A DNA stretch of 63,471 nucleotides, counting the filler, from Sluysia triapertura (Eukaryota): assembly GCA_046118255.1 (NCBI GenBank). It is 4 parts of 4 records of this genome, joined end to end, with 100 filler letters (N's around TTAATTAATTAA, not from the genome) between each part and the next. Parts side by side here need not be neighbours in the genome. Positions count along the whole stretch, not along the records: positions 24,217 to 37,787 come from JBJNIA010032047.1; 3 more parts are not named here. One strand, given 5' to 3'. The notes beneath the pieces are model-generated. The model ran no database searches. It was given only the letters and a program-made list of their open reading frames with translations, and was not told the origin of the DNA. The position numbers were made by a program, and so were the translations under genes. Positions 1-63,471 of the stretch are shown here, one piece after another; the first letter of the stretch is position 1; every line of letters starts with the position of its first letter.

Positions 1-251
1 AATGTTAATAAAATAAATTAATAAAATAATAAAATACATTAAATAAAATTAATAATAAAATTCATTAAATTTATCAAGTAATTTTAATAATTTAAATAAA
101 ATAATAATGAAATACAATAAAATCACTAACTTGGAAGAATCGTAAATTTGAAAAATTAATTCGAAAAATTAAATTTGAAACATTAATTATTAAAAGTTTA
201 AATGACCATTTATATATTATTGATTATTTATCAATTTTTGTATATTAAGTG

Positions 252-340
252 AACATTGATTATTTATGCAACATTGATTATTTATGCTAACATACATTTT
301 AACAACATTGATTATTTATGCTAACATACATTTTAACATA
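252..340. repeat. Short tandem repeat (AACATTGATTATTTATGC[TAACATACATTTTAAC] units)
   Basis: AACATTGATTATTTATGC occurs three times in 252-320; the longer unit with TAACATACATTTTAAC occurs twice. Confidence 0.85.
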
Positions 341-566
341 ACTTATTCTTAATGAAATCGTAATACAATTATTCTAAAGCTTCTTCTTAAATGCTTAAAT
401 CTTAATACTGATTCTCAAATTCATTTTAATTTTATATTATGTCAATACTGATCCTTAAAGTATTTATGTTTATTTATATTGTTTCAATACTGGTTCTCAC
501 TCTGGGCACCAGTTTATTCTATGTGAGAATTTTAAAAGATAAGATAGAATAAAACAGAATTTTAAC

Positions 567-617
567 GTGAGTCCACCGACCTACTAGGCTTACAAATTAG
601 GGCTAGCCGTTGGATTT
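567..617 (+). repeat. Dispersed ~50-bp GC-rich hairpin motif, copy 1
   Basis: GTGAGTCCACCGACCTACTAGGCTTACAAATTAGGGCTAGCCGTTGGATTT is nearly identical to 50355-50404 (1 indel, 4 substitutions). Confidence 0.85.
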
Positions 618-1643
618 GTAGATAAAAGATTTTAAAATAAAAATTGTCTCAAGTGTAGTTTTCTTAGGGTATTCCTTACTTAATGACTTGACTGTTAATT
701 CCAATTTAATTCTGGAGGTATTTTAATTAATGTTGTCTAAAGAGTGTATATTCTTGGCTTACATTAATTTTTTAAATTTAGTAATTTCAATAAAGTTTAT
801 CTTTCATGTAAGTAAACTGTCTAAATTATGCGTGATTCCGCTATTCTTAGCTTAACAATTATTGATTCTCGATTTTAGTAAGTTCTGGAGGTATATAAGT
901 TATCTTTAGTGTTAAATTTTCTAAATGATTAAAGCAATTATTTAATTAAATAATTTATGCAGTATTCCGCTACGAGTTGGAGCCGCAAGCAGTCTAAGAA
1001 GTCAAGGTTGTTTAATTGATATTATTAATTATGTATCGAGAGTGATTAAAATTTCGACTTCGTGGATATTAAATAAATTTATGCTGTTATTATATGTTGA
1101 ATATTTCCTTTAACAACGAATCACTTAAGTGCCTTAAGCACCATTTGTATAATCTTATTTGTTTGGAATTTTATAAATTTTTGTAATAAATTAAAAGATA
1201 AAACTAATAATAACGTTTGTAATACCAATAATTCATTGATAATTAAATGCAAACATTATAGATTTAACGTTTATAAAAACATATCCACAATAACATACTT
1301 CTAAAATTTACATTTCAGAACATTATTACAATCATATGTTATAAAAATACACCTCATTATTGAAATTATTATGTAAAAAAGGTCACTTAATCCAATCTCT
1401 TTGAAGAATACTTATTTAATATCATTACAATGAAACGCATTATGGGTTTTGAATTTCTTTTTTAAGAGAGGTTTATAATCATCTTTATAACGAAATTTTA
1501 ACTGAATTCAAATAATAACAAATTATCCGCAAAATAAAATGTTTTTTTGCTTTTAACATTTACAAATATATATATAAATTAATTTTTAATATTTTGTTTC
1601 ACTATTTTATTTTAAATTTTTTACTTTACAGTCATTTTTGAAA

Positions 1644-3060
1644 ATGTCTTTGCAATTACCTAATTTTGATTTTTTGCAGGAAAATAAAAATTTACTGAAA
1701 ATATACATTCAACGATATGAATGTACATTATGCGAAGAAATTTTAATTTAAACTTACCAATTAGAATGTGGTTTAAATGATGTAAAAAATTTTTAGAAAT
1801 GCCATTCTAATCAACCTGATAATCCTGTAATAGAAAATGATTAATTTTAATGTTCATTGTTTATGTGAAGGTTGTACAGTCGAAACGAGACTTAAGGATA
1901 TGGATAAATTTGGAGAAGATTGTCAGTTGGAGGTAATCATAAAAATGAGTAGTTGAATGTAAATTATGTCATAAGTCAATATCGCATAAGGAATTCAGAC
2001 AGTTTTAAATTGTGATGAATTGGAAGTTAATAGATAGACCTTGAATTGTGGTATTAATTGTAGAACATTTAAAAAAACATTTAAGGCAATGACATACGTT
2101 AGCAAGTAACGTCCATTTAAATATTTCGGTTGCTCTAGCGAATCAGTTTTAAATGAACATAATGAAATTCCAATAATTAGTCACATGAACGATGTTCTGA
2201 ATAAAATGAAATTTTTAGAATCTAAAATTGAAGAAAATAAAAAAAATTGTGACTAAAATACGAGAAAATATTAAGAATCAACTTATAATTCGGGTTCAGT
2301 GGTGTGTTCTTTAAATATTGAATATATATCGTTATCTACTACCAATTCTCTTCGGTGACAGCAAATGACGAGTAATTTGGTATCTCGAAATCCATTATTT
2401 TCCGAAATCACTCATTTTAATGAAAAAGGTATATTAAATTATTATATTTCTTAAATATATTATAAAATATATCTAACACATGAGATTTATAATTTGTACA
2501 TTTGTGTTGATATGTGAAAAGTAAGTTTTGTGAAACTTTAACCATGTGCTAACGTATTCTATATTTGCTGGAAGAAGTGTACTTTTATTACAATGTTTGA
2601 GCAACTCGTTAAACTTCGATATTTATAATGACAATCTCTTAATCATTTTCAACCTGGATCAATTTTTTGTTATAGTTTCTATAATTTATTTCTTTGAACA
2701 ATCTTGCATCCATTTGTAAAATGTTGAATCACAGAGAAAGATCGTGTAATAAATCCCGAAAATGTCGAATATTTACTTAACGGACTTAAATTTCAAATTT
2801 AAAAAGTTTTGTATTTCATTCACTTAGTTTTAAATAATTCAAAATAAATCGATTGAATTATTGGATTAATAAAGAAAAAGTTAAGCATTGTCTTGTAATA
2901 TTGTTAATGTAGTAAGGTACACATTTGACAGAAATATAAATTAATTTATTTGGTACAGCAAAATTCAAAGAGGAAAGGTACACTAAACAAAGCATGGTTG
3001 GTTTCATAATTGTCAGAGTTTTGCGATGATGGTTTTATTGTTATTGATGTCTCAAAATAA
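1644..3060 (+). pseudogene. TRAF-family (RING - TRAF zinc fingers - coiled coil - MATH) pseudogene
   Basis: Manual translation from ATG 1644: MSLQLPNFDFLQEN..RYECTLCEEILI*TYQLECG (RING, stop at 1749). Then NVHCLCEGCTVETRLKDMDKFGEDCQLEVI (~1850-1940), RPFKYFGCSSESVLNEHNEIPIISHMNDVLNKMKFLESKIEENKK (2110-2245; last zinc finger plus coiled coil), and FCDDGFIVIDVSK* (~3019-3060; resembles the MATH C-terminal strand). Many stops and frameshifts. Confidence 0.6.
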
Positions 3061-3274
3061 TTCTGAGCAAAAGAAAGACTTATTAGATCAGTATGTTACG
3101 AGAAACCAATTGAAGGTATGAATGTGGCAAGTGCAGCATCAGTATTCTTTCCTCTTATGAATCTAGAAAATTCGATTTGTTTTACTAGATGATTGCTAGA
3201 AAAATACATGAACTAGCATGCTACAAATTGACAATTCAAACTTTCCATTGAATGATTGTTGATGAGCATCCTTT

Positions 3275-3532
3275 ATGAGCAATTAAATCATTGACTTTAA
3301 ATTCTTATTTAAAAATTATGGTTTGCTATTGCAGCTGCCTTGGTCAAACGTGACGTCATTGTACTATAAACATAATACATGCTTTTCCTAAGAAGCTACA
3401 ATACGATAAATATTTACTCCTTATTCTATCGAATCTCTTTCACATGTGCTATCAAATAATAGGTATGTATACGTGTATGAATACTTCATGAGCAATTAAA
3501 ACGTTGATTTTAAATTCTTATTATTTACAAAT
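3275..3532. repeat. ~45-bp direct repeat pair upstream of the CBP-like ORF
   Basis: ATGAGCAATTAAATCATTGACTTTAAATTCTTATT (~3275) vs ATGAGCAATTAAAACGTTGATTTTAAATTCTTATT (~3488). Confidence 0.75.
3351..3370 (+). promoter_or_regulatory. Perfect CRE palindrome (TGACGTCA) followed by TATAAA
   Basis: TGACGTCA at 3351-3358 and TATAAA at 3365-3370, ~300 nt upstream of ATG 3657. Function not demonstrated. Confidence 0.3.
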
Positions 3533-3656
3533 TATAAAAAGTTATAATTTAAGAAAATAAAGTAATTTAAGAAAATTACTAAAAAAAGTCGAAATAAATC
3601 CAATAAGTGATAGACATAAATTTACATATATTATTTTAATAATAACATAATTAGTA

Positions 3657-5474
3657 ATGCAGAATAAAAGAGTAGAGTTATTGAATAATTTTACACCGTT
3701 ATTAAATGAGATACGCACTTGTGCATATTCTGAATTATTTGGGAAACCGTCTCAGAATAATAAAGGTACTGAATTAGCAATGGATTTTAATGTAATTGAA
3801 TCCAAATTAAAAGATGGTATCTACGAAAATGAAATGGAGGTACTAAATGATATGTGGCTTATATATAATAATACTATGTCACATTATAGAAAAAATTCCA
3901 AGATATATAAAAGTTGCTCATCGATTTTTAAAACAATGCAACCTCATTTTGACAAATTAATGCAGGACAATGGATATTGTTGTGGCACGCAGCATTTTCA
4001 TTATACATCAAATAAAATATGCATTAAAAATAGTTGTATTATAAAATCTAATGCTACACATTATGTTATTGACAAAAAGCATAATCCAGAATTGTTTACA
4101 GATGTTGATTTAAACCAATATTGTTGCTGTGAATTATGTTACAAAAAAGCCGTGGACGAAAAAATTGCATTTTATATTGATGATTCAAATGAAATAACAG
4201 TTGAAAAAAGCTTATTTAAGTTGACCAAAAATTCAAAATTTCAAGAAACTTATATAAAATGTACAGAATGTAATATGTTGTGGCATAGAAATTGTGCGTT
4301 GGAGTTGAATCAATTATTTAATGATCAATTTTATTGTAAACAATGCAGTTTAAAAAGGGATCTATCCAATGAAAATAATTCTAAACAAGCAAAGGAAATA
4401 CCGAAATCAATTTTGAGTGACTATATTGAAAATGATGTGAATCGACTGTTAAACAATAATAATGTAGTCGAAAATCCGGTATGCATACGAATGTTGAGTA
4501 ACATGGAGAAAGAATTTGAAACATTAGAACGTATGAAGCAATGCTTTCCCGAGTTTCCATCATCCTTTAGATACAAAAGCAAGTCAGTATATGCTTTTCA
4601 ACAAGTTGAAAATAAAGATGTTTGCTTTTTCGCAATGTTTGTACATGAATACGAAGAATTGGGCCATATTTATATATCGTATCTGGATTCAGTACAGTAT
4701 TTTACACCTCGACATTTAAGAACCAATGTATACCAACAAATAATCATATCTTATCTAAAATATGTTAAAGAAATTGGTTACACTAAAGCGCTCATATGGT
4801 CTTGTCCTCCACACGAAGGAGATGATTATGTATTTTATGTGCATCCAGAACACCAAAAAACACCGACACAGAAACATCTAAACGATTGGTACGAATGTGT
4901 TTTGAACAAAGCGAAGGAAATGAAAATAATCGAATCATTTGATAATTTGTACAAGTATTTACAAGGCAACTATTTACCAACGAATATGTTTTATTTCAAA
5001 AATGATTTATGGCCTAAAAGAATTGAAACGATTTTAAATCAATTCATAAGTAAGAGTAATCAAAAAGACAGAAAAAGGAAACATGAAGACAATAATAATG
5101 TGAAATTTCAAAATTTGGATAATAAAAATGAATTGAACAAACTTATGGAAAAGGAAATAATGAAGGAAGGTTTCAATTATTTTGTGGTTACAATACAAAA
5201 TGAGAACGATGCTAAACAAATGACTCTAAATAATAAAAATAATGGTAATAGTAATATTATTAATAATAATAATGCAAAAGACAAATTCTTTCAGGTGGAC
5301 AATGCTGAAAATCGTTCAACATTTCAATTATATTGTCAAGCAAATCTATTAGAATTTTCTACATTAAGACAGGCTAAATATGCAACTTATCAATTCATAA
5401 AATCGATTCTGTCAAAATTTTATTATGTAAACGGTAATTGTTACTGTATTGCCGCTTCAAAAAAAACTTTGTGA
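3657..5474 (+). CDS. CBP/p300-like (KAT3) histone acetyltransferase core: degenerate bromodomain, RING/PHD (CH2) and HAT domain; intronless; lacks TAZ1 and KIX
   Basis: 605-aa ORF with p300/CBP signatures: GYCCG; CTECNMLWHRNC..FYCKQC; YISYLDSVQYF; LRTNVYQQIIISYLKY; IWSCPPHEGDDYVFYVHP..QKTPTQKHLNDWY; YFKNDLWP; LEFSTLRQAKYAT. Confidence 0.95.
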   Translation: MQNKRVELLNNFTPLLNEIRTCAYSELFGKPSQNNKGTELAMDFNVIESKLKDGIYENEMEVLNDMWLIYNNTMSHYRKNSKIYKSCSSIFKTMQPHFDKLMQDNGYCCGTQHFHYTSNKICIKNSCIIKSNATHYVIDKKHNPELFTDVDLNQYCCCELCYKKAVDEKIAFYIDDSNEITVEKSLFKLTKNSKFQETYIKCTECNMLWHRNCALELNQLFNDQFYCKQCSLKRDLSNENNSKQAKEIPKSILSDYIENDVNRLLNNNNVVENPVCIRMLSNMEKEFETLERMKQCFPEFPSSFRYKSKSVYAFQQVENKDVCFFAMFVHEYEELGHIYISYLDSVQYFTPRHLRTNVYQQIIISYLKYVKEIGYTKALIWSCPPHEGDDYVFYVHPEHQKTPTQKHLNDWYECVLNKAKEMKIIESFDNLYKYLQGNYLPTNMFYFKNDLWPKRIETILNQFISKSNQKDRKRKHEDNNNVKFQNLDNKNELNKLMEKEIMKEGFNYFVVTIQNENDAKQMTLNNKNNGNSNIINNNNAKDKFFQVDNAENRSTFQLYCQANLLEFSTLRQAKYATYQFIKSILSKFYYVNGNCYCIAASKKTL

Positions 5475-5757
5475 TTATTGCGACGATTATTGTACATCAA
5501 TGTATATTACACATGCTGAGGATTGCACTAATAGTAAAACATGCGAATATCCAGAATGCGAAGATATGAAAAAATTTATAGGTCATTTTCAACAACAATT
5601 ACTGATCAAGCAAGTTCGTTGCGAATACGATGAATGTGGAATTTGTCCATTTATGATTGCCAAGGCGAAATCACACGTGGAATTATGCACAACGGATAAT
5701 TGTGAAGCGACGTTACATTTTTTTCATATTATAATTGAACATTTAAATAAAAGTTAA
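5449..5757 (+). CDS. TAZ2-type zinc finger plus ZZ vestige; +1-frame continuation of the CBP-like ORF
   Basis: HAEDC..C..PEC..MKK..H..C..C.IC..H...C...C matches the p300 TAZ2 His/Cys pattern. It joins the upstream ORF if one A is removed from the A8 run at 5459-5466. Confidence 0.85.
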   Translation: MPLQKKLCDYCDDYCTSMYITHAEDCTNSKTCEYPECEDMKKFIGHFQQQLLIKQVRCEYDECGICPFMIAKAKSHVELCTTDNCEATLHFFHIIIEHLNKS

Positions 5758-6553
5758 CATAAAGTAATGGAAGCTTGATTGACTGCAGATAGATATCATT
5801 TTCGTTAAAAAATTTTGAATATTTGATACATATTCATTAAATATATAAAAATAAAAAGGAATTTTAGTTTTTTTATATCGAATAATTACATTTAAAATTT
5901 CGAATCTTATTTTTATTTTTTAATATCATAGTACTTAAAAATGAGTATTCATATTATTTTAATGATGGATATATAAATTATTATTATATCTCATATCTTA
6001 ATATTCATAAAATAATATAAGAATATATACGATACATTTTTAGATTCATTAATTTAGGCAAAACTATTATTATTGAAAATAGTTTGTTCAGTGATTTTAG
6101 AAAATATATTAAAATTTACATTGTAAATATTTACAAATATGTCTTATTAATACTAAATATCTATTTGTTATGTTGCCATAATGCACTTAGGTTATATATG
6201 CGTCTTATTCAACCTTTTTTAGTAAATCTAACATAGTTTAATATTTTTGAAAGTATTATATTTGATGGGTGTTTCAAATATTCAAATTAAATTATTTCAT
6301 CAGTGGTATTAACATTAAAATTAGAAATTTATTCAACCTCAATTACATATGATGTAATCCAAATATATTGTCAAGCATTTATGATAAATCTAACTAATTT
6401 CGAATTTGTCAAGTATAGCTATTAAAAGTACAAACATTTCACATTCATTTTGATTTTCCTCTTACATGGCAATTATCGAATATTTCACTCTTTTTTATCA
6501 TTATTATATATAGTACTACTTCTAAGACACAAGAACCAGACCGAGATAGTATC

Positions 6554-6782
6554 ATGACCTTACATGTACTCATTTCTACAGCTCGATCGAACACAGTCTA
6601 TACAGATACTTGTAAGAACGTCCACACGCAAATTCGCAATCCTAAAGCTAGAACCAATTGTCACACCAGGCCAACAACTCCAGTTAAACCTATACTTAAC
6701 CTGTATCAAACTCGTACCGACACCACAACCACTGTGGAAGTTGAGGATGTCGATTGCAACGACACCACACTCATCTGAATAA
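6554..6782 (+). CDS. Small hypothetical ORF island (two overlapping frames, 74 and 72 aa)
   Basis: Locally GC-richer island with two stop-free frames; TATA-like TATATATA at ~6504; AATAAA overlaps the stops at 6778-6783. Confidence 0.3.
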
Positions 6783-7104
6783 AATGCGTCGGGTGCGCCC
6801 TTAATTTAAACAAAAATATTTCCCTGTTCGGCAGTAAGATATTGATAATCATTTTGAAACCTGAGGAAAATCTTGGAGTTCCAAAGATCTTCGTAAGGTG
6901 TTGAGACCCTTATGAAGACTTTTGAGACTTTCGATTAACTTTGTAAAATATTTGGAACCTTTAAAATGTTCAAGAATTAAAATCATGGCTAATAATACTA
7001 AAGATAAATTTGATACATTAAAATTAAAATAAAAAAGTAGAAAACGGTATCAGAGTGGTGAAGGTGGAAACTTTTACACTCTGAATTAAATATGTTAAAA
7101 AATT

Positions 7105-8570
7105 AATTATTTAATTAATTAAAATCTTAATTAACATAATTAAGGAAAATTACTTTTGAATGAGGAATGCTATGTTAAAATTGGAATTTTGTATGTATGT
7201 GTTTTAAGGAAATCTTCTTATGAAGATAATGTTTGACCGAGTTCATGCGAGAAAAGCCTCCATATTTCAAAGTGGAATTTTAATTAATTTTTAATTAAAA
7301 CATGCTGAATCTTTCTTATTAAGAATGATGAATTAGGTATAGAATGATTGCTATGAAATAGGAGAATCCGAAAATGAGGTTGAAATGTTTGTAATATGGT
7401 TTGTTTTGTGAATGACAAACTTATTAAAAATTGAGTGTGAGGAATTGAAAATTAATTAAACTATAAAAACTAAAGTTAAATTCATTTTTCGGTATGCCAA
7501 CTGTCAGAGTTCATTTTTTAATTTATTTTATAAATTTTGTATTCTTATTCTATAAATATTTTATGTATTATATTTATTAATATTTTTGTATAAATATTAA
7601 ATTAAATTTTATTTTTATTACAATAACACTTTAAAAATTAACATAAAATTTGTAAAATAAAAAAATATTAAATAAAATGTTTAATAAAATTTATTTTAAT
7701 TCTAAAAATAGTTAAAAAATTTTTATTTTAAGTAATCAATAAAATTATTCTAACAAAATGAAGAAAGAAAATGGAGGATCATAATATAAATATGTAAGGT
7801 TAATTTTTGACACTAATCTTTCAGAAATTAAGATGAGATTTCTTAGAAAATGTTAGACTTGGAATTTTTGGAATATTTAATTCGATTCGCTTTGGTTCTC
7901 CATGCATAGAATATAAAACACCATAAGGGAATATAAAAATACAGGCAATATAAACTATTTTTATGCAACACCTTTCGAAACTTACTACTATAATCAAACA
8001 ACGACCAACCGAGGTTGAGCTTGTGAATATAATTATTATTATTATAATTTTTTTGTTTTTGTACCCGTTAACTTTGTAAGGATTCTTAGTTGTAAATAAT
8101 ATATCTTAAGAGGATTAATTTGTTTTTATTCACTAGAGGGGTTTAAAAACTTTATTAAATTTTTTAAAGCAACACCTTTAACCTAACTAAATAATATAAA
8201 TAACTAATTCATATATACTTGTTGTAAGGCGTAAGTTGACCTTTAAATTTTAAAATAATTAAATCCTAATAGCACGTCTCCAACAGTGGTATAAACCGTG
8301 AAAATTAGGCGAACGGACTCCTTAGATATTTTGTAACTAAGATTAAGCTTTAAACAATAATTGTTATTTTAATATAAGAAGTGATTCATGAAAAATTAGA
8401 TCCAGTAGAGTAGAAGAAAAAAAGCAGTTGATTGTTAATCGAATTGTTATGTTTTGCTTGACAGTTTGTACAATGTAAATGTCAAGGTCCTTTTAGTCGG
8501 TTTAATCTTTATAAGATGATTTGATGATTTTGAATGTAGGAAAGATTGGATGACATAAAAGTATAAAATA
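7105..8570 (+). repeat. Diverged non-coding repeat module, copy 1 (split by an ~870-bp insert at ~7500-8370)
   Basis: Blocks at ~7105-7160, ~7345-7380, ~7425-7500 and ~8390-8560 match the reverse complement of ~10765-11330. Confidence 0.65.
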
Positions 8571-10462
8571 CAACATTTGGGAATTTTTAAAACACTGAAA
8601 AAGTGACAACATTCACTAATAACAACAAATAAGAAGATTCATGTTTTTCATAATGTTTTGGATTTTTGTTTTATATAAATATTAATTTTAATAATGTAAT
8701 TTTTGCGTTAATACTTTGAATTTTATTTTAAATAAAGTGTATTTTATTTTTGGGATTTATCCTCGGATATTTTGTAAACATTTTCATTATTTTTAGAGGA
8801 TCCAATATTTTAAGTTTTACTTTAAATAAATATTAATTTGATGAAAATAAGTTTTTTCCTTTTATTTTTGAGGATTCATCCTCTGATATTCATTTGATAT
8901 TTTGTAAACAATTCTAGTTATTTTTCGGGGATTTAACCTAGATAAGCTATGTATATTTTTAGGAATCTCCATTTGAAGTGACATTGTTTCATAGGATTTT
9001 AAATTGATATTTTAGGAGTTTTTCTGTGTTTTATCTTGGATTTAAAAATTAAGTTATGCAAAATTGCCGTTTTATTCCTATTTGGTAATTGTTAAAAATT
9101 TTATATTGTAGATAATTCATTTTCTAGATTGTATTTTCTTTGTAATTATTTAAAATATATTAAAGTGTTAGTTATTAATATTAATGGAAAAGGATTTATT
9201 ATTTTTATAAGAATTTTAAGAATTTCAATTATTATTAATAATATTTTAAGATGCATAATTTATAATAATTTAAGACGCATCGGTATTGTACTTGTTAATT
9301 GAATTTGTAAAGACTTTAATTTATAATTAGAATTTGTATTCATTCTGTGAACATTGAGAGTTTATTGCAATTAAAGAATAATCAATAATTTCTACCTATT
9401 TTACGAATACTGAAAATATATCGAAATTTTGAGCTAATATAATTAATGAGCTATTGTTAATAATTTTAAATAAAGTAGCAACATAAACTGTCGTACAATT
9501 AACAATCAACTCTAATATAATGATATCATGGTATATCACTCGAAAAACCAAGGGAAAAGCAACCAAAACAATTTAGAAATAAATTTCATTTAATACAACT
9601 GGCAACGGAATTTTCGCAAAATTTTCAAAATTCATTTCTCTCGATAATATATATTAACAAGGCATTTCCGAAAATTAGCAACACTTAATTTTTTCCTAAA
9701 TGTTTAAATGTCTAAGACTATTTAAATTTCAATTTATTTAACAAATATCTATTAAGAGGTTTTTTGATACAATTATGTGAAATAATATTAATAAATTATT
9801 ATTCAATAATAATAAAATAATTAAATTATTACCACTATTATTTCATTGCTTATTAAAATTTTTCAACTATTTCTTGGTATACTTTCTTTTTATCCAATCA
9901 TTCTTGAATTCTCTAACATAAATTATTTGAACTTACTTTGATGATTAGCTTGATAATAACAGCTTCGAAAATTTCAATATATGCTGCAAGGTAATCCAAT
10001 CCAAATTATATTCTTGGTAAATTTATTGTAATATTTCACGTATTTCACTAATAACTTCACAATTTAATTGAAATCAAATTAATAACAAAATCTTTCAAAA
10101 AATTCAAAGATGATATAGGAAAAGAAAATAATAAGAAATACTGTTTCATATTAATTTCGATTATTTTTTAATTTTAAATATAATTTTTTTTCATCATTAA
10201 TTCGTGCTAAGACAATTAAGCCAAACATTTTTTACGTAAGGACCAAAACAAACATATTAAAAATTAATTAAACAAATAATTGTTCACGATCCGAAAGCTG
10301 TTGAAAAGCAACTTTCAAAGTTAAATGCACAATAACTCTTCCGAAAAATCCAGAAGAATTAAAATTTGACAAATAATAATATTTATATTCTTTTCAAATA
10401 ATTCTATTTCAATTCAATAACAAAAAAAACTATATGATAAATTGGCCAGGGAGTTTCCCAAA

Positions 10463-10582
10463 CAAAATCAATTTATCTATGGCTTAAAAATCAAATTTCA
10501 ATTAATCAACTTAAAGTATTTTAAAAAATATATAGGAATACGAGTCCCCCCTCCAAAATCAATTTATCTATGGCTTAAAAAT
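10463..10582. repeat. Perfect 29-bp direct repeat
   Basis: CAAAATCAATTTATCTATGGCTTAAAAAT at 10463-10491 and 10554-10582. Confidence 0.9.
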
Positions 10583-10764
10583 GAAGGTTAAAATAATAAT
10601 TTAATATTCAACTAAAAAAATTCAAATTAATTCAAATTAAAATTGTTTTCCCAGCTCAATAAAATTAACAAAATTACCGATAGCATGAAAATGAACAGTA
10701 CGATAAATTTGAATTATAGCTCTGTATTTGTATTGTACGTTAACATTTTAAAGTTTTTTTATTT

Positions 10765-11330
10765 TGTATCCAATCAATCCTGAGTTTTACAATGAAACAC
10801 TCTCACACAAATCATCAAAATCTCTTTGAGAATTAGACCCATAATAACAGACAATTACATGGTAAGTCTGTCAAACTTCATTAGGTACAAAATAGAAATT
10901 TGATTTATTATCCACCATCACTTTCTTTTACTCTACTCAATCTATTTTTACTTATATTACTTCTCACACAAAAATTAAAGTCAACAACATTGTTAACATA
11001 CATAAAAAAAATGAATTTAATTTCACTTTTTAAAATTTAATTAATTTTTGATTTTTCACACCCAATTTTTATGTGATAAATGTTTAAGATACTTATTTTC
11101 AAACTAATTATTCTGCAAACTCACTTTCAGATTCTCCTCTCTCTCATAGCGATCATCTGATATTGCATTCATTATATTTGCATCATTCTAAGTATAAAGG
11201 TTCAACATTCCATAATTAAGAGTTGATTAAAATTTGAATTTGCTCAATATGTAGCATTTCGTATTCAAAAGTTATTCTGGAAAACGTACTTTTTCTTAAT
11301 TAAGTTAATTAAGATTTTATTAATTAATCT
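10765..11330 (-). repeat. Diverged non-coding repeat module, copy 2 (inverted)
   Basis: Reverse complement GATGATCGCTATGAGAGAGAGGAGAATCTGAAAGTGAG resembles 7345 TGATTGCTATGAAATAGGAGAATCCGAAAATGAG; AAAATCTTAATTAAC(T/A)TAATTAAG is shared; AAAAATTG(G/A)GTGTGA is shared. Confidence 0.65.
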
Positions 11331-11470
11331 ATTATTGGACTATTTTATTATTATTAATTAATCTATTAATCTATTATTAATTAATCTATTAATTAATCTA
11401 TTATTTTATTAATTAATCTATTATTAATTAATCTATTATTATTAAACTATTATTATTAATCTATCATTAA
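11320..11470. repeat. AT-rich minisatellite (ATTAATTAATCTATT-like units)
   Basis: Repeated TTAATCTATT units visible directly. Confidence 0.85.
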
Positions 11471-13084
11471 TATAAAATGATGAAATTGCTGTATTGTTGG
11501 TTGTTTATAAATTTTGAAAGAAAGATTATTAATAAAAGCTTTGTTATCGTTTAGGAAAATAAAATTTTTAATTTTTAATAATATAATCAACAAATTACCA
11601 AAATCTTTAATATAAAAATGGGTCTTAGGGACCCTTACTTTATCAAAATTAAATTGGTAAATAAAACAATAAGTTTTAGTTAATTTATTATATACGACAC
11701 AACTTTTAGACATAAACTTTTCAGAACAAAAATCAAGAGAATAAAATTGCTTACTAATGACAAATATAAAATTTGATAAATTTGATAAATTTTGACGTTT
11801 ACAAACATTGTCTGACGAGCCGAGTGAAGCTGGAAATGTTGATAATAAATGATAACGAATAGAATGACAACATGTTGATTGATAGAATTAATGTTATTAT
11901 AATTATGAAGATGAGCAATAATACGATAATCATTGTAATAAATAAGAGTGGATGAGTAGTATCTAAATGATTTTGGTATGTACGTTCGCGTAGTATTAAA
12001 TGGTCACTTTTACTAATATTATATTTTGGTATATACATTTTGTTTGGTACTAAATGTTCATTATTACTAATATTACTAATAAGTCTGTTGTCTAAATCGT
12101 GATCAAATCTAGGATATTTATGGTTAGAACGATGTGAAGTACCTCGTTTACAATTAAGAGAAAATTCAATTCTTTAAGAAAATACATATAAATCATTACC
12201 ATAACGATTACGTACATCTTGAGCATAACGTTTATCATTAAAAACAACAAAAATAAAATGAGGTTCATTAAGAATTTTAATATCTCTATCATTTTAAAAG
12301 TGTAATCTTCTTCTACTATAAATTTAGAAGTAACTTTAGCTTTGAGTTAATTTAAACTTTGAGGTAAAAACTTTAAGTCTACAGAATCTGTAGTTTTATG
12401 CTTCGAAAAGATTTCCACAAGATTAATGAATGATTCTAACCAATTCCTCAGTTTAGGTTTTGTCCGCACGGTTCTTATGCTGTTTACATCATCATCATTA
12501 CAAGATTCATGATCATCCAACTTAAAATTTTCGGTCGCACTATAGATTTCGTGTTAGTGATCAACATTATTTAGTCGTGATCGTGTTGTTGTGATGGTGT
12601 TTCTGTTATAACTGATGTCGCAGCTTCTGGTTTAACATTTATTGTCAAGAAATATTTCGAATAGAAAATCAGAGACTTCTTTTTTAGAAGTATGAAAGAT
12701 CTTGTAACCCGGTGCGAGAAGTTACGTTTATACTAAAGATATAAAAATAAAAAAATTGCGAGAAGACAATGAGCACTCTGATTAATAAAATAATTTTTAT
12801 TAGACGTTTGAAATTTTGTAAGGATGAGTGGTACGATGTTGCGATTGATGTGGATAAAATTTGTTATGACATATTTTTTGTGATGAGGTTTATGTGATAT
12901 GTAGGTAGGTGTGGGCGTCCATGTGTAGGTGTAGGCCACCACAATCTTCATCGTATTGTATATTCAAAGAAACATCTTCTGGTTGTATTCTTGAATTATC
13001 TACTTCACCAACTTCAATTTCTGGCTTTAATTCTGATGCATCAGTCTGTTTATTCTGTGGATAACTTGTCCCAAATAATTCCAA
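11456..13084 (-). pseudogene. Decayed intronless coding region(s) of unknown family
   Basis: Chain of co-oriented minus-strand ORF fragments (12890-13084, 12733-12951, 12092-12292, 11799-12038 with a hydrophobic segment, 11456-11713) with locally raised GC. Confidence 0.35.
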
Positions 13085-16000
13085 ATATCCACCGAAAAAT
13101 ATTTAGACTCAAGTGTTACGATAAAAAGAATAACAAACCTTGTGTGATGACCTATTCAAAAGTCTTTCACTTTCTAACAAAAGCAAAAATTAAAATAATA
13201 TTGAAACAAAATCAATATAGCCTAATGAGACCAATACTAGTAATTTTAAATTACATAGTTATGGCCAATAACACTTCGAAAAATAAAACAAATTATAAAA
13301 ATTATTCTTGGAAATAATTCTCAAGATCAATGAAAAACAACAATTTATTTTTTGGATGGAAAATTGTTTCAAACAAATTAAAACTGACTACACTGGACCA
13401 CTCTTAAATTCGACAAAAATATAATTACATAACGCGAAAAAGTTATTACTAGCACATGTTTAATTTAGAGTTAGTAGAGCATAAAATGTTTTACAAACAA
13501 ATTCTGATTCAACATTTAAGAATAAATAAATGTACATAATGGAATGATAAGCATATAAATGACACCTTATATACACTATTAAAATTAAAAGTTTTGGTGT
13601 GCTGCTAAAGTGGACGAAGATGGCGATATCAACAAAACGTACTTATGATAATCTTGTAGTAAATTATTAGAATTTATGATGATCTTATATATTAGTGATC
13701 CTGTTGTTTGGATTTTATAGCCCGTATGAAATGTGGTGGAGTTATAAGGTGGATGGAATGTTAATAAGTGGGGTTGATGTGAATTATGTGTTTGTATTTC
13801 TGCTTGTTTAGCAACAAAGCGAAGTATACTACATCCACTTAATAATTTATTTTGTTATATAAGAAAATATTTGTTTAAAATAAATTTTAAATTTTTTAAA
13901 TGGCTAACTACCAATAACAATATGTATAGTAAGATCTATCAAACATAAATTTTTGACAAAACTTCTTATAACGTAAAAACATAAATTTTCACGAGCAGAA
14001 TTAAATCGAAACGAATCTGTACTCGTACTCCTATCCAGGTATTCAATGACTTTGATTATTACATGGTCAGGAACCGCGCCAGTCCTTTCCCAATAATAAT
14101 TATTTCAAGTTTCACATTAAAATAGTCGTAATGATACAGCCAAAAGACTTAACTCCGGAATTAGAATTTTTTTAATGTATCCGGACGTTTTCATTATTTT
14201 TTGAAAAACATCAATTTATTTTTAATTTTTATTCAACATTCCAATATTGAGAATTAATTAAAATTTGACTTTGATCCAAATTAAGACTTTCCTTGATTGA
14301 ATTCGGTCGAACCATAGCTTCATAGAAATGTATTTTAAAACAAATACATATACAATTAAACTTTGAAACGTACATTTAGCTAATTAAGTTAATATTTTAG
14401 TTTATTAATCTATTTTGAGACCTAAGTTTACTTTATGTATAAAGGTTTTAAAGTTATTCAGTACTTTATAATTCACTCAGGGATTCTAGATGATTTCAAT
14501 TTCACTACTTCTTTATGTTAACTAACAATGTATCAAATTTATCTTTAATATGAATAACAATGATTTTATTTCTCAAATATTTATAAATTTCGAATATTTT
14601 ACTCCAAAGTCTCTACGATTCTCAAATGTTAATTGCTATCAAAATTCGAATTTCAAAGGTATTCAAACACAGCAAAACATTTTCTAAACTCCTCTCAAAA
14701 CTTTCTCAGATCTTCCAAAGGTATTCTTCATTATTCAAAATTATAATAAATGTTTTCATCTTCATCATTGTTTCTCCAACAATATCTATTTATTCTATAT
14801 CGATATCCTTCGTATCTCCCAATTCTACAGCCCAATAATTACAACATGTATATGAAGAATTATAATGTGCCAAGTGTCATTCTGTCATTGAATTTTTATA
14901 TTATTTATTAAATGAAGTACTTCAGAACTTTGTAAAGCTGTTTTTTTTAAACTTACCGAGATTTTTACGATATTTTAGGTTAATTTTCTCAAGATTTATA
15001 TAAAATCTTCTCAAAATTTCCTATAAAATGAACGTGACACAAAACGAACAATAAAACTTTTTATGTGCGTGACTGTGACTTAAAAATTCCTGTTTAATGG
15101 TCAGTTTTGAAAGCTCTTTTTATTATATATATTCCATTTCGGATAAATAGGATACATACGATATAAAATTGTAATAATTTTACTTATAATTGATAATTAA
15201 ATTCGAAATAAAAGAATAGTTATGTGATATGTAAATTTAAATTAAAATATTTAAATTCAAACATAAAAATTATTTTAATATTATTTATATTTTAATCAGA
15301 CATTGTTAATATAAAAGTATTATAAATTTTATATAAAATAACGTAATAAAATGTTTAAAATGTTTAAAATGTTTCTACATGCAGTTATTTCTCTCAAAAT
15401 GGCCAACCTGGGTTTTTTATTTTTTGGCCAATTTGAAAAGAACTATTTTAAAAAAAGTTTAAAATTAATATACTTTTTAAACTTATAATGAGAATTCTGA
15501 GATACCCCTAAAGAAAAAACGAGGTATAGTGTTTTTTAAAAAAATTTAAACTAAAATTTAAATATAAGCAAATTTTCAAATTTTTTTATAAAATTTTATT
15601 GATGTTTTTCTTTGTTATCATATTTTGACCTTATTATAATTTATTATTGTTTATTGACATTGGTTTTTAAATTTCTGTTTTTCTGTACACTTCATTTTCT
15701 TTGAATATGAGATTTATTTATAATAAGATTTGTATATTTTTCAAAAGAAGCATTTAAGATGTTTTCAGTTTTTATTGTAAAGTTACTAAGATATTTTAGT
15801 TTTATTTTATTAGGATTATTCTAAATTGTTTTCAAATTTCCATGTAATTAAACATAATGTAAGAGAATATTGACAGGTCTATCAAGTGTCACAACTATTA
15901 GATTCATCCTGATAAAATATTCTATTGTGATCTTTTCAATTGCTTCATTATAGTTATGCTCTATTAAAATTGAGTAATACAATAACTTTTATTGTTCAAA

Positions 16001-16174
16001 TTTCAATAACAAAAATTATGGAGATAGATCTACATATATTATCTATTTCTATTTTATTTTATAAAATTGGTATATAATCGCATTGCAAATAATTCAGAAG
16101 TATTAAAATATATAAAATATGCATATTATATTAATGGAATTTATTATATAATTTAAACAATTTAAGTTAATACT

Positions 16175-16753
16175 ATGTTGATTTTTATAATAAAAATAAT
16201 AATAATTCTACTAGAATTATCAATTACAGAAGCTTGTCCAAGTCCGTATACGTTATTGAATAATGTTTGTTATTTGATAATTAATCAAAAAGTTAAATAT
16301 TGCGAAGCTGAAAGACTTTGTGTTGAAAATAAAGGTTCTTTGGTGTGTCCAGATCAATTCAATAAACTTAGATTTACAAATTGGTATTGGAGTGGTGTGA
16401 ATGATTTAATGTTTGAAAGATATAATAGTAAATCTAACTGGATGTGTGTGAATGGTTCAATTGTAAATACAGATAATAATTGGTTTTCGACTGATCCTAA
16501 TAATTACAATAATGTGGAACATTGTGGATCAGTCAAAATAAACAAAATGTATGATTCAAACTGTGATTCATTATATCAACCTTTATGCTACTACGTAGGA
16601 TCAGAACCATATTCTCTGCGACTGGTTCTAAGTCCTATTATTAATTATTATGAAGGATCTTATGACAACTGTTTCGAAGAATTTTCTATAAATTCAAATT
16701 ATGAATGCGCAATAAAGTTTGATTTTAGTATTTACTTTAGCATTTCGTTTTAA
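16175..16753 (+). CDS. Secreted C-type lectin domain protein (3' end may be spliced or degenerate)
   Basis: N-terminal signal peptide; CPSPY..CY; AERLC; WYWSGVND; W.C.NGS; WFSTDPNN..EHC; YDSNC..PLC = long-form CTLD. Possible donor GTTTGA at ~16717. Confidence 0.85.
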   Translation: MLIFIIKIIIILLELSITEACPSPYTLLNNVCYLIINQKVKYCEAERLCVENKGSLVCPDQFNKLRFTNWYWSGVNDLMFERYNSKSNWMCVNGSIVNTDNNWFSTDPNNYNNVEHCGSVKINKMYDSNCDSLYQPLCYYVGSEPYSLRLVLSPIINYYEGSYDNCFEEFSINSNYECAIKFDFSIYFSISF

Positions 16754-16846
16754 AAATAACAATTAGGAATAATAAGAAAGACTGCATAAATATTATTTCA
16801 GTAAAACATTTAAAAAATAATTAATTAAATAATTGTGATGTCATGT

Positions 16847-17375
16847 TTATTATTTTTATTTTATAAAACTAGATATCCATGTTGATTAATTTGATTATAA
16901 TGCATGCTTAAATATAGTAATGTATATGAAAGAATTACAATAACTACTGAAATAAAGTCAGAAACAAATGAAGATGAGTGACAAGTTTGTGGTGTCTATG
17001 TTCGAGATAAATAATCAATAATTCTTATCAATAATTGCAAGTGATGTGATTTATAATTTAGTTTTTCAAATATAACACTTTATATAAATTCAGATATATA
17101 AATTACAGCGTTTATTATTTTTATTTTATAAACTAGATATTCATATTTGTAATTGTATTCTAATTTCAATGTGATGCATGTTTAAATGTACTAAGGTATT
17201 TGAAATTATTACAATAATTTCTGAAGGAAAATATATCATATAATACAAATCAAGAAATCAAGGATAAAATGGATATGAGTGAAAAGTTCATGGTGTCTCT
17301 GTTTGTGATAAATAATCTATAATTCTCTTGAATAATTGCATTTCTGGTCATAATAAATTTAAGTCTTCAGATATA
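16847..17375. repeat. ~264-bp diverged tandem duplication
   Basis: Both copies start TTTATTATTTTTATTTTATAAA(A)CTAGATAT (16847, 17111) and share TGCATG.TTAAAT, ATGAGTGA.AAGTT..TGGTGTCT and GATAAATAATC.ATAATTC. Confidence 0.8.
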
Positions 17376-17489
17376 TCAATAATATAGCAAAACCATCATG
17401 AAACATTAATATCACAAAAAAATAAAGTACTAAATAAACAACAAACTCACATTCAATTATTCATCACCTTATTTACTATTACTACTACT

Positions 17490-17990
17490 GTTAAATTTGC
17501 ATTATCGACGAAGTGAAAGTATCGCAGCAATTGAAGGAATCGGTCTTTCATCATATATTCCGTAACAAATTCAGTGTGTATCATTTCTTTATTGTATGTT
17601 TATTTTACTTGAAGCAGTAGCATTGCTAAATCGAAGAAGGTATATAATTCATTCGAGGTTGTGTTGATCCATTTCTTTTATTTTGTACTTCCATTATTAG
17701 CACAATAATTGAGTAGTTATTTGTTTCATTTCCAATAACTTGCATAAGATCTTGATGAAAAAACTTCATAAAATAAGCGCATTCTTCAGTACTATCCATT
17801 ACATCAAATGCGGGTGAGATCTCTCATTTTTGTTATTAAAATTGCAAGTTGTAAGTGTATAATTGTATACAATTAGCCAAGTAAAACTGCCCATCATTGT
17901 TTCTTCATCATTATCGCTGCTAGTATCACTACGATCACTACTCTCTATTTCACTCAGGTATTCTTTTTCATCACTACCTGAATCAGCAAA
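17490..17990 (-). mobile_element. piggyBac-family transposase remnant (N-terminal part)
   Basis: Minus-strand translation has an acidic leader (SDEKEYLSEIESSDRSDTSSDNDEE), then KWINTTSNELYTFF and HTEFVTEYMMKDRFLQLLRYFHFVDN, the typical piggyBac M..DRF...LR..HF.DN motif. Frameshifted. Confidence 0.75.
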
Positions 17991-18335
17991 GCGCTGTTAT
18001 TTTGATGCAGTAAAATCACAAGAAGTTGACGGAAGAGCAATAGTATAAAAATAACGGTAACGACTGACATCGAAAAATACAGAAATCCGAATGAAAGTAA
18101 TGAAGCAACGAAATTAGTAAATTATTTTTACATAATCATAGTTTCGTACATCGATAATTTTAGCTACGGAGTAGACGTGATACAAACAAATCTAAGATAT
18201 CTTATCACAATGTAGACACTTCATATACAGCTGAGATTATGTGTTATGTAACTTTATGTCAAGAAAGATAATTCAGCTCATATCAGGTATGAAACATATA
18301 AAAGATGCTTATTATTTACACTTTTACTCGATAAA

Positions 18336-18510
18336 GATAAAGTATATTATTTATGCTGTGTTACAAGACATCACGAAAAAGATAAAACATATAGCAAAGA
18401 TTACAAATGCTCTGTTATAAGTGGTCACGTAATAGATAAATCATATAGTAAACATTATTTAAGCTATGTTACAAATGATCGCGAAAAAAATCATGTTGCA
18501 TAAATTATTT
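18336..18510. repeat. ~54-bp diverged tandem repeat, ~3 copies, GATAA-rich
   Basis: Units start GATAAA at 18336, 18381 and 18435, each with ATTA...GCT.TGTTA.AA...TC.CG.AA. Confidence 0.7.
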
Positions 18511-19039
18511 ATATAAGAAATATTGTATATGTTGAATTTCTAAATCAAGATCTTCGTCATCGTTCATCATTCGAATTTAATGAACACTCCTACTCATATG
18601 AACAACATAAGCACTTAAGAAGGTAGACTAACAATAACTAAACAATTTCTTATCACTATCTGAATATATAAATTCAAATTACGATAGCGCTTGCAGTCTA
18701 TCAATAAAACATTTATGAAATTAAAATCTGTAATGCGACTTTATTATCGATAATGATAATTATTTATGGTTATAAACCGTTATAATTTTTCTAATACTTT
18801 GTACAAACACAGCACTTTTGTTTCTTATTATTATCTAAACTAAATTCTCTGTAAAGAAAACTTTTCAATGTCTTCCCATATTTTAAAGTTTAATTTAATC
18901 ACAGTGAGCGTCTAATTTTTTTAGCTCTATACAGAGATACATCTAATAAGCAATTTAATAGAATGATTATTTCATATATTATCTCTTTTATTTGAATTTT
19001 ATGTAGATATCGTTTGAAGTTTTTATCAACGTTACTTGG

Positions 19040-19763
19040 AATTTACTATTTCACTGGAATTTGCCTCATAAATAGTACTAAGTAAAACAAATAACGACAT
19101 AATGCCAGTACTACCTTTAATAATGAATTATCGAACCATATTGGTTCAATGAAAACATTTTCAAAATTCTATTTACATTCAAAATTATTATTGATATTTT
19201 TATTTGACTTATACTATCAATATTCGATTTGGAATAATCAATATGAAATAAGATATTTTTCATTTAAAATTAAACATGATTTCGGAATTGTTATTTTTGG
19301 TAATCAATATTTTACCGATAATGTAATGTAGTATATTTTACATTGATATCGAAATAAACTAATTATCGATTAAATCTTTAGCCATATCTATACAATCAGA
19401 ATAGCAGTCCCAATGAATCAAAATTAATCCTTTACGTCAGGTCCAATTTATTTCATTTAATTTATCGATACGCTTCTTTTCTGTTTCTATTGAACTAAAT
19501 GTCTCACTTTTATCAATTGAAAACCTATAAAAATCGACACCATAGTCATTAATTTCAGAATTCAAAACTTCCGAATAATGTATATCTTTCACAAATTCTT
19601 CGTTTTGAACACTTACTTTCAAAATTCAGTAAGTAGTTGTCACTATGTGATTTCAAATAACAATTAGATAACTTTTCCTAGACAAGTGACTTAACTTCCA
19701 TAGTCAATTTAGTCTTATCAGGTTTAGGTTCTTCTGGTTTTTTTTCTACTAATTTCCAACATG
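19040..19763 (-). pseudogene. Decayed ORF of unknown family
   Basis: MLEISRKKPEEPKPDKTKLTMEVKSLV* followed by ORF 19437-19622 and further in-frame text beyond its stop; no recognisable domain. Confidence 0.25.
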
Positions 19764-21815
19764 TTTAAAATATACATAAAATTTAAAAATTTTTAAAAAT
19801 GAATCATCTTTTCACTATTAAAATGCAAACAAAATTACATTTTTTTACATAAATTACGTACACGAAAATAAAAATATAACAATTCATGGAAATAAATGAA
19901 AATAAATTTATGAAATATAATTAAGATAAAACTGAAATAATTATACAAATTTAACAATATCGCTTTAGAAATATTTGGAGATCATTATTTACGAAATGTA
20001 TTTCTTAGAACCACGTTGGAAAAGGTTTAATCAATTTCGCCAAACATAAAATTTATAATTATTTAACTAACGTAAGATTCTTTGATTTAAGTGAATATGT
20101 TCTGCAAAAAATAAAGCAATTCGTAAATATTTACATGATTATAATGTAAATGAAATTTATTTTACGTATAAATCCGTGAGTTCTTTCTGTTTTGTATTAA
20201 TTTGGCAACTATGACTAATAAAAACTGATGATAATTGATCATGTTATCATGAACGAAAATGAAAACCATTTGAATATTTGACAGTCAAATAAACATCTTC
20301 AACAAAGTTCATTTTCATATTGTTCATAGTTAATTTAGATATAACAGAATGTAAACTCACAAATCGAATTAAAATATTTAATTAAAATATTGGATTTTGA
20401 TTATTAGTGGACATATGATGTCAGTGGTAATAATAATAATGACGACAAACGTGAATTATAATATAAAGTAAAAGATCTCTAATATAAGACTGTTTAATGA
20501 ATAAATAGCATTATGAATTACTTAATTGTGAATGAATACATAATGAATAAAATGTAAAAATTGAATAAAATATTGACGAATATAATTCAACTACTTATTA
20601 ATTAACAAAATTTTGATACTTCTATTTCATTTCAAATAATTCATAATACTAAGTTAAATAAATTACAAATTGTTTCATTCATGTTTTATTTAATTAGAGT
20701 TTATTTTAATTCAGATGCTTCGCTTTAGGTCGATGTAAATCGATTTACTTCAGTGATAATTTGAAATTGTGTATCCTCAACCGCTATGTTGGATCTAGAT
20801 TATCGAAAACTTTATTTCAACGCACTACAGATTGGATATGGTACAAAGTGATATTCTAACTTAGTTGACTTAATTAATAATTTTTTCTTAGATGTTTTAC
20901 TTAAATTAACCTTGATATTATATATTCAAAACCATTTGCAATATTTATTGTTGTAATTAAATTTTAGATGTTCAAGTTATGATTTAATTTTTGTGAAATA
21001 AACTTATGTCAAAATAAATTAGATGCATGAGTTTATTAGATACAACAGTGCTTACTACTCGTTCTTAGTCTCTCGCTATAAGCGAAAACAGTTTACAGTG
21101 TAAGTTTCAATAAAACATAACCAATCATATAATAATCTGTAACGATTACATTTCATACATTATTCCATCGAGAGTATAATTTCCATTAGTACAGAAGATG
21201 TATTACTATTTCCTTGACTATAATTCTTTTAATACTTATTCCGTATTCGTACACCAATTCTCTATTATTATACGCTATTTTCATTTATTACATCATTCTT
21301 CTTGTTTTGTTCTTATTCGATACAGAAATTATTACAATTTGTCCATCTTATCTCAGTATATCCAATGTATTTTCAACATAATGTTTCTTAACATCATTTT
21401 CGACACTTTGAATTAAATTTTGTATTTCAGTTTAGGGAGGTGGTATGTAGACACCGGTTTGAAGTGATAATTTTGTGAATATGTAATAAATTTAGGGTTG
21501 TAGTTTTTTGTCTTTCATTTAAAGATTTTGGTTCAAACTCAATAGATGGTTCTAGAAATTTGGTTTCGAATAACTTACAACAATCTGTGACTTCGTAATT
21601 CTTAAGTATCGCGTACTTGGTTAAAGAACTTATATAGTCAATAAAAAGAAAATAGTTCGTATCTTTTGTTCTATCTTACATTTGATTAATCGGTCGAAGT
21701 TTTGATGTAATGTTTGAATTATGAATAGTTATCATAACGTAAAATAGAGAGGTTGGATGAATGAGAGAAGTAGTTACTATTAGTTTTAGCATATTCTAAT
21801 TGACAATTATTAATG

Positions 21816-23188
21816 TTACCACAAATATAAGTTTATGCTTACAATTTTTGTGGAAATTATTACTTTATGTTCCCAGATTATCTCTCTCTGGTACTCTTTA
21901 TAAAAGCGAAATAATCGTATCAATGATAAAAATAAGTTTAAAATAATTTTTTTACCACTAAGAAAAAATAAATAAAATTTAATTAACACATTTTTATTAC
22001 ATACCACAAATTGTTTATGTTTGAAATTTGAACATTCTATTGACTGGAGTTTGTTCTGTACTATACTCTGTTGCATCACACCGATCTTAAGTCTAAATAT
22101 ATTATCTAAAATATAAAATGTTATAAATCCAAAATCAATTCTTACATGCAATACCCAATCGTGAACAAACTTCCTAATAGACTTCCGTAGCTTCATTGAA
22201 CTCTTTGAATAGTTTCGTTAACAATCGATGATGTCGATAAGTGTTGGCCAGACATAAATAAATTAATTATTAAAACTCGAATTATAGTGAAACACTTTAA
22301 CATAACTTCTTTTATCTCTAAGATTGAATATACACTTGATCTCCAATTACGACTTTTCAAAGCATGATTCAATAGATGAAACAAATAAACCAAACTACTC
22401 TTATCTAATAAATCTGAAGAACTTACTAACTCGGGATCGACATATGTGATACTTAGGAGAGTTGATAATTTACTTCTATTTTGCTCACAATGAATCAATG
22501 ATTTTATGATTACAAAGAATTTCTTTTCGAACATTACAATTAAATTAACTTTTTCTTTACGCAATGATGGACTATGGATAGTTGACAGAAGATCTTTTAA
22601 CGCGTTGAAACGTTTCTGGTTAATTTTTCCATTTACATGAACTAACACATCATTTTTGGGGAGTTTATGATATATCTTCAAAAAATGATCGTTTTTGTGC
22701 AGATTTTTGCCGAAGTCATCAGATGCATCAAAGTGATTTAATAAAATGATTATAAACTTTATAATAAAACGAAAAGGATTACTTCGAACATTTATCATAT
22801 TATAACTTTCTAATAGGAAATCAAAATATGATCTTAACCAATTTCTAATTAAATCATTTGGGTTAACTCGTGTCAATGTTTCAATATCTGTTTGTTGTAG
22901 TTTATCACGAGAAGTAAATGTAATTTTATTATTTTGAAATACGCAGCGTTGACTGTACACAAGACATAGAACATTGAAAAGGTCTTCATTATTATAGATT
23001 TCTAAGTCATCTTTAGATAGTTTTAAGTTGTCTGATTAATTAGTTGAGGTTTGATAAGTTTGATTAATTTTCTGTTGAACTCGCTGGACTGGTAATTCTT
23101 CTCGTTCAGGTTTAGTTGGCGAAATTTCGTGGCTAGATAACGATACTAAATGTCGATCAACTTTTGTAGTGTCTAAAATTTCTTCCAT
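21816..23188 (-). pseudogene. Long intronless ORF of unknown family, interrupted by one stop and one frame change
   Basis: ATG at 23188 is in frame with ORF 22193-22960 apart from one TAA at ~23037. ORF 21816-22196 overlaps its stop (ATGA). About 455 codons in total. Confidence 0.5.
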
Positions 23189-24116
23189 GAGGATTAATTG
23201 ATCTTTTCACGATTAGAAATCCAGAAATAATAAGACAATTAAAAATTTTATTTTTTACCAAATTGTTAAAAAAATGTCTAATCTTTTTTGTTGTTTATCT
23301 GAAGATAATTGTTGTGCCAACTTTTCTTTTTATTGGCGATTTTAATTTAACTATTTAATAATTTAACTATCTTTAGTTATGGACCGACGTTTTGGTTGGC
23401 TATCTTGTCACGACTTCCAATTGATTAGACTGAATAATATCAGTCGTGATTGCAACATTTTAATTTTTATGATTAACCATCATCAATATTGACGCATTAA
23501 TAAAGTAGTGGACAGGGTGTCAATGTTGATGATGACGACGACTAAAATGATTTAGATTATGTTTATAAAGATAGCTTGATGATTGACAATAATAATAATA
23601 ACAATAATATTGTTATTATTATATAAAGAATAACTCGCATAAATCTTTCTTTTTAAAATTACACGAGCTTTTTTTTCGAATTCTTTATTCCTTCTAACAT
23701 ATTAAATAAAAAAGAAAAGAAAAACAATTGGTATTATGTGAAGGAACGACGGTAACTTGGTATACTGTGCTTCAGTTATCGTTGTTTCTTCATCATTAAA
23801 GAAATAAATTCTTTAAAACCATATAAAATTTGTTTTGGATTTTTGAAGATAAAAATGATTTAATCTTTAAGTGAAACAAAGGATATTAAAATAAATTCTT
23901 GAGATTTATTAAGGTTTAAAATTAAATACGAGATTCATGCTTTGAATATAATGGTTTGAAAGGCTTGTTAAAAGGTTATGTTTTATTAAATTTTTTAAAA
24001 CAAAATTACAAAATAAATGTTTGCGTATTTACTATGTTGTTGTAAAAAGTTGAGAATGATTATGTGTAGATGAAGTGAGTTTCACTTAGTGTAATTGAGT
24101 CGAGGTTGTAACATAA

Positions 24117-24216
24117 NNNNNNNNNNNNNNNNNNNNNNNNNNNNNNNNNNNNNNNNNNNNTTAATTAATTAANNNNNNNNNNNNNNNNNNNNNNNNNNNN
24201 NNNNNNNNNNNNNNNN
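24117..24216. other. Assembly gap with six-frame stop linker
   Basis: 44 N + TTAATTAATTAA + 44 N. Confidence 0.98.
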
Positions 24217-24217
24217 T

Positions 24218-25864
24218 TTTACCGCATTATATATGCTCTGGACTATAATTTATTTATTTCAAGTTCATAAGAGAATACGTGGTCCCACGAATAATAGAAA
24301 TCTAATCCCATTAATGTTAATTACAATGGTTTCGATAATGCAATGCCAAGAACACTCATTTAAGACAGAGCATTTCGAGTTTTATAATAGTAATACAGAA
24401 GTGAAAATCAGAACATTGAACGAAAATATTCATGTTAAAGTTGTATGCTTAAAAGCTGCTAGACTTAACTTTAGCTCATGGGTAATACACGAAAATTTTA
24501 TTGACAATGAACTACGATATCCAGTTACAATATGTTCAGATATGTTACCCACTGAGGATAGACACATCTTAATAAGATATAGACATTCATCAAAGTATAT
24601 GCATTTCGCGATCAAAGGGATTAGAAAAAATTTAACAATTATAGAAACATTAAAAAATGACCCCGCCTTAGTAATATTAATTGTGGCAGCAATACTTTTT
24701 GTAATAGCTTTAGCAATAGTGGTATTGACTATTATTATGTTTGTCTCAAACAGATGTCGTTATCCATGTCTACCACATAATAACAATAATGACGACGGTG
24801 ATGTGTATACAATGCCACATCAAAATAATTACGCTCCTCCACCTGGGATGCCATTACTTCCACCACCAATTTATGAATATGTTTCGAATAATCATTCACC
24901 ATTTATTTATGGAGATTGGCATATGACGCAACTTTGGTCGACCTTATTAACTTGTCTTTGTCTGTCATGTGTTTCAAATGCATGTATGATAGATTTAAAT
25001 TCAGAAAATCATATATCACAAGATTTAACACCTCGGATATCTATAACTTCAACACAAAGGAATATTATAGTAGCAGTACAGGCAGACAAATTTAAACTAA
25101 TTAATCTTTATTTGAAGTGCTGTTTAATGGGATGGTGTCAGGAAGAATCAACGTTGAACAAAAATATTTTTTATTGGATAATTTCGTGTGACAAATTATT
25201 AGAATTTCAGTTATTCAATATTACTTTAACAATAGAACTTGAACATGATCCTAAATATAATGCAAAAATAATTCTAATACGGCATTATAGGATTAGGACT
25301 CAACCATTTATTTTCAGTCAATCACAAAAAATTATCGAATTTCCTATGGTAATCTATCGATATAATGGTAATATTATACGAATAAACAACCCATTAAATG
25401 ATAATGCATTGATAATAGCATATACATTACGCGAAGTCATAAATTATGGATTAGTATTTCCAAAGGACACTATGCGAATATACGGATATCCATATATTAA
25501 GGTTACGTTTTTTAGTATTTGGATCATACGTGATAACGAGATTAGTAATACGACTGAATTTTGGCCGCTTATTAGGAAATTTGATGTTCAAGTACCTGTT
25601 ATCGATAAACATGAAAATGATATAGAATTAAAGGTAGTAGAAAAAATTAAGAAGAATAACACTACGGATAATTCCTCTTGTCATACGTTCGCAAATATAA
25701 GTAAAATAATTGCAAAACATCCAGCAGTGCTAAAATCTAATATTAATATTATTGTAATAATGAACTACATTTTAATAATAATTCAGTTAGTAACATTACT
25801 TATAAACTTCATAATACCTAAATTCTATTTGTTTATGAGGCGCCAAGCTCATATTTTCATATAA
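24218..25864 (+). CDS. 5'-truncated membrane polyprotein: tandem signal-ectodomain-TM units, env-like position
   Basis: Frame is open from the gap (FTALYMLWTIIYLF..). Signal-like LIPLMLITMVSIMQC; TM ALVILIVAAILFVIALAIVVLTIIMFV; Pro/Tyr tail with PPPIY; second signal-like MTQLWSTLLTCLCLSCVSNA; multiple N-x-S/T sequons; C-terminal TM. At least 543 aa without introns. Confidence 0.8.
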   Translation, partial: FTALYMLWTIIYLFQVHKRIRGPTNNRNLIPLMLITMVSIMQCQEHSFKTEHFEFYNSNTEVKIRTLNENIHVKVVCLKAARLNFSSWVIHENFIDNELRYPVTICSDMLPTEDRHILIRYRHSSKYMHFAIKGIRKNLTIIETLKNDPALVILIVAAILFVIALAIVVLTIIMFVSNRCRYPCLPHNNNNDDGDVYTMPHQNNYAPPPGMPLLPPPIYEYVSNNHSPFIYGDWHMTQLWSTLLTCLCLSCVSNACMIDLNSENHISQDLTPRISITSTQRNIIVAVQADKFKLINLYLKCCLMGWCQEESTLNKNIFYWIISCDKLLEFQLFNITLTIELEHDPKYNAKIILIRHYRIRTQPFIFSQSQKIIEFPMVIYRYNGNIIRINNPLNDNALIIAYTLREVINYGLVFPKDTMRIYGYPYIKVTFFSIWIIRDNEISNTTEFWPLIRKFDVQVPVIDKHENDIELKVVEKIKKNNTTDNSSCHTFANISKIIAKHPAVLKSNINIIVIMNYILIIIQLVTLLINFIIPKFYLFMRRQAHIFI

Positions 25865-26217
25865 GGATTATAAGTATTATAAATGTTACATAGTTGACCA
25901 TGTGTAATAGTACCCCTATTCATGTTGGGTCATATGAAATATTTATATAATAATAAATGGTTGCAACATTATAAATACTGTAAAATACTGTAAATTAAAT
26001 ATATTAGGTTAGGTTTAATGTAAAACTAGTAAGTATAGAATTAATAGAAATAAGATTAAGTTTAAATTATATAAGTAAAGTGTTTTTGACTGTATGTGAT
26101 GGTCACCATCCATTTCGAGTCATACACGAATTAAAATTGTTACTTAAAATATATTATGTATATATTTCTATTTAAATTATTACTTTATTATATAATTTTA
26201 TTTTTTTTAGTTAAATC

Positions 26218-26679
26218 ATGTCATATTCAACCTGTGCCATTTGCCTGAAATCTATTCGAAACTATTACGCTCGTACCTTTCCTTGTTTTCATAGGTTTCA
26301 CTTTTTCTGTCTATATGATCTATTTAACTCTTCCCCAACTCCTTTACCTAATTGTCCACTTTGTAGGGTCACGATCATGGAATGCAGTATTTTCTATAAA
26401 AAGAAATTTCGAAGAACTTACACTTTTTCGGTTAAATATATCACCGATAATGCAGAAGAGCCCGGAATTGATATTTATCAACCGGCACCTATAGTTAAGA
26501 AAAGAAGGTTTAGTAGAAATGGGTGGGTTAGACCTCCCCCGAATTTTCCAAAGAATCTGACTAAATCTCAGAAAAGAAATAGAAGGAGACGCCAACTTAA
26601 GCATTTTTATAAAAAACAAGAAGAAAATTTGCCGAGACCTCTAAAACCTTTTAATCCTTTTTTGAAGAGGAGATTATAA
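26218..26679 (+). CDS. RING-H2 zinc finger protein with a basic (NLS-like) C-terminus; putative E3 ligase
   Basis: CAIC..CFH.FH..C..CPLCR (C3H2C3); KKRR and KRNRRRR clusters. Polypyrimidine-AG at 26201-26210, just before the ATG. Confidence 0.88.
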   Translation: MSYSTCAICLKSIRNYYARTFPCFHRFHFFCLYDLFNSSPTPLPNCPLCRVTIMECSIFYKKKFRRTYTFSVKYITDNAEEPGIDIYQPAPIVKKRRFSRNGWVRPPPNFPKNLTKSQKRNRRRRQLKHFYKKQEENLPRPLKPFNPFLKRRL

Positions 26680-26795
26680 ACTTCCTAAATTACGTATTTT
26701 TATTATACAAACTTAAAATTCACAATCATATTAAAATAGCTTACTTATTATTATTTTTATGTACTGTTTTATTTTTCTTTTGTCTCATTTAACAG

Positions 26796-28094
26796 ATGCA
26801 GGCGAAGATATTAAACCAACAGAAGAACTTCTACGTGTATATCGACAGGTACTGCCACGAGAGTATCACTCCTGCTTTCTTTGGCGACTCTGTTTCGACA
26901 CCTAATTCCTTGAAATCCGAGTTAAATATTAATCTAGCCACGCACATATTTTCTTTGAAACCGGAATCCTCTTTTATTACTTTAGACGGTCTCAGTCAGG
27001 TCCCTGAGACTATCGAATCCCTATATTTGGTTGTGGCTAGGGGAATAGTTAAGGTGACTTTAGTTGATACCGGTGCTCCTTATTATGTTCGTGTCCATAG
27101 CTTCTCATCTTTACATTTGACTAAATTGCATAAGAAATGTACTGTACTGATAGAGGCCACCGAATATCCGACGTCTGTAGCACTGCTTTTTCCTTTACCT
27201 CTGTCTACATTCAAGTCTTTCCTTCCTAACCTCTATAAAGACGACATCGCTAATTTGGAACGCTGGAGAAAGGGGACTTCATTTACTCATGTCCCTCCTA
27301 TGTTGATTTGTGATGAGGAACGTCTAGTTTTCATTTCTTACTCATATGCATTCGATTTTAAAGATCATCCCCATATTACACAACTTTCTTGCACTCCATA
27401 CTCAAGACAGTTTCATACGAACATTAACATTAAACCCCGCCTTCGTATAAGAAATTTCCTCAGAGATATTCAAGAGATGAAAGATTCCGATATCTCTGAG
27501 GCTAAGGATATAGATGACGTACGTCCTTTTCTTTTGGGTCACCTGCATGATAAGATCATGGTGTCGTTGAACCCATGTCTTATAAATCTACCTTTCGGTT
27601 GGTTTAAGGGAGTGATTAACCTGACTAATCACAACCTTCTGTCTTATACTACGAACGATATAATCCAAAAGGGACGTCAGACATTTCGTTTATTATATCC
27701 TATTCCGCCGCGAATGACGTGTATGAGGATGGCCTCCGAATTGGTACCTTTACTTAATCTCATTCGTGAAAAGGACACTCTTTTTATTTCTAATTGTTCA
27801 ACCCCTCCTTCTCTTTTTTCTCTTCCATCTACTTCTACACTTTTCGATACTGTCGTGGCACTTCCAACGATCAAATCTTTAACTCCACCACCATCATCAT
27901 CCTCTGCTACAAAACAATCGTTATCGAAATCACCGCCGGTAATGTCATCACAAACTACGACAGCAGCTTCGCCACTACCATCATCGTTTTCCAGTACAAA
28001 AACTACACATAAGACTTCATCCATGAGTATTCTACAACGAAAAAGACCGTATTACTGGGACAACAATGATAACATTGATTTAGATGATTGTTGA
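26796..28094 (+). CDS. 432-aa hypothetical protein; possible degenerate cupin/JmjC-like fold; S/T/P-rich tail; NLS
   Basis: Long intact intronless ORF with higher GC. LYLVVARGIVKVTLVD and SLNPCLINLPFGWFKGVINL resemble cupin/JmjC strands. RKRP near the C-terminus. The acceptor ..TTTAACAG abuts the ATG. Confidence 0.8.
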   Translation: MQAKILNQQKNFYVYIDRYCHESITPAFFGDSVSTPNSLKSELNINLATHIFSLKPESSFITLDGLSQVPETIESLYLVVARGIVKVTLVDTGAPYYVRVHSFSSLHLTKLHKKCTVLIEATEYPTSVALLFPLPLSTFKSFLPNLYKDDIANLERWRKGTSFTHVPPMLICDEERLVFISYSYAFDFKDHPHITQLSCTPYSRQFHTNINIKPRLRIRNFLRDIQEMKDSDISEAKDIDDVRPFLLGHLHDKIMVSLNPCLINLPFGWFKGVINLTNHNLLSYTTNDIIQKGRQTFRLLYPIPPRMTCMRMASELVPLLNLIREKDTLFISNCSTPPSLFSLPSTSTLFDTVVALPTIKSLTPPPSSSSATKQSLSKSPPVMSSQTTTAASPLPSSFSSTKTTHKTSSMSILQRKRPYYWDNNDNIDLDDC

Positions 28095-28207
28095 TTTTGT
28101 ATTTATTATTTTTATATATATTTTCATCAATTTTGTCTTATTATAACATTATTATTATTCAATTTTATGTTATTTATCGTTTGATCTGATAATTTTTTTT
28201 GTTTCGA

Positions 28208-28250
28208 GATTCGAGACGAATCTTCCCTAATGGGGAAGTAAATGTAAATA
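28208..28250 (+). mobile_element. Candidate Ty3/gypsy-type hairpin + polypurine tract + LTR start (TGT at 28243)
   Basis: GATTCGAGACGAATCTTCCCTAATGGGGAAGTAAA|TGTAAATA resembles the 3' junction of gypsy elements (..TTCG.GACGAA.T...GGGG.AG.A|TGTAA). LTR end not defined. Confidence 0.5.
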
Positions 28251-28499
28251 TTAAAAAACAAATTAAAAGATTTAATTAGACATTTAATTATAAAGTACAA
28301 ATTTAATGAAACTAGATAATTATTTTAATTATTTTAATAAAGATAAAATTTTGTTACAAAGTATACTTTTTAATTAATAAAGATAAAATTTACAAAAATA
28401 AATTATAATTTTAGATAATTAATAGATAAAAAATTAATTAAGAAAAATAAACCTTTAATTTTAAGTAATCTAAATCTTTTAATTTATCAACAATAGAAA

Positions 28500-28854
28500 T
28501 TATATATAAATAGCTGAAAAATGGCTAAAAGCACACACAAAAAATTTATAAATCTTTTTAAATTCTTTGGAACAAACTTTCGTTGAGTGAATTAAAATTG
28601 TTGTATTGGAACCTTGGGAGATTATTGCACTGAAAAAATATTGGATCGATATTATTAGAAAGGAGATTTTTTGAATCGAGAATTTTTGGATTTGGATCGA
28701 TATTATTAGAAAGGAGATTTTTTGAATCGAGATTTTTTTAGATTTGGATCGGTATTATTTGAAAGAAGAGTTTTGGATCGAAACTAAATCGGATAAAAAT
28801 TGTTGTCTTTTGGAAAAAGAACTATTGTACCATTAGTAAGCTATTTATATATAA
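28500..28854. repeat. 16-bp inverted repeat (TTATATATAAATAGCT) enclosing a 51-bp tandem repeat
   Basis: 28500-28515 is the reverse complement of 28839-28854. Tandem units start at 28641 and 28692, with a partial third at ~28744. Confidence 0.85.
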
Positions 28855-29342
28855 GATTCAAACAATAATAAAATTGTTTTTAAATCCTACTTAAACTTAT
28901 ATTGTTTTCATACTCAAGTATTCCACTTGAGTTAAACTCATTTCAAAATTTATTGTAAACATTAGGAAAATATCCTAAATAGTTTTGACTTATTATTATT
29001 AATACTGTTGAACATTTTTATATCGCGTTTGATTTATTTTTATACTTATAAAATTTGTGACTATAGCTATTGTAGTAAATAAAATTTCATAGGATACTAC
29101 GAGTATCAGTCGTTTATTATTTATTCATTGAAGTACGTAAATTAGATTTGTTTGGAAATTCATATTACAACTTGATAAAGATAAAAGACCCTCCGTTTAA
29201 GATTTAAGGCATTCTTTTCGTAGCAATTTTTCATTAACCTATAATTAAGTCTTCCGTCGGAAATAAATCTTAAATTATAGGCGAACCCAATAAGGACTAA
29301 AATCATAATTGTTAAGTTATTAAATAAAGAAAACTTGAACAT

Positions 29343-29921
29343 ATGGAATTAATGCAAAAGTTTTTTGATTTAACATATGATTTAAAGAAAACAAATAATG
29401 CATTTGAAGCTTTTAATGGAAAATATACTGAAATTCATGAACCCGAAAATTTTTATGTTAAATAATAAATTATTTACAGTTGAGAATTCAGTCGACACTG
29501 AATAAAATACATAAAGAATTAAAGAATCAAACTAAAAATGATAATCGTTTTAAAATAATGAACGTAGTAATCAGAAAAGCTGACGATTCAATTTACAGAA
29601 CATTAACTAAGTATGTGAAATATATTTACGATTTAGATCGCTATAAAACCGCACTTTGTACATAAGGTTCGACGGATTCAGGTCAATGCATCAAATATGG
29701 TCGAAAGTGCGTATATCCGCATGGGATTTTTGATTGTCTACTTCACCAGAATTTTTGATGACTATGGCGAACTTATTTCTAACTTATTGTCAACCTTATA
29801 TGCAACACCAAATACGTCAAACTCATCTATTAGTTGCTACCTATTCACAACAAACCAACAAGATCGTGTTTTGTACAATCACGAATATTCTGATTCCATT
29901 GACAATTTTACGCTAAAGTGA
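29343..29921 (+). pseudogene. Hypothetical gene or pseudogene with possible micro-introns
   Basis: MELMQKFF..EPENFY joins ORF 29480 via a 23-nt GT..CAG segment, then needs a frame change into ORF 29697-29921. No domain recognised. Confidence 0.25.
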
Positions 29922-32459
29922 AATCATTACATTTTAATATTTTCATTTTATGATTATGATTATATCTTTTATTTTTGTTCAGGAAAATTTGTGAAAATAT
30001 GACCGTGGCATCTTTAAGTACAAATAAACATTTTTATTTATCGTATCCCTATCATATTAATCAAAATTTTCATTTTTCTTCAATTTTTATCATCAATATA
30101 TGCTGTGTCTTATATTATGAGTTTCTTAATGAAAACGTATACATCTAATAAATTAATTTTATCATTTAAATTCAAAGCTAAAAATAAAGCCCCAAAATCC
30201 TTACACACACGCATAAAACATCATCTTAAACACATATCAAAACGTACCATAACACCTCATCAATTCCCATATCTTCCTAACCAAACATTAACTTCTAAAA
30301 TAGAAATTCATAAAGTTTTTAAATAAGTTTAAACTATTTCTTTCATTTAATAACACTATTAAACTTTAACTTTATTGACACTTCAGAACCGATAACAAGT
30401 TCAAACGTTAACTTTAAACAGATTTCAAGTTTAGAACAAAAATTTGAAAACCAAGAATTTTAAAAAAAGATGGAAATTTCAGGAAGAATGTAAGAATCTG
30501 CTTGTTTTTTTTATAATTTATATAATTTGGACAGATTATTTAAATTATGCTAAAGTTACGCTTGTTTAAATAATATGTTCAATTTATTTAAATATATTTA
30601 TTACAATTTTTATGTTTCTGAAAAATTTAAAAATTTTTTAAATGTTAATAAAGAATATTCAAAATTCATAATACGTACTATTAATGCACATAAATCTGTA
30701 TATTATCAAGAAGTTACCAATCTGAGACTTATATGCCTTTAACTGTTTATAAAAGTAGAAATTGTTTAAGAGATAGTTCGCGTGATGTTGGTAAATTATT
30801 TTTGCAATCAAGGGTGTCATATTTTTTTATTATCAAGTATCCTAGAAGAATTACAGTGAAAATACGGACGGGATTCTACTAGGTGGTGCTATATTACCAC
30901 CATGATAACATATTCTAATAATGTCATTGATGTTAGTCTAGTTTCTCGTTATATCTGGCAATTATTTTGTAATTCAAACGCTCGTCGGTGTTAATTCATA
31001 ATGAAGTAAAACGTTTATGTGATTCGAGAATATTTTCTATAAGATATTAATTATTATCTTGAAACTTGGATCACCTATCTTTTTAATGCATTTAATGGGT
31101 GATCTAGGTGTATATTGACCACAAGTACTTAATTTTTCCAGGTGTAATATTGCTAAATAAAAATATTAAAATTTTTTCAAGAGATATTTTAAACTTTCTG
31201 AGTTAGGTGATGAAATATTTATATCAAATGGTTGTATGAGTAAATAAATGAGGGCAGTACAAGTTCTCGCTTAGCATACGGAAGGGTTCTATTTCTATTT
31301 TTTGAGAAAATGCATACTATCAGTGAAGTAGTGTTTTATTGTATTTGTTGATAAATTTAAGTTATCATTAGACAGACGATTATTTTGTCGAAAAGAACTA
31401 AAATGCGCAAAGAAAAAAAGGGCTCGTGTTAATAGCTTTTTTAATTTCTGTAATAATATACCTTTTCAGATATCGTAAACTTAATTATGGATGTGAAATA
31501 TATTTTTAGTTAAAGTGTTTCATAAATACATCATGTTTGGTCTTTATTTCGTGATTAACGTTGATAATTTTAGAATTAAAGTGCCTTGAAGCATAGTATG
31601 TAAGAATAATTGATATTACAATTCTAACAAAATATAAATAATTAAAATTAAATAAAACCACAATTTCCAATAAACAATCAACACTAAAAATTTTGTGGTT
31701 AAGATATTAGTGTGTCCATGTTTAAGTCGAGGCATCGCATTATTATCTGAATAAACATGTTTAAAAGTGAATTTTAAAAGCTATAAATTATCTTACATTT
31801 CAATTTCAATTATTTGTCATTTTAAAATGTAGAAATGCCCTGACAAAACTAATAGTTAATGCAACACAGCCTTACTTCTTATTAAACACATAAAAAAACC
31901 TTTCTGAATCGCTGGAAGAAATATCTTTTGTTTGTCTTCGTAGATCTTTAGATTTATACGAAATGGAACTTTTAGTTCAATTACTATATCAAAAATATGC
32001 TGAAATTCAAGACATAGGTTCTAATCATCAAGTAATGCTACCTTCTACTAAGGGATCATGTAAAATATACACTCAACAGAAACACTTATTAATAATCTTT
32101 TATCAACATCCTCAAACAAACCTTTGTATTTTTCCAAAGAGTCGCAAATAGTACACAAAGATTTACGAATATTTTGAACAAGATGCAGATGTTTGCAAAT
32201 CCAACATTTTACCCTTCTATCGAAATACATTCTAAAATCTTTTCTCTGTGTTTGTTACTTATTTTCATTTCATATCACATTGAATTACTTCATTAGTTTA
32301 TACGTGGGTAACAAATACGAAATGGGTATTTTATTTTTAACAAATCAACTAGTTTTCGGAAGCAGAGAAATATTGCATGTCTTATGCGTAGTTATGCATA
32401 GTCTCCCTTAATAATATGCTTAGAAATCTTAATTATAAAACTAAAAAAATATTTCTTAC

Positions 32460-35400
32460 CGATAAACCAAAGCCAAAATGTTCTGTAAAGTAGCAATATC
32501 CAAGCTACAATAATCGGCACTATTGCTATTGACACTGCTTTTGTCACCAATATTATCAACATCATCATCACCAGCAGAACCACCTGACAACACCTTTTTT
32601 CTTGATTCTATGGCCAACATCTCATTTTGAATAGCTTGTTTACAAAGTGCTGTGGCCACTTCGTAACGACCATTATTTGAGTATTCAGTTATCAAAGAAT
32701 GCAACGTTTTCAAATGATCTGGTAATTCGTAGTTATAGTTTGTGCTTGGATTTGAACTTGAATTTGTGTTACATGTAGTAGCAGTGTTAGAGGTTTGGTC
32801 ATTTGTGGAAGATGATTGATGTGAACCATGTCGATTTCCTGTAAATTCAATTTTAACTTGAAATGAATGTGAAGAAAATTTGCGATTCTGCGAATAAATT
32901 TAATGAATTAGAACAATAGCACCGTATGCATCCACAATGATAGCCAATAAAGAAAATTTATTGAATTTTCGAAAAATATATTTAGTTACCAACACTTCAA
33001 ATATAAAATAAGGTTATTAAAGCATTCACTTGCACAATGTAACTTGCTTAAATGTGGAAAATTCTGGTTTTAATGTCATATTGAAAAAGATTTAAAAGAT
33101 GTAAATCCTGTTGTTTTTTAAATTTTCGCCATAATTGCCTGACAGTGAAAATACCACTACGAATAGATGGTTAGAATCAATGTCGTATAGTGTGATTTTA
33201 AAATGTTTAGAGTACGTAAGATTTCGGAATTTCAAGCTGAAACATTGTACGATGTACTACATAATGCCGAATGTCCGCTTGTATGGGTTAATATTGAAAA
33301 TTTGGTAATGTCGATCAAAACGGCTATTATCCATTGAAGACACTATTCGAGTTTAGAAATTGTGATTTCGTGATATAATGAAAATATCATATTTGGTGAT
33401 TCTGTATTTCATAAACATGATATGGAACCAGTTAATATCTCGTTAGAGAAAGTAACATCAGAAAAGAATTCATTATATATTAAATAATCAAGATTTTCTT
33501 CTATTTTATTGCATGAGTTATTTTGTATAGAACTGTTAGAATGATGTAGTTTTGAATATGTTATTAATTACGAAGGTGTTGTTGCATAATGATGTCGCTT
33601 TTCTAAGGACTTATGACACGCTTTTCAAAACCATAAGTTTGTATCAATGTAATAAGCCTGTGATAATAACCAAAAAAAGCACTTTAAATACCATTTTAAC
33701 AGTTTAACATTTTAAGCATTTTAAAAATATGGTAAATTGTTGTTAGTAAATTGACTATTTAGGAAACGTTTTCAACGAATAATAGCATCCATTAAAATAA
33801 GAAAAAGCTTCTGAGGCGACATCTTAGGCAAAACTCATTAAAATAGATCTACCATGTCAAATCCGTAAATACTTATTTTATCTAATACAACACATTGTTT
33901 TTAGTTGCGTGTTTGATGTATTTGGGGGTATCTAAATGTACCCGTCACCATAGTAATAAAAATATTACTCTATTATAATTTACAACATGTGTATATCAGT
34001 ACAGTAAGCAGAAATTGTACTTATCAATCTATATTTAATGATATATCATTTAGCCTACACATAATTGTTCAGATGTATAATTTTTTGAAAAGGATTATCT
34101 TTTGGTGGCGAAACGAAGAATGTTTAACAAATATTATCAATGTAAAGTACATAAAATCGTAGATATGAATGAATTGTCATATAAAATGAAACATAAATTT
34201 GTGTTTTAGGGAAAATGTTGCAAACGCTTAAAAGACATTTTTGTTTGTACCTGCCTAAGTAGAGAAATAAATATGCAATGAAAATTTTCCACACTGATAT
34301 GCTGATAAAAGAGCATGTAATATAAACATTAAAGTTTTGTTCATAAAATTACATTTTCGCACTGTTTTTAATAAAAATATATAAATGCAGCCTTAGTTGC
34401 ACAACACATGGAAGAATAATCTCACTTTGGTGGAGGTAAATCAGAATCTATATTAATGTTAAACTTATATTTATACAAGGTTGAAAAATGTATTTTAAAT
34501 TTATATTAGTTACAATTATAATTATTATAACCTGAAGCATTTTGGGAGCGCCGCAAATCACAATATGTTTCTTCCGTTAATTGACCCGATATCGTAGACT
34601 CTGATAAATTAATCGAATCTGCCAATTGATTACTTGAATAACTTTGTGTCATTGGTTCGTCATATTTTATCAATTCCTTAAGATATAATTTTTATAAACG
34701 GTAAAAAAGTATAAAAATTACTTATAATTAAAGTTAAAAATATCATTTGTTTATATTTTGATTATTTTTTCGATATATATTGTTACTTACAATAAATCTT
34801 TCAGAATTTATTGACATTATTCTTAATAACTTCTACATACACGTAAAAGGCATCATCTAAAAAGTTAAACTTTATACGCCAACGAAGTACATAAACAAAA
34901 GATTTTGTTTCTAATTACAGATAAATTCGGCATTTTTAATAATTTTTAAACATTTTACAAGATATAAAACCTTTAATGATTAAAATAATAAAAATCTAAT
35001 TTCCTAGCACTTATTTTATTTTAAACTATTTTTAATTTTGTAACATGATTAATGAATAAATCAACATTGAAAATAAAGTTAAAAATGCACAAAAACATTT
35101 TACATTCAAATATATTTATTCTAATCACTATTTCGTACCACAACTTTTAATAACTATTTAACTATATTAAATTTTTCTATTCAACATCTAAAATTAATAA
35201 CAGTATGTCAAAAGTTAAAATAAATTTGATAAAATCGAAGTTTCATCAAGCATTAAATTAAAATGTTTGAATCGATTTTAATTGGAATGGAAAATACCGT
35301 TTAGTTGTATATTCCAACTTATTCGCGTTTTGAACATATTTTTTTCATTTTGTTAATTAAATACTGATTATCCTTATACCAGGTCGTACAAAAAATAAAA

Positions 35401-35977
35401 AACTTCAACTGAGCCCAAAGAACGAAAATAATTTTCACTTTAGTTATTACTTAATAAAGTTGCTTTATATTTGAAAACCTTCAGAAACCACCTACTTTTG
35501 CTTTATATTTAGGTTATATATTACCACAATATCTTTCATTTGTGAACTTACCAAGTTTAAACTAAATGTGTAACTTACCAATTTCAACTTATAATCTTTA
35601 ATTAGATTATCTAAATCAATATTTCGTTCTTCAGCTTCACTTAAGCGATTCTGTGAAGCCGTAATCTCCTCGCGAAGCCAAGAATTTTCTTCAGACAATC
35701 GCATAATCATTGAATTTAATTTTATTGTATTTGCCTCAATGACATCCAAATGATCCATAAATGTCAAGATCATCTCAGCATCCTCAATACCCAATAAAAC
35801 TTTTTCTAATGGATGTTTAATAGTTTCATCAATACTATCAATATTGACTGAATTGTAATTACATTTATCGAAAGGATTAAAATCTACACCAATTTTATCT
35901 AGGCAAGTAGATCGTAACGATTTCAGTGCAACCAGAGATGATTTAGTGATTCCAATTATTTCGTTGGATTTCTTCAT
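32460..35977 (-). CDS. KLC: Kinesin light chain, exons 1-3 (35977-35579, 34676-34532, 32838-32460); later TPR exons not found
   Basis: Heptad region LGIEDAEM..HLDVIEA..KL..MIMRLSEENSWLREEITASQNRL and TPR1 [47 protein letters not shown] match KLC consensus. GT-AG introns have consistent phases (0, 1). Confidence 0.9.
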
Positions 35978-37096
35978 TAAGCTCAATAAAACATAATGTA
36001 AGTATAAAATCAAAAATAAATGTTGAGATCAAATTAAAATCCTTCAAAATAATAAGTTAAAATATAAAATAAAAGATAAATTATATATAGTTACTTCGTG
36101 AGATTTTATATTCCATATACACTAAATTTGTGTAAATAAATTAACACTTATTATATAACAATTTGAATATAAAATATTCAAAGAAAAAACTTATAAAAGA
36201 TAGTATTTATTATTTTTTATTAGTATTTTTAATTTTAATGAAAATAAATATTTTTCAATTATTATAAAATAAATAAATTTATTAAAACAAACTGAAACCA
36301 ATTTATTTAAACTAATTTGTCAACATGAATTATTGCTCATATGTAAAATATGGTTATATAATTAAAATCAACATTAATATAAAGTACTTTAAAAAGTTTT
36401 TTGCATATGTAAATGAATGTAGTTGATTTTTTACAATTTTTATATATAAACAAATTATTAAATAAATGTAATGTAAATTTATCGCATTATTTGTGATAAT
36501 TATATTTATCATTCAAATATTTTGAAATGTCTAATTCTTTACATTATTAATAATAGTAATTGGTGACTCATAGAAGCGTTTTAATTACGTATGTAAATTT
36601 TAATAAAGCAAGCAAAGACTAACACTTAAACCAAAAGCTTTTACCATTTCTAAAAATACCAATTTTGATATAAATTTTAAATTTCTTACCATTTATAAAT
36701 TTATAATTAATTTACGTAACTACTTAATTAAAATATTGAAACTTCAACAATATAAGAATACCCTGTAAACAATTTTTATTAACGATTGCATAAATTAATC
36801 CAAATATTTTCGAAATGTGTAAAATTACAATTGCTATTGCAAAAAATTATAAAATTTAAAAAATTAATACATTATTTAAAAATCATAACTGATTTTTATA
36901 AATACACTTGTTTTTATCAAAGTGATATTTAAATATCAAAATTTTTAGATTTGAAATAATCTTTTTGAAATAAATGTTTTTTTATTTATACAACATACTT
37001 TGACCCAGTTTTTGATAATCTAATATAAAAAAATTGTATAAAATTATGCATATTAAACAAAATTATTAATCATTAAATTACTCTTATTAAATTGAA

Positions 37097-37393
37097 ATGC
37101 ATGATGAATGTATGACTGTACAATCACTGTTAGCAAAAACGATTTCAATAATCGAATCAGATCCACGTATACCAACAGGTGTTCGTAAATATTACTTAAA
37201 CAATTTGAAACAACTCAATTTAGATGATATTCATTCAATTAATAATTATTATATACTCAACGAAATTTTAAGTCATCAATATAGAATTCTGTTACCAAAT
37301 CGAGCAAGAAATAATCTTTATTTATTGCGTTATCAAATTGGTTTAACATTTAAAATTAAAGCTTCCGATCAACGATCAGGACCTCGGACATAA
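37097..37393 (+). CDS. 98-aa hypothetical protein, divergently oriented from KLC
   Basis: ATG-initiated ORF with protein-like composition in very AT-rich flanks; no domain recognised. Confidence 0.35.
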   Translation: MHDECMTVQSLLAKTISIIESDPRIPTGVRKYYLNNLKQLNLDDIHSINNYYILNEILSHQYRILLPNRARNNLYLLRYQIGLTFKIKASDQRSGPRT

Positions 37394-37787
37394 TCGAAAT
37401 TAATATAAACAAAATCAAATCGAAGACTTTCACATATTTCAAACAATAATGGAAATGTTTCTATGTACTTAAAAGAGTATGTATAATATAAATTTTCCAA
37501 AAAGCATAATTTTTAATAAAATATAAAAATATATTTTGATATTATCATTTTTTGAAATAGATTATTTTTTCCATTAAATTATTACTTTTTAACTTCTGAG
37601 CTATTAAAAGTGTATGTTTGAGCTTTATAAATCAATGTCTGTTAAAAGAAATATAATGCTGTGTAAATTTTTATACGAGGCGAAATTATAGGAACATAGT
37701 GTTGGGATTCGTGAAGGGTAAAGGTAGATATAAAGGTTTAAGACTCAGGATAACATAATAAGGTGAACGTTATTGAGGAATTGAGAT

Positions 37788-37887
37788 NNNNNNNNNNNNN
37801 NNNNNNNNNNNNNNNNNNNNNNNNNNNNNNNTTAATTAATTAANNNNNNNNNNNNNNNNNNNNNNNNNNNNNNNNNNNNNNNNNNNN
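37788..37887. other. Assembly gap with six-frame stop linker
   Basis: 44 N + TTAATTAATTAA + 44 N. Confidence 0.98.
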
Positions 37888-39491
37888 TTTTTATTTTAAT
37901 ATAATTAAATTGGTAATTTTTTATAATATATAATTTTAAATAAATTTTATAATATTTTTTACAATATTACAAATTAAAAATTTTTAAAAAATAAGAATAA
38001 AAATTACAAAATTATGTACATCTTTACAATTATAATAGAGTTTATTTTTAATATATTTATTAATTATTTAATATTTATTAATTTATTAATTATTAAATTT
38101 ATTGAAGTCATGGTTCAACATTAATTAATTTTATTTCATTAATAATTCACCATTCATTTATATTCAACATTCTCGTTTATATTCAGAGTATTATTATTTT
38201 CATAGCATCTGAACGGAATAGAGACTCAACTTGATTGTTTTAATTAAGTAGTATATGTATAATTAAGTTTTCGTTAGTTCAATGCGAGCTTACAATATAC
38301 TTAAAATGTTGATTAAATATTTTACATATTTTCAACATACGTTAAAATATAGATGATAATCATATCGATAAATAATTACACATACCTATGTTGCCATTTT
38401 GTTGAATTGTAGATATACGTTTTATTTACCTACAAAAATATATCTAAGTTCTATTTTGTTCCTAATTGTTATTAACGTAAACAGATATAAATTAAAAATA
38501 GAGACCATCAAAAATATTAGACCCAGTCAGTTATACATTGTACTAAATATTTCCTGTAGAGAAGCCACCATAAGCCTTTTAATGTAGACGAACCTATCTC
38601 TAGTCACGATAAATTCAGTGAAAATCCAACAAAATCAAGAGGTTGTTATAAAACCTGTAATCAAAGTTTTATTGTGTTCAAACTTCTGTTTCAAAAACTG
38701 TCAATATTTATAATATTGTAATTTCAGGCGTTAATCATGACATATTTACTTTTTGGCGTTAACGCCTTAGGAAATTTATTTTCAGTTTAGATGTAACGCT
38801 TTCAAATTATTATTACAATTATATTAATTATTTAAAATTACAATTTAGTTTAGATTTTCATAATTGTTAGTTTTATTGGTGTTGGGGAGTTCTTCAAAGT
38901 TGTTTAATTATCTCATGAATGGTTTTAGTACACACTCATAATAATAGATTGCCTAGCAATATTTAGCAACTTAAAATATTGAAGAAACTTTTGGATTAAC
39001 CTTTATTACTTTTATATATTGCAATAATTTTTTGAAAACTAACACAAACACATACTGATTGAAATAATTTATTTTTAAAAATAAATATACTGAATCGTAG
39101 TAACGCATTCATCAAACTGGATTTCACAAAGTTGTGTTATTACTGTTCCAATATTACATAGTTCTTAAACATCAATAAAACAATTAAATAAGACAATACT
39201 TTATTATTACATCGAAATATACAAGTCAATAATAATAATCTTCAATAAATATATATTAAATAGAAGACTTAATATAAAACGATATTTTCTATAAAGTTAT
39301 TATTAAAAAGTTAAATATAAATTTTTAATTTTCTATTTAAAATAACTATGTGGTAAATATGTGAAAAAATATATAAATTCTTTTTTATTTACACATTATA
39401 ATTTCATCTTTAGATAAATTGAAATTTGTATTAAATTGTACTAATAAAATTCGTAATTTAGCCACTTACAAATGTAAGTATTAGATTTATT

Positions 39492-39493
<2 letters not shown>

Positions 39494-39530
<37 letters not shown>
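39494..39530. repeat. (AAT)n microsatellite
   Basis: About 12 consecutive AAT units. Confidence 0.9.
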
Positions 39531-39531
<1 letters not shown>

Positions 39532-42500
39532 CTTTTCTAATAATTAGTAAAGAATTAAAATAAAATAAAAACCAGGTTATACAAAGGTGTATGAAAATTA
39601 AAAAGCATGATATAAGTATATCACAATAAGGGCGCAATACGTTAATAAGTTATGCCATTTTCAAATAAATCAATGGACAAATAATAAATGAATAATTTGA
39701 AATTTATTTATAAATTGTCATTGTTCATTTGTATAGAGACCACAATAAGAAATTCATATAATATATGTATCTTTACCTGGATAAATCTAAAACAATAATA
39801 ATAATAATAAATTACAGAACAAAATTAACTTTTATAAAGAAGAAATTAGTCATATGATCACAAAAACGTAAAATAAAATTATAAGCATATATAAGTATGA
39901 AATAAAATTGTCCATATATTAGAATTAACTAAAGAATGAAATTAGAAAATGTTTAATCAATTAAATTAATATTATTATAATTATAATTATAAATTACTCA
40001 TTATTTCATATTCTGTGACACATGGTAATCATGCAATAATACGAGAATATGGAATCAATGGCAAAATACAAAAAATGCCTATCACCAAGAAGACCGAGAG
40101 GGTTATTAAACCTAACACTCATCTAAGACTCAAAACCTTAAATTTTTGGAAACATTTTAGTCAAAACATTAAGTTTCATGTTTCTGAAGAGTAGATATTA
40201 TATGGGATTTATAAGATAATGGTTATTTTCACTTAAGATTCATATCGTACAAAATTTCAGAAGTTTGTGATTCAACGTTATGTTAACATGGCTGTGCCTT
40301 GTCTCACATTGGAAACACATATCAAACATAACTCACGTTTGATTTACTGTCTAATATGACAATTACAGATAAAGGATCTAAAAACCAATTCTTGATAATG
40401 TTATCCTATATTGTTGATGGTGGAAAATAAATCCACATGCTGCTTTCAAAAATAGTTACTACATCTACCATAGCTTGATAAAATACTTGTTCAAATACAC
40501 TCAAAAGGTTAGTTTAATGATGAAATAATAAAACATAAGGCAAATAGTGTCCGAGAAAGACATAGCTGAATTAAGACTTTATATAAAATTTATATGCACC
40601 CTTTTTATACGTGAAAAATCGAGTGAAAAAGTGCGTATTACACACACACATGTATATGTGACACAACAAAACAATTTTCAGATTTGAAATAAGTCTTGGA
40701 AACTAACTTCAAAATATATCCTCTTTTATGAGATATAAAAATTTTGTAAAATTCAGTGTAACACAAAGAGTAAAAATAATAACTAATGTTCTAATGTTCT
40801 AGAATCCTTGTTTAATTTATATACATTTCTTAAAGTATATACTTTTAATTTTAGCTTTATTATTATTATTATCATTATTATTATCATTATCATCACTTTT
40901 AGTTCCATTGTCACTACGACCAATTAAATTAATATTGTGATTTCTTAATATTTGTTTCATTATCTTCAGAACTAATATTATTGTTATTATTAGTACTTTT
41001 AATATTATATACTTTAATAATGGAATTCATTTTTACTAAGGCATCATTAAACATTTACGTTTATATCTTCATCAGCAGTCGTGAAGTATGTTATACCAAT
41101 CATACAGTTTTACCTTCTTTACGAATTTGGTGGCCAATTTAATTCGATAATATAAAGCAACATTACAATTAATTGTTTATAAAAGGATTCCAATATAGTA
41201 TATATTAGTAACCAAGACTATCACTATATTGCCAAATTCCGAGCACAAATATATTCCTCTACACTAACACCTGTGGAAATGTTGTACAAGTTGGTATTAA
41301 CCACACAGATAAAATCATTGGTCATCATAGGAGCATATTTCATTATTCTTGATATCACTAAACATTTAGCAATATAAATAGCACAAAATTAAGTTTACTT
41401 GATGTTTCAAAGATTACATTTAACATAAATTTGAAACAAAATTAAAACCGAATATAATTTATTTAAATAAGTCAAATCAAGAAGAATACAAAATATCAAA
41501 GTCAATTCAACAATTGTTTCATTTAAGTTTACTAAAAATAGTTAATTATTTATTTAATTATAATTTTCTTGGATAAATACTTAATTATAGAGATGGTTTA
41601 GTTAAAAATAAATTACAATAATAACAATAAAAGATACCGATAATAAAATATTATTTTTACTGTTATAATTTATTATTTATTTTTAAATTATATTTACTCA
41701 TTTCCTATTATAAAAAAAGAAACTTACAATGACAACTTCTTGTTACAAAAATTTTTAAAAAATCATCATAACAAAAAGAAATTCTAAAAATCATGAAATA
41801 AAGCTAAAAGTAAAATCGTTATTATTAAATCTGAAGTACTACTTGTCGAAAATAAATCTACTCTTTTTTCCAACACACTTAATTTTTGGATTAAGTGTTG
41901 ACATAAACGAAAATAATATTGCAATCGTAGTTATCACAAAATTACATGTGAAAAAAATCTACAATAATTAATTATGTAGGTTAAATGTGTAGTACAGCTG
42001 TGTAATGATTAATTACTAGTTAATAGAATAATTAAATTATGTTTAATTACAGATTAATGAAATAATTAAAATACAAATATTATTCGCCATTTATTGTATA
42101 ATTAATTTTAATTAACATCAAACAAATTTGTTAAATTTAACATTAATAAAATAACTAGTATACAAATTTTAATTAATTGTGTTAAACATCAAAACAGTAT
42201 ATAAGAACCACATAAAATAGCAAAATACTAAATAAAGACATTGCTGTTATTGTAAGATATCACTGTTATTAGAAGATGTTATTATCATCAAAGAAGTTAT
42301 TTTAAAAGGTTGTTGGTGATATTAGAAGACATTATTATCAAGACTGTTGTTGAAAACCTATTATTATCAAGGACGCTTCTATAGAAAATTATATCGCTAG
42401 ATTAATAAGATGTAAAATATTGAACATAGTATAATATAATTTAATTAACATAGTTTTCTTTAAGTTAATATCTTGAAGAAAAATATTTATATTATGTAAT

Positions 42501-42887
42501 TATAAAAATTATAGTATTTCACGTAGTATTGTAGCGTTTAGTTAATAAACCTTTGTGTTTTTAGTCTCTTAATTTACTAAAGAGGGAGAAAGTTTGAAAT
42601 TTGAAATATCAAATACCACAGACTTTGTAAAGACTCTAAACCTTAAATATTAAATTAAAACTCAATAACGAATAATCTAAAATAATTTTTTTCAGTGAGA
42701 TTAATAATCAACAGACAATAACAACCTAAATAAATAAAACAAGTTTTAATTAAAAAACGAAATAAATAAAAATAGCATATTATGTTATATTATTAGAAAA
42801 TGTGAACAAAATTTATTGTATTAAATCCATTGTAGAAATCCATTGTTTTATCTTTAAATCGATATTACTAGAGTGAGGTTAAAGTAA

Positions 42888-43051
42888 TCACTTTCTGCAA
42901 GCTTTGGGATTTGGTCAAATTATCATTCCTTAGGCTTTGAATCAACAAATTCTTAACACACTTCTTCAACTTTATCGTAAACAGAAAATAGGCGACCTTT
43001 CATAAAGTGTTGCAATGATCGGAAGAAATCGTAATCAGATGGTGCAACATC
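42888..43051 (-). mobile_element. mariner transposase C-terminal fragment
   Basis: DVAPSDYDFFRSLQHFMKGRLFSVYDKVEEVC*EFVDSKP matches the mariner (SP)DLAPSDY.LF..L motif. Confidence 0.85.
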
Positions 43052-43606
43052 TATAAGTTGAATGAGTCTTTATCTTTATACTTATTAGAGTTTTCTGAAA
43101 AACAAATTGATTTTTAATATAATTAATAAATTTATATAACAATTATTATTATCATTGTAAAAATTAAATAATTTAAATTTATAAAAATATTATTTCATTC
43201 ATTCATTCATTTCATTTTTATTTTATTAATAGCTTCTGAGTTGTAAAATTCCTGGAATCTTCATGGTTTTGTAGATTTTACAAATGCGGAATTAATTTAT
43301 TCCTTATATGATTTATCCTTCTATAATATTTTCCGAGTAAATTAAATGAAATTAAAACTGTGCTTACATTAGATTCGATAGTACTAACACCAATGAAAAG
43401 ATATATACATTAAAAATGATAAAAGACTTAAATGCTTCACGATTCTCAATTTAAATAAAACACATTAGTGCTAGTTTATGTAATAAATTTTAAGCTGTAA
43501 AATTTAATTTTAATACTTTAAATATGAAGTAGTTTGTTATTATTTTGTTAAAATAGATTGTAAGATAAACAAACAATTAACTAACATTTGAAAATAATTT
43601 TAATTT

Positions 43607-44077
43607 TTAATTGGATCTGTCACTACAAATAGAATTCGTATAACTTCGACAATTGGGACTCATAGTACCGTCTCGCATGCTCGTAGTACCACTAGCACTA
43701 GGACTAACCATTCCTTTCTTATTAATACGTGCAATTTCTTCCGGTGGTAAATTCGGTTTATTATACTTAAGCCACGGTAATTGTTCATTAACTATTTTCA
43801 CATTGCCACCACTAGGTTTATATTTCATATTATTCAAACTTCCCACCTTACTTTCACATTTCCATTCCAATTTGCGATTATCGATCTTCACGTCACCTCC
43901 AGTTGCTTTATGAGTTACATTTGACAATGATTGTATTTTAGAAGCCGTATCAGAATAATTTAATTTTTCCTCAAATATTTTCACATTTCCACCACTTGGT
44001 TTATGTTTAATATTTTTTGTAGATCCACATTTTGATTGAACATTTGAAAGATCAATCTTTTGATCGACAATCTTTAC
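43607..44077 (-). CDS. Tau/MAP2-family microtubule-associated protein, terminal exon
   Basis: Acceptor TTTAG at 44078. Exon reads VKIVDQKIDLSNVQSKCGSTKNIKHKPSGGNVKI..SKIQSLSNVTHKATGGDVKI..SKVGSLNNMKYKPSGGNVKI, i.e. three tubulin-binding repeats. Confidence 0.92.
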   Translation of the reverse strand, partial: VKIVDQKIDLSNVQSKCGSTKNIKHKPSGGNVKIFEEKLNYSDTASKIQSLSNVTHKATGGDVKIDNRKLEWKCESKVGSLNNMKYKPSGGNVKIVNEQLPWLKYNKPNLPPEEIARINKKGMVSPSASGTTSMRDGTMSPNCRSYTNSICSDRSN

Positions 44078-45515
44078 CTAAATTAATATAAATATAAATA
44101 TATTTATCAAATAAAGTTTAATATTACAGTTTATTTGTTATTATGTATGAAATATTTCTGAAGAAACAGCGAATTCGACAGAAAAACGTTCATTTTAATC
44201 ATAATCGTACCATACTTAAATTTTGAATGTATGGCCTGTGCATAATATTTTGTTTATATATAAATCTTGTTTTGATAAATAAATGAATTTAAACTATAAA
44301 CAAAAAATAACATTGTAGTTATTCCCAGATTCACATCGTGGTATGGTTCGTTATAAACAATTTTCACTATAATAGATATAATATCTATTTATTTAACCAA
44401 TTAAGACATCACTTCTAAACTTTTAATTTTAATATTACTTTCGTAATAATTTAGCATTTTATTTTATTGATAATAATTAACATAAACATCAATATTTTAC
44501 GATATAATTACAGATCATATAGTATAATGTTATTCAAAATGGGTAAACATAATATAATGTTATTAGTTTTTAATTTCTTATCAAGCACTGGAAGATATTC
44601 CAAATATACTCTAAAAGATATCTCAATAATGCTTAATGCGCAAATACAACAATTAATGATGTTTAATAAGTGAAAAAATGTTTACAACAATAATAGATTT
44701 AAGTAAATATAAATGGTAGAAAATTTAATTATTATTAAATTAAAATAAATGAGAGAATCTTTAAAAATTGCAATTCATAATGCAAAATAAGATTAATATA
44801 CTTAAAATGCCCTCTTTACATACCTTACTAATAGAGATACCTACAAAAAATAGCAAAATAATTATGTCAAACAAAAGTATTACTTATTTTAATATAAATA
44901 CAAACTACAAAAAGAGTAATTTCACAGAGCATCAAGTTGTATTGAGTTTTAATATTGTTTCTTTAATGTAAATATTATTCAATTTATTTCGTTCAAATAA
45001 TCATAAGTTTGCTAAACATTTCATTAAAAATTACAAACACAAATAATCTAATTATTCAATTTTAATTGGTTTGGCAGGTTTTTCTAGCTATATACGCATT
45101 TTCAATTAATATTAATTTACAATATTATTACAAGGTATCAAGATTCTTTATCGAATTAGTTTGTAACAATTTCGAAAACGAAGAATAAGGTTTTCTTTCG
45201 TACAAAATAATAAGTTCGAATTTTTAAAGCTAGAATCAGAGGATGCAGCAGAATTCCATCAATGTGAGTTAGTTTAGTGTTGAATTTGTCGAGCGAAACT
45301 CAATTATTTAATTGAAGCGCTTTTATGACATTTTAAATATATACAGTAAATGAATAATTGTTTAAATAAATACGCATATATTTATTTTAATAAGTACAAT
45401 TTTAATTTTATTGAATCGCTATTGATTTGCCGGTATGCATTGTTTAAAATACCTTATGATAATTAAAATTAATTTTTTTAAATTTTAAATTAGTTTAGAA
45501 AAATATTCTATCGCA

Positions 45516-47098
45516 ATGTCAAATAATCTCAAAAGAGTCATATTGACTGTGATACAAAAATATCAGTTAATTGAAATGAGTGAAAAGAGTAAATCCACAT
45601 CGAAACTTTCGGAAGAATACGGAGTTGGTGCTGAAACAATTCGAGATATAATTAAGCAAAAAAGAAAGTTGAAGGAGTTTACAAGAGATTGTGATAGTAA
45701 TGCAGGTTCTTTAACTCGGAAAAGTATGAAATTTCATCATATGAAGATTTAGATACAGGTATGCTTAAATGGTTTAATCAAAAACGAGCAGAAGGAATGC
45801 CAATTACAGGACATAAAACCAAATTCTTTAAAGATTCACTGGGATTAAAAGACGACTTTAACGCATCTTCTAGATGACTAACCAGATTTAAGAAACGTCA
45901 TGGTATCCGTGAGCTTTCAATCCAAGGATAACGCATTAGCCAAGATGTTGACGCCACTACTAAATTCCAGATTGAATTTGAGAAATATGTTGAAGCAAAT
46001 GATTTGAAACCCGACCAAATATATAATGCTGACGAGACAGGCTTATACTGGAAGTGTTTGCCTACAAAGACACTTGCTTCATCTAATGAATCATAGACTT
46101 CAGGCCACAAATAATCTAAAGAACGTATCACAATCATGCATCCTGAACTCATAAAATGGAAAAGCGAAAAGCCAAGATCATTTAAAGGAACAGAAATAAA
46201 GAATTATCATGTTGGCTACTACAATCAAAAGGAGGATGGATGGACAAAAGGATCATTGAATATTGGTTTAAAAAATGGGTCCCAGAAATTCGAGTTTTTT
46301 TAAAAAAATAAAGAATTGCCACAGAAGGCAGTACTGGTATTAGATAATGTTCCTTGTCATCCAAAGGAAAGCATACTAAAAACAGACGACGCTCTTACAG
46401 CTGCAAAATTTTTACCACCTAATGTAACATCTTTAATTCAACCTATGGATGAAGGAGTTATCTCTTTAATGAAACGCATTTATCTCCTTAAAAGCTTCTG
46501 CAGTGAAGATTACGGTGTTGGATGCAACATACGGAGCTGTTAAATCATAGAACAAAAATAAGCCAATAACACTAATTCGATCGTAGTTGAAAATTTTGTC
46601 AAATGTAGAAAGTAACGTTTCTGACTTTATCGAACCTGAGATATGTAACATTTCAGAATTATGTGAACTAATGAAAATTTTAAATGGCTTTGAAAATGTT
46701 GATGACCAAAATATTGAAAAATGGATAGAATTTATTTATCTGATCCAGGATTCCACATACAGAGTGACACGGATATTATTTCAAATCTAATTTCAAATCC
46801 AAATGAAAATGAAAGTGAGGTAGAAGATATTATCAATCGTATTGGTCACAACACGGCAGTGACTTCTGTCGATCAATGGAGCTTCGACCATAACGATGTA
46901 ACATCTTTAAGAAAAATCCGAGATGATATTAAAAAGTAATTGAGAAATTCACTTAAACAAACCAAAATTATCGATTTTTTAATAAAACATTGAATGTATT
47001 TTCATTGCTTTGTATTATACAAGTATTTTGCCTTATTATTTGCTGATTATCCGTGCGACCCTCACCATCATTAGTCCGAGTAATAGGGAGTTTACTCT
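45516..47098 (+). mobile_element. pogo/Tigger (Jerky-like) DNA transposon, inactivated
   Basis: CENP-B-type HTH (KRVILTVIQK..LSEEYGVGAETIRDI), [49 protein letters not shown]; many stops and frameshifts. TIR-like end ..GAGTAATAGGGAGTTTACTCTA at ~47098. Confidence 0.9.
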
Positions 47099-48543
47099 AT
47101 TGTTAAATGTACAGGAATATGATATAGATTGATTAATAAGTCAAATATGTTGTTAAATATAACATTATATACAATTATTTTGCATTGCTATAATTGATAT
47201 TTCAAAAATATTTTATATTTTATAATCACAAATAATTTAACTGACATTTTAATTAAAAAATATTAAATATTTGTTTATATTAAGTATTCATAAACTATTA
47301 AAATAGAATTACAAAAATAGAACAATTAAGGTCAATGACCTAAATAATTATGTATAAATAAACCATACAATCAGCACAATACGTATTTTAATTTTGAATT
47401 TGGAATCTTGTTTTCAGGTTTTGTTTTGACAAATATTTCCACTTTTGAATATTGATTTCAAGTTTTGGTTTGCAGTATAGATTCAGATTTTCAGATTTCC
47501 ATAAAGATTATCGTAAGTTTTTTAAATAATTTTTTAGTTTTTTTGCTAATTTAAAACTTTGCAAATAAAATCCTACTTAAAACAATTAATTTTATAACCA
47601 TATAATAGTTATTTATAAATTATTACTAAAACACAATTAAGCAAACAATTACCTCTTAAAGAGAGCATAATCTTGATAAAGTCGTATTATAATTTGTGGT
47701 AAAATTCGTTTTATAACTGTTTATTCTAACTATCATTTTAATTTATTAATGTATATTCAGTATATTCGAATCTTTTTACAATAACAATATATATATTTAA
47801 AGTAATTAATTTTTTTAATGATCTTTTTAATAATTTACATAGTTATAATACCTAACATATTTGGAATTTTCATTTAAACTTCTATTTAAAAACAGAACTT
47901 TAATAAAATCCAAGAGAAATTTAATCTCGCTATTAAGCGAAACCAAAATAATCAGTAAGGTCTAGAATCCTATTAACTTCGCCAAAAGGCGGATCAAGAA
48001 TTATATTAAAGAAAGAACAAAATATTAAAAATTCTTTGAGGTTCCATTTAAGAATGAAACTTTTTAAATTATTTCTTAAGATTTGATTTAAGTAACAAAC
48101 CTAAATAAATTTTTAATTTCAACGTTTCTTTTAAATCAAAACCATACTATAATAATACCGACTTTACGTACAAAATTAGTAACTTAAATTGAATAAATCC
48201 TAAAATTCCAGTTTAATATATCCAAAATAAAAGTTAAGTTTAACCTAAATCCGTGCACCTCCAGTAAGCTTACGTTTCTATTTAAAATCAAACGGTCTAG
48301 CATAATTTGTAAGTCTAGATACGTTTGTGAACTCACTATCATATTTTTATTATGCAAGGTTATAAAATCATAATATCTTAGCTATAAGGCCGTTGTCTGT
48401 TTTCAATATGCTTTCATTTGGATGACAAAATTAAGTTTTATAATATGAACACTGTTTATTTTGAACAACGAACAATAATTATTGTAAAATAAATCAATAA
48501 TAACTCAATATTTTGTTTAAATATTCATTTTTAACTGTCTTTT

Positions 48544-49810
48544 ATGAACATGAAAAATACAAAAACAAAACGAAAGAGAAAGGATTTAAGCATCGAAGAG
48601 AAACAGAAAATATTAAAATTATTTGTTTAAGATAAAGGTTGTTCTCAACGATTTCTTCTATCAAAATACAATCTTTCATTAGGTTGTATAAATAATCTTA
48701 TGAAATCTAGAGACTCCATTTTGAAGTCAAACTTGAATACCAAAGAAAAAAGAAAAACACATTTACGTAGTGGATATCAAGTTGATGCCATCCTATATGA
48801 AAGTTTCCAGATTCAGAGAACAAGAAATATCAGTATCAGTGGTGATATATTGCAACACAAGGCATTAGAATTAGCACAGCACTTAGGAATCGTGATTTTA
48901 AAGATTAATTCTTTTCTTTCCAGGTATGTGATGTCCAAAAGAATTACTGATGAATCAAAAACCGTGGATGAAAGATTTATTCTTAATTTTAAGGAATTCA
49001 ATATGTCAAAGTTAAAAGAATATGAAGATAGAAATGTTTATAATTGTGACGAAACCGGACTATTCTGGAAATATTCATTAAACAGAACATACAGAATTTC
49101 TAAAGAGGATAAAACAATTGGTAAGTTTTCTAATTACTATACTCTTGGTAGAAAAGTTAAAGCCTTTAGTGATAGGCAGATCGGAGAAACATCGTTGTTT
49201 TAAAGATTTCTACATAGAAAATCCATCTGTTTATTTCCGTTGGAATACAAAGTCTTGGATGACGTTAACAATTTTTCAAGATTGGTTAAAAGATTTGAAC
49301 TGTATAATGAAAGCAGAGGTGCGGACAATTTTATTATTGTTAGACAACGCACCTATTCACGCAAAAGACTTCGAATTGAACAACATCGAGTTATACTTTT
49401 TGACAAAGGTATTATAAAGACTATTATAAGAAGTTTTGAGTATGTCAATGAATTTTAATGAATTTAGATAATAATGTTACACAAGAAAAATGATGTATAA
49501 TGGTTGATTTGTATCAAGCAGTGGTTTGGATTTCGAAAGTATGGAATAGTGTAAAACAAGCGACTATCTCTAATTGTTTTACCAAGTCTTTCGAAAATGC
49601 ATGTTAAAGAAGTGAATATTGAATGTGATGATTTTCTATGTTTTGAGATTAATCCAAAATTTGATGACCATCTCTTATTTGATCTAGTAGAGGAAACAAA
49701 GGATAATTCTGTTGAAGAGGTAGAAGATGCAGGATACGAAGCCTATGAGTATGCAGAAAATATTTTCAAGCTAATACTCCTATGGGTGCTAATTGCTGAC
49801 ACCGTTTTAT
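48544..49810 (+). mobile_element. pogo/Tigger (TIGD4/6-like) transposase remnant
   Basis: KRKDLSIEEKQKIL; ISGDILQHKALELA; VYNCDETGLFWK; EKLKPLVIGRS; KSWMT..IF.DWL; LLLLDNAPIH. The LPPN..QP segment is deleted; frameshifted. Confidence 0.9.
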
Positions 49811-50239
49811 AGTTAATAATCTTGTATAAATTAATTTGTTATTTGATTTTATAATTGAAGGTTTAAATCTAACTTTTAAAGATAGAAGTTAAAGATATAT
49901 ATATTTGCGTTCATGGTGTACATTAAAGTTGAGGGCGTATTGTATGTTTGTGTGTAGTGAACTGTATTAGACGTCAAGTGAGAGAATGAAGACGCGCAAA
50001 AAGGATTGGTCTTACAGTTATTTAGTCCAAGTCTTAATGTTTCAAACATTGACATATTATTCGTATTAATTAATATATTCACTATGAATATTTTAATTCT
50101 TTTATTGAATTCATAGTGATAGACATAGTCGTTGACATAATAGTTCGTGCTAGTTAAATCTCTGAATCTAATCATGCTAACATATTTGATTCTTAAAAAT
50201 TTATTACTATATTGGAAGTAAGACTTGTTTATTATAGAT

Positions 50240-50339
50240 NNNNNNNNNNNNNNNNNNNNNNNNNNNNNNNNNNNNNNNNNNNNTTAATTAATTAANNNNN
50301 NNNNNNNNNNNNNNNNNNNNNNNNNNNNNNNNNNNNNNN
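50240..50339. other. Assembly gap with six-frame stop linker
   Basis: 44 N + TTAATTAATTAA + 44 N. Confidence 0.98.
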
Positions 50340-50354
50340 CGAAATTTTCTTACA

Positions 50355-50404
50355 GTGAGCCACCAACGTACTAGGCTTACCGATTAGGGCTAGCCGTTGG
50401 ATTT
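50355..50404 (+). repeat. Dispersed ~50-bp GC-rich hairpin motif, copy 2
   Basis: GTGAGCCACCAACGTACTAGGCTTACCGATTAGGGCTAGCCGTTGGATTT; see 567-617. Confidence 0.85.
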
Positions 50405-51709
50405 TCAAATCAATTAAAATTATAAAATTTAATATGGAGGTAATTTATGTGACTGTATTTTAAAAATTTTATGAGGTTATTACAAGTTAGTTATTAAATG
50501 AGATTTTACGTAAATCCTATGAAAAGGATTTGTATTAAATCTTTACTTTATGTGTCCGAATAAAATTCGGACAACACTTTTATGCGCTGGAGAGTTTGAA
50601 ACTGTGTAAGTTACTGATTATATTCTTTTACAAAACAACAAGAAATCGAACTTAAAGAAATCATATATTGCAAAAAAATTAGTAAAGTGTTATATATAAA
50701 GTAGGGAAAAATCAAGGAAATATAAACGATTGTAATATATTAACTATTATAAGTTAATTTAATCTAAAAAATTTACGGTAGAACCGTGAAAGGGTTCTAA
50801 ATATAATTCGAAAAAATTAACTTAATTTGATTTTACGTTAGATACGTAAGAGTATCTGTGCCTTAAAAAATTAAATTAGACGAAGAAAATCCTTTAAACG
50901 AATCTTGGCTTAAACTTTGATTGAGAACAATGTATTTATATGAGATAAAAATATTTGCATATATTTATAGTGATTTTCTTTGTCCTTGAACAATTTTAAA
51001 ACAAAATTTAATTTTAATTTACAAATATTTTAAATAATATTTACAAATTTAATTTAATATTTTCCAAATAATTAATAGACACTTACATTTTAATTATTAT
51101 CTTGTTTTAATTATTTTATTCAATAATTCAAATTAAATCCAAAAAATTTTATAATCGTGATAATAAAATCAATAAAATATAAATGATTAAAAGAAATAAT
51201 TATCAACAATTATTAATTATTAAAACAAGTGTTGTTCATTTAATATCAACAAATGTGTGTTCAATGTGTTCAAAATATTAATAAATATATGTATGCTTTC
51301 AAAATATCAGTAAATTTTAAGTGACTGCCTTAAAATTGTGACTATTTCCATAAAGTGTGAAACTTTTTGCTTGGTTTTTCATGTCTTATGTGAGCTCTCT
51401 ATGATTCTGGACTTACTCACTTACTTACACGCATAGATTTGAAGCGTCAAAAGAATATGAAGAAAATTGTAGGTCAGCAATATGTCAAACACTTTTTAGT
51501 TATATTATTTTAATTGTCTTTGTTTAAATAAAGCTTTGACAAATTTTTATATGCAATTTTTAATTTATAATTAATCGTAATAACTACCCTAAAAATAAAA
51601 ATACGTTTATAAATGTATTTATGAATAATAAATTAATCGTGTGATAAACTTCAACAAGGTTAATTAGTAGTGACATATTTAATAAAATGTCACTGTCTAC
51701 AAAAAATAT

Positions 51710-51872
51710 AGTAATCTAAAAATAGACTTTTATATACAAAAAGTAAATGCATTTAATATATATCTATCTAAAAATAGATTCTTATGTACAAAAAATAAAT
51801 GTATATAAAAAATAAATGTAATATAGTTATTGATTTATAAATGTATAATAATCTAAAAATAGAGTTTTTATA
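51710..51872. repeat. Diverged tandem repeat with an ATCTAAAAATAGA core (3 copies)
   Basis: ATCTAAAAATAGA at ~51714, ~51766 and ~51852. Confidence 0.7.
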
Positions 51873-52887
51873 GAAATGAATTTTACTATCCAAAAATGGA
51901 ATGTCATTATTATTAATTATTATTTATTTACTATTATTATTTAGTATTTATTATTATTTAAAATCATTATTGATATTATTTATTTCTTTAAATCAAATAA
52001 AAAATATTTCAAAAAATATCGGTCAAGGTGACCATTTTTCCAATCAATATAAATACATAAAGAAAACTCATAAAACACACAAATTTTGGTAATTTCACAA
52101 ATTTCTCTCAGTGACATATTACACTGGTCCAGTTTGGAACCATACTTGGGAATTTGCTTACAATTATTTACATATATTCATTTGTAATAACTGTTAGTTT
52201 GCTTTCTATAAGTTCATTCATTTTTAATTGAAAGTAAAATATGTACATTATGTTTAAATTTTTGTCACAATCCCCTTTTTAAGAGGGAGGTAATTAATTA
52301 ACAAATGATTATAATATAATCGTTTTAAAATATATATACCTTTTATATAAATTGTGTACAATAACCATATTTTATAAATTTTGTTTAATATACATTTTAT
52401 TTCTTTTTAATTTTATTTAATAATTAACCCTAAGGTCACCGATTTTAATCGGTTGTAAAATCCAGGCAAAGTTATAAATAAAAGATAAACAGATTTAAGG
52501 AACGCCGTTTTTACACGGTCGAAAAATCAAGGCAAAATATTTTGAATTTGTTTGGAGTCTCTTTACGAATAGTTAGGATCCCTTTTAACAGTTAAGTATA
52601 AATTGACATTACCTAAAGTTTTTTGACTAAATTCATATTACATTATTGCACAAGAAGATCTCGTTTATTTTTAGAGTGAAATTTTTAACTTTTGAGCCAA
52701 AGAACTAATACAAGTATAATTGATTCAACCTCAGCTTACTGTACCTCCATAAGTTCTTCTAAAATACTGCCTACAACTTAGCCCTTATATGCGTAAGTTT
52801 AAGATTGTAGGAAACTCACAGTTAAGAATAAATAAAGAACTTTATATTTCATTCTACCTTCACATTCTTCTCACACAAAAATAAAAC

Positions 52888-53048
52888 TCAACAATGTATA
52901 ACAAGGTTAATTAATCGTAAAATATTTAATAAATTTAGATTCAACAGTGTACAATAAGGTTAATTAATCGTAGAAAGTAAAATTCAATAACGTACAACAA
53001 TGTTAAATAATCGTAAAATAGTTAATAAATTAAAATTCAACAATGTAC
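52888..53048. repeat. ~40-55-bp diverged tandem repeat (3 copies)
   Basis: AA(G/T)GTTAA(T/A)TAATCGTA...ATTCAA is repeated three times. Confidence 0.75.
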
Positions 53049-54046
53049 ATAAAAAAATAGGTACTATCAGAAAGGCAATGATTTAAATTATAGTAATAAT
53101 CAATTTGATATTATTATTAAAACAATAATAATGTTGTTTATTCTAATATATTTTGGCAATTCGAGATTTTGCTAAAAGTTGAATTTTAGTTATGATTTTA
53201 ATGTTTTTTATTAAATAGTAACTTAAAATGACTAACGAAAATTTTAAAAATAATCTGCAAAAACAATTGATCAATGATCGATTCAACCAACAAAATAAAT
53301 TATTTCAATGAATAAATAGATACTTCGATCAATTCGATTGAAAATTTTAAATTATAACTTCTAACTTAACTTTTAATCACTGAGATTCAAAATTAATGAT
53401 CTTTAGCGATTAAGTTTCGCTATTTATAATATTTTGAATGTTAATTTTTAGTAAATCTATTTTTAGATTAACTATTTTAGTAATTTAAACAATAACATTT
53501 TTATAATTAATATTATATTTTTTAATAAAAATAATTTAATAATTTCAATAAAATAACTTCGATAATTTATTATTAATAATTTTCTAATTAATATTTTTAC
53601 TAATTAGTATTAATAAAATTTACAATATTACAAATTATAATTTTTTAAATTAAATATTTTACAAATTTACAGATTTTACATAAATTGCAATTTACAAATT
53701 TTTACAAAAGAAAACTTTGAATACTATCTTAAACCTTCACTGAAAATTATAAATTTAAAAGTATTGTTTAAATATTTATGTTTTATCCATTAAAAATGAC
53801 AAAGTAAAATTATAACCAGAAGAAAACTTGCAAAAGAATAAAATGTTTCAAAAAAAACTAATTCGAAAGATTTGGAAAAAGATATCAATGTCAAAATATT
53901 GGCAACTTTAACAGCCTATTATTTGAAATTAACTTAATATTGCTTTCTTTGGAAAGTTACATATCTTGCCTAGTTCAAGAAATTATATAAGCTCTAAAAA
54001 TATTAAAAACTTTATTTAGAAATTAATTTTGCTGAAAATTGAATAG

Positions 54047-54209
54047 CAAGAAATTCGCACTATTAAGAAGCATGAGTTCTTATTTGGAACTATGGCAGCA
54101 CAGATCGCGCGAAACATTATAGTGTTTGGCTTTAGTGTTACTACGCTACAAACGATATCAAACTGGTTCACTAAATTTCGTACAAGTAAATTTGATCTTA
54201 CTAAAGATT
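54047..54209 (+). mobile_element. mariner transposase N-terminal HTH fragment
   Basis: QEIRTIKKHEFLFGTMAAQIARNI-VFGFSVTTLQTISNWFTKFRTSKFDLTKD matches the mariner IR....YEF..G..A....RNI...FG.......WF.KFR.G.F.L pattern. Confidence 0.85.
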
Positions 54210-55744
54210 AATAATGACGAAATGTAGATCACTACCGAATCTGACCCACCTCAGCAAATATCATAGCGTCAGAAAGTTAATAGGCAAGACAGCTTCTAAT
54301 AATTACACAGATGCCATCAATATCTGGATAAAAATAAAGAAATATATGAACAATATGATAGAAACGTATTTAATTGCGATGAAACTACTTTGTTTTATAA
54401 ATCCATGCCCAAAGTCTATCTTTAGTGTTAAATAAGTAAAGTGTGCAAAATAAAGAATAATAGTCCTTATTTGAAACTCACAATATGGACAAAAGTTACC
54501 TTCTTCGTTTATTGGTAAATCAAAAACATGGCTTTTAAAAAAGCAGAAATTTTTCATGATTTCTTAATCAAAAATTTATGAATAAAAGTAAAAACATTAT
54601 TTTAATACTTGATAATTGTACATATCATATGGACACTAATTTGTCCAATATTAAACTAATGTTGCTATCATCTAACACTGGAATTATTAAAAATTTTAAA
54701 TACAATTACAAAACATGTTTTTAAACGACAGCAATATACAAAAGATGTTAAAATCCGTTATTCTAATGCGGACAGACATTTTGTTCAATAGAATAAAATA
54801 AAATCCAATTTTAATATACACAGAGAAGATAACTAAGAATTTAATTGTGCAATAATGAAGAAATGGATAAATCAGAATATGTTGAAGAAACGAAAGAATT
54901 ACAGAAGGATGACATGTAAAACACGCATTGGAGTATTGCCCAGGTTAAATGCAGGATAAGCTCTTTTCATAATAATTTCTCCTAATTTTATTTCAACTAA
55001 TTTTCAATAAATTTTAAGTGACCATCTCTTACAAAATAAATTTAAAAAATTGTAATTGTGAATAATAATAATCATAATAATCATAATTCGCAATGTAATA
55101 TCGCAACATAATAACTTTGTAAAAATTTAATTGCTGTATAAACTTAATTACTTTACATTTATATCGAAATAATTGTAGTAATTATTTGTGATTTGTTGTA
55201 ATTCTGAAATTATAATTTGTAAATATTATTGTGCATGTTGAAATCATGAAAGTATTCAAAAATAATAATTTGTAAACATTATTGTACATTTACGAAAATT
55301 GATGAAATTATTTAATAATTTATAAACGAAATTGACGATTATCATAGAAAATAATTAAAATAATAATAGACGAAAATAATTGAGATAATTGGAAAGTATA
55401 AAAGGAACAAAATAATTATTCAACACAAATAAATTGGTGAGAAAATTGAGGTACAAAATAGTACAGCTAAAAAATCTCAAATTTGGGAATCCTAGATCAA
55501 CATCTTGTAGCAGCATCAGTATCATTATTTGAGAATCAACTTTTCAATACTAGTATTTTTTAAAGTAAGGGATAAAATCATGTGAAAATCTTATTTGTAA
55601 GACTATTTTAATGGTGGTCTCAAAATCATATTTTGGCATTAAGAGGTATCTTAATATCTGTCAGATACTAGAGGCATTTAATGGTGAATAGTGTCGTAAA
55701 AGCTTTAATAATAAATTAATAATGTTGATGTAATAATATCGAGC

Positions 55745-56386
55745 ATTAGGAAAACACGAACTTCTTTTATAAAAATTGGAAAACATATGTTGATAAAGAT
55801 ATTTGCAATTTAATAATTTCAATAAACAATTATGTAATGACAACTTTTTCTGAGAGAAGAGCCAAGCGATTTTCAACTTCTGTGGTCGATAACTGTTTAA
55901 AAATCTTGAATAGAAATATTCTAAAAGCTACACAACTGACTGTAATAGCTTCTACTAATGCGATTTATTTGGTTGACAACAAATATCGAGTTAACTTGTC
56001 CGAAAAAACTTGTGAATGCTTCGAATGGATCAATTCTAAGATTCCTTGCATTCATTTATGTGCTGTCATTGCTCATAAAAGTTTAAATGTTATTAATTTC
56101 GTTCCTGATATGTATACCGCTCAAAAGTATTGTAGTTCATATTCTAATAACGTACTCCCTTTGACTGCAGCTAATTTGGTAAGATCGAATATTCAAGCTC
56201 CAATCCAAAGAAGAGTAAGAGGCAGACCGAAATACTGCTGCTTATGAATGTCAATGAAAATTATTAAATGTAGTCTATAAAAATCGTGTTTTTTAATTTT
56301 TGTTAATTTTTTTTATTAATTCATTTGTCAAAGAAAAGTTAGTATTGTCCAATTTTTAAGAAAAGTTCGTGTTTTCCAATTTTCCC
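55745..56386 (+). mobile_element. Internally deleted Mutator-like element (MULE) retaining a SWIM-finger ORF (55837-56247)
   Basis: YRVNLSEKTCECFEWINSKIPCIHLCAV (SWIM, CxC..CxH) and RRVRGRPK. Inverted repeats GGAAAACACGAACTT..AAAAATTGGA (55749-55780) and TCCAATTTTT..AAGTTCGTGTTTTCC (56348-56377). Confidence 0.85.
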
Positions 56387-59138
56387 AATTTAAATATTGT
56401 TTACATAAAATAAATGTAAAAATAAATAAAGGTAAAAAAATAAAAATGAAAAATGGAGCTTGTCACACTTAATTGGTTAGGAATGTAGCCATGGATTAAA
56501 CCAAGAACACCATAAAAGAATCAAGGCGGATATAAATGTAGCTCGAATAAAGAATAAAATTAACTAAATTATACTAATAATTACAAATCAACAAAGTGAA
56601 CCTAATATGGCTAGAATTATAAAAAATTGACACGCAAAAATATATTTAAAATAAGATTATAACTAATGTATTTTATTAGAGAATAAGATTGGATGTGGTG
56701 AAATTGACAATTGAGAAATCGTCGTAGACAGAATGGAAAAAGTTTTGGGATACAATGTAATATCAACTAAAAATACTAAAGATGCACAGTAAATAGATAT
56801 TGAAGACATTGTTCGAGAATTTTTATGTTGATAGTGTATGTTAACCAATTAAAGTGATATCGAGATTAATACAAACGTGCGAAATTAGAACCCAACGAGA
56901 CGATGCTTACTGTAAAATTGTAATGGATCTTTGCAGAATATACATAGTAAATATGAATCAATATAGTAACTTGAATAAAATATGTCGAGTTTCAAAGAAA
57001 TATTTTCGTGGTGAGATTCATTAAAGAGTAACTTTTACATACAATACGTTTAAAAACTAACAAAAATAAATTTAATTGGGCTTGAATTTTTGTCTTTTAT
57101 TTAGTTCGGATTCGAAAAATGAGTCGGTATTTTAGTCTGTATAACTTAGATCTTAAATTGAGGTAGTTTACAAAAAGTTTGTTATAGCCTACATAAACAT
57201 TATTCAAATCTTGGTGACTAAACAAGATTATTTTATATTTATTTATTTACTTCCCATCATTTTTTCCTCTACAAATAAATAAGTCGTACAAAATTTTATT
57301 ATTTTAGATATCACATTAAAAACAAGAACCATGCAGTCAAAACATCGGAAAGTCTTTAAAATGTCTTTCGATTTAAAAATCACCTCATCTAACGACTTTG
57401 AAGAATATTCTGAAATATAAAAATAATGTACAACTTTAAACTCGTAACAAACTCTGAAACTTGTAGCTATCATCTATAACAAATTCTTTAAGCGTATCTT
57501 TATCTCGGAATTAACGAGTAAAATTTTCACTTAAATTTTGACATCTTGATAAAGCATTCCAGTGAAACGTATCTTGAAATCTAATTATAATTCTTTCTGT
57601 TAATTTTTGTCTAAATGATAGATTTGAAATTGATGAATAAACTCCCAGAAAAATTTGATGTTTACGATTCAACAATGATTTAAATTCTCGAATTTCTTTT
57701 TGTTAATTTGTTAAACACAAATAGATTTTATATTCCAAACAGATTTAAATGATTTATGTTTCCGAAAAATTAAGCGATTTTATTCATATTTTTCTACAAA
57801 ATCTGTGACTGATTTCTTCAACCAGATATTGAGTACCATTGGATTTTAATAAGTGGATTCAAAGATGTAATATGTATTCATAATAATAATAATGGCGATT
57901 ACATTTTTATAGTACATTTGTTGTATCATAACATGTAAAAGTTCATTCAAATGTCATCTCCTTCGAAGCTGCTGCTCGAATATCTATCAGATTCATAAAG
58001 AACCATTTTCTCAAATATAAAATTTAAAAATAAAAGCATTTTAAATTAAGTGTTTAAAAATTCCATAAATGAAAATTAAAAATATATTCATTATGATTAT
58101 TAAAAAACATCTATTATCCTGAAATTTAATTAAGATATTTTGCTATTTTTCTTGAAAGAAAGTTTTAATTTTCACTTCTACCTCTAAAATCGCAGACTTC
58201 GCAAATAACGGCACCTTGCATTACCATGTGAAAAATCACTTGATTAAACTGATTAAATTTGACTTGTACTATATGATAATGATGATAATAATAATAATAA
58301 TAAGTAAAAATTATAATTCAAAAAGAGTATAATTTATGCAAGGAACAAATATGTGCGTGCTTGTGCCCACTTTAGACCCAAACTGTATATACATTAAGAA
58401 TCAGGATAGCTAGAAGGTGCAGCACTGACCATTTTTTCAAAAACAATTGTAATTTATTTTGAAGCTTTAATAAAACAACGAAAAAAATTAAATTGGATTC
58501 AACTTTTTATTAATAATCAGTCAAAAATAATTTGGAGCGAATAATTAAATGTCTTAAAAATCCACTTTAATATTAAGTTATTAAAGAAATCATTTACATT
58601 CAGTTCCTTGGATTGCATGTCAAATTCCAAATTATATTTTTAATTTCATTAGGTAATTCTAGATCTTCGACGTCACTAGTTGAATAATGATCCTCATAAG
58701 AATCTTCAAATGATTTTGTAACGTGAATTGACTATTTTTATATCTTATTGAAATATCTAGCAGACACCTCTAAAAGTTCTGAGAAAAATCGATTTTTACA
58801 AATGGAATTATTTTCTTTGCATATTAACCATATAAGTGTAAGCTCGTTCCACGGGCTTCTGAAATTTGATAATTATTCGAAATAATCATAAACATAGTTG
58901 CATTTAAAAGTAGAAATCTCATGTCAGATTCAATTTACATTTTCAATTCCATCGTTATTCTTTGAAATGGCAGTTAGTTTTGTACTGGAACTTGATGTTT
59001 AAAATGTATCATCAAAACATCTAACTGGTTTAAATTTGTCCAATGAAAGAGTCAATTTTTTATTGTGAAACACTAAATCGATTCATAATAAAGCAATAAT
59101 TTTTAAAAAACACAGTTCTCAAAATATATAGTGTACAG

Positions 59139-59347
59139 CACGGTTTCTCAAGCGTTGGGTCGCGTTAAATTTTTTATGGGTCGCGGACTCGTGGTTTAGT
59201 ATAAAAATTATAATATATTATAATATAAGTATAAACTACATAGAAAAAATTAATTTATACAATCGAAGCTCTAATTAGTGCCAATAGTATGTCTTTTTTT
59301 ATCTCTTAGCATTCCATTATGTAATAAAAAAAGGCTTAGAAACGCTG
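59139..59347. mobile_element. hAT (Charlie/Buster-type) MITE, 209 bp
   Basis: TIRs CACGGTTTCTCAAGC / GCTTAGAAACGCTG; 8-bp flanks GTGTACAG (59131-59138) and GTGTAGAG (59348-59355) with central TA. Confidence 0.8.
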
Positions 59348-59544
59348 GTGTAGAGGAAATTAATGAAGTCAATAATAAAAATTAAAATAAAGTTTTGTAA
59401 TCACAGAGGTGATTACATATTTAAAATATTTAAGAGTTCAACTTTTATTAATTGATTTAAATCTAGAATCTCTTGTTGAAAACGTATAAGTGCATGAGAA
59501 TGTTAAAATGTAAATAGTTCTTGCGTAATCGACTAAGTGTGTTA

Positions 59545-59630
59545 CTATGTTTCATATAATTATTAATTCTAATTCTATGTTTCATATAATTATTAATTCT
59601 AATTCTATGTTTCATATAATTAATTTATTC
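59545..59630. repeat. 30-bp tandem repeat, ~3 copies
   Basis: CTATGTTTCATATAATTATTAATTCTAATT twice, plus a partial third copy. Confidence 0.9.
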
Positions 59631-59820
59631 TATAATACAACTGTATAGTTATTTTTATCCGCATTAATTTTCTTCTACTATATGACCGTCTTAGTGTCAG
59701 TTCATATTCTTCTACTATTATGTGTTTTTGTTCATTTTATGTAGTTGCTTTCTTGGCTAATAAGTGTGTTAACACACTTTTTCTTATTTTTCTAAAATCT
59801 TTTTCTGGATATTTGTAAGT

Positions 59821-60677
59821 TGTAGGGAATTCACATTAAAATTTCAACATTTCATCATATAAAAACATTTCTTACATACATAGAACATTAAATAAACTAC
59901 TTAACTCATTTAAAAACAGTCATTGTACATAATTATCATGAACTTTAGTTATTGTTATTATAAATCCAATTGTATTAAAATATATAATTATTATGATTAT
60001 TGATATATAATATGATTGTCATGATTATCATATAATAATTTCTACAATAATAATACAACATCATTGTTTTAAAATATATAATAATTGCATTATTGTTATC
60101 ATTATTATTCCTTTCAATTTTCCATGGATTGTTTACCAATACAATGATAATCATCCAGCTGTTTTATTAATAATGGAAATACATTTCAAAAACTATTTTA
60201 ATTAAAATATTGGTTGCCTTTCATAATACTTGATTTCGTGATCAATTTATGCAACCAATTACCAGAAGAATGTCGAATTTAGCACAGAAGTAAATTGATA
60301 AGGATCACGCATATATACCAACTCAAACAAATAAAAGAATAAGATGAATTGCAAAATTGAAAGGAATAATAATGATAACAATGTAATTATTATATATTTT
60401 AAAACAATGATGTTGATATTGTATTATTATTGTAGGAATTATTATATGAAATTATTAAGAATTATTATATGATAATCATGATAATCATGTTATATAACAA
60501 TAATCATAATTATTATATATTTCATTACAATTGGATTTATAATAATAACTGTAGTTCATGATAATTATGTACAATGACTGTTTGTTTTTAAATGAGTTAA
60601 TTAGTTTATTTAATGTTCTGTATGTGTAAATGGTTTTATGTGATGAAATGTTGAAATTTTGATGTGAATTCCCTACA
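59821..60677. mobile_element. Non-autonomous element with ~300-bp terminal inverted repeats and TGT..ACA ends (Ginger/foldback-like)
   Basis: 59821-~60121 is the diverged reverse complement of ~60353-60677 (TGTAGGGAATTCACAT.. / ..ATGTGAATTCCCTACA). Flanks TAAGT / TAAGC are a possible 5-bp TSD. Confidence 0.85.
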
Positions 60678-61324
60678 TAAGCTATTTCCTTTTCTTGAGT
60701 TTGTTCATGTTCTTGAGTTATTTAGTAAAAATTTATTTACTTATTATTAAACTTATAACTTTACAATTTCATTCAAAATGGCGGTATTTGAATCAATGTC
60801 AGGACGCTAAATTAAGATGTAAAGGTGGATAATTATCAAATAATTTGATTGTTACTTTAACATCTTGTAATAAACTTATACAATACAAATTACAACTTAC
60901 TTCATAACTGTGTGTCGACTTTGGTTCGCTCAGGACAGTAACTTCTTTTTGAATTCATCTGTTTTTGTAAAAACTGTTTACTGTTCCACTTTCAAAAAAA
61001 AATATTAAAAATAAAAAATATTTTTATTTTAACCCTATATGGGCTCATATAAGGTTCAGGTCACAAAATAGTTTGTTTTTTCACAAGATGATGTATACAT
61101 TTTAATTATGCAGTGCCTCTGAAATAACTAATATGAATATTGATGACGGTTGGCAGCACCATCGACCTAAAATGTCACAATATTAATTTTTTTATATTTA
61201 TTACATTACTTTATATTATATTGTAATTAATGTAATTAATTTTATTGCATTTATTAAATTATTTTTTATTATTTTTAGTGCTCAGTCACCACCAAACATT
61301 CGCATTTTTTAGAACTAGATTCCA

Positions 61325-62479
61325 CTAACGATGCTCTGCAGTGTTGTTGTGACTACTGCTGTTCAATCCGGCTGCTGCTGCCAACAATATATTGATCATT
61401 GGTTTTTTGTGAGTTGAAAATTGAGCTTGCTTATGAATTGAACCCTGCTTATTAGGCAATGCAATTTTCGCTGGAAATTGATGAGTTGAACTAACCGATG
61501 CTTTCTTAAACGCATGATGCTGAATCAAAGGTTGAGAAGCGCTATGATTGTTTTTAAAATATATTTCGTCAACATTCGTCACCTCCTGAGATTTCCGAGC
61601 AATCCATTTTTGAACTAACGGATTTTCAAAGTCCTCTTTGATTCCAGGAAACTTTTTTCGTCTTCGTGACCGCCTTTTGGATTCACGTCGCGCCTCCAAT
61701 ACATCATAGTCAGGTTTTTTAGTTTCATTATATACTAAAATTACATTTTCATTACAAAATGCATTTAAATTACCATAGTCAACTTGATAACTTTTACCTT
61801 CGTCTTCATCAGACTGAGAGCTGTCATCGAAAAATTTGTAGGTTTGTTCATTCTAAAACATAAACAACGTTTAAATGTAACAATTACAATTAATTTTGTG
61901 GCACTGTGATTTTTTTCTTCTTTTGTTTCACTTTCAGATTTATCTTGATTACTTCGTTTATCAAAATTAGGTATATTTTCACAAATTAAGTCGCTTTCAA
62001 CTTCTTCTTTAACATTATTTACACTTACTTTATTTACATTAATTTGTACAGTATCATAATTACGAGGTTTTAAATAATCATTTTGAAAATCAATGTCTAA
62101 TAAAAATATATTATATGTTATCAATATTACCAATATCAGCATCATAATTATCATATACATAATCTTTCCTAAAATTCAAACTGATCTCCGACACTAAAGA
62201 GAAATTTACGATTACATTAATTAAATAACCTTTCTCTAAAGAATTATTCAAGTTAACTTTCAATGATTCATATATTTCTAAATCGGTTTTCAAATTTTCA
62301 TCAACTTTTGTCTTTAATTCAGTCATATATAATAATTTATTATTTACTGATTTGTTATCAGATGAATTGCCAAAATTAACATCACTAAATAATTTTCTAT
62401 TTAAATCACACTTTTCTGGGTTTTCTATCTTACATTCTGTTGCGTCAGAAGTATCCACAGAATTATGTGATCTTTTCAT
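61325..62479 (-). CDS. Unknown low-complexity (acidic, then basic) protein; at least 5 exons with micro-introns; 3' end uncertain
   Basis: ATG 62479. GT-AG introns 62194-62229 (36 nt), 62097-62130 (34), 61853-61887 (35) and 61735-61773 (39) join three ORF-track entries into one frame. NLS-like KRRSRRRKK. Confidence 0.75.
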
Positions 62480-63471
62480 TACATAAATTATTTGAACATC
62501 AAGTATAAAGTACAATAAATAAAATAAACATTTTTTAATAGTAAAGATCTAATTTTTTAAAAAAAATTTATGTCTAGTTTAGTAAAAGAAGAATAAATTT
62601 AAATGCATTGATTAAAAGTCAAAATAGATTCAATATCTTATTTAACCTTTTTAAATAATCTTATTTAACCTTTAAATTATTTTTAAAAATTTCGAGAATA
62701 ACTTTTAATTTTGAAAGTAGAAAAAAATATTTCGAATAAATTTATATTTAATTTTAACTCTATTATCAATTTAGAGTTTTAAATATACAAATTAAAATAT
62801 AAGTTTGCAATTCATCGTATATACAATATTTTTATACAATATTGTTATGAATAATAAACTGTTTAAAGAATTCTGAATTCGAAAGTATAAAAACAAACTA
62901 ATGTGTTAATCCGCTATAATAAGTCAAACTTACTAAATATCCTTACTTTTTTAAGATGCCTGAAGTTGTAAAGTTAAAATATTATTTAGAATCTTTTATG
63001 GATGAAAAAGGTTTATGAACTGTATGTATGGATCTGGGTTTAAATATTATTGAGGTATATTTTCAATTAATTTAGAGTAAAGTCTATTTGAATGGTGTTT
63101 CTATAGCATCTATTGTAATCTGCTTCCACGTAGGCCGTTAATCAGCCATAATTATACAATTTATCAGTAGCATGATATATGTTACTGTTGAGATTGCCCA
63201 AGTGTCGATCAGAAGATGAATGATAAATATGTAGAACTATCAAATGAAGAAAAAACTGATACAAAGTGATGGATTAAATGTTGCGTTTTTAAAACTTGTT
63301 AACTATTAAACCCACTATTATTATCTTGTTCAGTCCAAATCCCAATAATTTCAATAGTTAGTATATCAAGTACAATTTTATTATGTTTTAGCCCTGTAAT
63401 TATAACGAAAACTATTATCCCAAATTCAAGTCCTTGAAATCAAAATCAAAACTAAATCGATATTGTATTAT

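Follow-up and report, generated by a model that had tools for sequence, protein, structure and literature searches.

What kind of genetic unit places three intact reading frames of one orientation, with no introns, at the very edge of a Sluysia triapertura contig? The original prediction took them for the 3' end of a recently active retrovirus-like LTR element with membrane-protein, RING E3 and cupin-like accessory genes, rather than for a host operon. We followed this up in the window, meaning the whole stretch of 63,471 nucleotides that was analysed (four parts of the genome assembly joined by filler letters), together with public sequencing runs and database searches.

Layout of the locus

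All three ORFs lie on the plus strand, and their positions and intactness were verified, ORF1 being at least 548 codons long as its 5' end is open. Composition alone would produce such open frames with a probability of 4e-21 for ORF1, 2e-5 for ORF2 and 3e-11 for ORF3. The contig begins inside the repeat, at a 100-nt spacer of N's and linker that is one of three alike in the window (the other two at 37788 and 50240). The features are listed below.

24117..24216, no strand: spacer (N44, 12-nt linker, N44) that cuts off the element at the left
24218-25864, plus: ORF1, 5'-open back to the spacer; 548 codons, 543 from the first Met
24218-24259, plus: hydrophobic end of a cut unit of ORF1, from hydropathy
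24299-24346, plus: first signal-like segment of ORF1, from hydropathy, then a 104-aa ectodomain
24659-24751, plus: first transmembrane (TM) segment of ORF1, from hydropathy
24863-24874, plus: PPIY (PPxY) in the predicted cytoplasmic tail of ORF1
24923-24985, plus: second signal-like segment of ORF1, from hydropathy, then a 250-aa ectodomain
25736-25837, plus: last TM segment of ORF1, from hydropathy
25865..26217, plus: spacer 1, within the repeat unit; closes with a T-rich tract and AG (26209-26210) as predicted splice acceptor
26218-26679, plus: ORF2, 153 aa; RING-H2 and basic tail
26233-26364, plus: RING-H2 of ORF2, ligands C6 C9 C23 H25 H28 C31 C46 C49
26680..26795, plus: spacer 2, 116 nt; pyrimidine tract and CAG abutting the ATG, predicted splice acceptor
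26796-28094, plus: ORF3, 432 aa
about aa 34-135 of ORF3, plus: cupin-like beta domain, from cupin rows at the head of two weak fold searches
about aa 177-334 of ORF3 (27324-27797), plus: DEDDh/DnaQ-like domain, probably without catalytic acids, from Atlas features and a profile match
C-terminal part of ORF3, plus: variable S/T/P-rich tail, 97 aa with 36 S/T
28198-28238, plus: double hairpin (28198-28220 and 28222-28238), its last arm the purine tract; candidate 3' cis-element
to 28242, plus: candidate polypurine tract GGGGAAG(TAAA), directly before TG at 28243
28243..29340, plus: repeated non-coding segment starting with TG, from depth; candidate 3' LTR, right end uncertain

The earlier statement that ordinary host genes here are broken by introns does not hold for all of them, as a 607-codon CBP/p300-like ORF and a 280-codon ORF of the host run uninterrupted in the window. 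Neither reverse transcriptase (RT), integrase nor gag was found among the scanned ORFs of the window, and the contig ends beside the N spacers carry no significant similarity to the candidate LTR.

An amplified family under selection for protein sequence

Sequencing depth was taken as summed contig depth in the public run X1, possibly the sample from which the window derives. Across 24217-27840 it amounts to 16,000-72,000, whereas six host bins give 25-27; the excess is about 800-2,100-fold, a figure that by the tool's own warning is not a copy number. Matching X1 records fall into identity classes of 816, 1,740, 2,906 and 1,739, with variants ranging from 99% to under 90% identity, and both the high depth and the many diverged variants extend over the non-coding spacers, including spacer 1. 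Among the 40 differences listed of 772 variant sites, 33 are coding and 26 of these are synonymous (neutral expectation about 33%; p 9e-8), namely 18 of 24 in ORF1 and 8 of 9 in ORF3. None of the 12 indels listed (of 76) falls inside an ORF, although ORFs make up 67% of the span. Because of the roughly 800-2,100-fold excess over host depth and the 26 synonymous differences out of 33, ORF1-3 are an amplified, mobile family selected at the protein level and not host genes, which backs the earlier preference for a recently active multi-gene element over a host operon. The variant sites recur in runs X2 and X3 (share 0.06), where depth is about 1/250 and 1/1000 of that in X1; both runs may hold traces of this same organism and are not counted as independent support.

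Predicted proteins of the three genes

By hydropathy and a scan of cysteines and sequons, ORF1 resembles a precursor of type-I membrane glycoproteins, at least three in number, and has a PPxY tail in the predicted topology, in keeping with the membrane polyprotein first proposed; eight of its nine N-glycosylation sequons lie in predicted luminal parts. Sequence searches yielded no family for ORF1 and no detectable kinship to known fusogens, and homologs were found neither at near length nor, as weaker evidence, at longer length to E 0.1. The name env is positional only, because Atlas virus Gc greatly exceeds the last ectodomain (250 aa, 5 Cys) in size. A class II fusogen reading was dropped: class II fusion families are the Atlas-feature neighbours of the last unit at scores of 0.75-0.78, under the chance line. 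CUB-like or internally repeated ectodomains, noticed by eye, gave weak shuffle support (2 and 13 of 500) and no Pfam match, and are not claimed.

ORF2 has a complete RING-H2 with an arginine-rich tail and is a predicted ubiquitin ligase. All eight C3H2C3 zinc ligands are present and the match to Pfam PF13639 (E 1.2e-8, 35.5 bits) exceeds the cut-off of 27.3, so that the RING E3 assignment stands. Matches in PDB comprise 26 RING sequences at E<=0.01, the best being a herpesvirus RING (E 1.2e-4), with cellular RINGs scoring almost equally. The 98-aa tail holds 28 K/R against 6 D/E, with Arg/Lys clusters at 26497 and 26572.

ORF3 probably joins a cupin-like domain to a DEDDh exonuclease fold that has lost catalysis, on leads that are weak and concordant. 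The "cupin-like" label of the original prediction thus survives in part: cupin-type rows head two weak fold searches and recur at residues about 58-135, as a lead only, and the protein probably also contains the dead exonuclease domain. The DEDDh/DnaQ lead comes from Atlas-feature scores of 0.84-0.89, with all ten best family matches in one family or clan and viral clusters among the neighbours, and from a two-sequence profile whose sole PDB match is the PolC exonuclease domain 2P1J (E 0.037). One distant relative, P0004, was found among 1.84 billion proteins (E 3.9e-19). Motif positions were set from the 2P1J profile match and the known motif spacing. In the two-protein alignment A1, judged by eye, D-x-E is missing from the motif I strand of both proteins, and in ORF3 the motif II region holds no acidic residue; the four catalytic acidic residues of DEDDh enzymes were not found in ORF3 by this inspection, in which the placement of motif I is uncertain, with D-E-E just before the strand.

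Single-sequence AlphaFold models of ORF1 and ORF3 are poor (pLDDT 31 and 32), that of ORF1 too poor to recognise an F-type or gB-type env, and fold searches gave nothing significant. No near-length homologs of ORF3 were found, further searches of viral contigs, metagenome contigs and phages gave no result, and PDB-sequence, Pfam and PHROGs searches with whole ORFs and domains returned nothing beyond the ORF2 RING and ORF3 2P1J matches. A second putative relative, P0005 (E 7e-5 over 37 aa in a bacterial repeat protein), was judged a chance match.

Candidate signals between and after the genes

The predicted polypyrimidine-AG sites are present, the YAG ending at 26210 lying 7 nt ahead of the ORF2 ATG and that ending at 26795 lying 0 nt ahead of the ORF3 ATG. 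Among 2,246 YAG sites, their pyrimidine tracts put them in the top 2.5% and the top 7.3%, so they are good acceptor-like sites and not exceptional ones. Each spacer also holds AATAAA/ATTAAA.

Downstream of ORF3, the hairpin with GGGGAAG described earlier is found at 28198-28242, but the hairpin is really a double one. It is the only tandem GC-containing hairpin locus on the plus strand of the window, and only 1 of 200 shuffles is as stable (z -3.3). Its purine tract is short, includes one T and is paired within the hairpin. The sequence GGGGAAG-TAAA-TG, with GGGGAAGTAAA followed by TG, is one of two such sites in the window, and an LTR start here is a candidate only. In contigs that derive from other copies, 27821 and 27901 are linked directly to 28202-28208; these joints are weak because their short sides measure only 20 and 29 letters. 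A search of 23000-31000 found no Rfam ribozyme or other family at E<=5.

The DNA that follows is repeated. X1 depth is 493 at 28294-28746, 847-981 at 28851-28955 and 195 at 29025 against about 26 for the host, then 1,324 at 29227, 60,667 at 29279 and 7,295 at 29327, so that the segment exceeds host depth about 8- to 50-fold as far as 29227 and much more in a block around 29279-29327. Depth after the TG is close to that of the ORF3 3' end (493 against 506) and reaches up to twice it (847-981), a pattern as would be expected of a subfamily LTR. The objection that this DNA might be single-copy fails because the DNA after the purine tract is repeated. Inside the segment, a 51-nt unit stands in 2.8 tandem copies (28641-28781), and tandem repeats are usual in U3 regions. 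The LTR end originally placed at 28960 disagrees with the read data, as the repeat continues to about 29340 and an X1 read joint links 28953 to 29070. The window contains no second copy of the candidate LTR, no paired direct LTRs and no clear TG...CA end; the best inverted match for such an end, at 29478 (8/8), is by our own estimate about what chance gives in AT-rich DNA. The TATA and AATAAA motifs pointed out in the original prediction are both at chance level in 28243-29400 (AATAAA 8 against 4.7 expected, p 0.08; TATA 7 against 7.0). A MULE-like peptide near 29340-29460, suggested by a motif, had no Pfam support.

Weighing the explanations

We give slightly better than an even chance to ORF1-3 being the 3' end of a complex LTR retroelement, with its gag-pol half in or beyond the 24117 gap. 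The absence of introns inside the ORFs, the acceptor-like sites before two ATGs and the purine tract with TG count in its favour; the lack of a second LTR and of a TG...CA end, the chance-level TATA and AATAAA and the short, hairpin-paired purine tract count against it. It is unlikely that the family is instead a mobile element of a different class with rich cargo (Penelope/Terminon-like, tyrosine-recombinase retroelement, Helitron-like or large DNA transposon), with the double hairpin acting as a 3' processing or termination signal and not as a polypurine tract. Helitron ends are hairpins, with CTRR about 10 nt after the 3' hairpin, whereas the double hairpin is followed by TAAATGTAAAT, with no CTRR, and repeated DNA goes on at equal depth. 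Terminons are described, in the excerpts of PMC6431247, with DEDD exonuclease, TM and coiled-coil ORFs and a hammerhead end followed by reverse-complement telomeric repeats, and the two hairpins here have a loose hammerhead-like layout, joined by GAA and followed by UA, with CTGA upstream and one CCCTAA in the second hairpin. By our own reading, however, they differ from the hammerhead core at several fixed positions; TTAGGG is at chance in the window (11 against 10.5), as is the single CCCTAA. The same excerpts place the Terminon RT in the 3'-terminal ~6 kb (PMC6431247), and none of the three ORFs in the visible 4 kb before the hairpin is an RT. Within the window, neither end has a partner in inverted orientation.

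An endogenous or partly extrachromosomal DNA virus with nuclear splicing, in which ORF1-3 would be glycoprotein, RING and RNA-binding genes and the depth would reflect many integrated or episomal genomes, is quite unlikely. A PPxY glycoprotein precursor, a stand-alone RING and an exonuclease-like domain with viral-cluster neighbours form a virus-like set, and the AATAAA/ATTAAA in each spacer would suit it; variants from 99% to under 90% identity in one run, on the other hand, would better fit a long-resident genomic family than one infection, and, in the assembly, a host gene judged by eye to be kinesin-light-chain-like is contiguous with the window's copy. Very improbable is an amplified host gene cassette or trans-spliced operon of a surface protein, an E3 ligase and a Maelstrom-like pseudo-nuclease. 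The ORF2-ORF3 spacer looks like those of operons in having ATTAAA 65 nt ahead of the acceptor, and the host has other long intron-free ORFs; a depth of about 1,000-fold and the many diverged variants, both extending over the non-coding spacers, the GC of ORF2 and ORF3 (35% and 40%) above that of four host exons (27-30%), and the purine tract and repeated segment at the 3' end all speak against it. Least probable of all is a repeat from a co-sequenced organism or a mis-join, by which the cassette would be real and its place beside host genes an assembly artefact. The contig does start within the repeat, and none of the 8 X1 pieces listed of several thousand bridges ORF3 to unique DNA, but between 29470 and 37732 X1 yields pieces that match the window exactly, with small gaps and at single-copy depth, and the window's copy departs from the majority sequence at many positions, as expected of a separate genomic copy.

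Of the original LTR-element interpretation, the mobile amplified family, the RING, the membrane polyprotein and the repeated downstream DNA are thus retained, while the 28960 end and the identity of ORF3 are revised. In such an LTR element, full-length RNA from a 5' LTR would be packaged and then copied by reverse transcription, the purine tract ahead of the TG at 28243 priming the plus strand, and spliced sub-genomic RNAs would form via the acceptors at 26210 and 26795. ORF1 may be cleaved by signal peptidase into several surface glycoproteins, its PPxY tail recruiting Nedd4-type ligases for budding or trafficking. ORF2 could be a nuclear RNA-binding RING-H2 ligase that licenses export of unspliced RNA or removes a host restriction factor, and ORF3 a pseudo-exonuclease that binds element RNA and shields it from 3' trimming or small-RNA silencing. 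The boldest form, a new "complex" enveloped retroelement or endogenous virus lineage in hundreds or more copies, with a multi-unit surface glycoprotein precursor unrelated to F, gB and Gn/Gc types, a Rev-like RING ligase that binds RNA and an anti-silencing protein made of cupin and pseudo-exonuclease parts, all three expressed from separate spliced RNAs, is speculative and in our judgement doubtful.

Significance and comparison with known systems

Retroelements of rotifers and planarians are already known to carry accessory ORFs of this general sort. The LTR elements of invertebrates usually have no more than one gene downstream of pol, and the combination of ORF1-3 was not found in the literature searched. 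If the LTR reading is true, an element that expresses three downstream genes separately, among them an unclassified glycoprotein precursor and two proteins likely to act in host control, would broaden the known range of retroelement designs and make a new family of envelopes or accessory proteins available for study; the new-lineage reading would add an invertebrate parallel to lentiviral accessory-gene architecture and a new kind of envelope. At such repetition, the family would be a major component of the host genome, and should pol be lacking it might represent a novel type of mobile DNA, an outcome of greater importance.

Envelopes in the excerpts of the literature examined are of F, gB or Gn/Gc type (PMC13524379, PMC9094657). 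Errantiviruses share a membrane glycoprotein ORF in the 3' part and multi-copy intact elements across invertebrates, but their env is F-type or gB-type in the excerpted account (PMC13524379), while ORF1 has several short ectodomains, internal signal segments and two genes after it. Tandem glycoproteins cut from one precursor, as predicted for ORF1, recall the Gn/Gc env of Atlas virus and Belpaoviridae; the Gc of Atlas virus has 498 aa and 30 Cys in the excerpts (PMC9094657), and the Cys-rich class II ectodomain of about 450-500 aa that precedes the last TM in Belpaoviridae was not found in ORF1. In C. elegans, the accessory protein CERV of Cer1 is encoded at the env position, made from a spliced message and active in the export of unspliced RNA of the element. 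At the level of description it offers a functional model for ORF2, although no RING finger is described for it in the excerpts (PMC10309623).

LTR elements capture ORFs downstream of env, according to the excerpts of PMC6431247. There, the planarian giant gypsy elements Burro resemble the present family in high repetition (thousands of copies) and in ubiquitin-pathway and RING-related cargo, but hold cargo and env inside one giant polyprotein before pol, where we see separate ORFs; rotifer Terminons share DEDD and TM cargo but end in RT, hammerhead and telomeric repeats (PMC6431247). In the bdelloid rotifer LTR elements Juno, Vesta and TelKA, ORF3 encodes a DEDD-type exonuclease or a TM protein, typically from spliced messages (PMC5408684). 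DEDD-type exonuclease-like and TM ORFs are common to both, the post-pol place and splicing being features of the rotifer elements, which have one ORF3, of DEDDy (RNase D-like) type with intact catalytic residues, at low copy number (PMC5408684), in contrast to three ORFs in a row, a likely dead DnaQ/DEDDh-like and cupin-like fusion, a RING gene and very high repetition here. The dead DEDDh reading of ORF3 would thus tie this cargo to the DEDD-type ORF3s of the rotifer LTR elements (PMC5408684).

Cassette and its copy number

The second part of the window opens with three plus-strand open reading frames, placed as the original prediction had them and far longer than chance would give:

24218-25864, +, ORF1, open reading frame, open back to the gap
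26218-26679, +, ORF2, open reading frame
26796-28094, +, ORF3, open reading frame

With two spacers they make up the cassette (24217-28094). ORF1 stays open leftwards up to a 100-nt gap of N's and linker, so the contig starts inside this frame; the window has two more gaps of this kind. A check of the sequence found both acceptor-like sites, TGTAAA, the hairpin and GGGGAAG (the candidate polypurine tract, PPT) at the places given; the downstream TATA and AATAAA occur at chance-level counts. The hairpin consists of two in tandem (28198-28238, z -3.3), the only such structure on the window's plus strand; the block around it (28186-28243) reads CTGA, two hairpins joined by GAA, then TA, loosely resembling a type-I hammerhead from which several core positions depart, and its second hairpin holds one CCCTAA. 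Spacer 1 carries a stable stem-loop (26084-26127, z -2.6) upstream of the ORF2 acceptor and just 3' of TATATAA (~26068), which may act as a promoter or as an RNA element.

Three public sequencing runs have sequence words in common with the stretch, and their contigs were placed on 24217-37787. In one of them, X1, possibly the same sample as the window's source, summed depth is 16,000-72,000 from ORF1 through most of ORF3, the two spacers included, whereas six host bins have 25-27, a ratio of ~800-2,100; since summed depth is not copy number, hundreds to ~1,000 cassette copies is a rough estimate. The family is diverse: the identity of placed X1 records runs from 99% down to below 90%. Among the best-supported 40 of 772 variant sites, 26 of 33 coding sites are synonymous (~33% expected, p 9e-8; ORF1 18/24, ORF3 8/9, no ORF2 site), and none of the best-supported 12 of 76 indels lies inside an ORF, although AT-rich spacers favour indels. 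The cassette is an amplified unit, and selection acts on the proteins it encodes.

Host setting

The window is AT-rich animal DNA (~25% GC) with CBP/p300-like, C-type lectin and Tau-repeat genes and decayed DDE_1 transposons. The CBP/p300-like gene (3651-5757; bromodomain, PHD, KAT11) is intron-free and strongly diverged, and goes on in another frame at ~5431-5757. Two decayed pogo/Tigger-type transposase remnants (45489-46540 and 48631-49417; CENP-B_N, HTH_Tnp_Tc5, DDE_1) are present, a SWIM-domain ORF (55750-56247) may be a Mutator remnant, and a fold-back of ~850 nt (59821-60677), with long inverted arms 82% alike, is probably a MITE or fold-back transposon. On the cassette's own contig, minus-strand exons at 32456-36028 resemble by eye a diverged kinesin light chain gene, so the contig extends into host DNA; a 7,050-nt X1 contig of depth 18 is identical to 30683-37732. 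The contig ends before two gaps (37354-37787 and 24040-24116) are GC-richer and purine-rich, and no similarity between them and the candidate LTR was found; X1 depth at the former (10,736) marks another high-copy repeat.

Encoded proteins

In ORF1, residues 28-41, 148-178, 242-256 and 507-540 form hydrophobic segments, and a further, cut one lies at its start; of nine N-glycosylation sequons, eight fall in parts predicted to be luminal, and the predicted cytoplasmic tail contains PPIY. Such a layout suggests a precursor from which signal peptidase would release several type-I membrane proteins. Sequence and fold searches found neither relatives nor a fold. By Atlas features, the neighbours of its last unit belong to class II fusion families (0.75-0.78, under the chance line), and this unit has half the size and one sixth of the cysteines of the Atlas virus glycoprotein Gc (PMC9094657). 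Of the predicted env-position polyprotein, the membrane-precursor layout therefore stands as a prediction and "env" is positional only.

ORF2 was rightly called a RING protein, having all eight RING-H2 ligands, and its tail is strongly basic. One arginine run is reminiscent of lentiviral Rev; a PDB sequence search gave this likeness no support.

Among 1.84 billion representatives, ORF3 has a single real relative, P0004 (E 3.9e-19), which matches residues 10-324 at 25% identity; it comes from a 1,964-nt Logan contig and is without most of the S/T tail seen in ORF3. As a lead, Atlas features (0.84-0.89) place ORF3 near DEDDh, RNase T, arenavirus nucleoprotein and Exuperantia exonuclease folds; independently, a two-sequence profile of ORF3 and P0004 gave the PolC exonuclease domain as its only PDB match at E<=10 (E 0.037). 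By eye, the catalytic acidic residues appear to be missing in both. The proposed cupin likeness may apply to residues ~58-135, for which two weak fold searches rank cupin-type folds first (model pLDDT 32); another part may have the exonuclease fold.

Right end and candidate LTR

X1 depth falls to 506 at 28064, within the variable tail of ORF3, then runs at 493 (28294-28746), 847-981 (28851-28955), 195 (29025), 1,324 (29227), 60,667 (29279) and 7,295 (29327). DNA past the TG at 28243 is thus not single-copy, but repeated at about the level of its own copy's subfamily, and the predicted repeat end at 28960 is contradicted by depth that continues beyond it and by a contig in which 28953 is joined to 29070. 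On one reading this is a ~1.1-kb LTR (to ~29340) with a subfamily-specific U3, which contains 51-nt tandem repeats, and a conserved R-U5 near 29070-29340, its 29070 edge drawn from bin means; on another, the short, very deep block around 29279 is an unrelated, separate high-copy repeat. Within the window, neither a second copy nor an inverted partner of the candidate LTR was found. In contigs from other copies, 28202-28208 follows directly on the end of the exonuclease-like domain (27821, 27901); this suggests that the hairpin block is part of the family, although the sides of these joints are short. Weakly repeated DNA persists to ~30680; from 29340 on it contains short broken frames (29340-29462, 29465-29665, 29637-29921), has diverged single-copy relatives in X1 and gives no match in Pfam.

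Interpretation and known systems

The cassette family is real, highly amplified and mobile, with an unusual cargo, and on balance we lean towards its being the 3' end of a complex LTR retroelement. Reverse transcription would be primed at the PPT and ORF2 and ORF3 expressed from spliced RNAs; ORF1 would supply surface glycoproteins with a late-domain-type tail, the RING protein might work on the export of element RNA or on host restriction, and the pseudo-nuclease might bind RNA. The export idea is modelled on Cer1 CERV (PMC10309623), and RNA binding on Maelstrom and EXD1, which PMC5408684 discusses as DEDD derivatives that are inactive.

The amplified family and its selected proteins uphold the predicted retrovirus-like element in part, but neither pol nor a pair of LTRs turned up in the window, so we make no assignment to Ty3/gypsy; the element's class depends on sequence lost in the gap. 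Another transposon class is unlikely, and an endogenous DNA virus a little less likely again. Absence of introns alone says little about a host origin, because uninterrupted host ORFs can also be long (607 and 280 codons); high depth, synonymous excess and ORFs spared by the best-supported indels make the host operon once proposed unlikely, and we consider a host cassette improbable, with a mis-join the least probable of all.

Searches of full-text literature that covers few subscription papers or Repbase-type records turned up no account of this cargo, a glycoprotein precursor, RING-H2 protein and cupin-pseudo-exonuclease in series. The envelopes of invertebrate gypsy elements are of F or gB type (PMC13524379), and PMC6431247 reviews ORF capture downstream of env, the ubiquitin-related cargo of Burro and the structure of Terminons. 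Rotifer LTR elements carry single DEDDy or TM ORF3s, common to Terminons (PMC5408684); single post-pol ORFs of these kinds are already known, and what may be new here is the combination of three genes.

Follow-up and report, generated by a model that had tools for sequence, protein, structure and literature searches.

An orphan membrane-precursor ORF of 548 codons (24218..25864, plus strand) in the window, the whole 63,471-nucleotide stretch of Sluysia triapertura DNA analysed here, raises two connected questions: whether its membrane units are released from one precursor, and what kind of genetic element carries it. The preliminary description had read the ORF as a polyprotein of tandem, mutually similar type I membrane units separated by internal signal peptides, from which signal peptidase would release several paralogous surface proteins, as in viral glycoprotein precursors. 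Our analysis partly confirms the observation and partly supports the interpretation. The best explanation, to which we assign a probability of about 0.55, is a Ty3/gypsy-type LTR retrotransposon, present in high copy number in an AT-rich invertebrate, whose 3' accessory cassette comprises three genes, the precursor ORF being the first of them that is visible.

Frame and membrane layout of the precursor ORF

The precursor ORF is a real, selected frame. The chance of such an open frame at local composition is about 4e-21. Among the listed differences between copies, 15 out of 21 are synonymous, compared with 5.0 expected (0 out of 200,000 simulations were as high), the share being five out of six in unit 1 and 10 out of 15 in unit 2; the other two plus-strand frames acquire 4 and 1 stops. 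None of the 12 listed indels falls inside the precursor ORF, and thus the fused frame appears common to the copies; coding DNA as a whole holds one of the 12, three nucleotides long (P 9e-5).

At its 5' end, the frame is open to an artificial contig spacer of 100 nt (24117..24216, no strand), made up of two blocks of 44 N that flank a 12-mer carrying stop codons in every frame, and present in three copies in the window, the identical ones being at 37788 and 50240. Because of this spacer, sequence upstream of 24117 need not adjoin the precursor ORF; the contig there carries an unrelated set of minus-strand ORFs with neither Pfam nor gypsy pol matches. The first methionine, Met6, is at 24233. 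The first segment, H0 (24218..24259, plus strand, as are all features below), comprises 12–14 visible hydrophobic residues and a basic linker with four Lys/Arg, and is either the last part of an upstream transmembrane segment (TM) or the beginning of a long signal. The claim that a TM ends at the gap is thus not established, as only these 12–14 residues are visible and Met6 may be the start, while the rest of the described layout, that is, two TMs, ectodomains of 105 and 254 aa, a 58-aa tail, and a signal at 24923, stands.

By hydropathy, H1 (24302..24346, aa 29–43) is a short signal-like core, with plausible cleavage at a non-canonical site near aa 42–44. It is followed by the beta-rich ectodomain D1 of 105 aa, with two Cys and two sequons (24347..24661), by TM1 (24662..24748, aa 149–177 according to hydropathy) with basic and Cys residues behind it, and by a predicted cytosolic Pro/Tyr-rich tail of 58 aa (24749..24922) containing a PPxY motif (aa 216–219, 24863–24874), Yxx-hydrophobic motifs, and one further sequon. 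The second unit starts with H2 (24923..24982), a 20-aa signal peptide from Met236 with a small-x-small site (aa 253–255), so that the (–3,–1) rule, well established for signal peptidase sites, predicts cleavage before Cys256. The second ectodomain (24983..25744) has 254 aa, six Cys, and six of the nine sequons of the precursor, and possibly consists of two beta units of ~113 aa, D2 and D3; hydropathy places TM2 behind it (25745..25819, aa ~510–534), followed by a 14-aa basic tail.

The internal hydrophobic segments do look like signals rather than anchors, as the preliminary description proposed. The cores of H1 (aa 29–40) and H2 (aa 241–252) are too short or too polar for a stable 19-residue TM, their summed Hessa values being +9.7 and +2.3, respectively, compared with –6.6 and –2.1 for the two TMs, and in the case of H2 the cleavage motif is canonical. 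The closest that any 12-mer of the ectodomains gets to the H2 core is more than one unit away.

The same features of H2 allow for another reading, with the same retroelement but with unit 2 as effectively a gene of its own. Its translation would start at Met236 after splicing, by internal initiation, or through leaky scanning, and tandem capture or duplication would have left the two units in one frame. Such separate translation is a live alternative because H2 starts at a Met with no basic residues before it: it is a complete signal of the N-terminal type lacking a basic n-region, and no Lys or Arg occurs in the stretch of 21 residues up to its start (aa 221–241), a feature atypical of internal signals. 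The tail varies among copies, with a joint at 24769–24859 and a loose end before 24887. Loose ends flank the 40 nt before the Met236 ATG (seven contigs differ before 24887 and three after 24927), a pattern that would suit a border between modules or a conserved cis element; judged by eye, the letters after 24927 in the variants, a 0.68-agreement mixture of three contigs, run into an in-frame stop within ~10 codons. On the other hand, chance alone places a Met within eight positions of the core in 21% of cases, the common copies have no listed indel or stop between the units, and by eye the sequence just 5' of Met236 offers no good splice acceptor. Overall, we consider an independent unit 2 unlikely, though worth keeping in view.

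The claimed mutual similarity of the units is not established. The original D1–D2 alignment was recovered with score 41, but its significance is marginal (p 0.017–0.022 against shuffles, 0.064 against shuffles of 6-residue blocks, and 0.02–0.05 with phmmer). D3, the second half of the 254-aa ectodomain, yields p 0.003 against D1, with the reversed-D1 control equal to D1 (47 vs. 47), and the similarity of D2 and D3 is not significant. Taken over D1–D2 and D1–D3, local p-values range from 0.003 to 0.06, and the global sum-of-pairs p is 0.05–0.22. Overall, the internal repeat is marginal, with p ~0.01–0.06.

Searches with the precursor returned no relatives. The whole precursor matched 0 Pfam families, with single domains giving only weak matches below the curated cut-offs, and none of 1.84 billion representative proteins; in the 5.8-billion-protein search, limited to lengths 301–959, none of the 3,792 candidates was related. 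PDB sequences gave no match with the precursor and one chance match with a three-domain profile, the best PHROGs match had E 0.27, none of seven IMG/VR pattern matches was confirmed, and the Atlas search yielded nothing usable. Alignment-free AlphaFold gave no confident model (pLDDT 37 for the precursor, where the TM1 helix is the best part at 70–80), and fold searches on this model were uninformative. A CUB ectodomain, suggested by eye, found no support: there was no Pfam CUB match at E 10, and a purely bacterial CUB profile of 22 domains (from 23 loci, one of them empty) gave p 0.07–0.30 and hhalign E 0.54.

These negative results bear on the possibility that the ORF encodes a single multipass protein that was acquired from the host and stays uncleaved, H1 and H2 being re-entrant segments or anchors in it. 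The order of a TM, Cys, a Pro-rich part, and PPxY is reminiscent of host adaptors, the GC3 of the precursor ORF (0.24) is at the level of host ORFs (0.20–0.26), and the cleavage of H1 and H2 is a prediction from hydropathy. Both segments, however, are energetically poor as anchors, and no host family was matched in Pfam, among the representatives, or in the Atlas; we regard this alternative as very improbable.

They also bear on a longer Env polyprotein, of which the visible ORF would be the tail. Its missing 5' part would encode a fusogen (F-, gB-, or class II-type) anchored by H0, and both visible units would be partner glycoproteins released from it. Such a precursor would be compatible with the processing proposed below. 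The frame is open to the spacer, H0 with its four basic residues looks like a TM end, 143 records extend over one or the other end of the matched stretch, and, according to the accessible text of PMC13524379, many metazoans carry Ty3/gypsy elements with an Env of the F or gB type. The open frame at the gap is nevertheless uninformative, since only five codons precede Met6; that same text does not mention further glycoprotein units behind Env; and no fusogen sequence is seen in the visible part. Features of F- or gB-type Env are absent from it (no furin consensus R-x-K/R-R and no Pfam, PDB, or representative match), and the second unit has no Gc homology in Pfam, the representatives, or PDB. 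This agrees with the initial remarks that a furin site is lacking, the sole RxxR being at aa 355, and that the protein may not be a fusogen, as the visible units, with ectodomains of 105 and 254 aa, fit a size too small for known fusogens. We consider a hidden upstream fusogen a rather unlikely extension.

The high-copy repeat and its 3' end

The precursor ORF belongs to a diverged high-copy repeat. Depth and copy data come from one public run of the same species, possibly the source of the window itself. Over 24217–27840, the summed contig depth, which is not a copy number, is 17,498–73,551, compared with 25–27 on a single-copy host stretch recovered as one 7,050-bp contig with 0 differences; one single contig has a depth of 2,843, ~110 times the single-copy level. 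The 7,812 matching records include 816 with at least 99% identity and 5,256 below 95%. Depth and divergence make this a multicopy family, presumably a dispersed one.

The repeat ends in a manner typical for LTR elements, which supports the virus-like reading of the preliminary description. Two hairpins and a chromovirus-like Ty3/gypsy polypurine tract occupy 28198..28242 (fold z –3.2, pattern match at 28210–28238), the tract itself (28229–28242) lying directly before a TGT that forms an LTR-type start at 28243, 4 nt past the motif. The probable 3' LTR, starting with TGTAAATA, spans 28243..29478; its right end is uncertain, as the candidate at 29478 is an 8-bp inverted match, with 0.32 such matches expected by chance. 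It includes 51-bp tandem repeats at 28641–28781. Depth falls after 28293, yet is raised until ~29650, and in the presumed U3 it is 577–1,994, far under that of the internal region, whereas an LTR is expected to have at least the internal depth; hence, the LTR reading needs subfamily divergence as an explanation.

In metagenomes, the 3'-end pattern was found at eight loci representing five independent families. In three families, gypsy pol, integrase, or chromodomain sequence ends just upstream of the motif, a fourth carries a gag-protease ORF downstream of it, and the sequence of the fifth is too short for an assignment; thus, the motif sits at Ty3/gypsy 3' ends in four out of five families. 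TGT follows 3–4 nt past the motif in seven out of eight loci, and a model built from these loci ranks 28209–28236 first in the window (12.9 bits, with 3.5 for the next match). The pattern was partly fitted to the window, and all eight metagenome matches share one base that is absent here, so the test is partly circular. A stricter form of the gypsy-end pattern did not match the window, the relaxed one had 0 loci in IMG/VR, Rfam gave 0 matches over 21000–38000 and the eight loci, and no description of the motif was found in the literature searched (for LTR end motifs, see the accessible part of PMC3601003).

Neither gypsy pol and gag queries (tblastn) nor a search for a second LTR produced a match in the window. 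We infer that the element is cut at the 24117..24216 spacer, and the expected gag-pol and 5' LTR are missing from the window.

With pol unseen, the repeat might be a mobile element of a different kind, such as a Polinton, an endogenous DNA virus, or a Helitron-like element ending in a hairpin, or else a cluster of amplified host genes that abuts a gypsy end. The 3' end of Helitrons carries a GC-rich hairpin, and the one near the depth fall would suit it; large DNA viruses commonly hold RING and small glycoprotein genes. But no CTRR end follows the hairpin, IMG/VR contains no relatives, the motif, the purine tract, and the TGT spacing all agree with gypsy ends, and deletion-bearing contigs join 27821 or 27901 to 28202–28208, which ties the 432-aa ORF described below to the 3' motif in other copies. 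We find a different element or a host cluster quite unlikely, and the LTR-element identity of the repeat likely.

Downstream ORFs and the proposed cassette

Two more ORFs follow within the repeat. The first (26218..26679) encodes a RING-finger protein of 153 aa with a basic C-terminal half (Pfam zf-RING_2, E 1.2e-8); a T-tract and AG lie just 5' of its ATG, and none of 23 candidates was a relative at E 1e-5. The second (26796..28094, 432 aa), with a pyrimidine tract and CAG directly 5' of the ATG, has eight out of eight listed differences synonymous. Its product comprises a beta-sandwich or cupin-like part (aa 46–135), a DEDDh-like part (~aa 180–325), and a Ser/Thr-rich tail. A DEDDh profile of 14 bacterial domains scores 5.0 bits over 53 ungapped columns (aa 207–259), a value reached by 0 out of 800 shuffles and two out of 800 block shuffles; hhalign gives a weak E of 0.12, and Pfam has no DEDDh match. 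In a register set by eye, Asp187 is kept, Lys189 occupies the position of the expected Glu, there is no Asp after Asn259, and His and Asp of the catalytic motif are absent near aa 308–312, which suggests that the domain lacks most catalytic residues and is probably inactive.

Further searches with the 432-aa ORF gave Atlas matches at 0.84–0.89, no more than a lead towards DEDDh, together with weak fold matches of its model (pLDDT 33), matches at E 8 in phages, and nothing useful among PDB sequences; none of 5,084 protein candidates and none of 46 metagenome matches was confirmed as a relative. A D-T-G-A motif in it resembles that of retropepsins; this reading was dropped because there is no Pfam protease match and, by eye, no second motif.

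The cassette would then consist of the membrane precursor, the RING protein, and the beta-sandwich and pseudo-DEDDh protein, expressed via spliced subgenomic RNAs, as may be proposed because acceptor-like sites precede both downstream ATGs. At the ER, H1 would translocate D1, TM1 would halt the transfer, leaving the PPxY tail cytosolic, and H2 would reopen translocation, with signal peptidase cutting before Cys256. The products would be unit 1 (D1, TM1, and the tail, retaining H2 at its C-terminus) and unit 2 (the 254-aa ectodomain and TM2), both glycoproteins that might serve attachment, budding, or the modulation of the host at membranes rather than form the fusion machine. Via the PPxY tail, ESCRT and Nedd4-type ligases may be brought in to sort particles or host proteins at membranes, and the RING and pseudo-nuclease proteins may counter host defence via ubiquitination and RNA binding. 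Given the LTR-element identity, we hold processing by signal peptidase to be fairly probable; the odds for any exact role of the proteins are lower.

A bolder version is improbable: in a retrovirus-like invertebrate lineage, signal peptidase would free a series of small, paralogous glycoproteins with beta-sandwich folds from one ORF, and these would form a surface system unlike F, gB, Gc, or FAST, of a type not encountered in the literature searched. The PPxY tail of unit 1 would act as the late domain in budding, a pseudo-exonuclease that shields RNA and the RING protein would complete the trio, and the element would spread from cell to cell by an envelope route without a known fusogen fold. 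The arenavirus trio of glycoprotein precursor, Z, and nucleoprotein would be a convergent parallel to such a cassette.

Comparison with known systems and implications

As far as the accessible text of the cited papers goes, each of the systems compared shares some features with the cassette. The bdelloid rotifer LTR elements Juno, Vesta, and TelKA carry diverse ORF3s in the interval from pol to the 3' LTR, typically expressed from spliced messages; some encode DEDD-type exonucleases, and others are small TM ORFs lacking env homology (PMC5408684). The likeness lies in the extra 3' ORFs, DEDD-type and TM-bearing; however, the bdelloid families typically have one ORF3 each, intact DEDDy domains, TM ORFs of 210–230 aa, and low copy numbers (PMC5408684), whereas here there are three ORFs, a tandem precursor of at least 548 aa, a RING protein, a degenerate DEDDh-like domain, and high copy number.

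The belpaoviruses Atlas virus and Cer13 have a phlebovirus-like Gn–Gc Env precursor, and Atlas virus resembles our case in encoding two tandem type I glycoproteins in a retroelement precursor, there split by cellular proteases (PMC9094657). By hydropathy, the Gn–Gc-type order (signal, ectodomain, TM, tail, signal, ectodomain, TM) is present here as well. The Gc of Atlas virus, a class II fusogen with 498 aa (the ectodomain construct has ~440 aa), is homologous to proteins of Phenuiviridae and lies with a Gn-like region of 421 aa in a single Gag-Pol-Env frame (PMC9094657), in contrast to the ectodomains of 105 and 254 aa with two and six Cys, respectively, the lack of homology, and the gypsy-type 3' end observed here.

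Metazoan errantiviruses are likewise Ty3/gypsy-type elements with a membrane-protein ORF, found across animal phyla, but their Env is one large trimeric fusogen of the F or gB type (PMC13524379), while the visible part here has two small units with no such domain. The planarian giant gypsy element Burro shares thousands of copies and RING-related and ubiquitin/apoptosis domains, and has env homology; there, RING-related and other domains are inside an ORF1 of ~4,900 aa or in an upstream accessory ORF (PMC6431247), whereas here separate ORFs lie beside the 3' LTR, the comparison being by description, not by sequence. Finally, FAST-like proteins and sORF2 of the MDG1 group are small accessory TM proteins of env-less LTR elements, serving cell-to-cell spread; they have ~100–200 aa, one TM, and a short ectodomain bearing an amphipathic motif, the sORF2s mostly with a predicted myristoylation motif (PMC11952523), in contrast to the signal peptides, sequon-bearing ectodomains, and tandem precursor seen here.

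No description of the cassette or of a retroelement precursor of small tandem glycoproteins was found in the literature searched, a scope outside which lie Repbase, Dfam, and most subscription journals, and the cassette may already be annotated there or elsewhere. Its probable place in a retrovirus-like element hints at an envelope- or accessory-type protein of a kind not described in that literature. In the accessible parts of the papers compared, envelope-type genes of invertebrate LTR elements fall into a few virus-borrowed classes, namely, F, gB, Gn–Gc, and FAST-like (PMC13524379; PMC9094657; PMC11952523). If our reading is true, this list would gain a membrane precursor of two units, an orphan maintained by purifying selection and accompanied by a RING protein and a pseudo-exonuclease, and an invertebrate element would possess an accessory cassette in the style of complex retroviruses. 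Since a single genome has many natural copies, an alignment for structure prediction can be built from the family itself, which makes the question directly testable. Even if the proteins are merely host modulators, surface and ubiquitin-pathway effectors would still be an unusual transposon cargo.

Layout of the precursor ORF

The precursor ORF (24218..25864, plus strand) is a 548-codon frame, with a chance probability of about 4e-21, that is open from the very first bases of contig 24217-37787 to a stop at 25864. Hydropathy gives two strong transmembrane segments, TM1 (aa 149-177) and TM2 (about aa 510-534), and two short hydrophobic cores (aa 29-40 and 241-252), within segments H1 and H2, respectively. 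On a membrane-insertion scale, the TMs reach -6.6 and -2.1 in their best 19-mers and the short cores +9.7 and +2.3; since these insertion scores are poor and no ectodomain 12-mer rivals the cores, the latter look like signal h-regions. Hydropathy supports the signal/TM layout proposed in the preliminary description for both TMs and both cores. H2 begins at Met236, and a canonical small-x-small site precedes Cys256, whereas the H1 candidate site is poorer. As also proposed there, the ORF contains no furin consensus. Basic residues follow H0, the first hydrophobic segment (four), TM1 (two), and TM2 (three). Of the nine sequons, eight are on the predicted lumenal side; this is consistent with the layout but uninformative, as the lumen makes up about two-thirds of the protein.

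By established ER biology, H1 would start translocation of the precursor, TM1 would halt it, leaving the tail with its PPxY motif (aa 216-219) on the cytosolic side, and H2 would restart it, with a cut before Cys256. The products would be a twice-anchored unit 1 (ectodomain D1, TM1, tail, and the retained H2) and a type I unit 2, a logic that may be likened to that of the phlebovirus Gn–Gc precursor. With 105 and 254 aa, the ectodomains have neither the size nor the Cys content of F, gB, or Gc fusogens, so the units may be attachment, budding or host-modulating proteins. PPxY motifs recruit Nedd4 and ESCRT, and the tail would do the same.

The ectodomains had also been described as mutually similar. 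An alignment suggests that the 254-aa ectodomain may comprise two units of ~113 aa (D2 and D3). Smith–Waterman alignment recovers the D1–D2 match, but the match is weak (p about 0.02 against shuffles, 0.06 against block shuffles). D1–D3 gives p 0.003, yet reversed D1 reaches an equal score; D2–D3 similarity is not significant, and leave-one-out profiles of the units give p 0.012-0.074. Paralogy of the units is possible on this comparison.

No sequence relatives of the precursor were found in Pfam, PHROGs, 1.84 billion representatives, the Atlas, PDB sequences, or IMG/VR, nor in a search of 5.8 billion proteins (lengths 301-959). The single-sequence structure model is poor (pLDDT 37), and the fold searches run with it are uninformative. 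A resemblance to CUB domains seen by eye was unsupported by a profile from 22 CUB domains, all bacterial. An uncleaved captured host protein seems improbable.

Copies and selection

Contigs of one public sequencing run were aligned to contig 24217-37787 at 82% likeness. The run matches the host part exactly (0 differences over 7,050 bp, depth about 25) and hence comes from the same species; it is possibly the window's own source and therefore provides no independent support. The precursor ORF sits within a high-copy repeat: summed depth over 24217-27840 is 17,498-73,551, which does not equal copy number, and 5,256 of 7,812 records are under 95% alike. One contig by itself reaches a depth of 2,843, which would imply that roughly a hundred copies follow its path.

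The best-supported differences among copies (40 of 698) include 21 in the precursor ORF, 16 of them at third positions; 15 of the 21 are synonymous, where 5.0 would be expected, and this holds in both units; no stop arises from any of them. In the downstream 432-aa ORF, all eight are synonymous. The 12 best-supported indels (of 67) comprise none in the precursor ORF, four in the 353-nt spacer behind it, seven in the 3′ non-coding part, and one, of 3 nt, in the 432-aa ORF. Given the synonymous excess and the absence of these 12 indels from the ORF, the fused frame is thus prevalent in copies that resemble one another, and it is under selection. The precursor tail is variable among copies. Loose ends of other copies, seven contigs just before 24887 and three (0.68 agreement) just after 24927, flank a 40-nt stretch ahead of Met236, which may be a cis element under conservation or mark the edge of a module. 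This stretch and the methionine opening H2 would suit translation of unit 2 by itself from Met236, while the selected fused frame favors a single precursor; we consider such separate initiation unlikely.

Downstream genes and the 3′ end

Downstream of the precursor ORF lie a RING ORF (26218..26679, plus strand; 153 aa, E 1.2e-8) and, 3′ of it, the 432-aa orphan ORF (26796..28094, plus strand; G+C higher, 0.40), both ATGs being preceded by acceptor-like tracts. For the latter, Pfam gives no match, and the Atlas suggests, as a lead only, DEDDh exonucleases, arenavirus nucleoprotein, and Exuperantia (0.84-0.89). When 14 bacterial RNase_T-family domains serve as a profile, 53 ungapped columns align (aa 207-259), with a score above that of each of 800 shuffles and of all but 2 of 800 block shuffles; hhalign against this family is weak (E 0.12), and, by eye, one catalytic Asp is left. 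A low-quality model folds residues 46-135 into a beta-sandwich, for which Foldseek gives matches of cupin type at E above 0.001. The RING and pseudo-nuclease genes would serve counter-defence.

Behind two hairpins at 28198-28238 (z -3.2) come a stretch of purines and TGTAAATA at 28243, a combination that we take to be the end of chromovirus-type Ty3/gypsy elements. A strict pattern for such ends has no match in the window; a relaxed one, fitted to the window sequence, matches once in the window, in none of 100 shuffles, nowhere in IMG/VR, and at eight metagenome loci forming five families. In three families, a gypsy RT–RNase H–integrase, an integrase–chromodomain or a degraded integrase ends just upstream of the motif; one has a gag–protease ORF downstream, and the remaining one, with only 228 nt of upstream sequence, was left unassigned. 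The motif-to-TGT spacing is 3-4 nt in seven of the eight loci and 4 nt in the window. A model from the metagenome loci alone places this site ahead of all others in the window (12.9 vs. 3.5 bits for the runner-up); all eight loci carry one base absent from the window motif. The motif test is circular in part, but chance would hardly produce a joint match in motif, purine run, and spacing. Deletion joints in other copies (27821 and 27901 to 28202-28208) tie the cassette to this end.

The candidate LTR contains 51-bp tandem repeats; an 8-bp inverted match, of which chance would give 0.32, puts its possible end at 29478. Against an LTR stand the depth in the presumed U3, far below that of the element interior, and the lack of gag, pol, and a second LTR within the window. 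The lack of pol would fit another kind of element, which, given the motif agreement, we regard as decidedly unlikely. A multi-copy gene piece at 29470-30050 (depth ~440, diverged contigs), presumably CCCH zinc-finger-like, has an in-frame stop and a possible ~26-nt intron.

Contig setting and known systems

The window is eukaryotic DNA (G+C 25%). Its identical 100-nt spacers (24117-24216, 37788-37887, 50240-50339; each with two runs of 44 N around a 12-mer that gives stops in six frames) are artificial contig joins, so adjacency across them carries no evidential weight. The contig of the precursor ORF also bears what we take to be a kinesin light chain gene with introns (35977 to about 32456, minus strand) and, at its right end, a second high-copy repeat (37354-37787; summed depth 10,948, 104 contigs at one site) without similarity to the element's 3′ region. 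Elsewhere there are an intronless CBP/p300-like ORF (3657-5474; 605 aa, bromodomain, PHD, and HAT domains), possibly a reduced paralogue; an intronless ORF for a secreted C-type lectin (16175-16753), flanked by an imperfect 47-nt inverted repeat; an apparently spliced gene on the contig before the spacer (21427-23206, minus strand), whose 280-aa and 133-aa frames have no match in Pfam and PHROGs; Tc5 and SWIM transposase pieces; presumably Tau-like repeats; and a foldback or MITE-like nested inverted repeat (59821-60677; ~850 bp, arms 79-94% complementary). The CBP/p300-like, lectin, transposase, kinesin light chain, and Tau-like sequences together point to an animal host, probably an invertebrate.

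Among systems already described, bdelloid LTR elements carry further ORFs on the 3′ side, some for DEDDy exonucleases and others for small TM proteins (PMC5408684), and planarian Burro elements carry RING-related and env domains (PMC6431247). Atlas virus has a Gn–Gc precursor (PMC9094657), F- and gB-type Env are widespread among metazoan gypsy elements (PMC13524379), and MDG1 elements have a FAST-like sORF2 (PMC11952523). The precursor matches the layout logic of Gn–Gc precursors but not their size or homology, and its visible part has none of the defining features of F, gB, or FAST proteins. It could be the tail of a longer Env whose fusogen was lost at the spacer, as the open 5′ end allows; this reading, compatible with the same processing, seems unlikely. 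No description of this cassette was found in the literature covered, which left out repeat databases, most subscription journals, and supplements.

A selected ORF lies within a high-copy repeat having a gypsy-type 3′ end. The feature is real. Its best classification is as the accessory cassette of an LTR retrotransposon, one that includes an orphan membrane precursor of tandem layout. The whole reading, a processed precursor with an attachment, budding or host-modulating role and counter-defence neighbors in a gypsy-type element, is slightly favored (probability about 0.55); a new envelope class of small glycoproteins freed by signal peptidase is doubtful. Used by itself, the 29-31 nt hairpin-plus-purine motif finds the 3′ ends of Ty3/gypsy elements in metagenomes (four of five families), and it may be a marker for pol-less elements.
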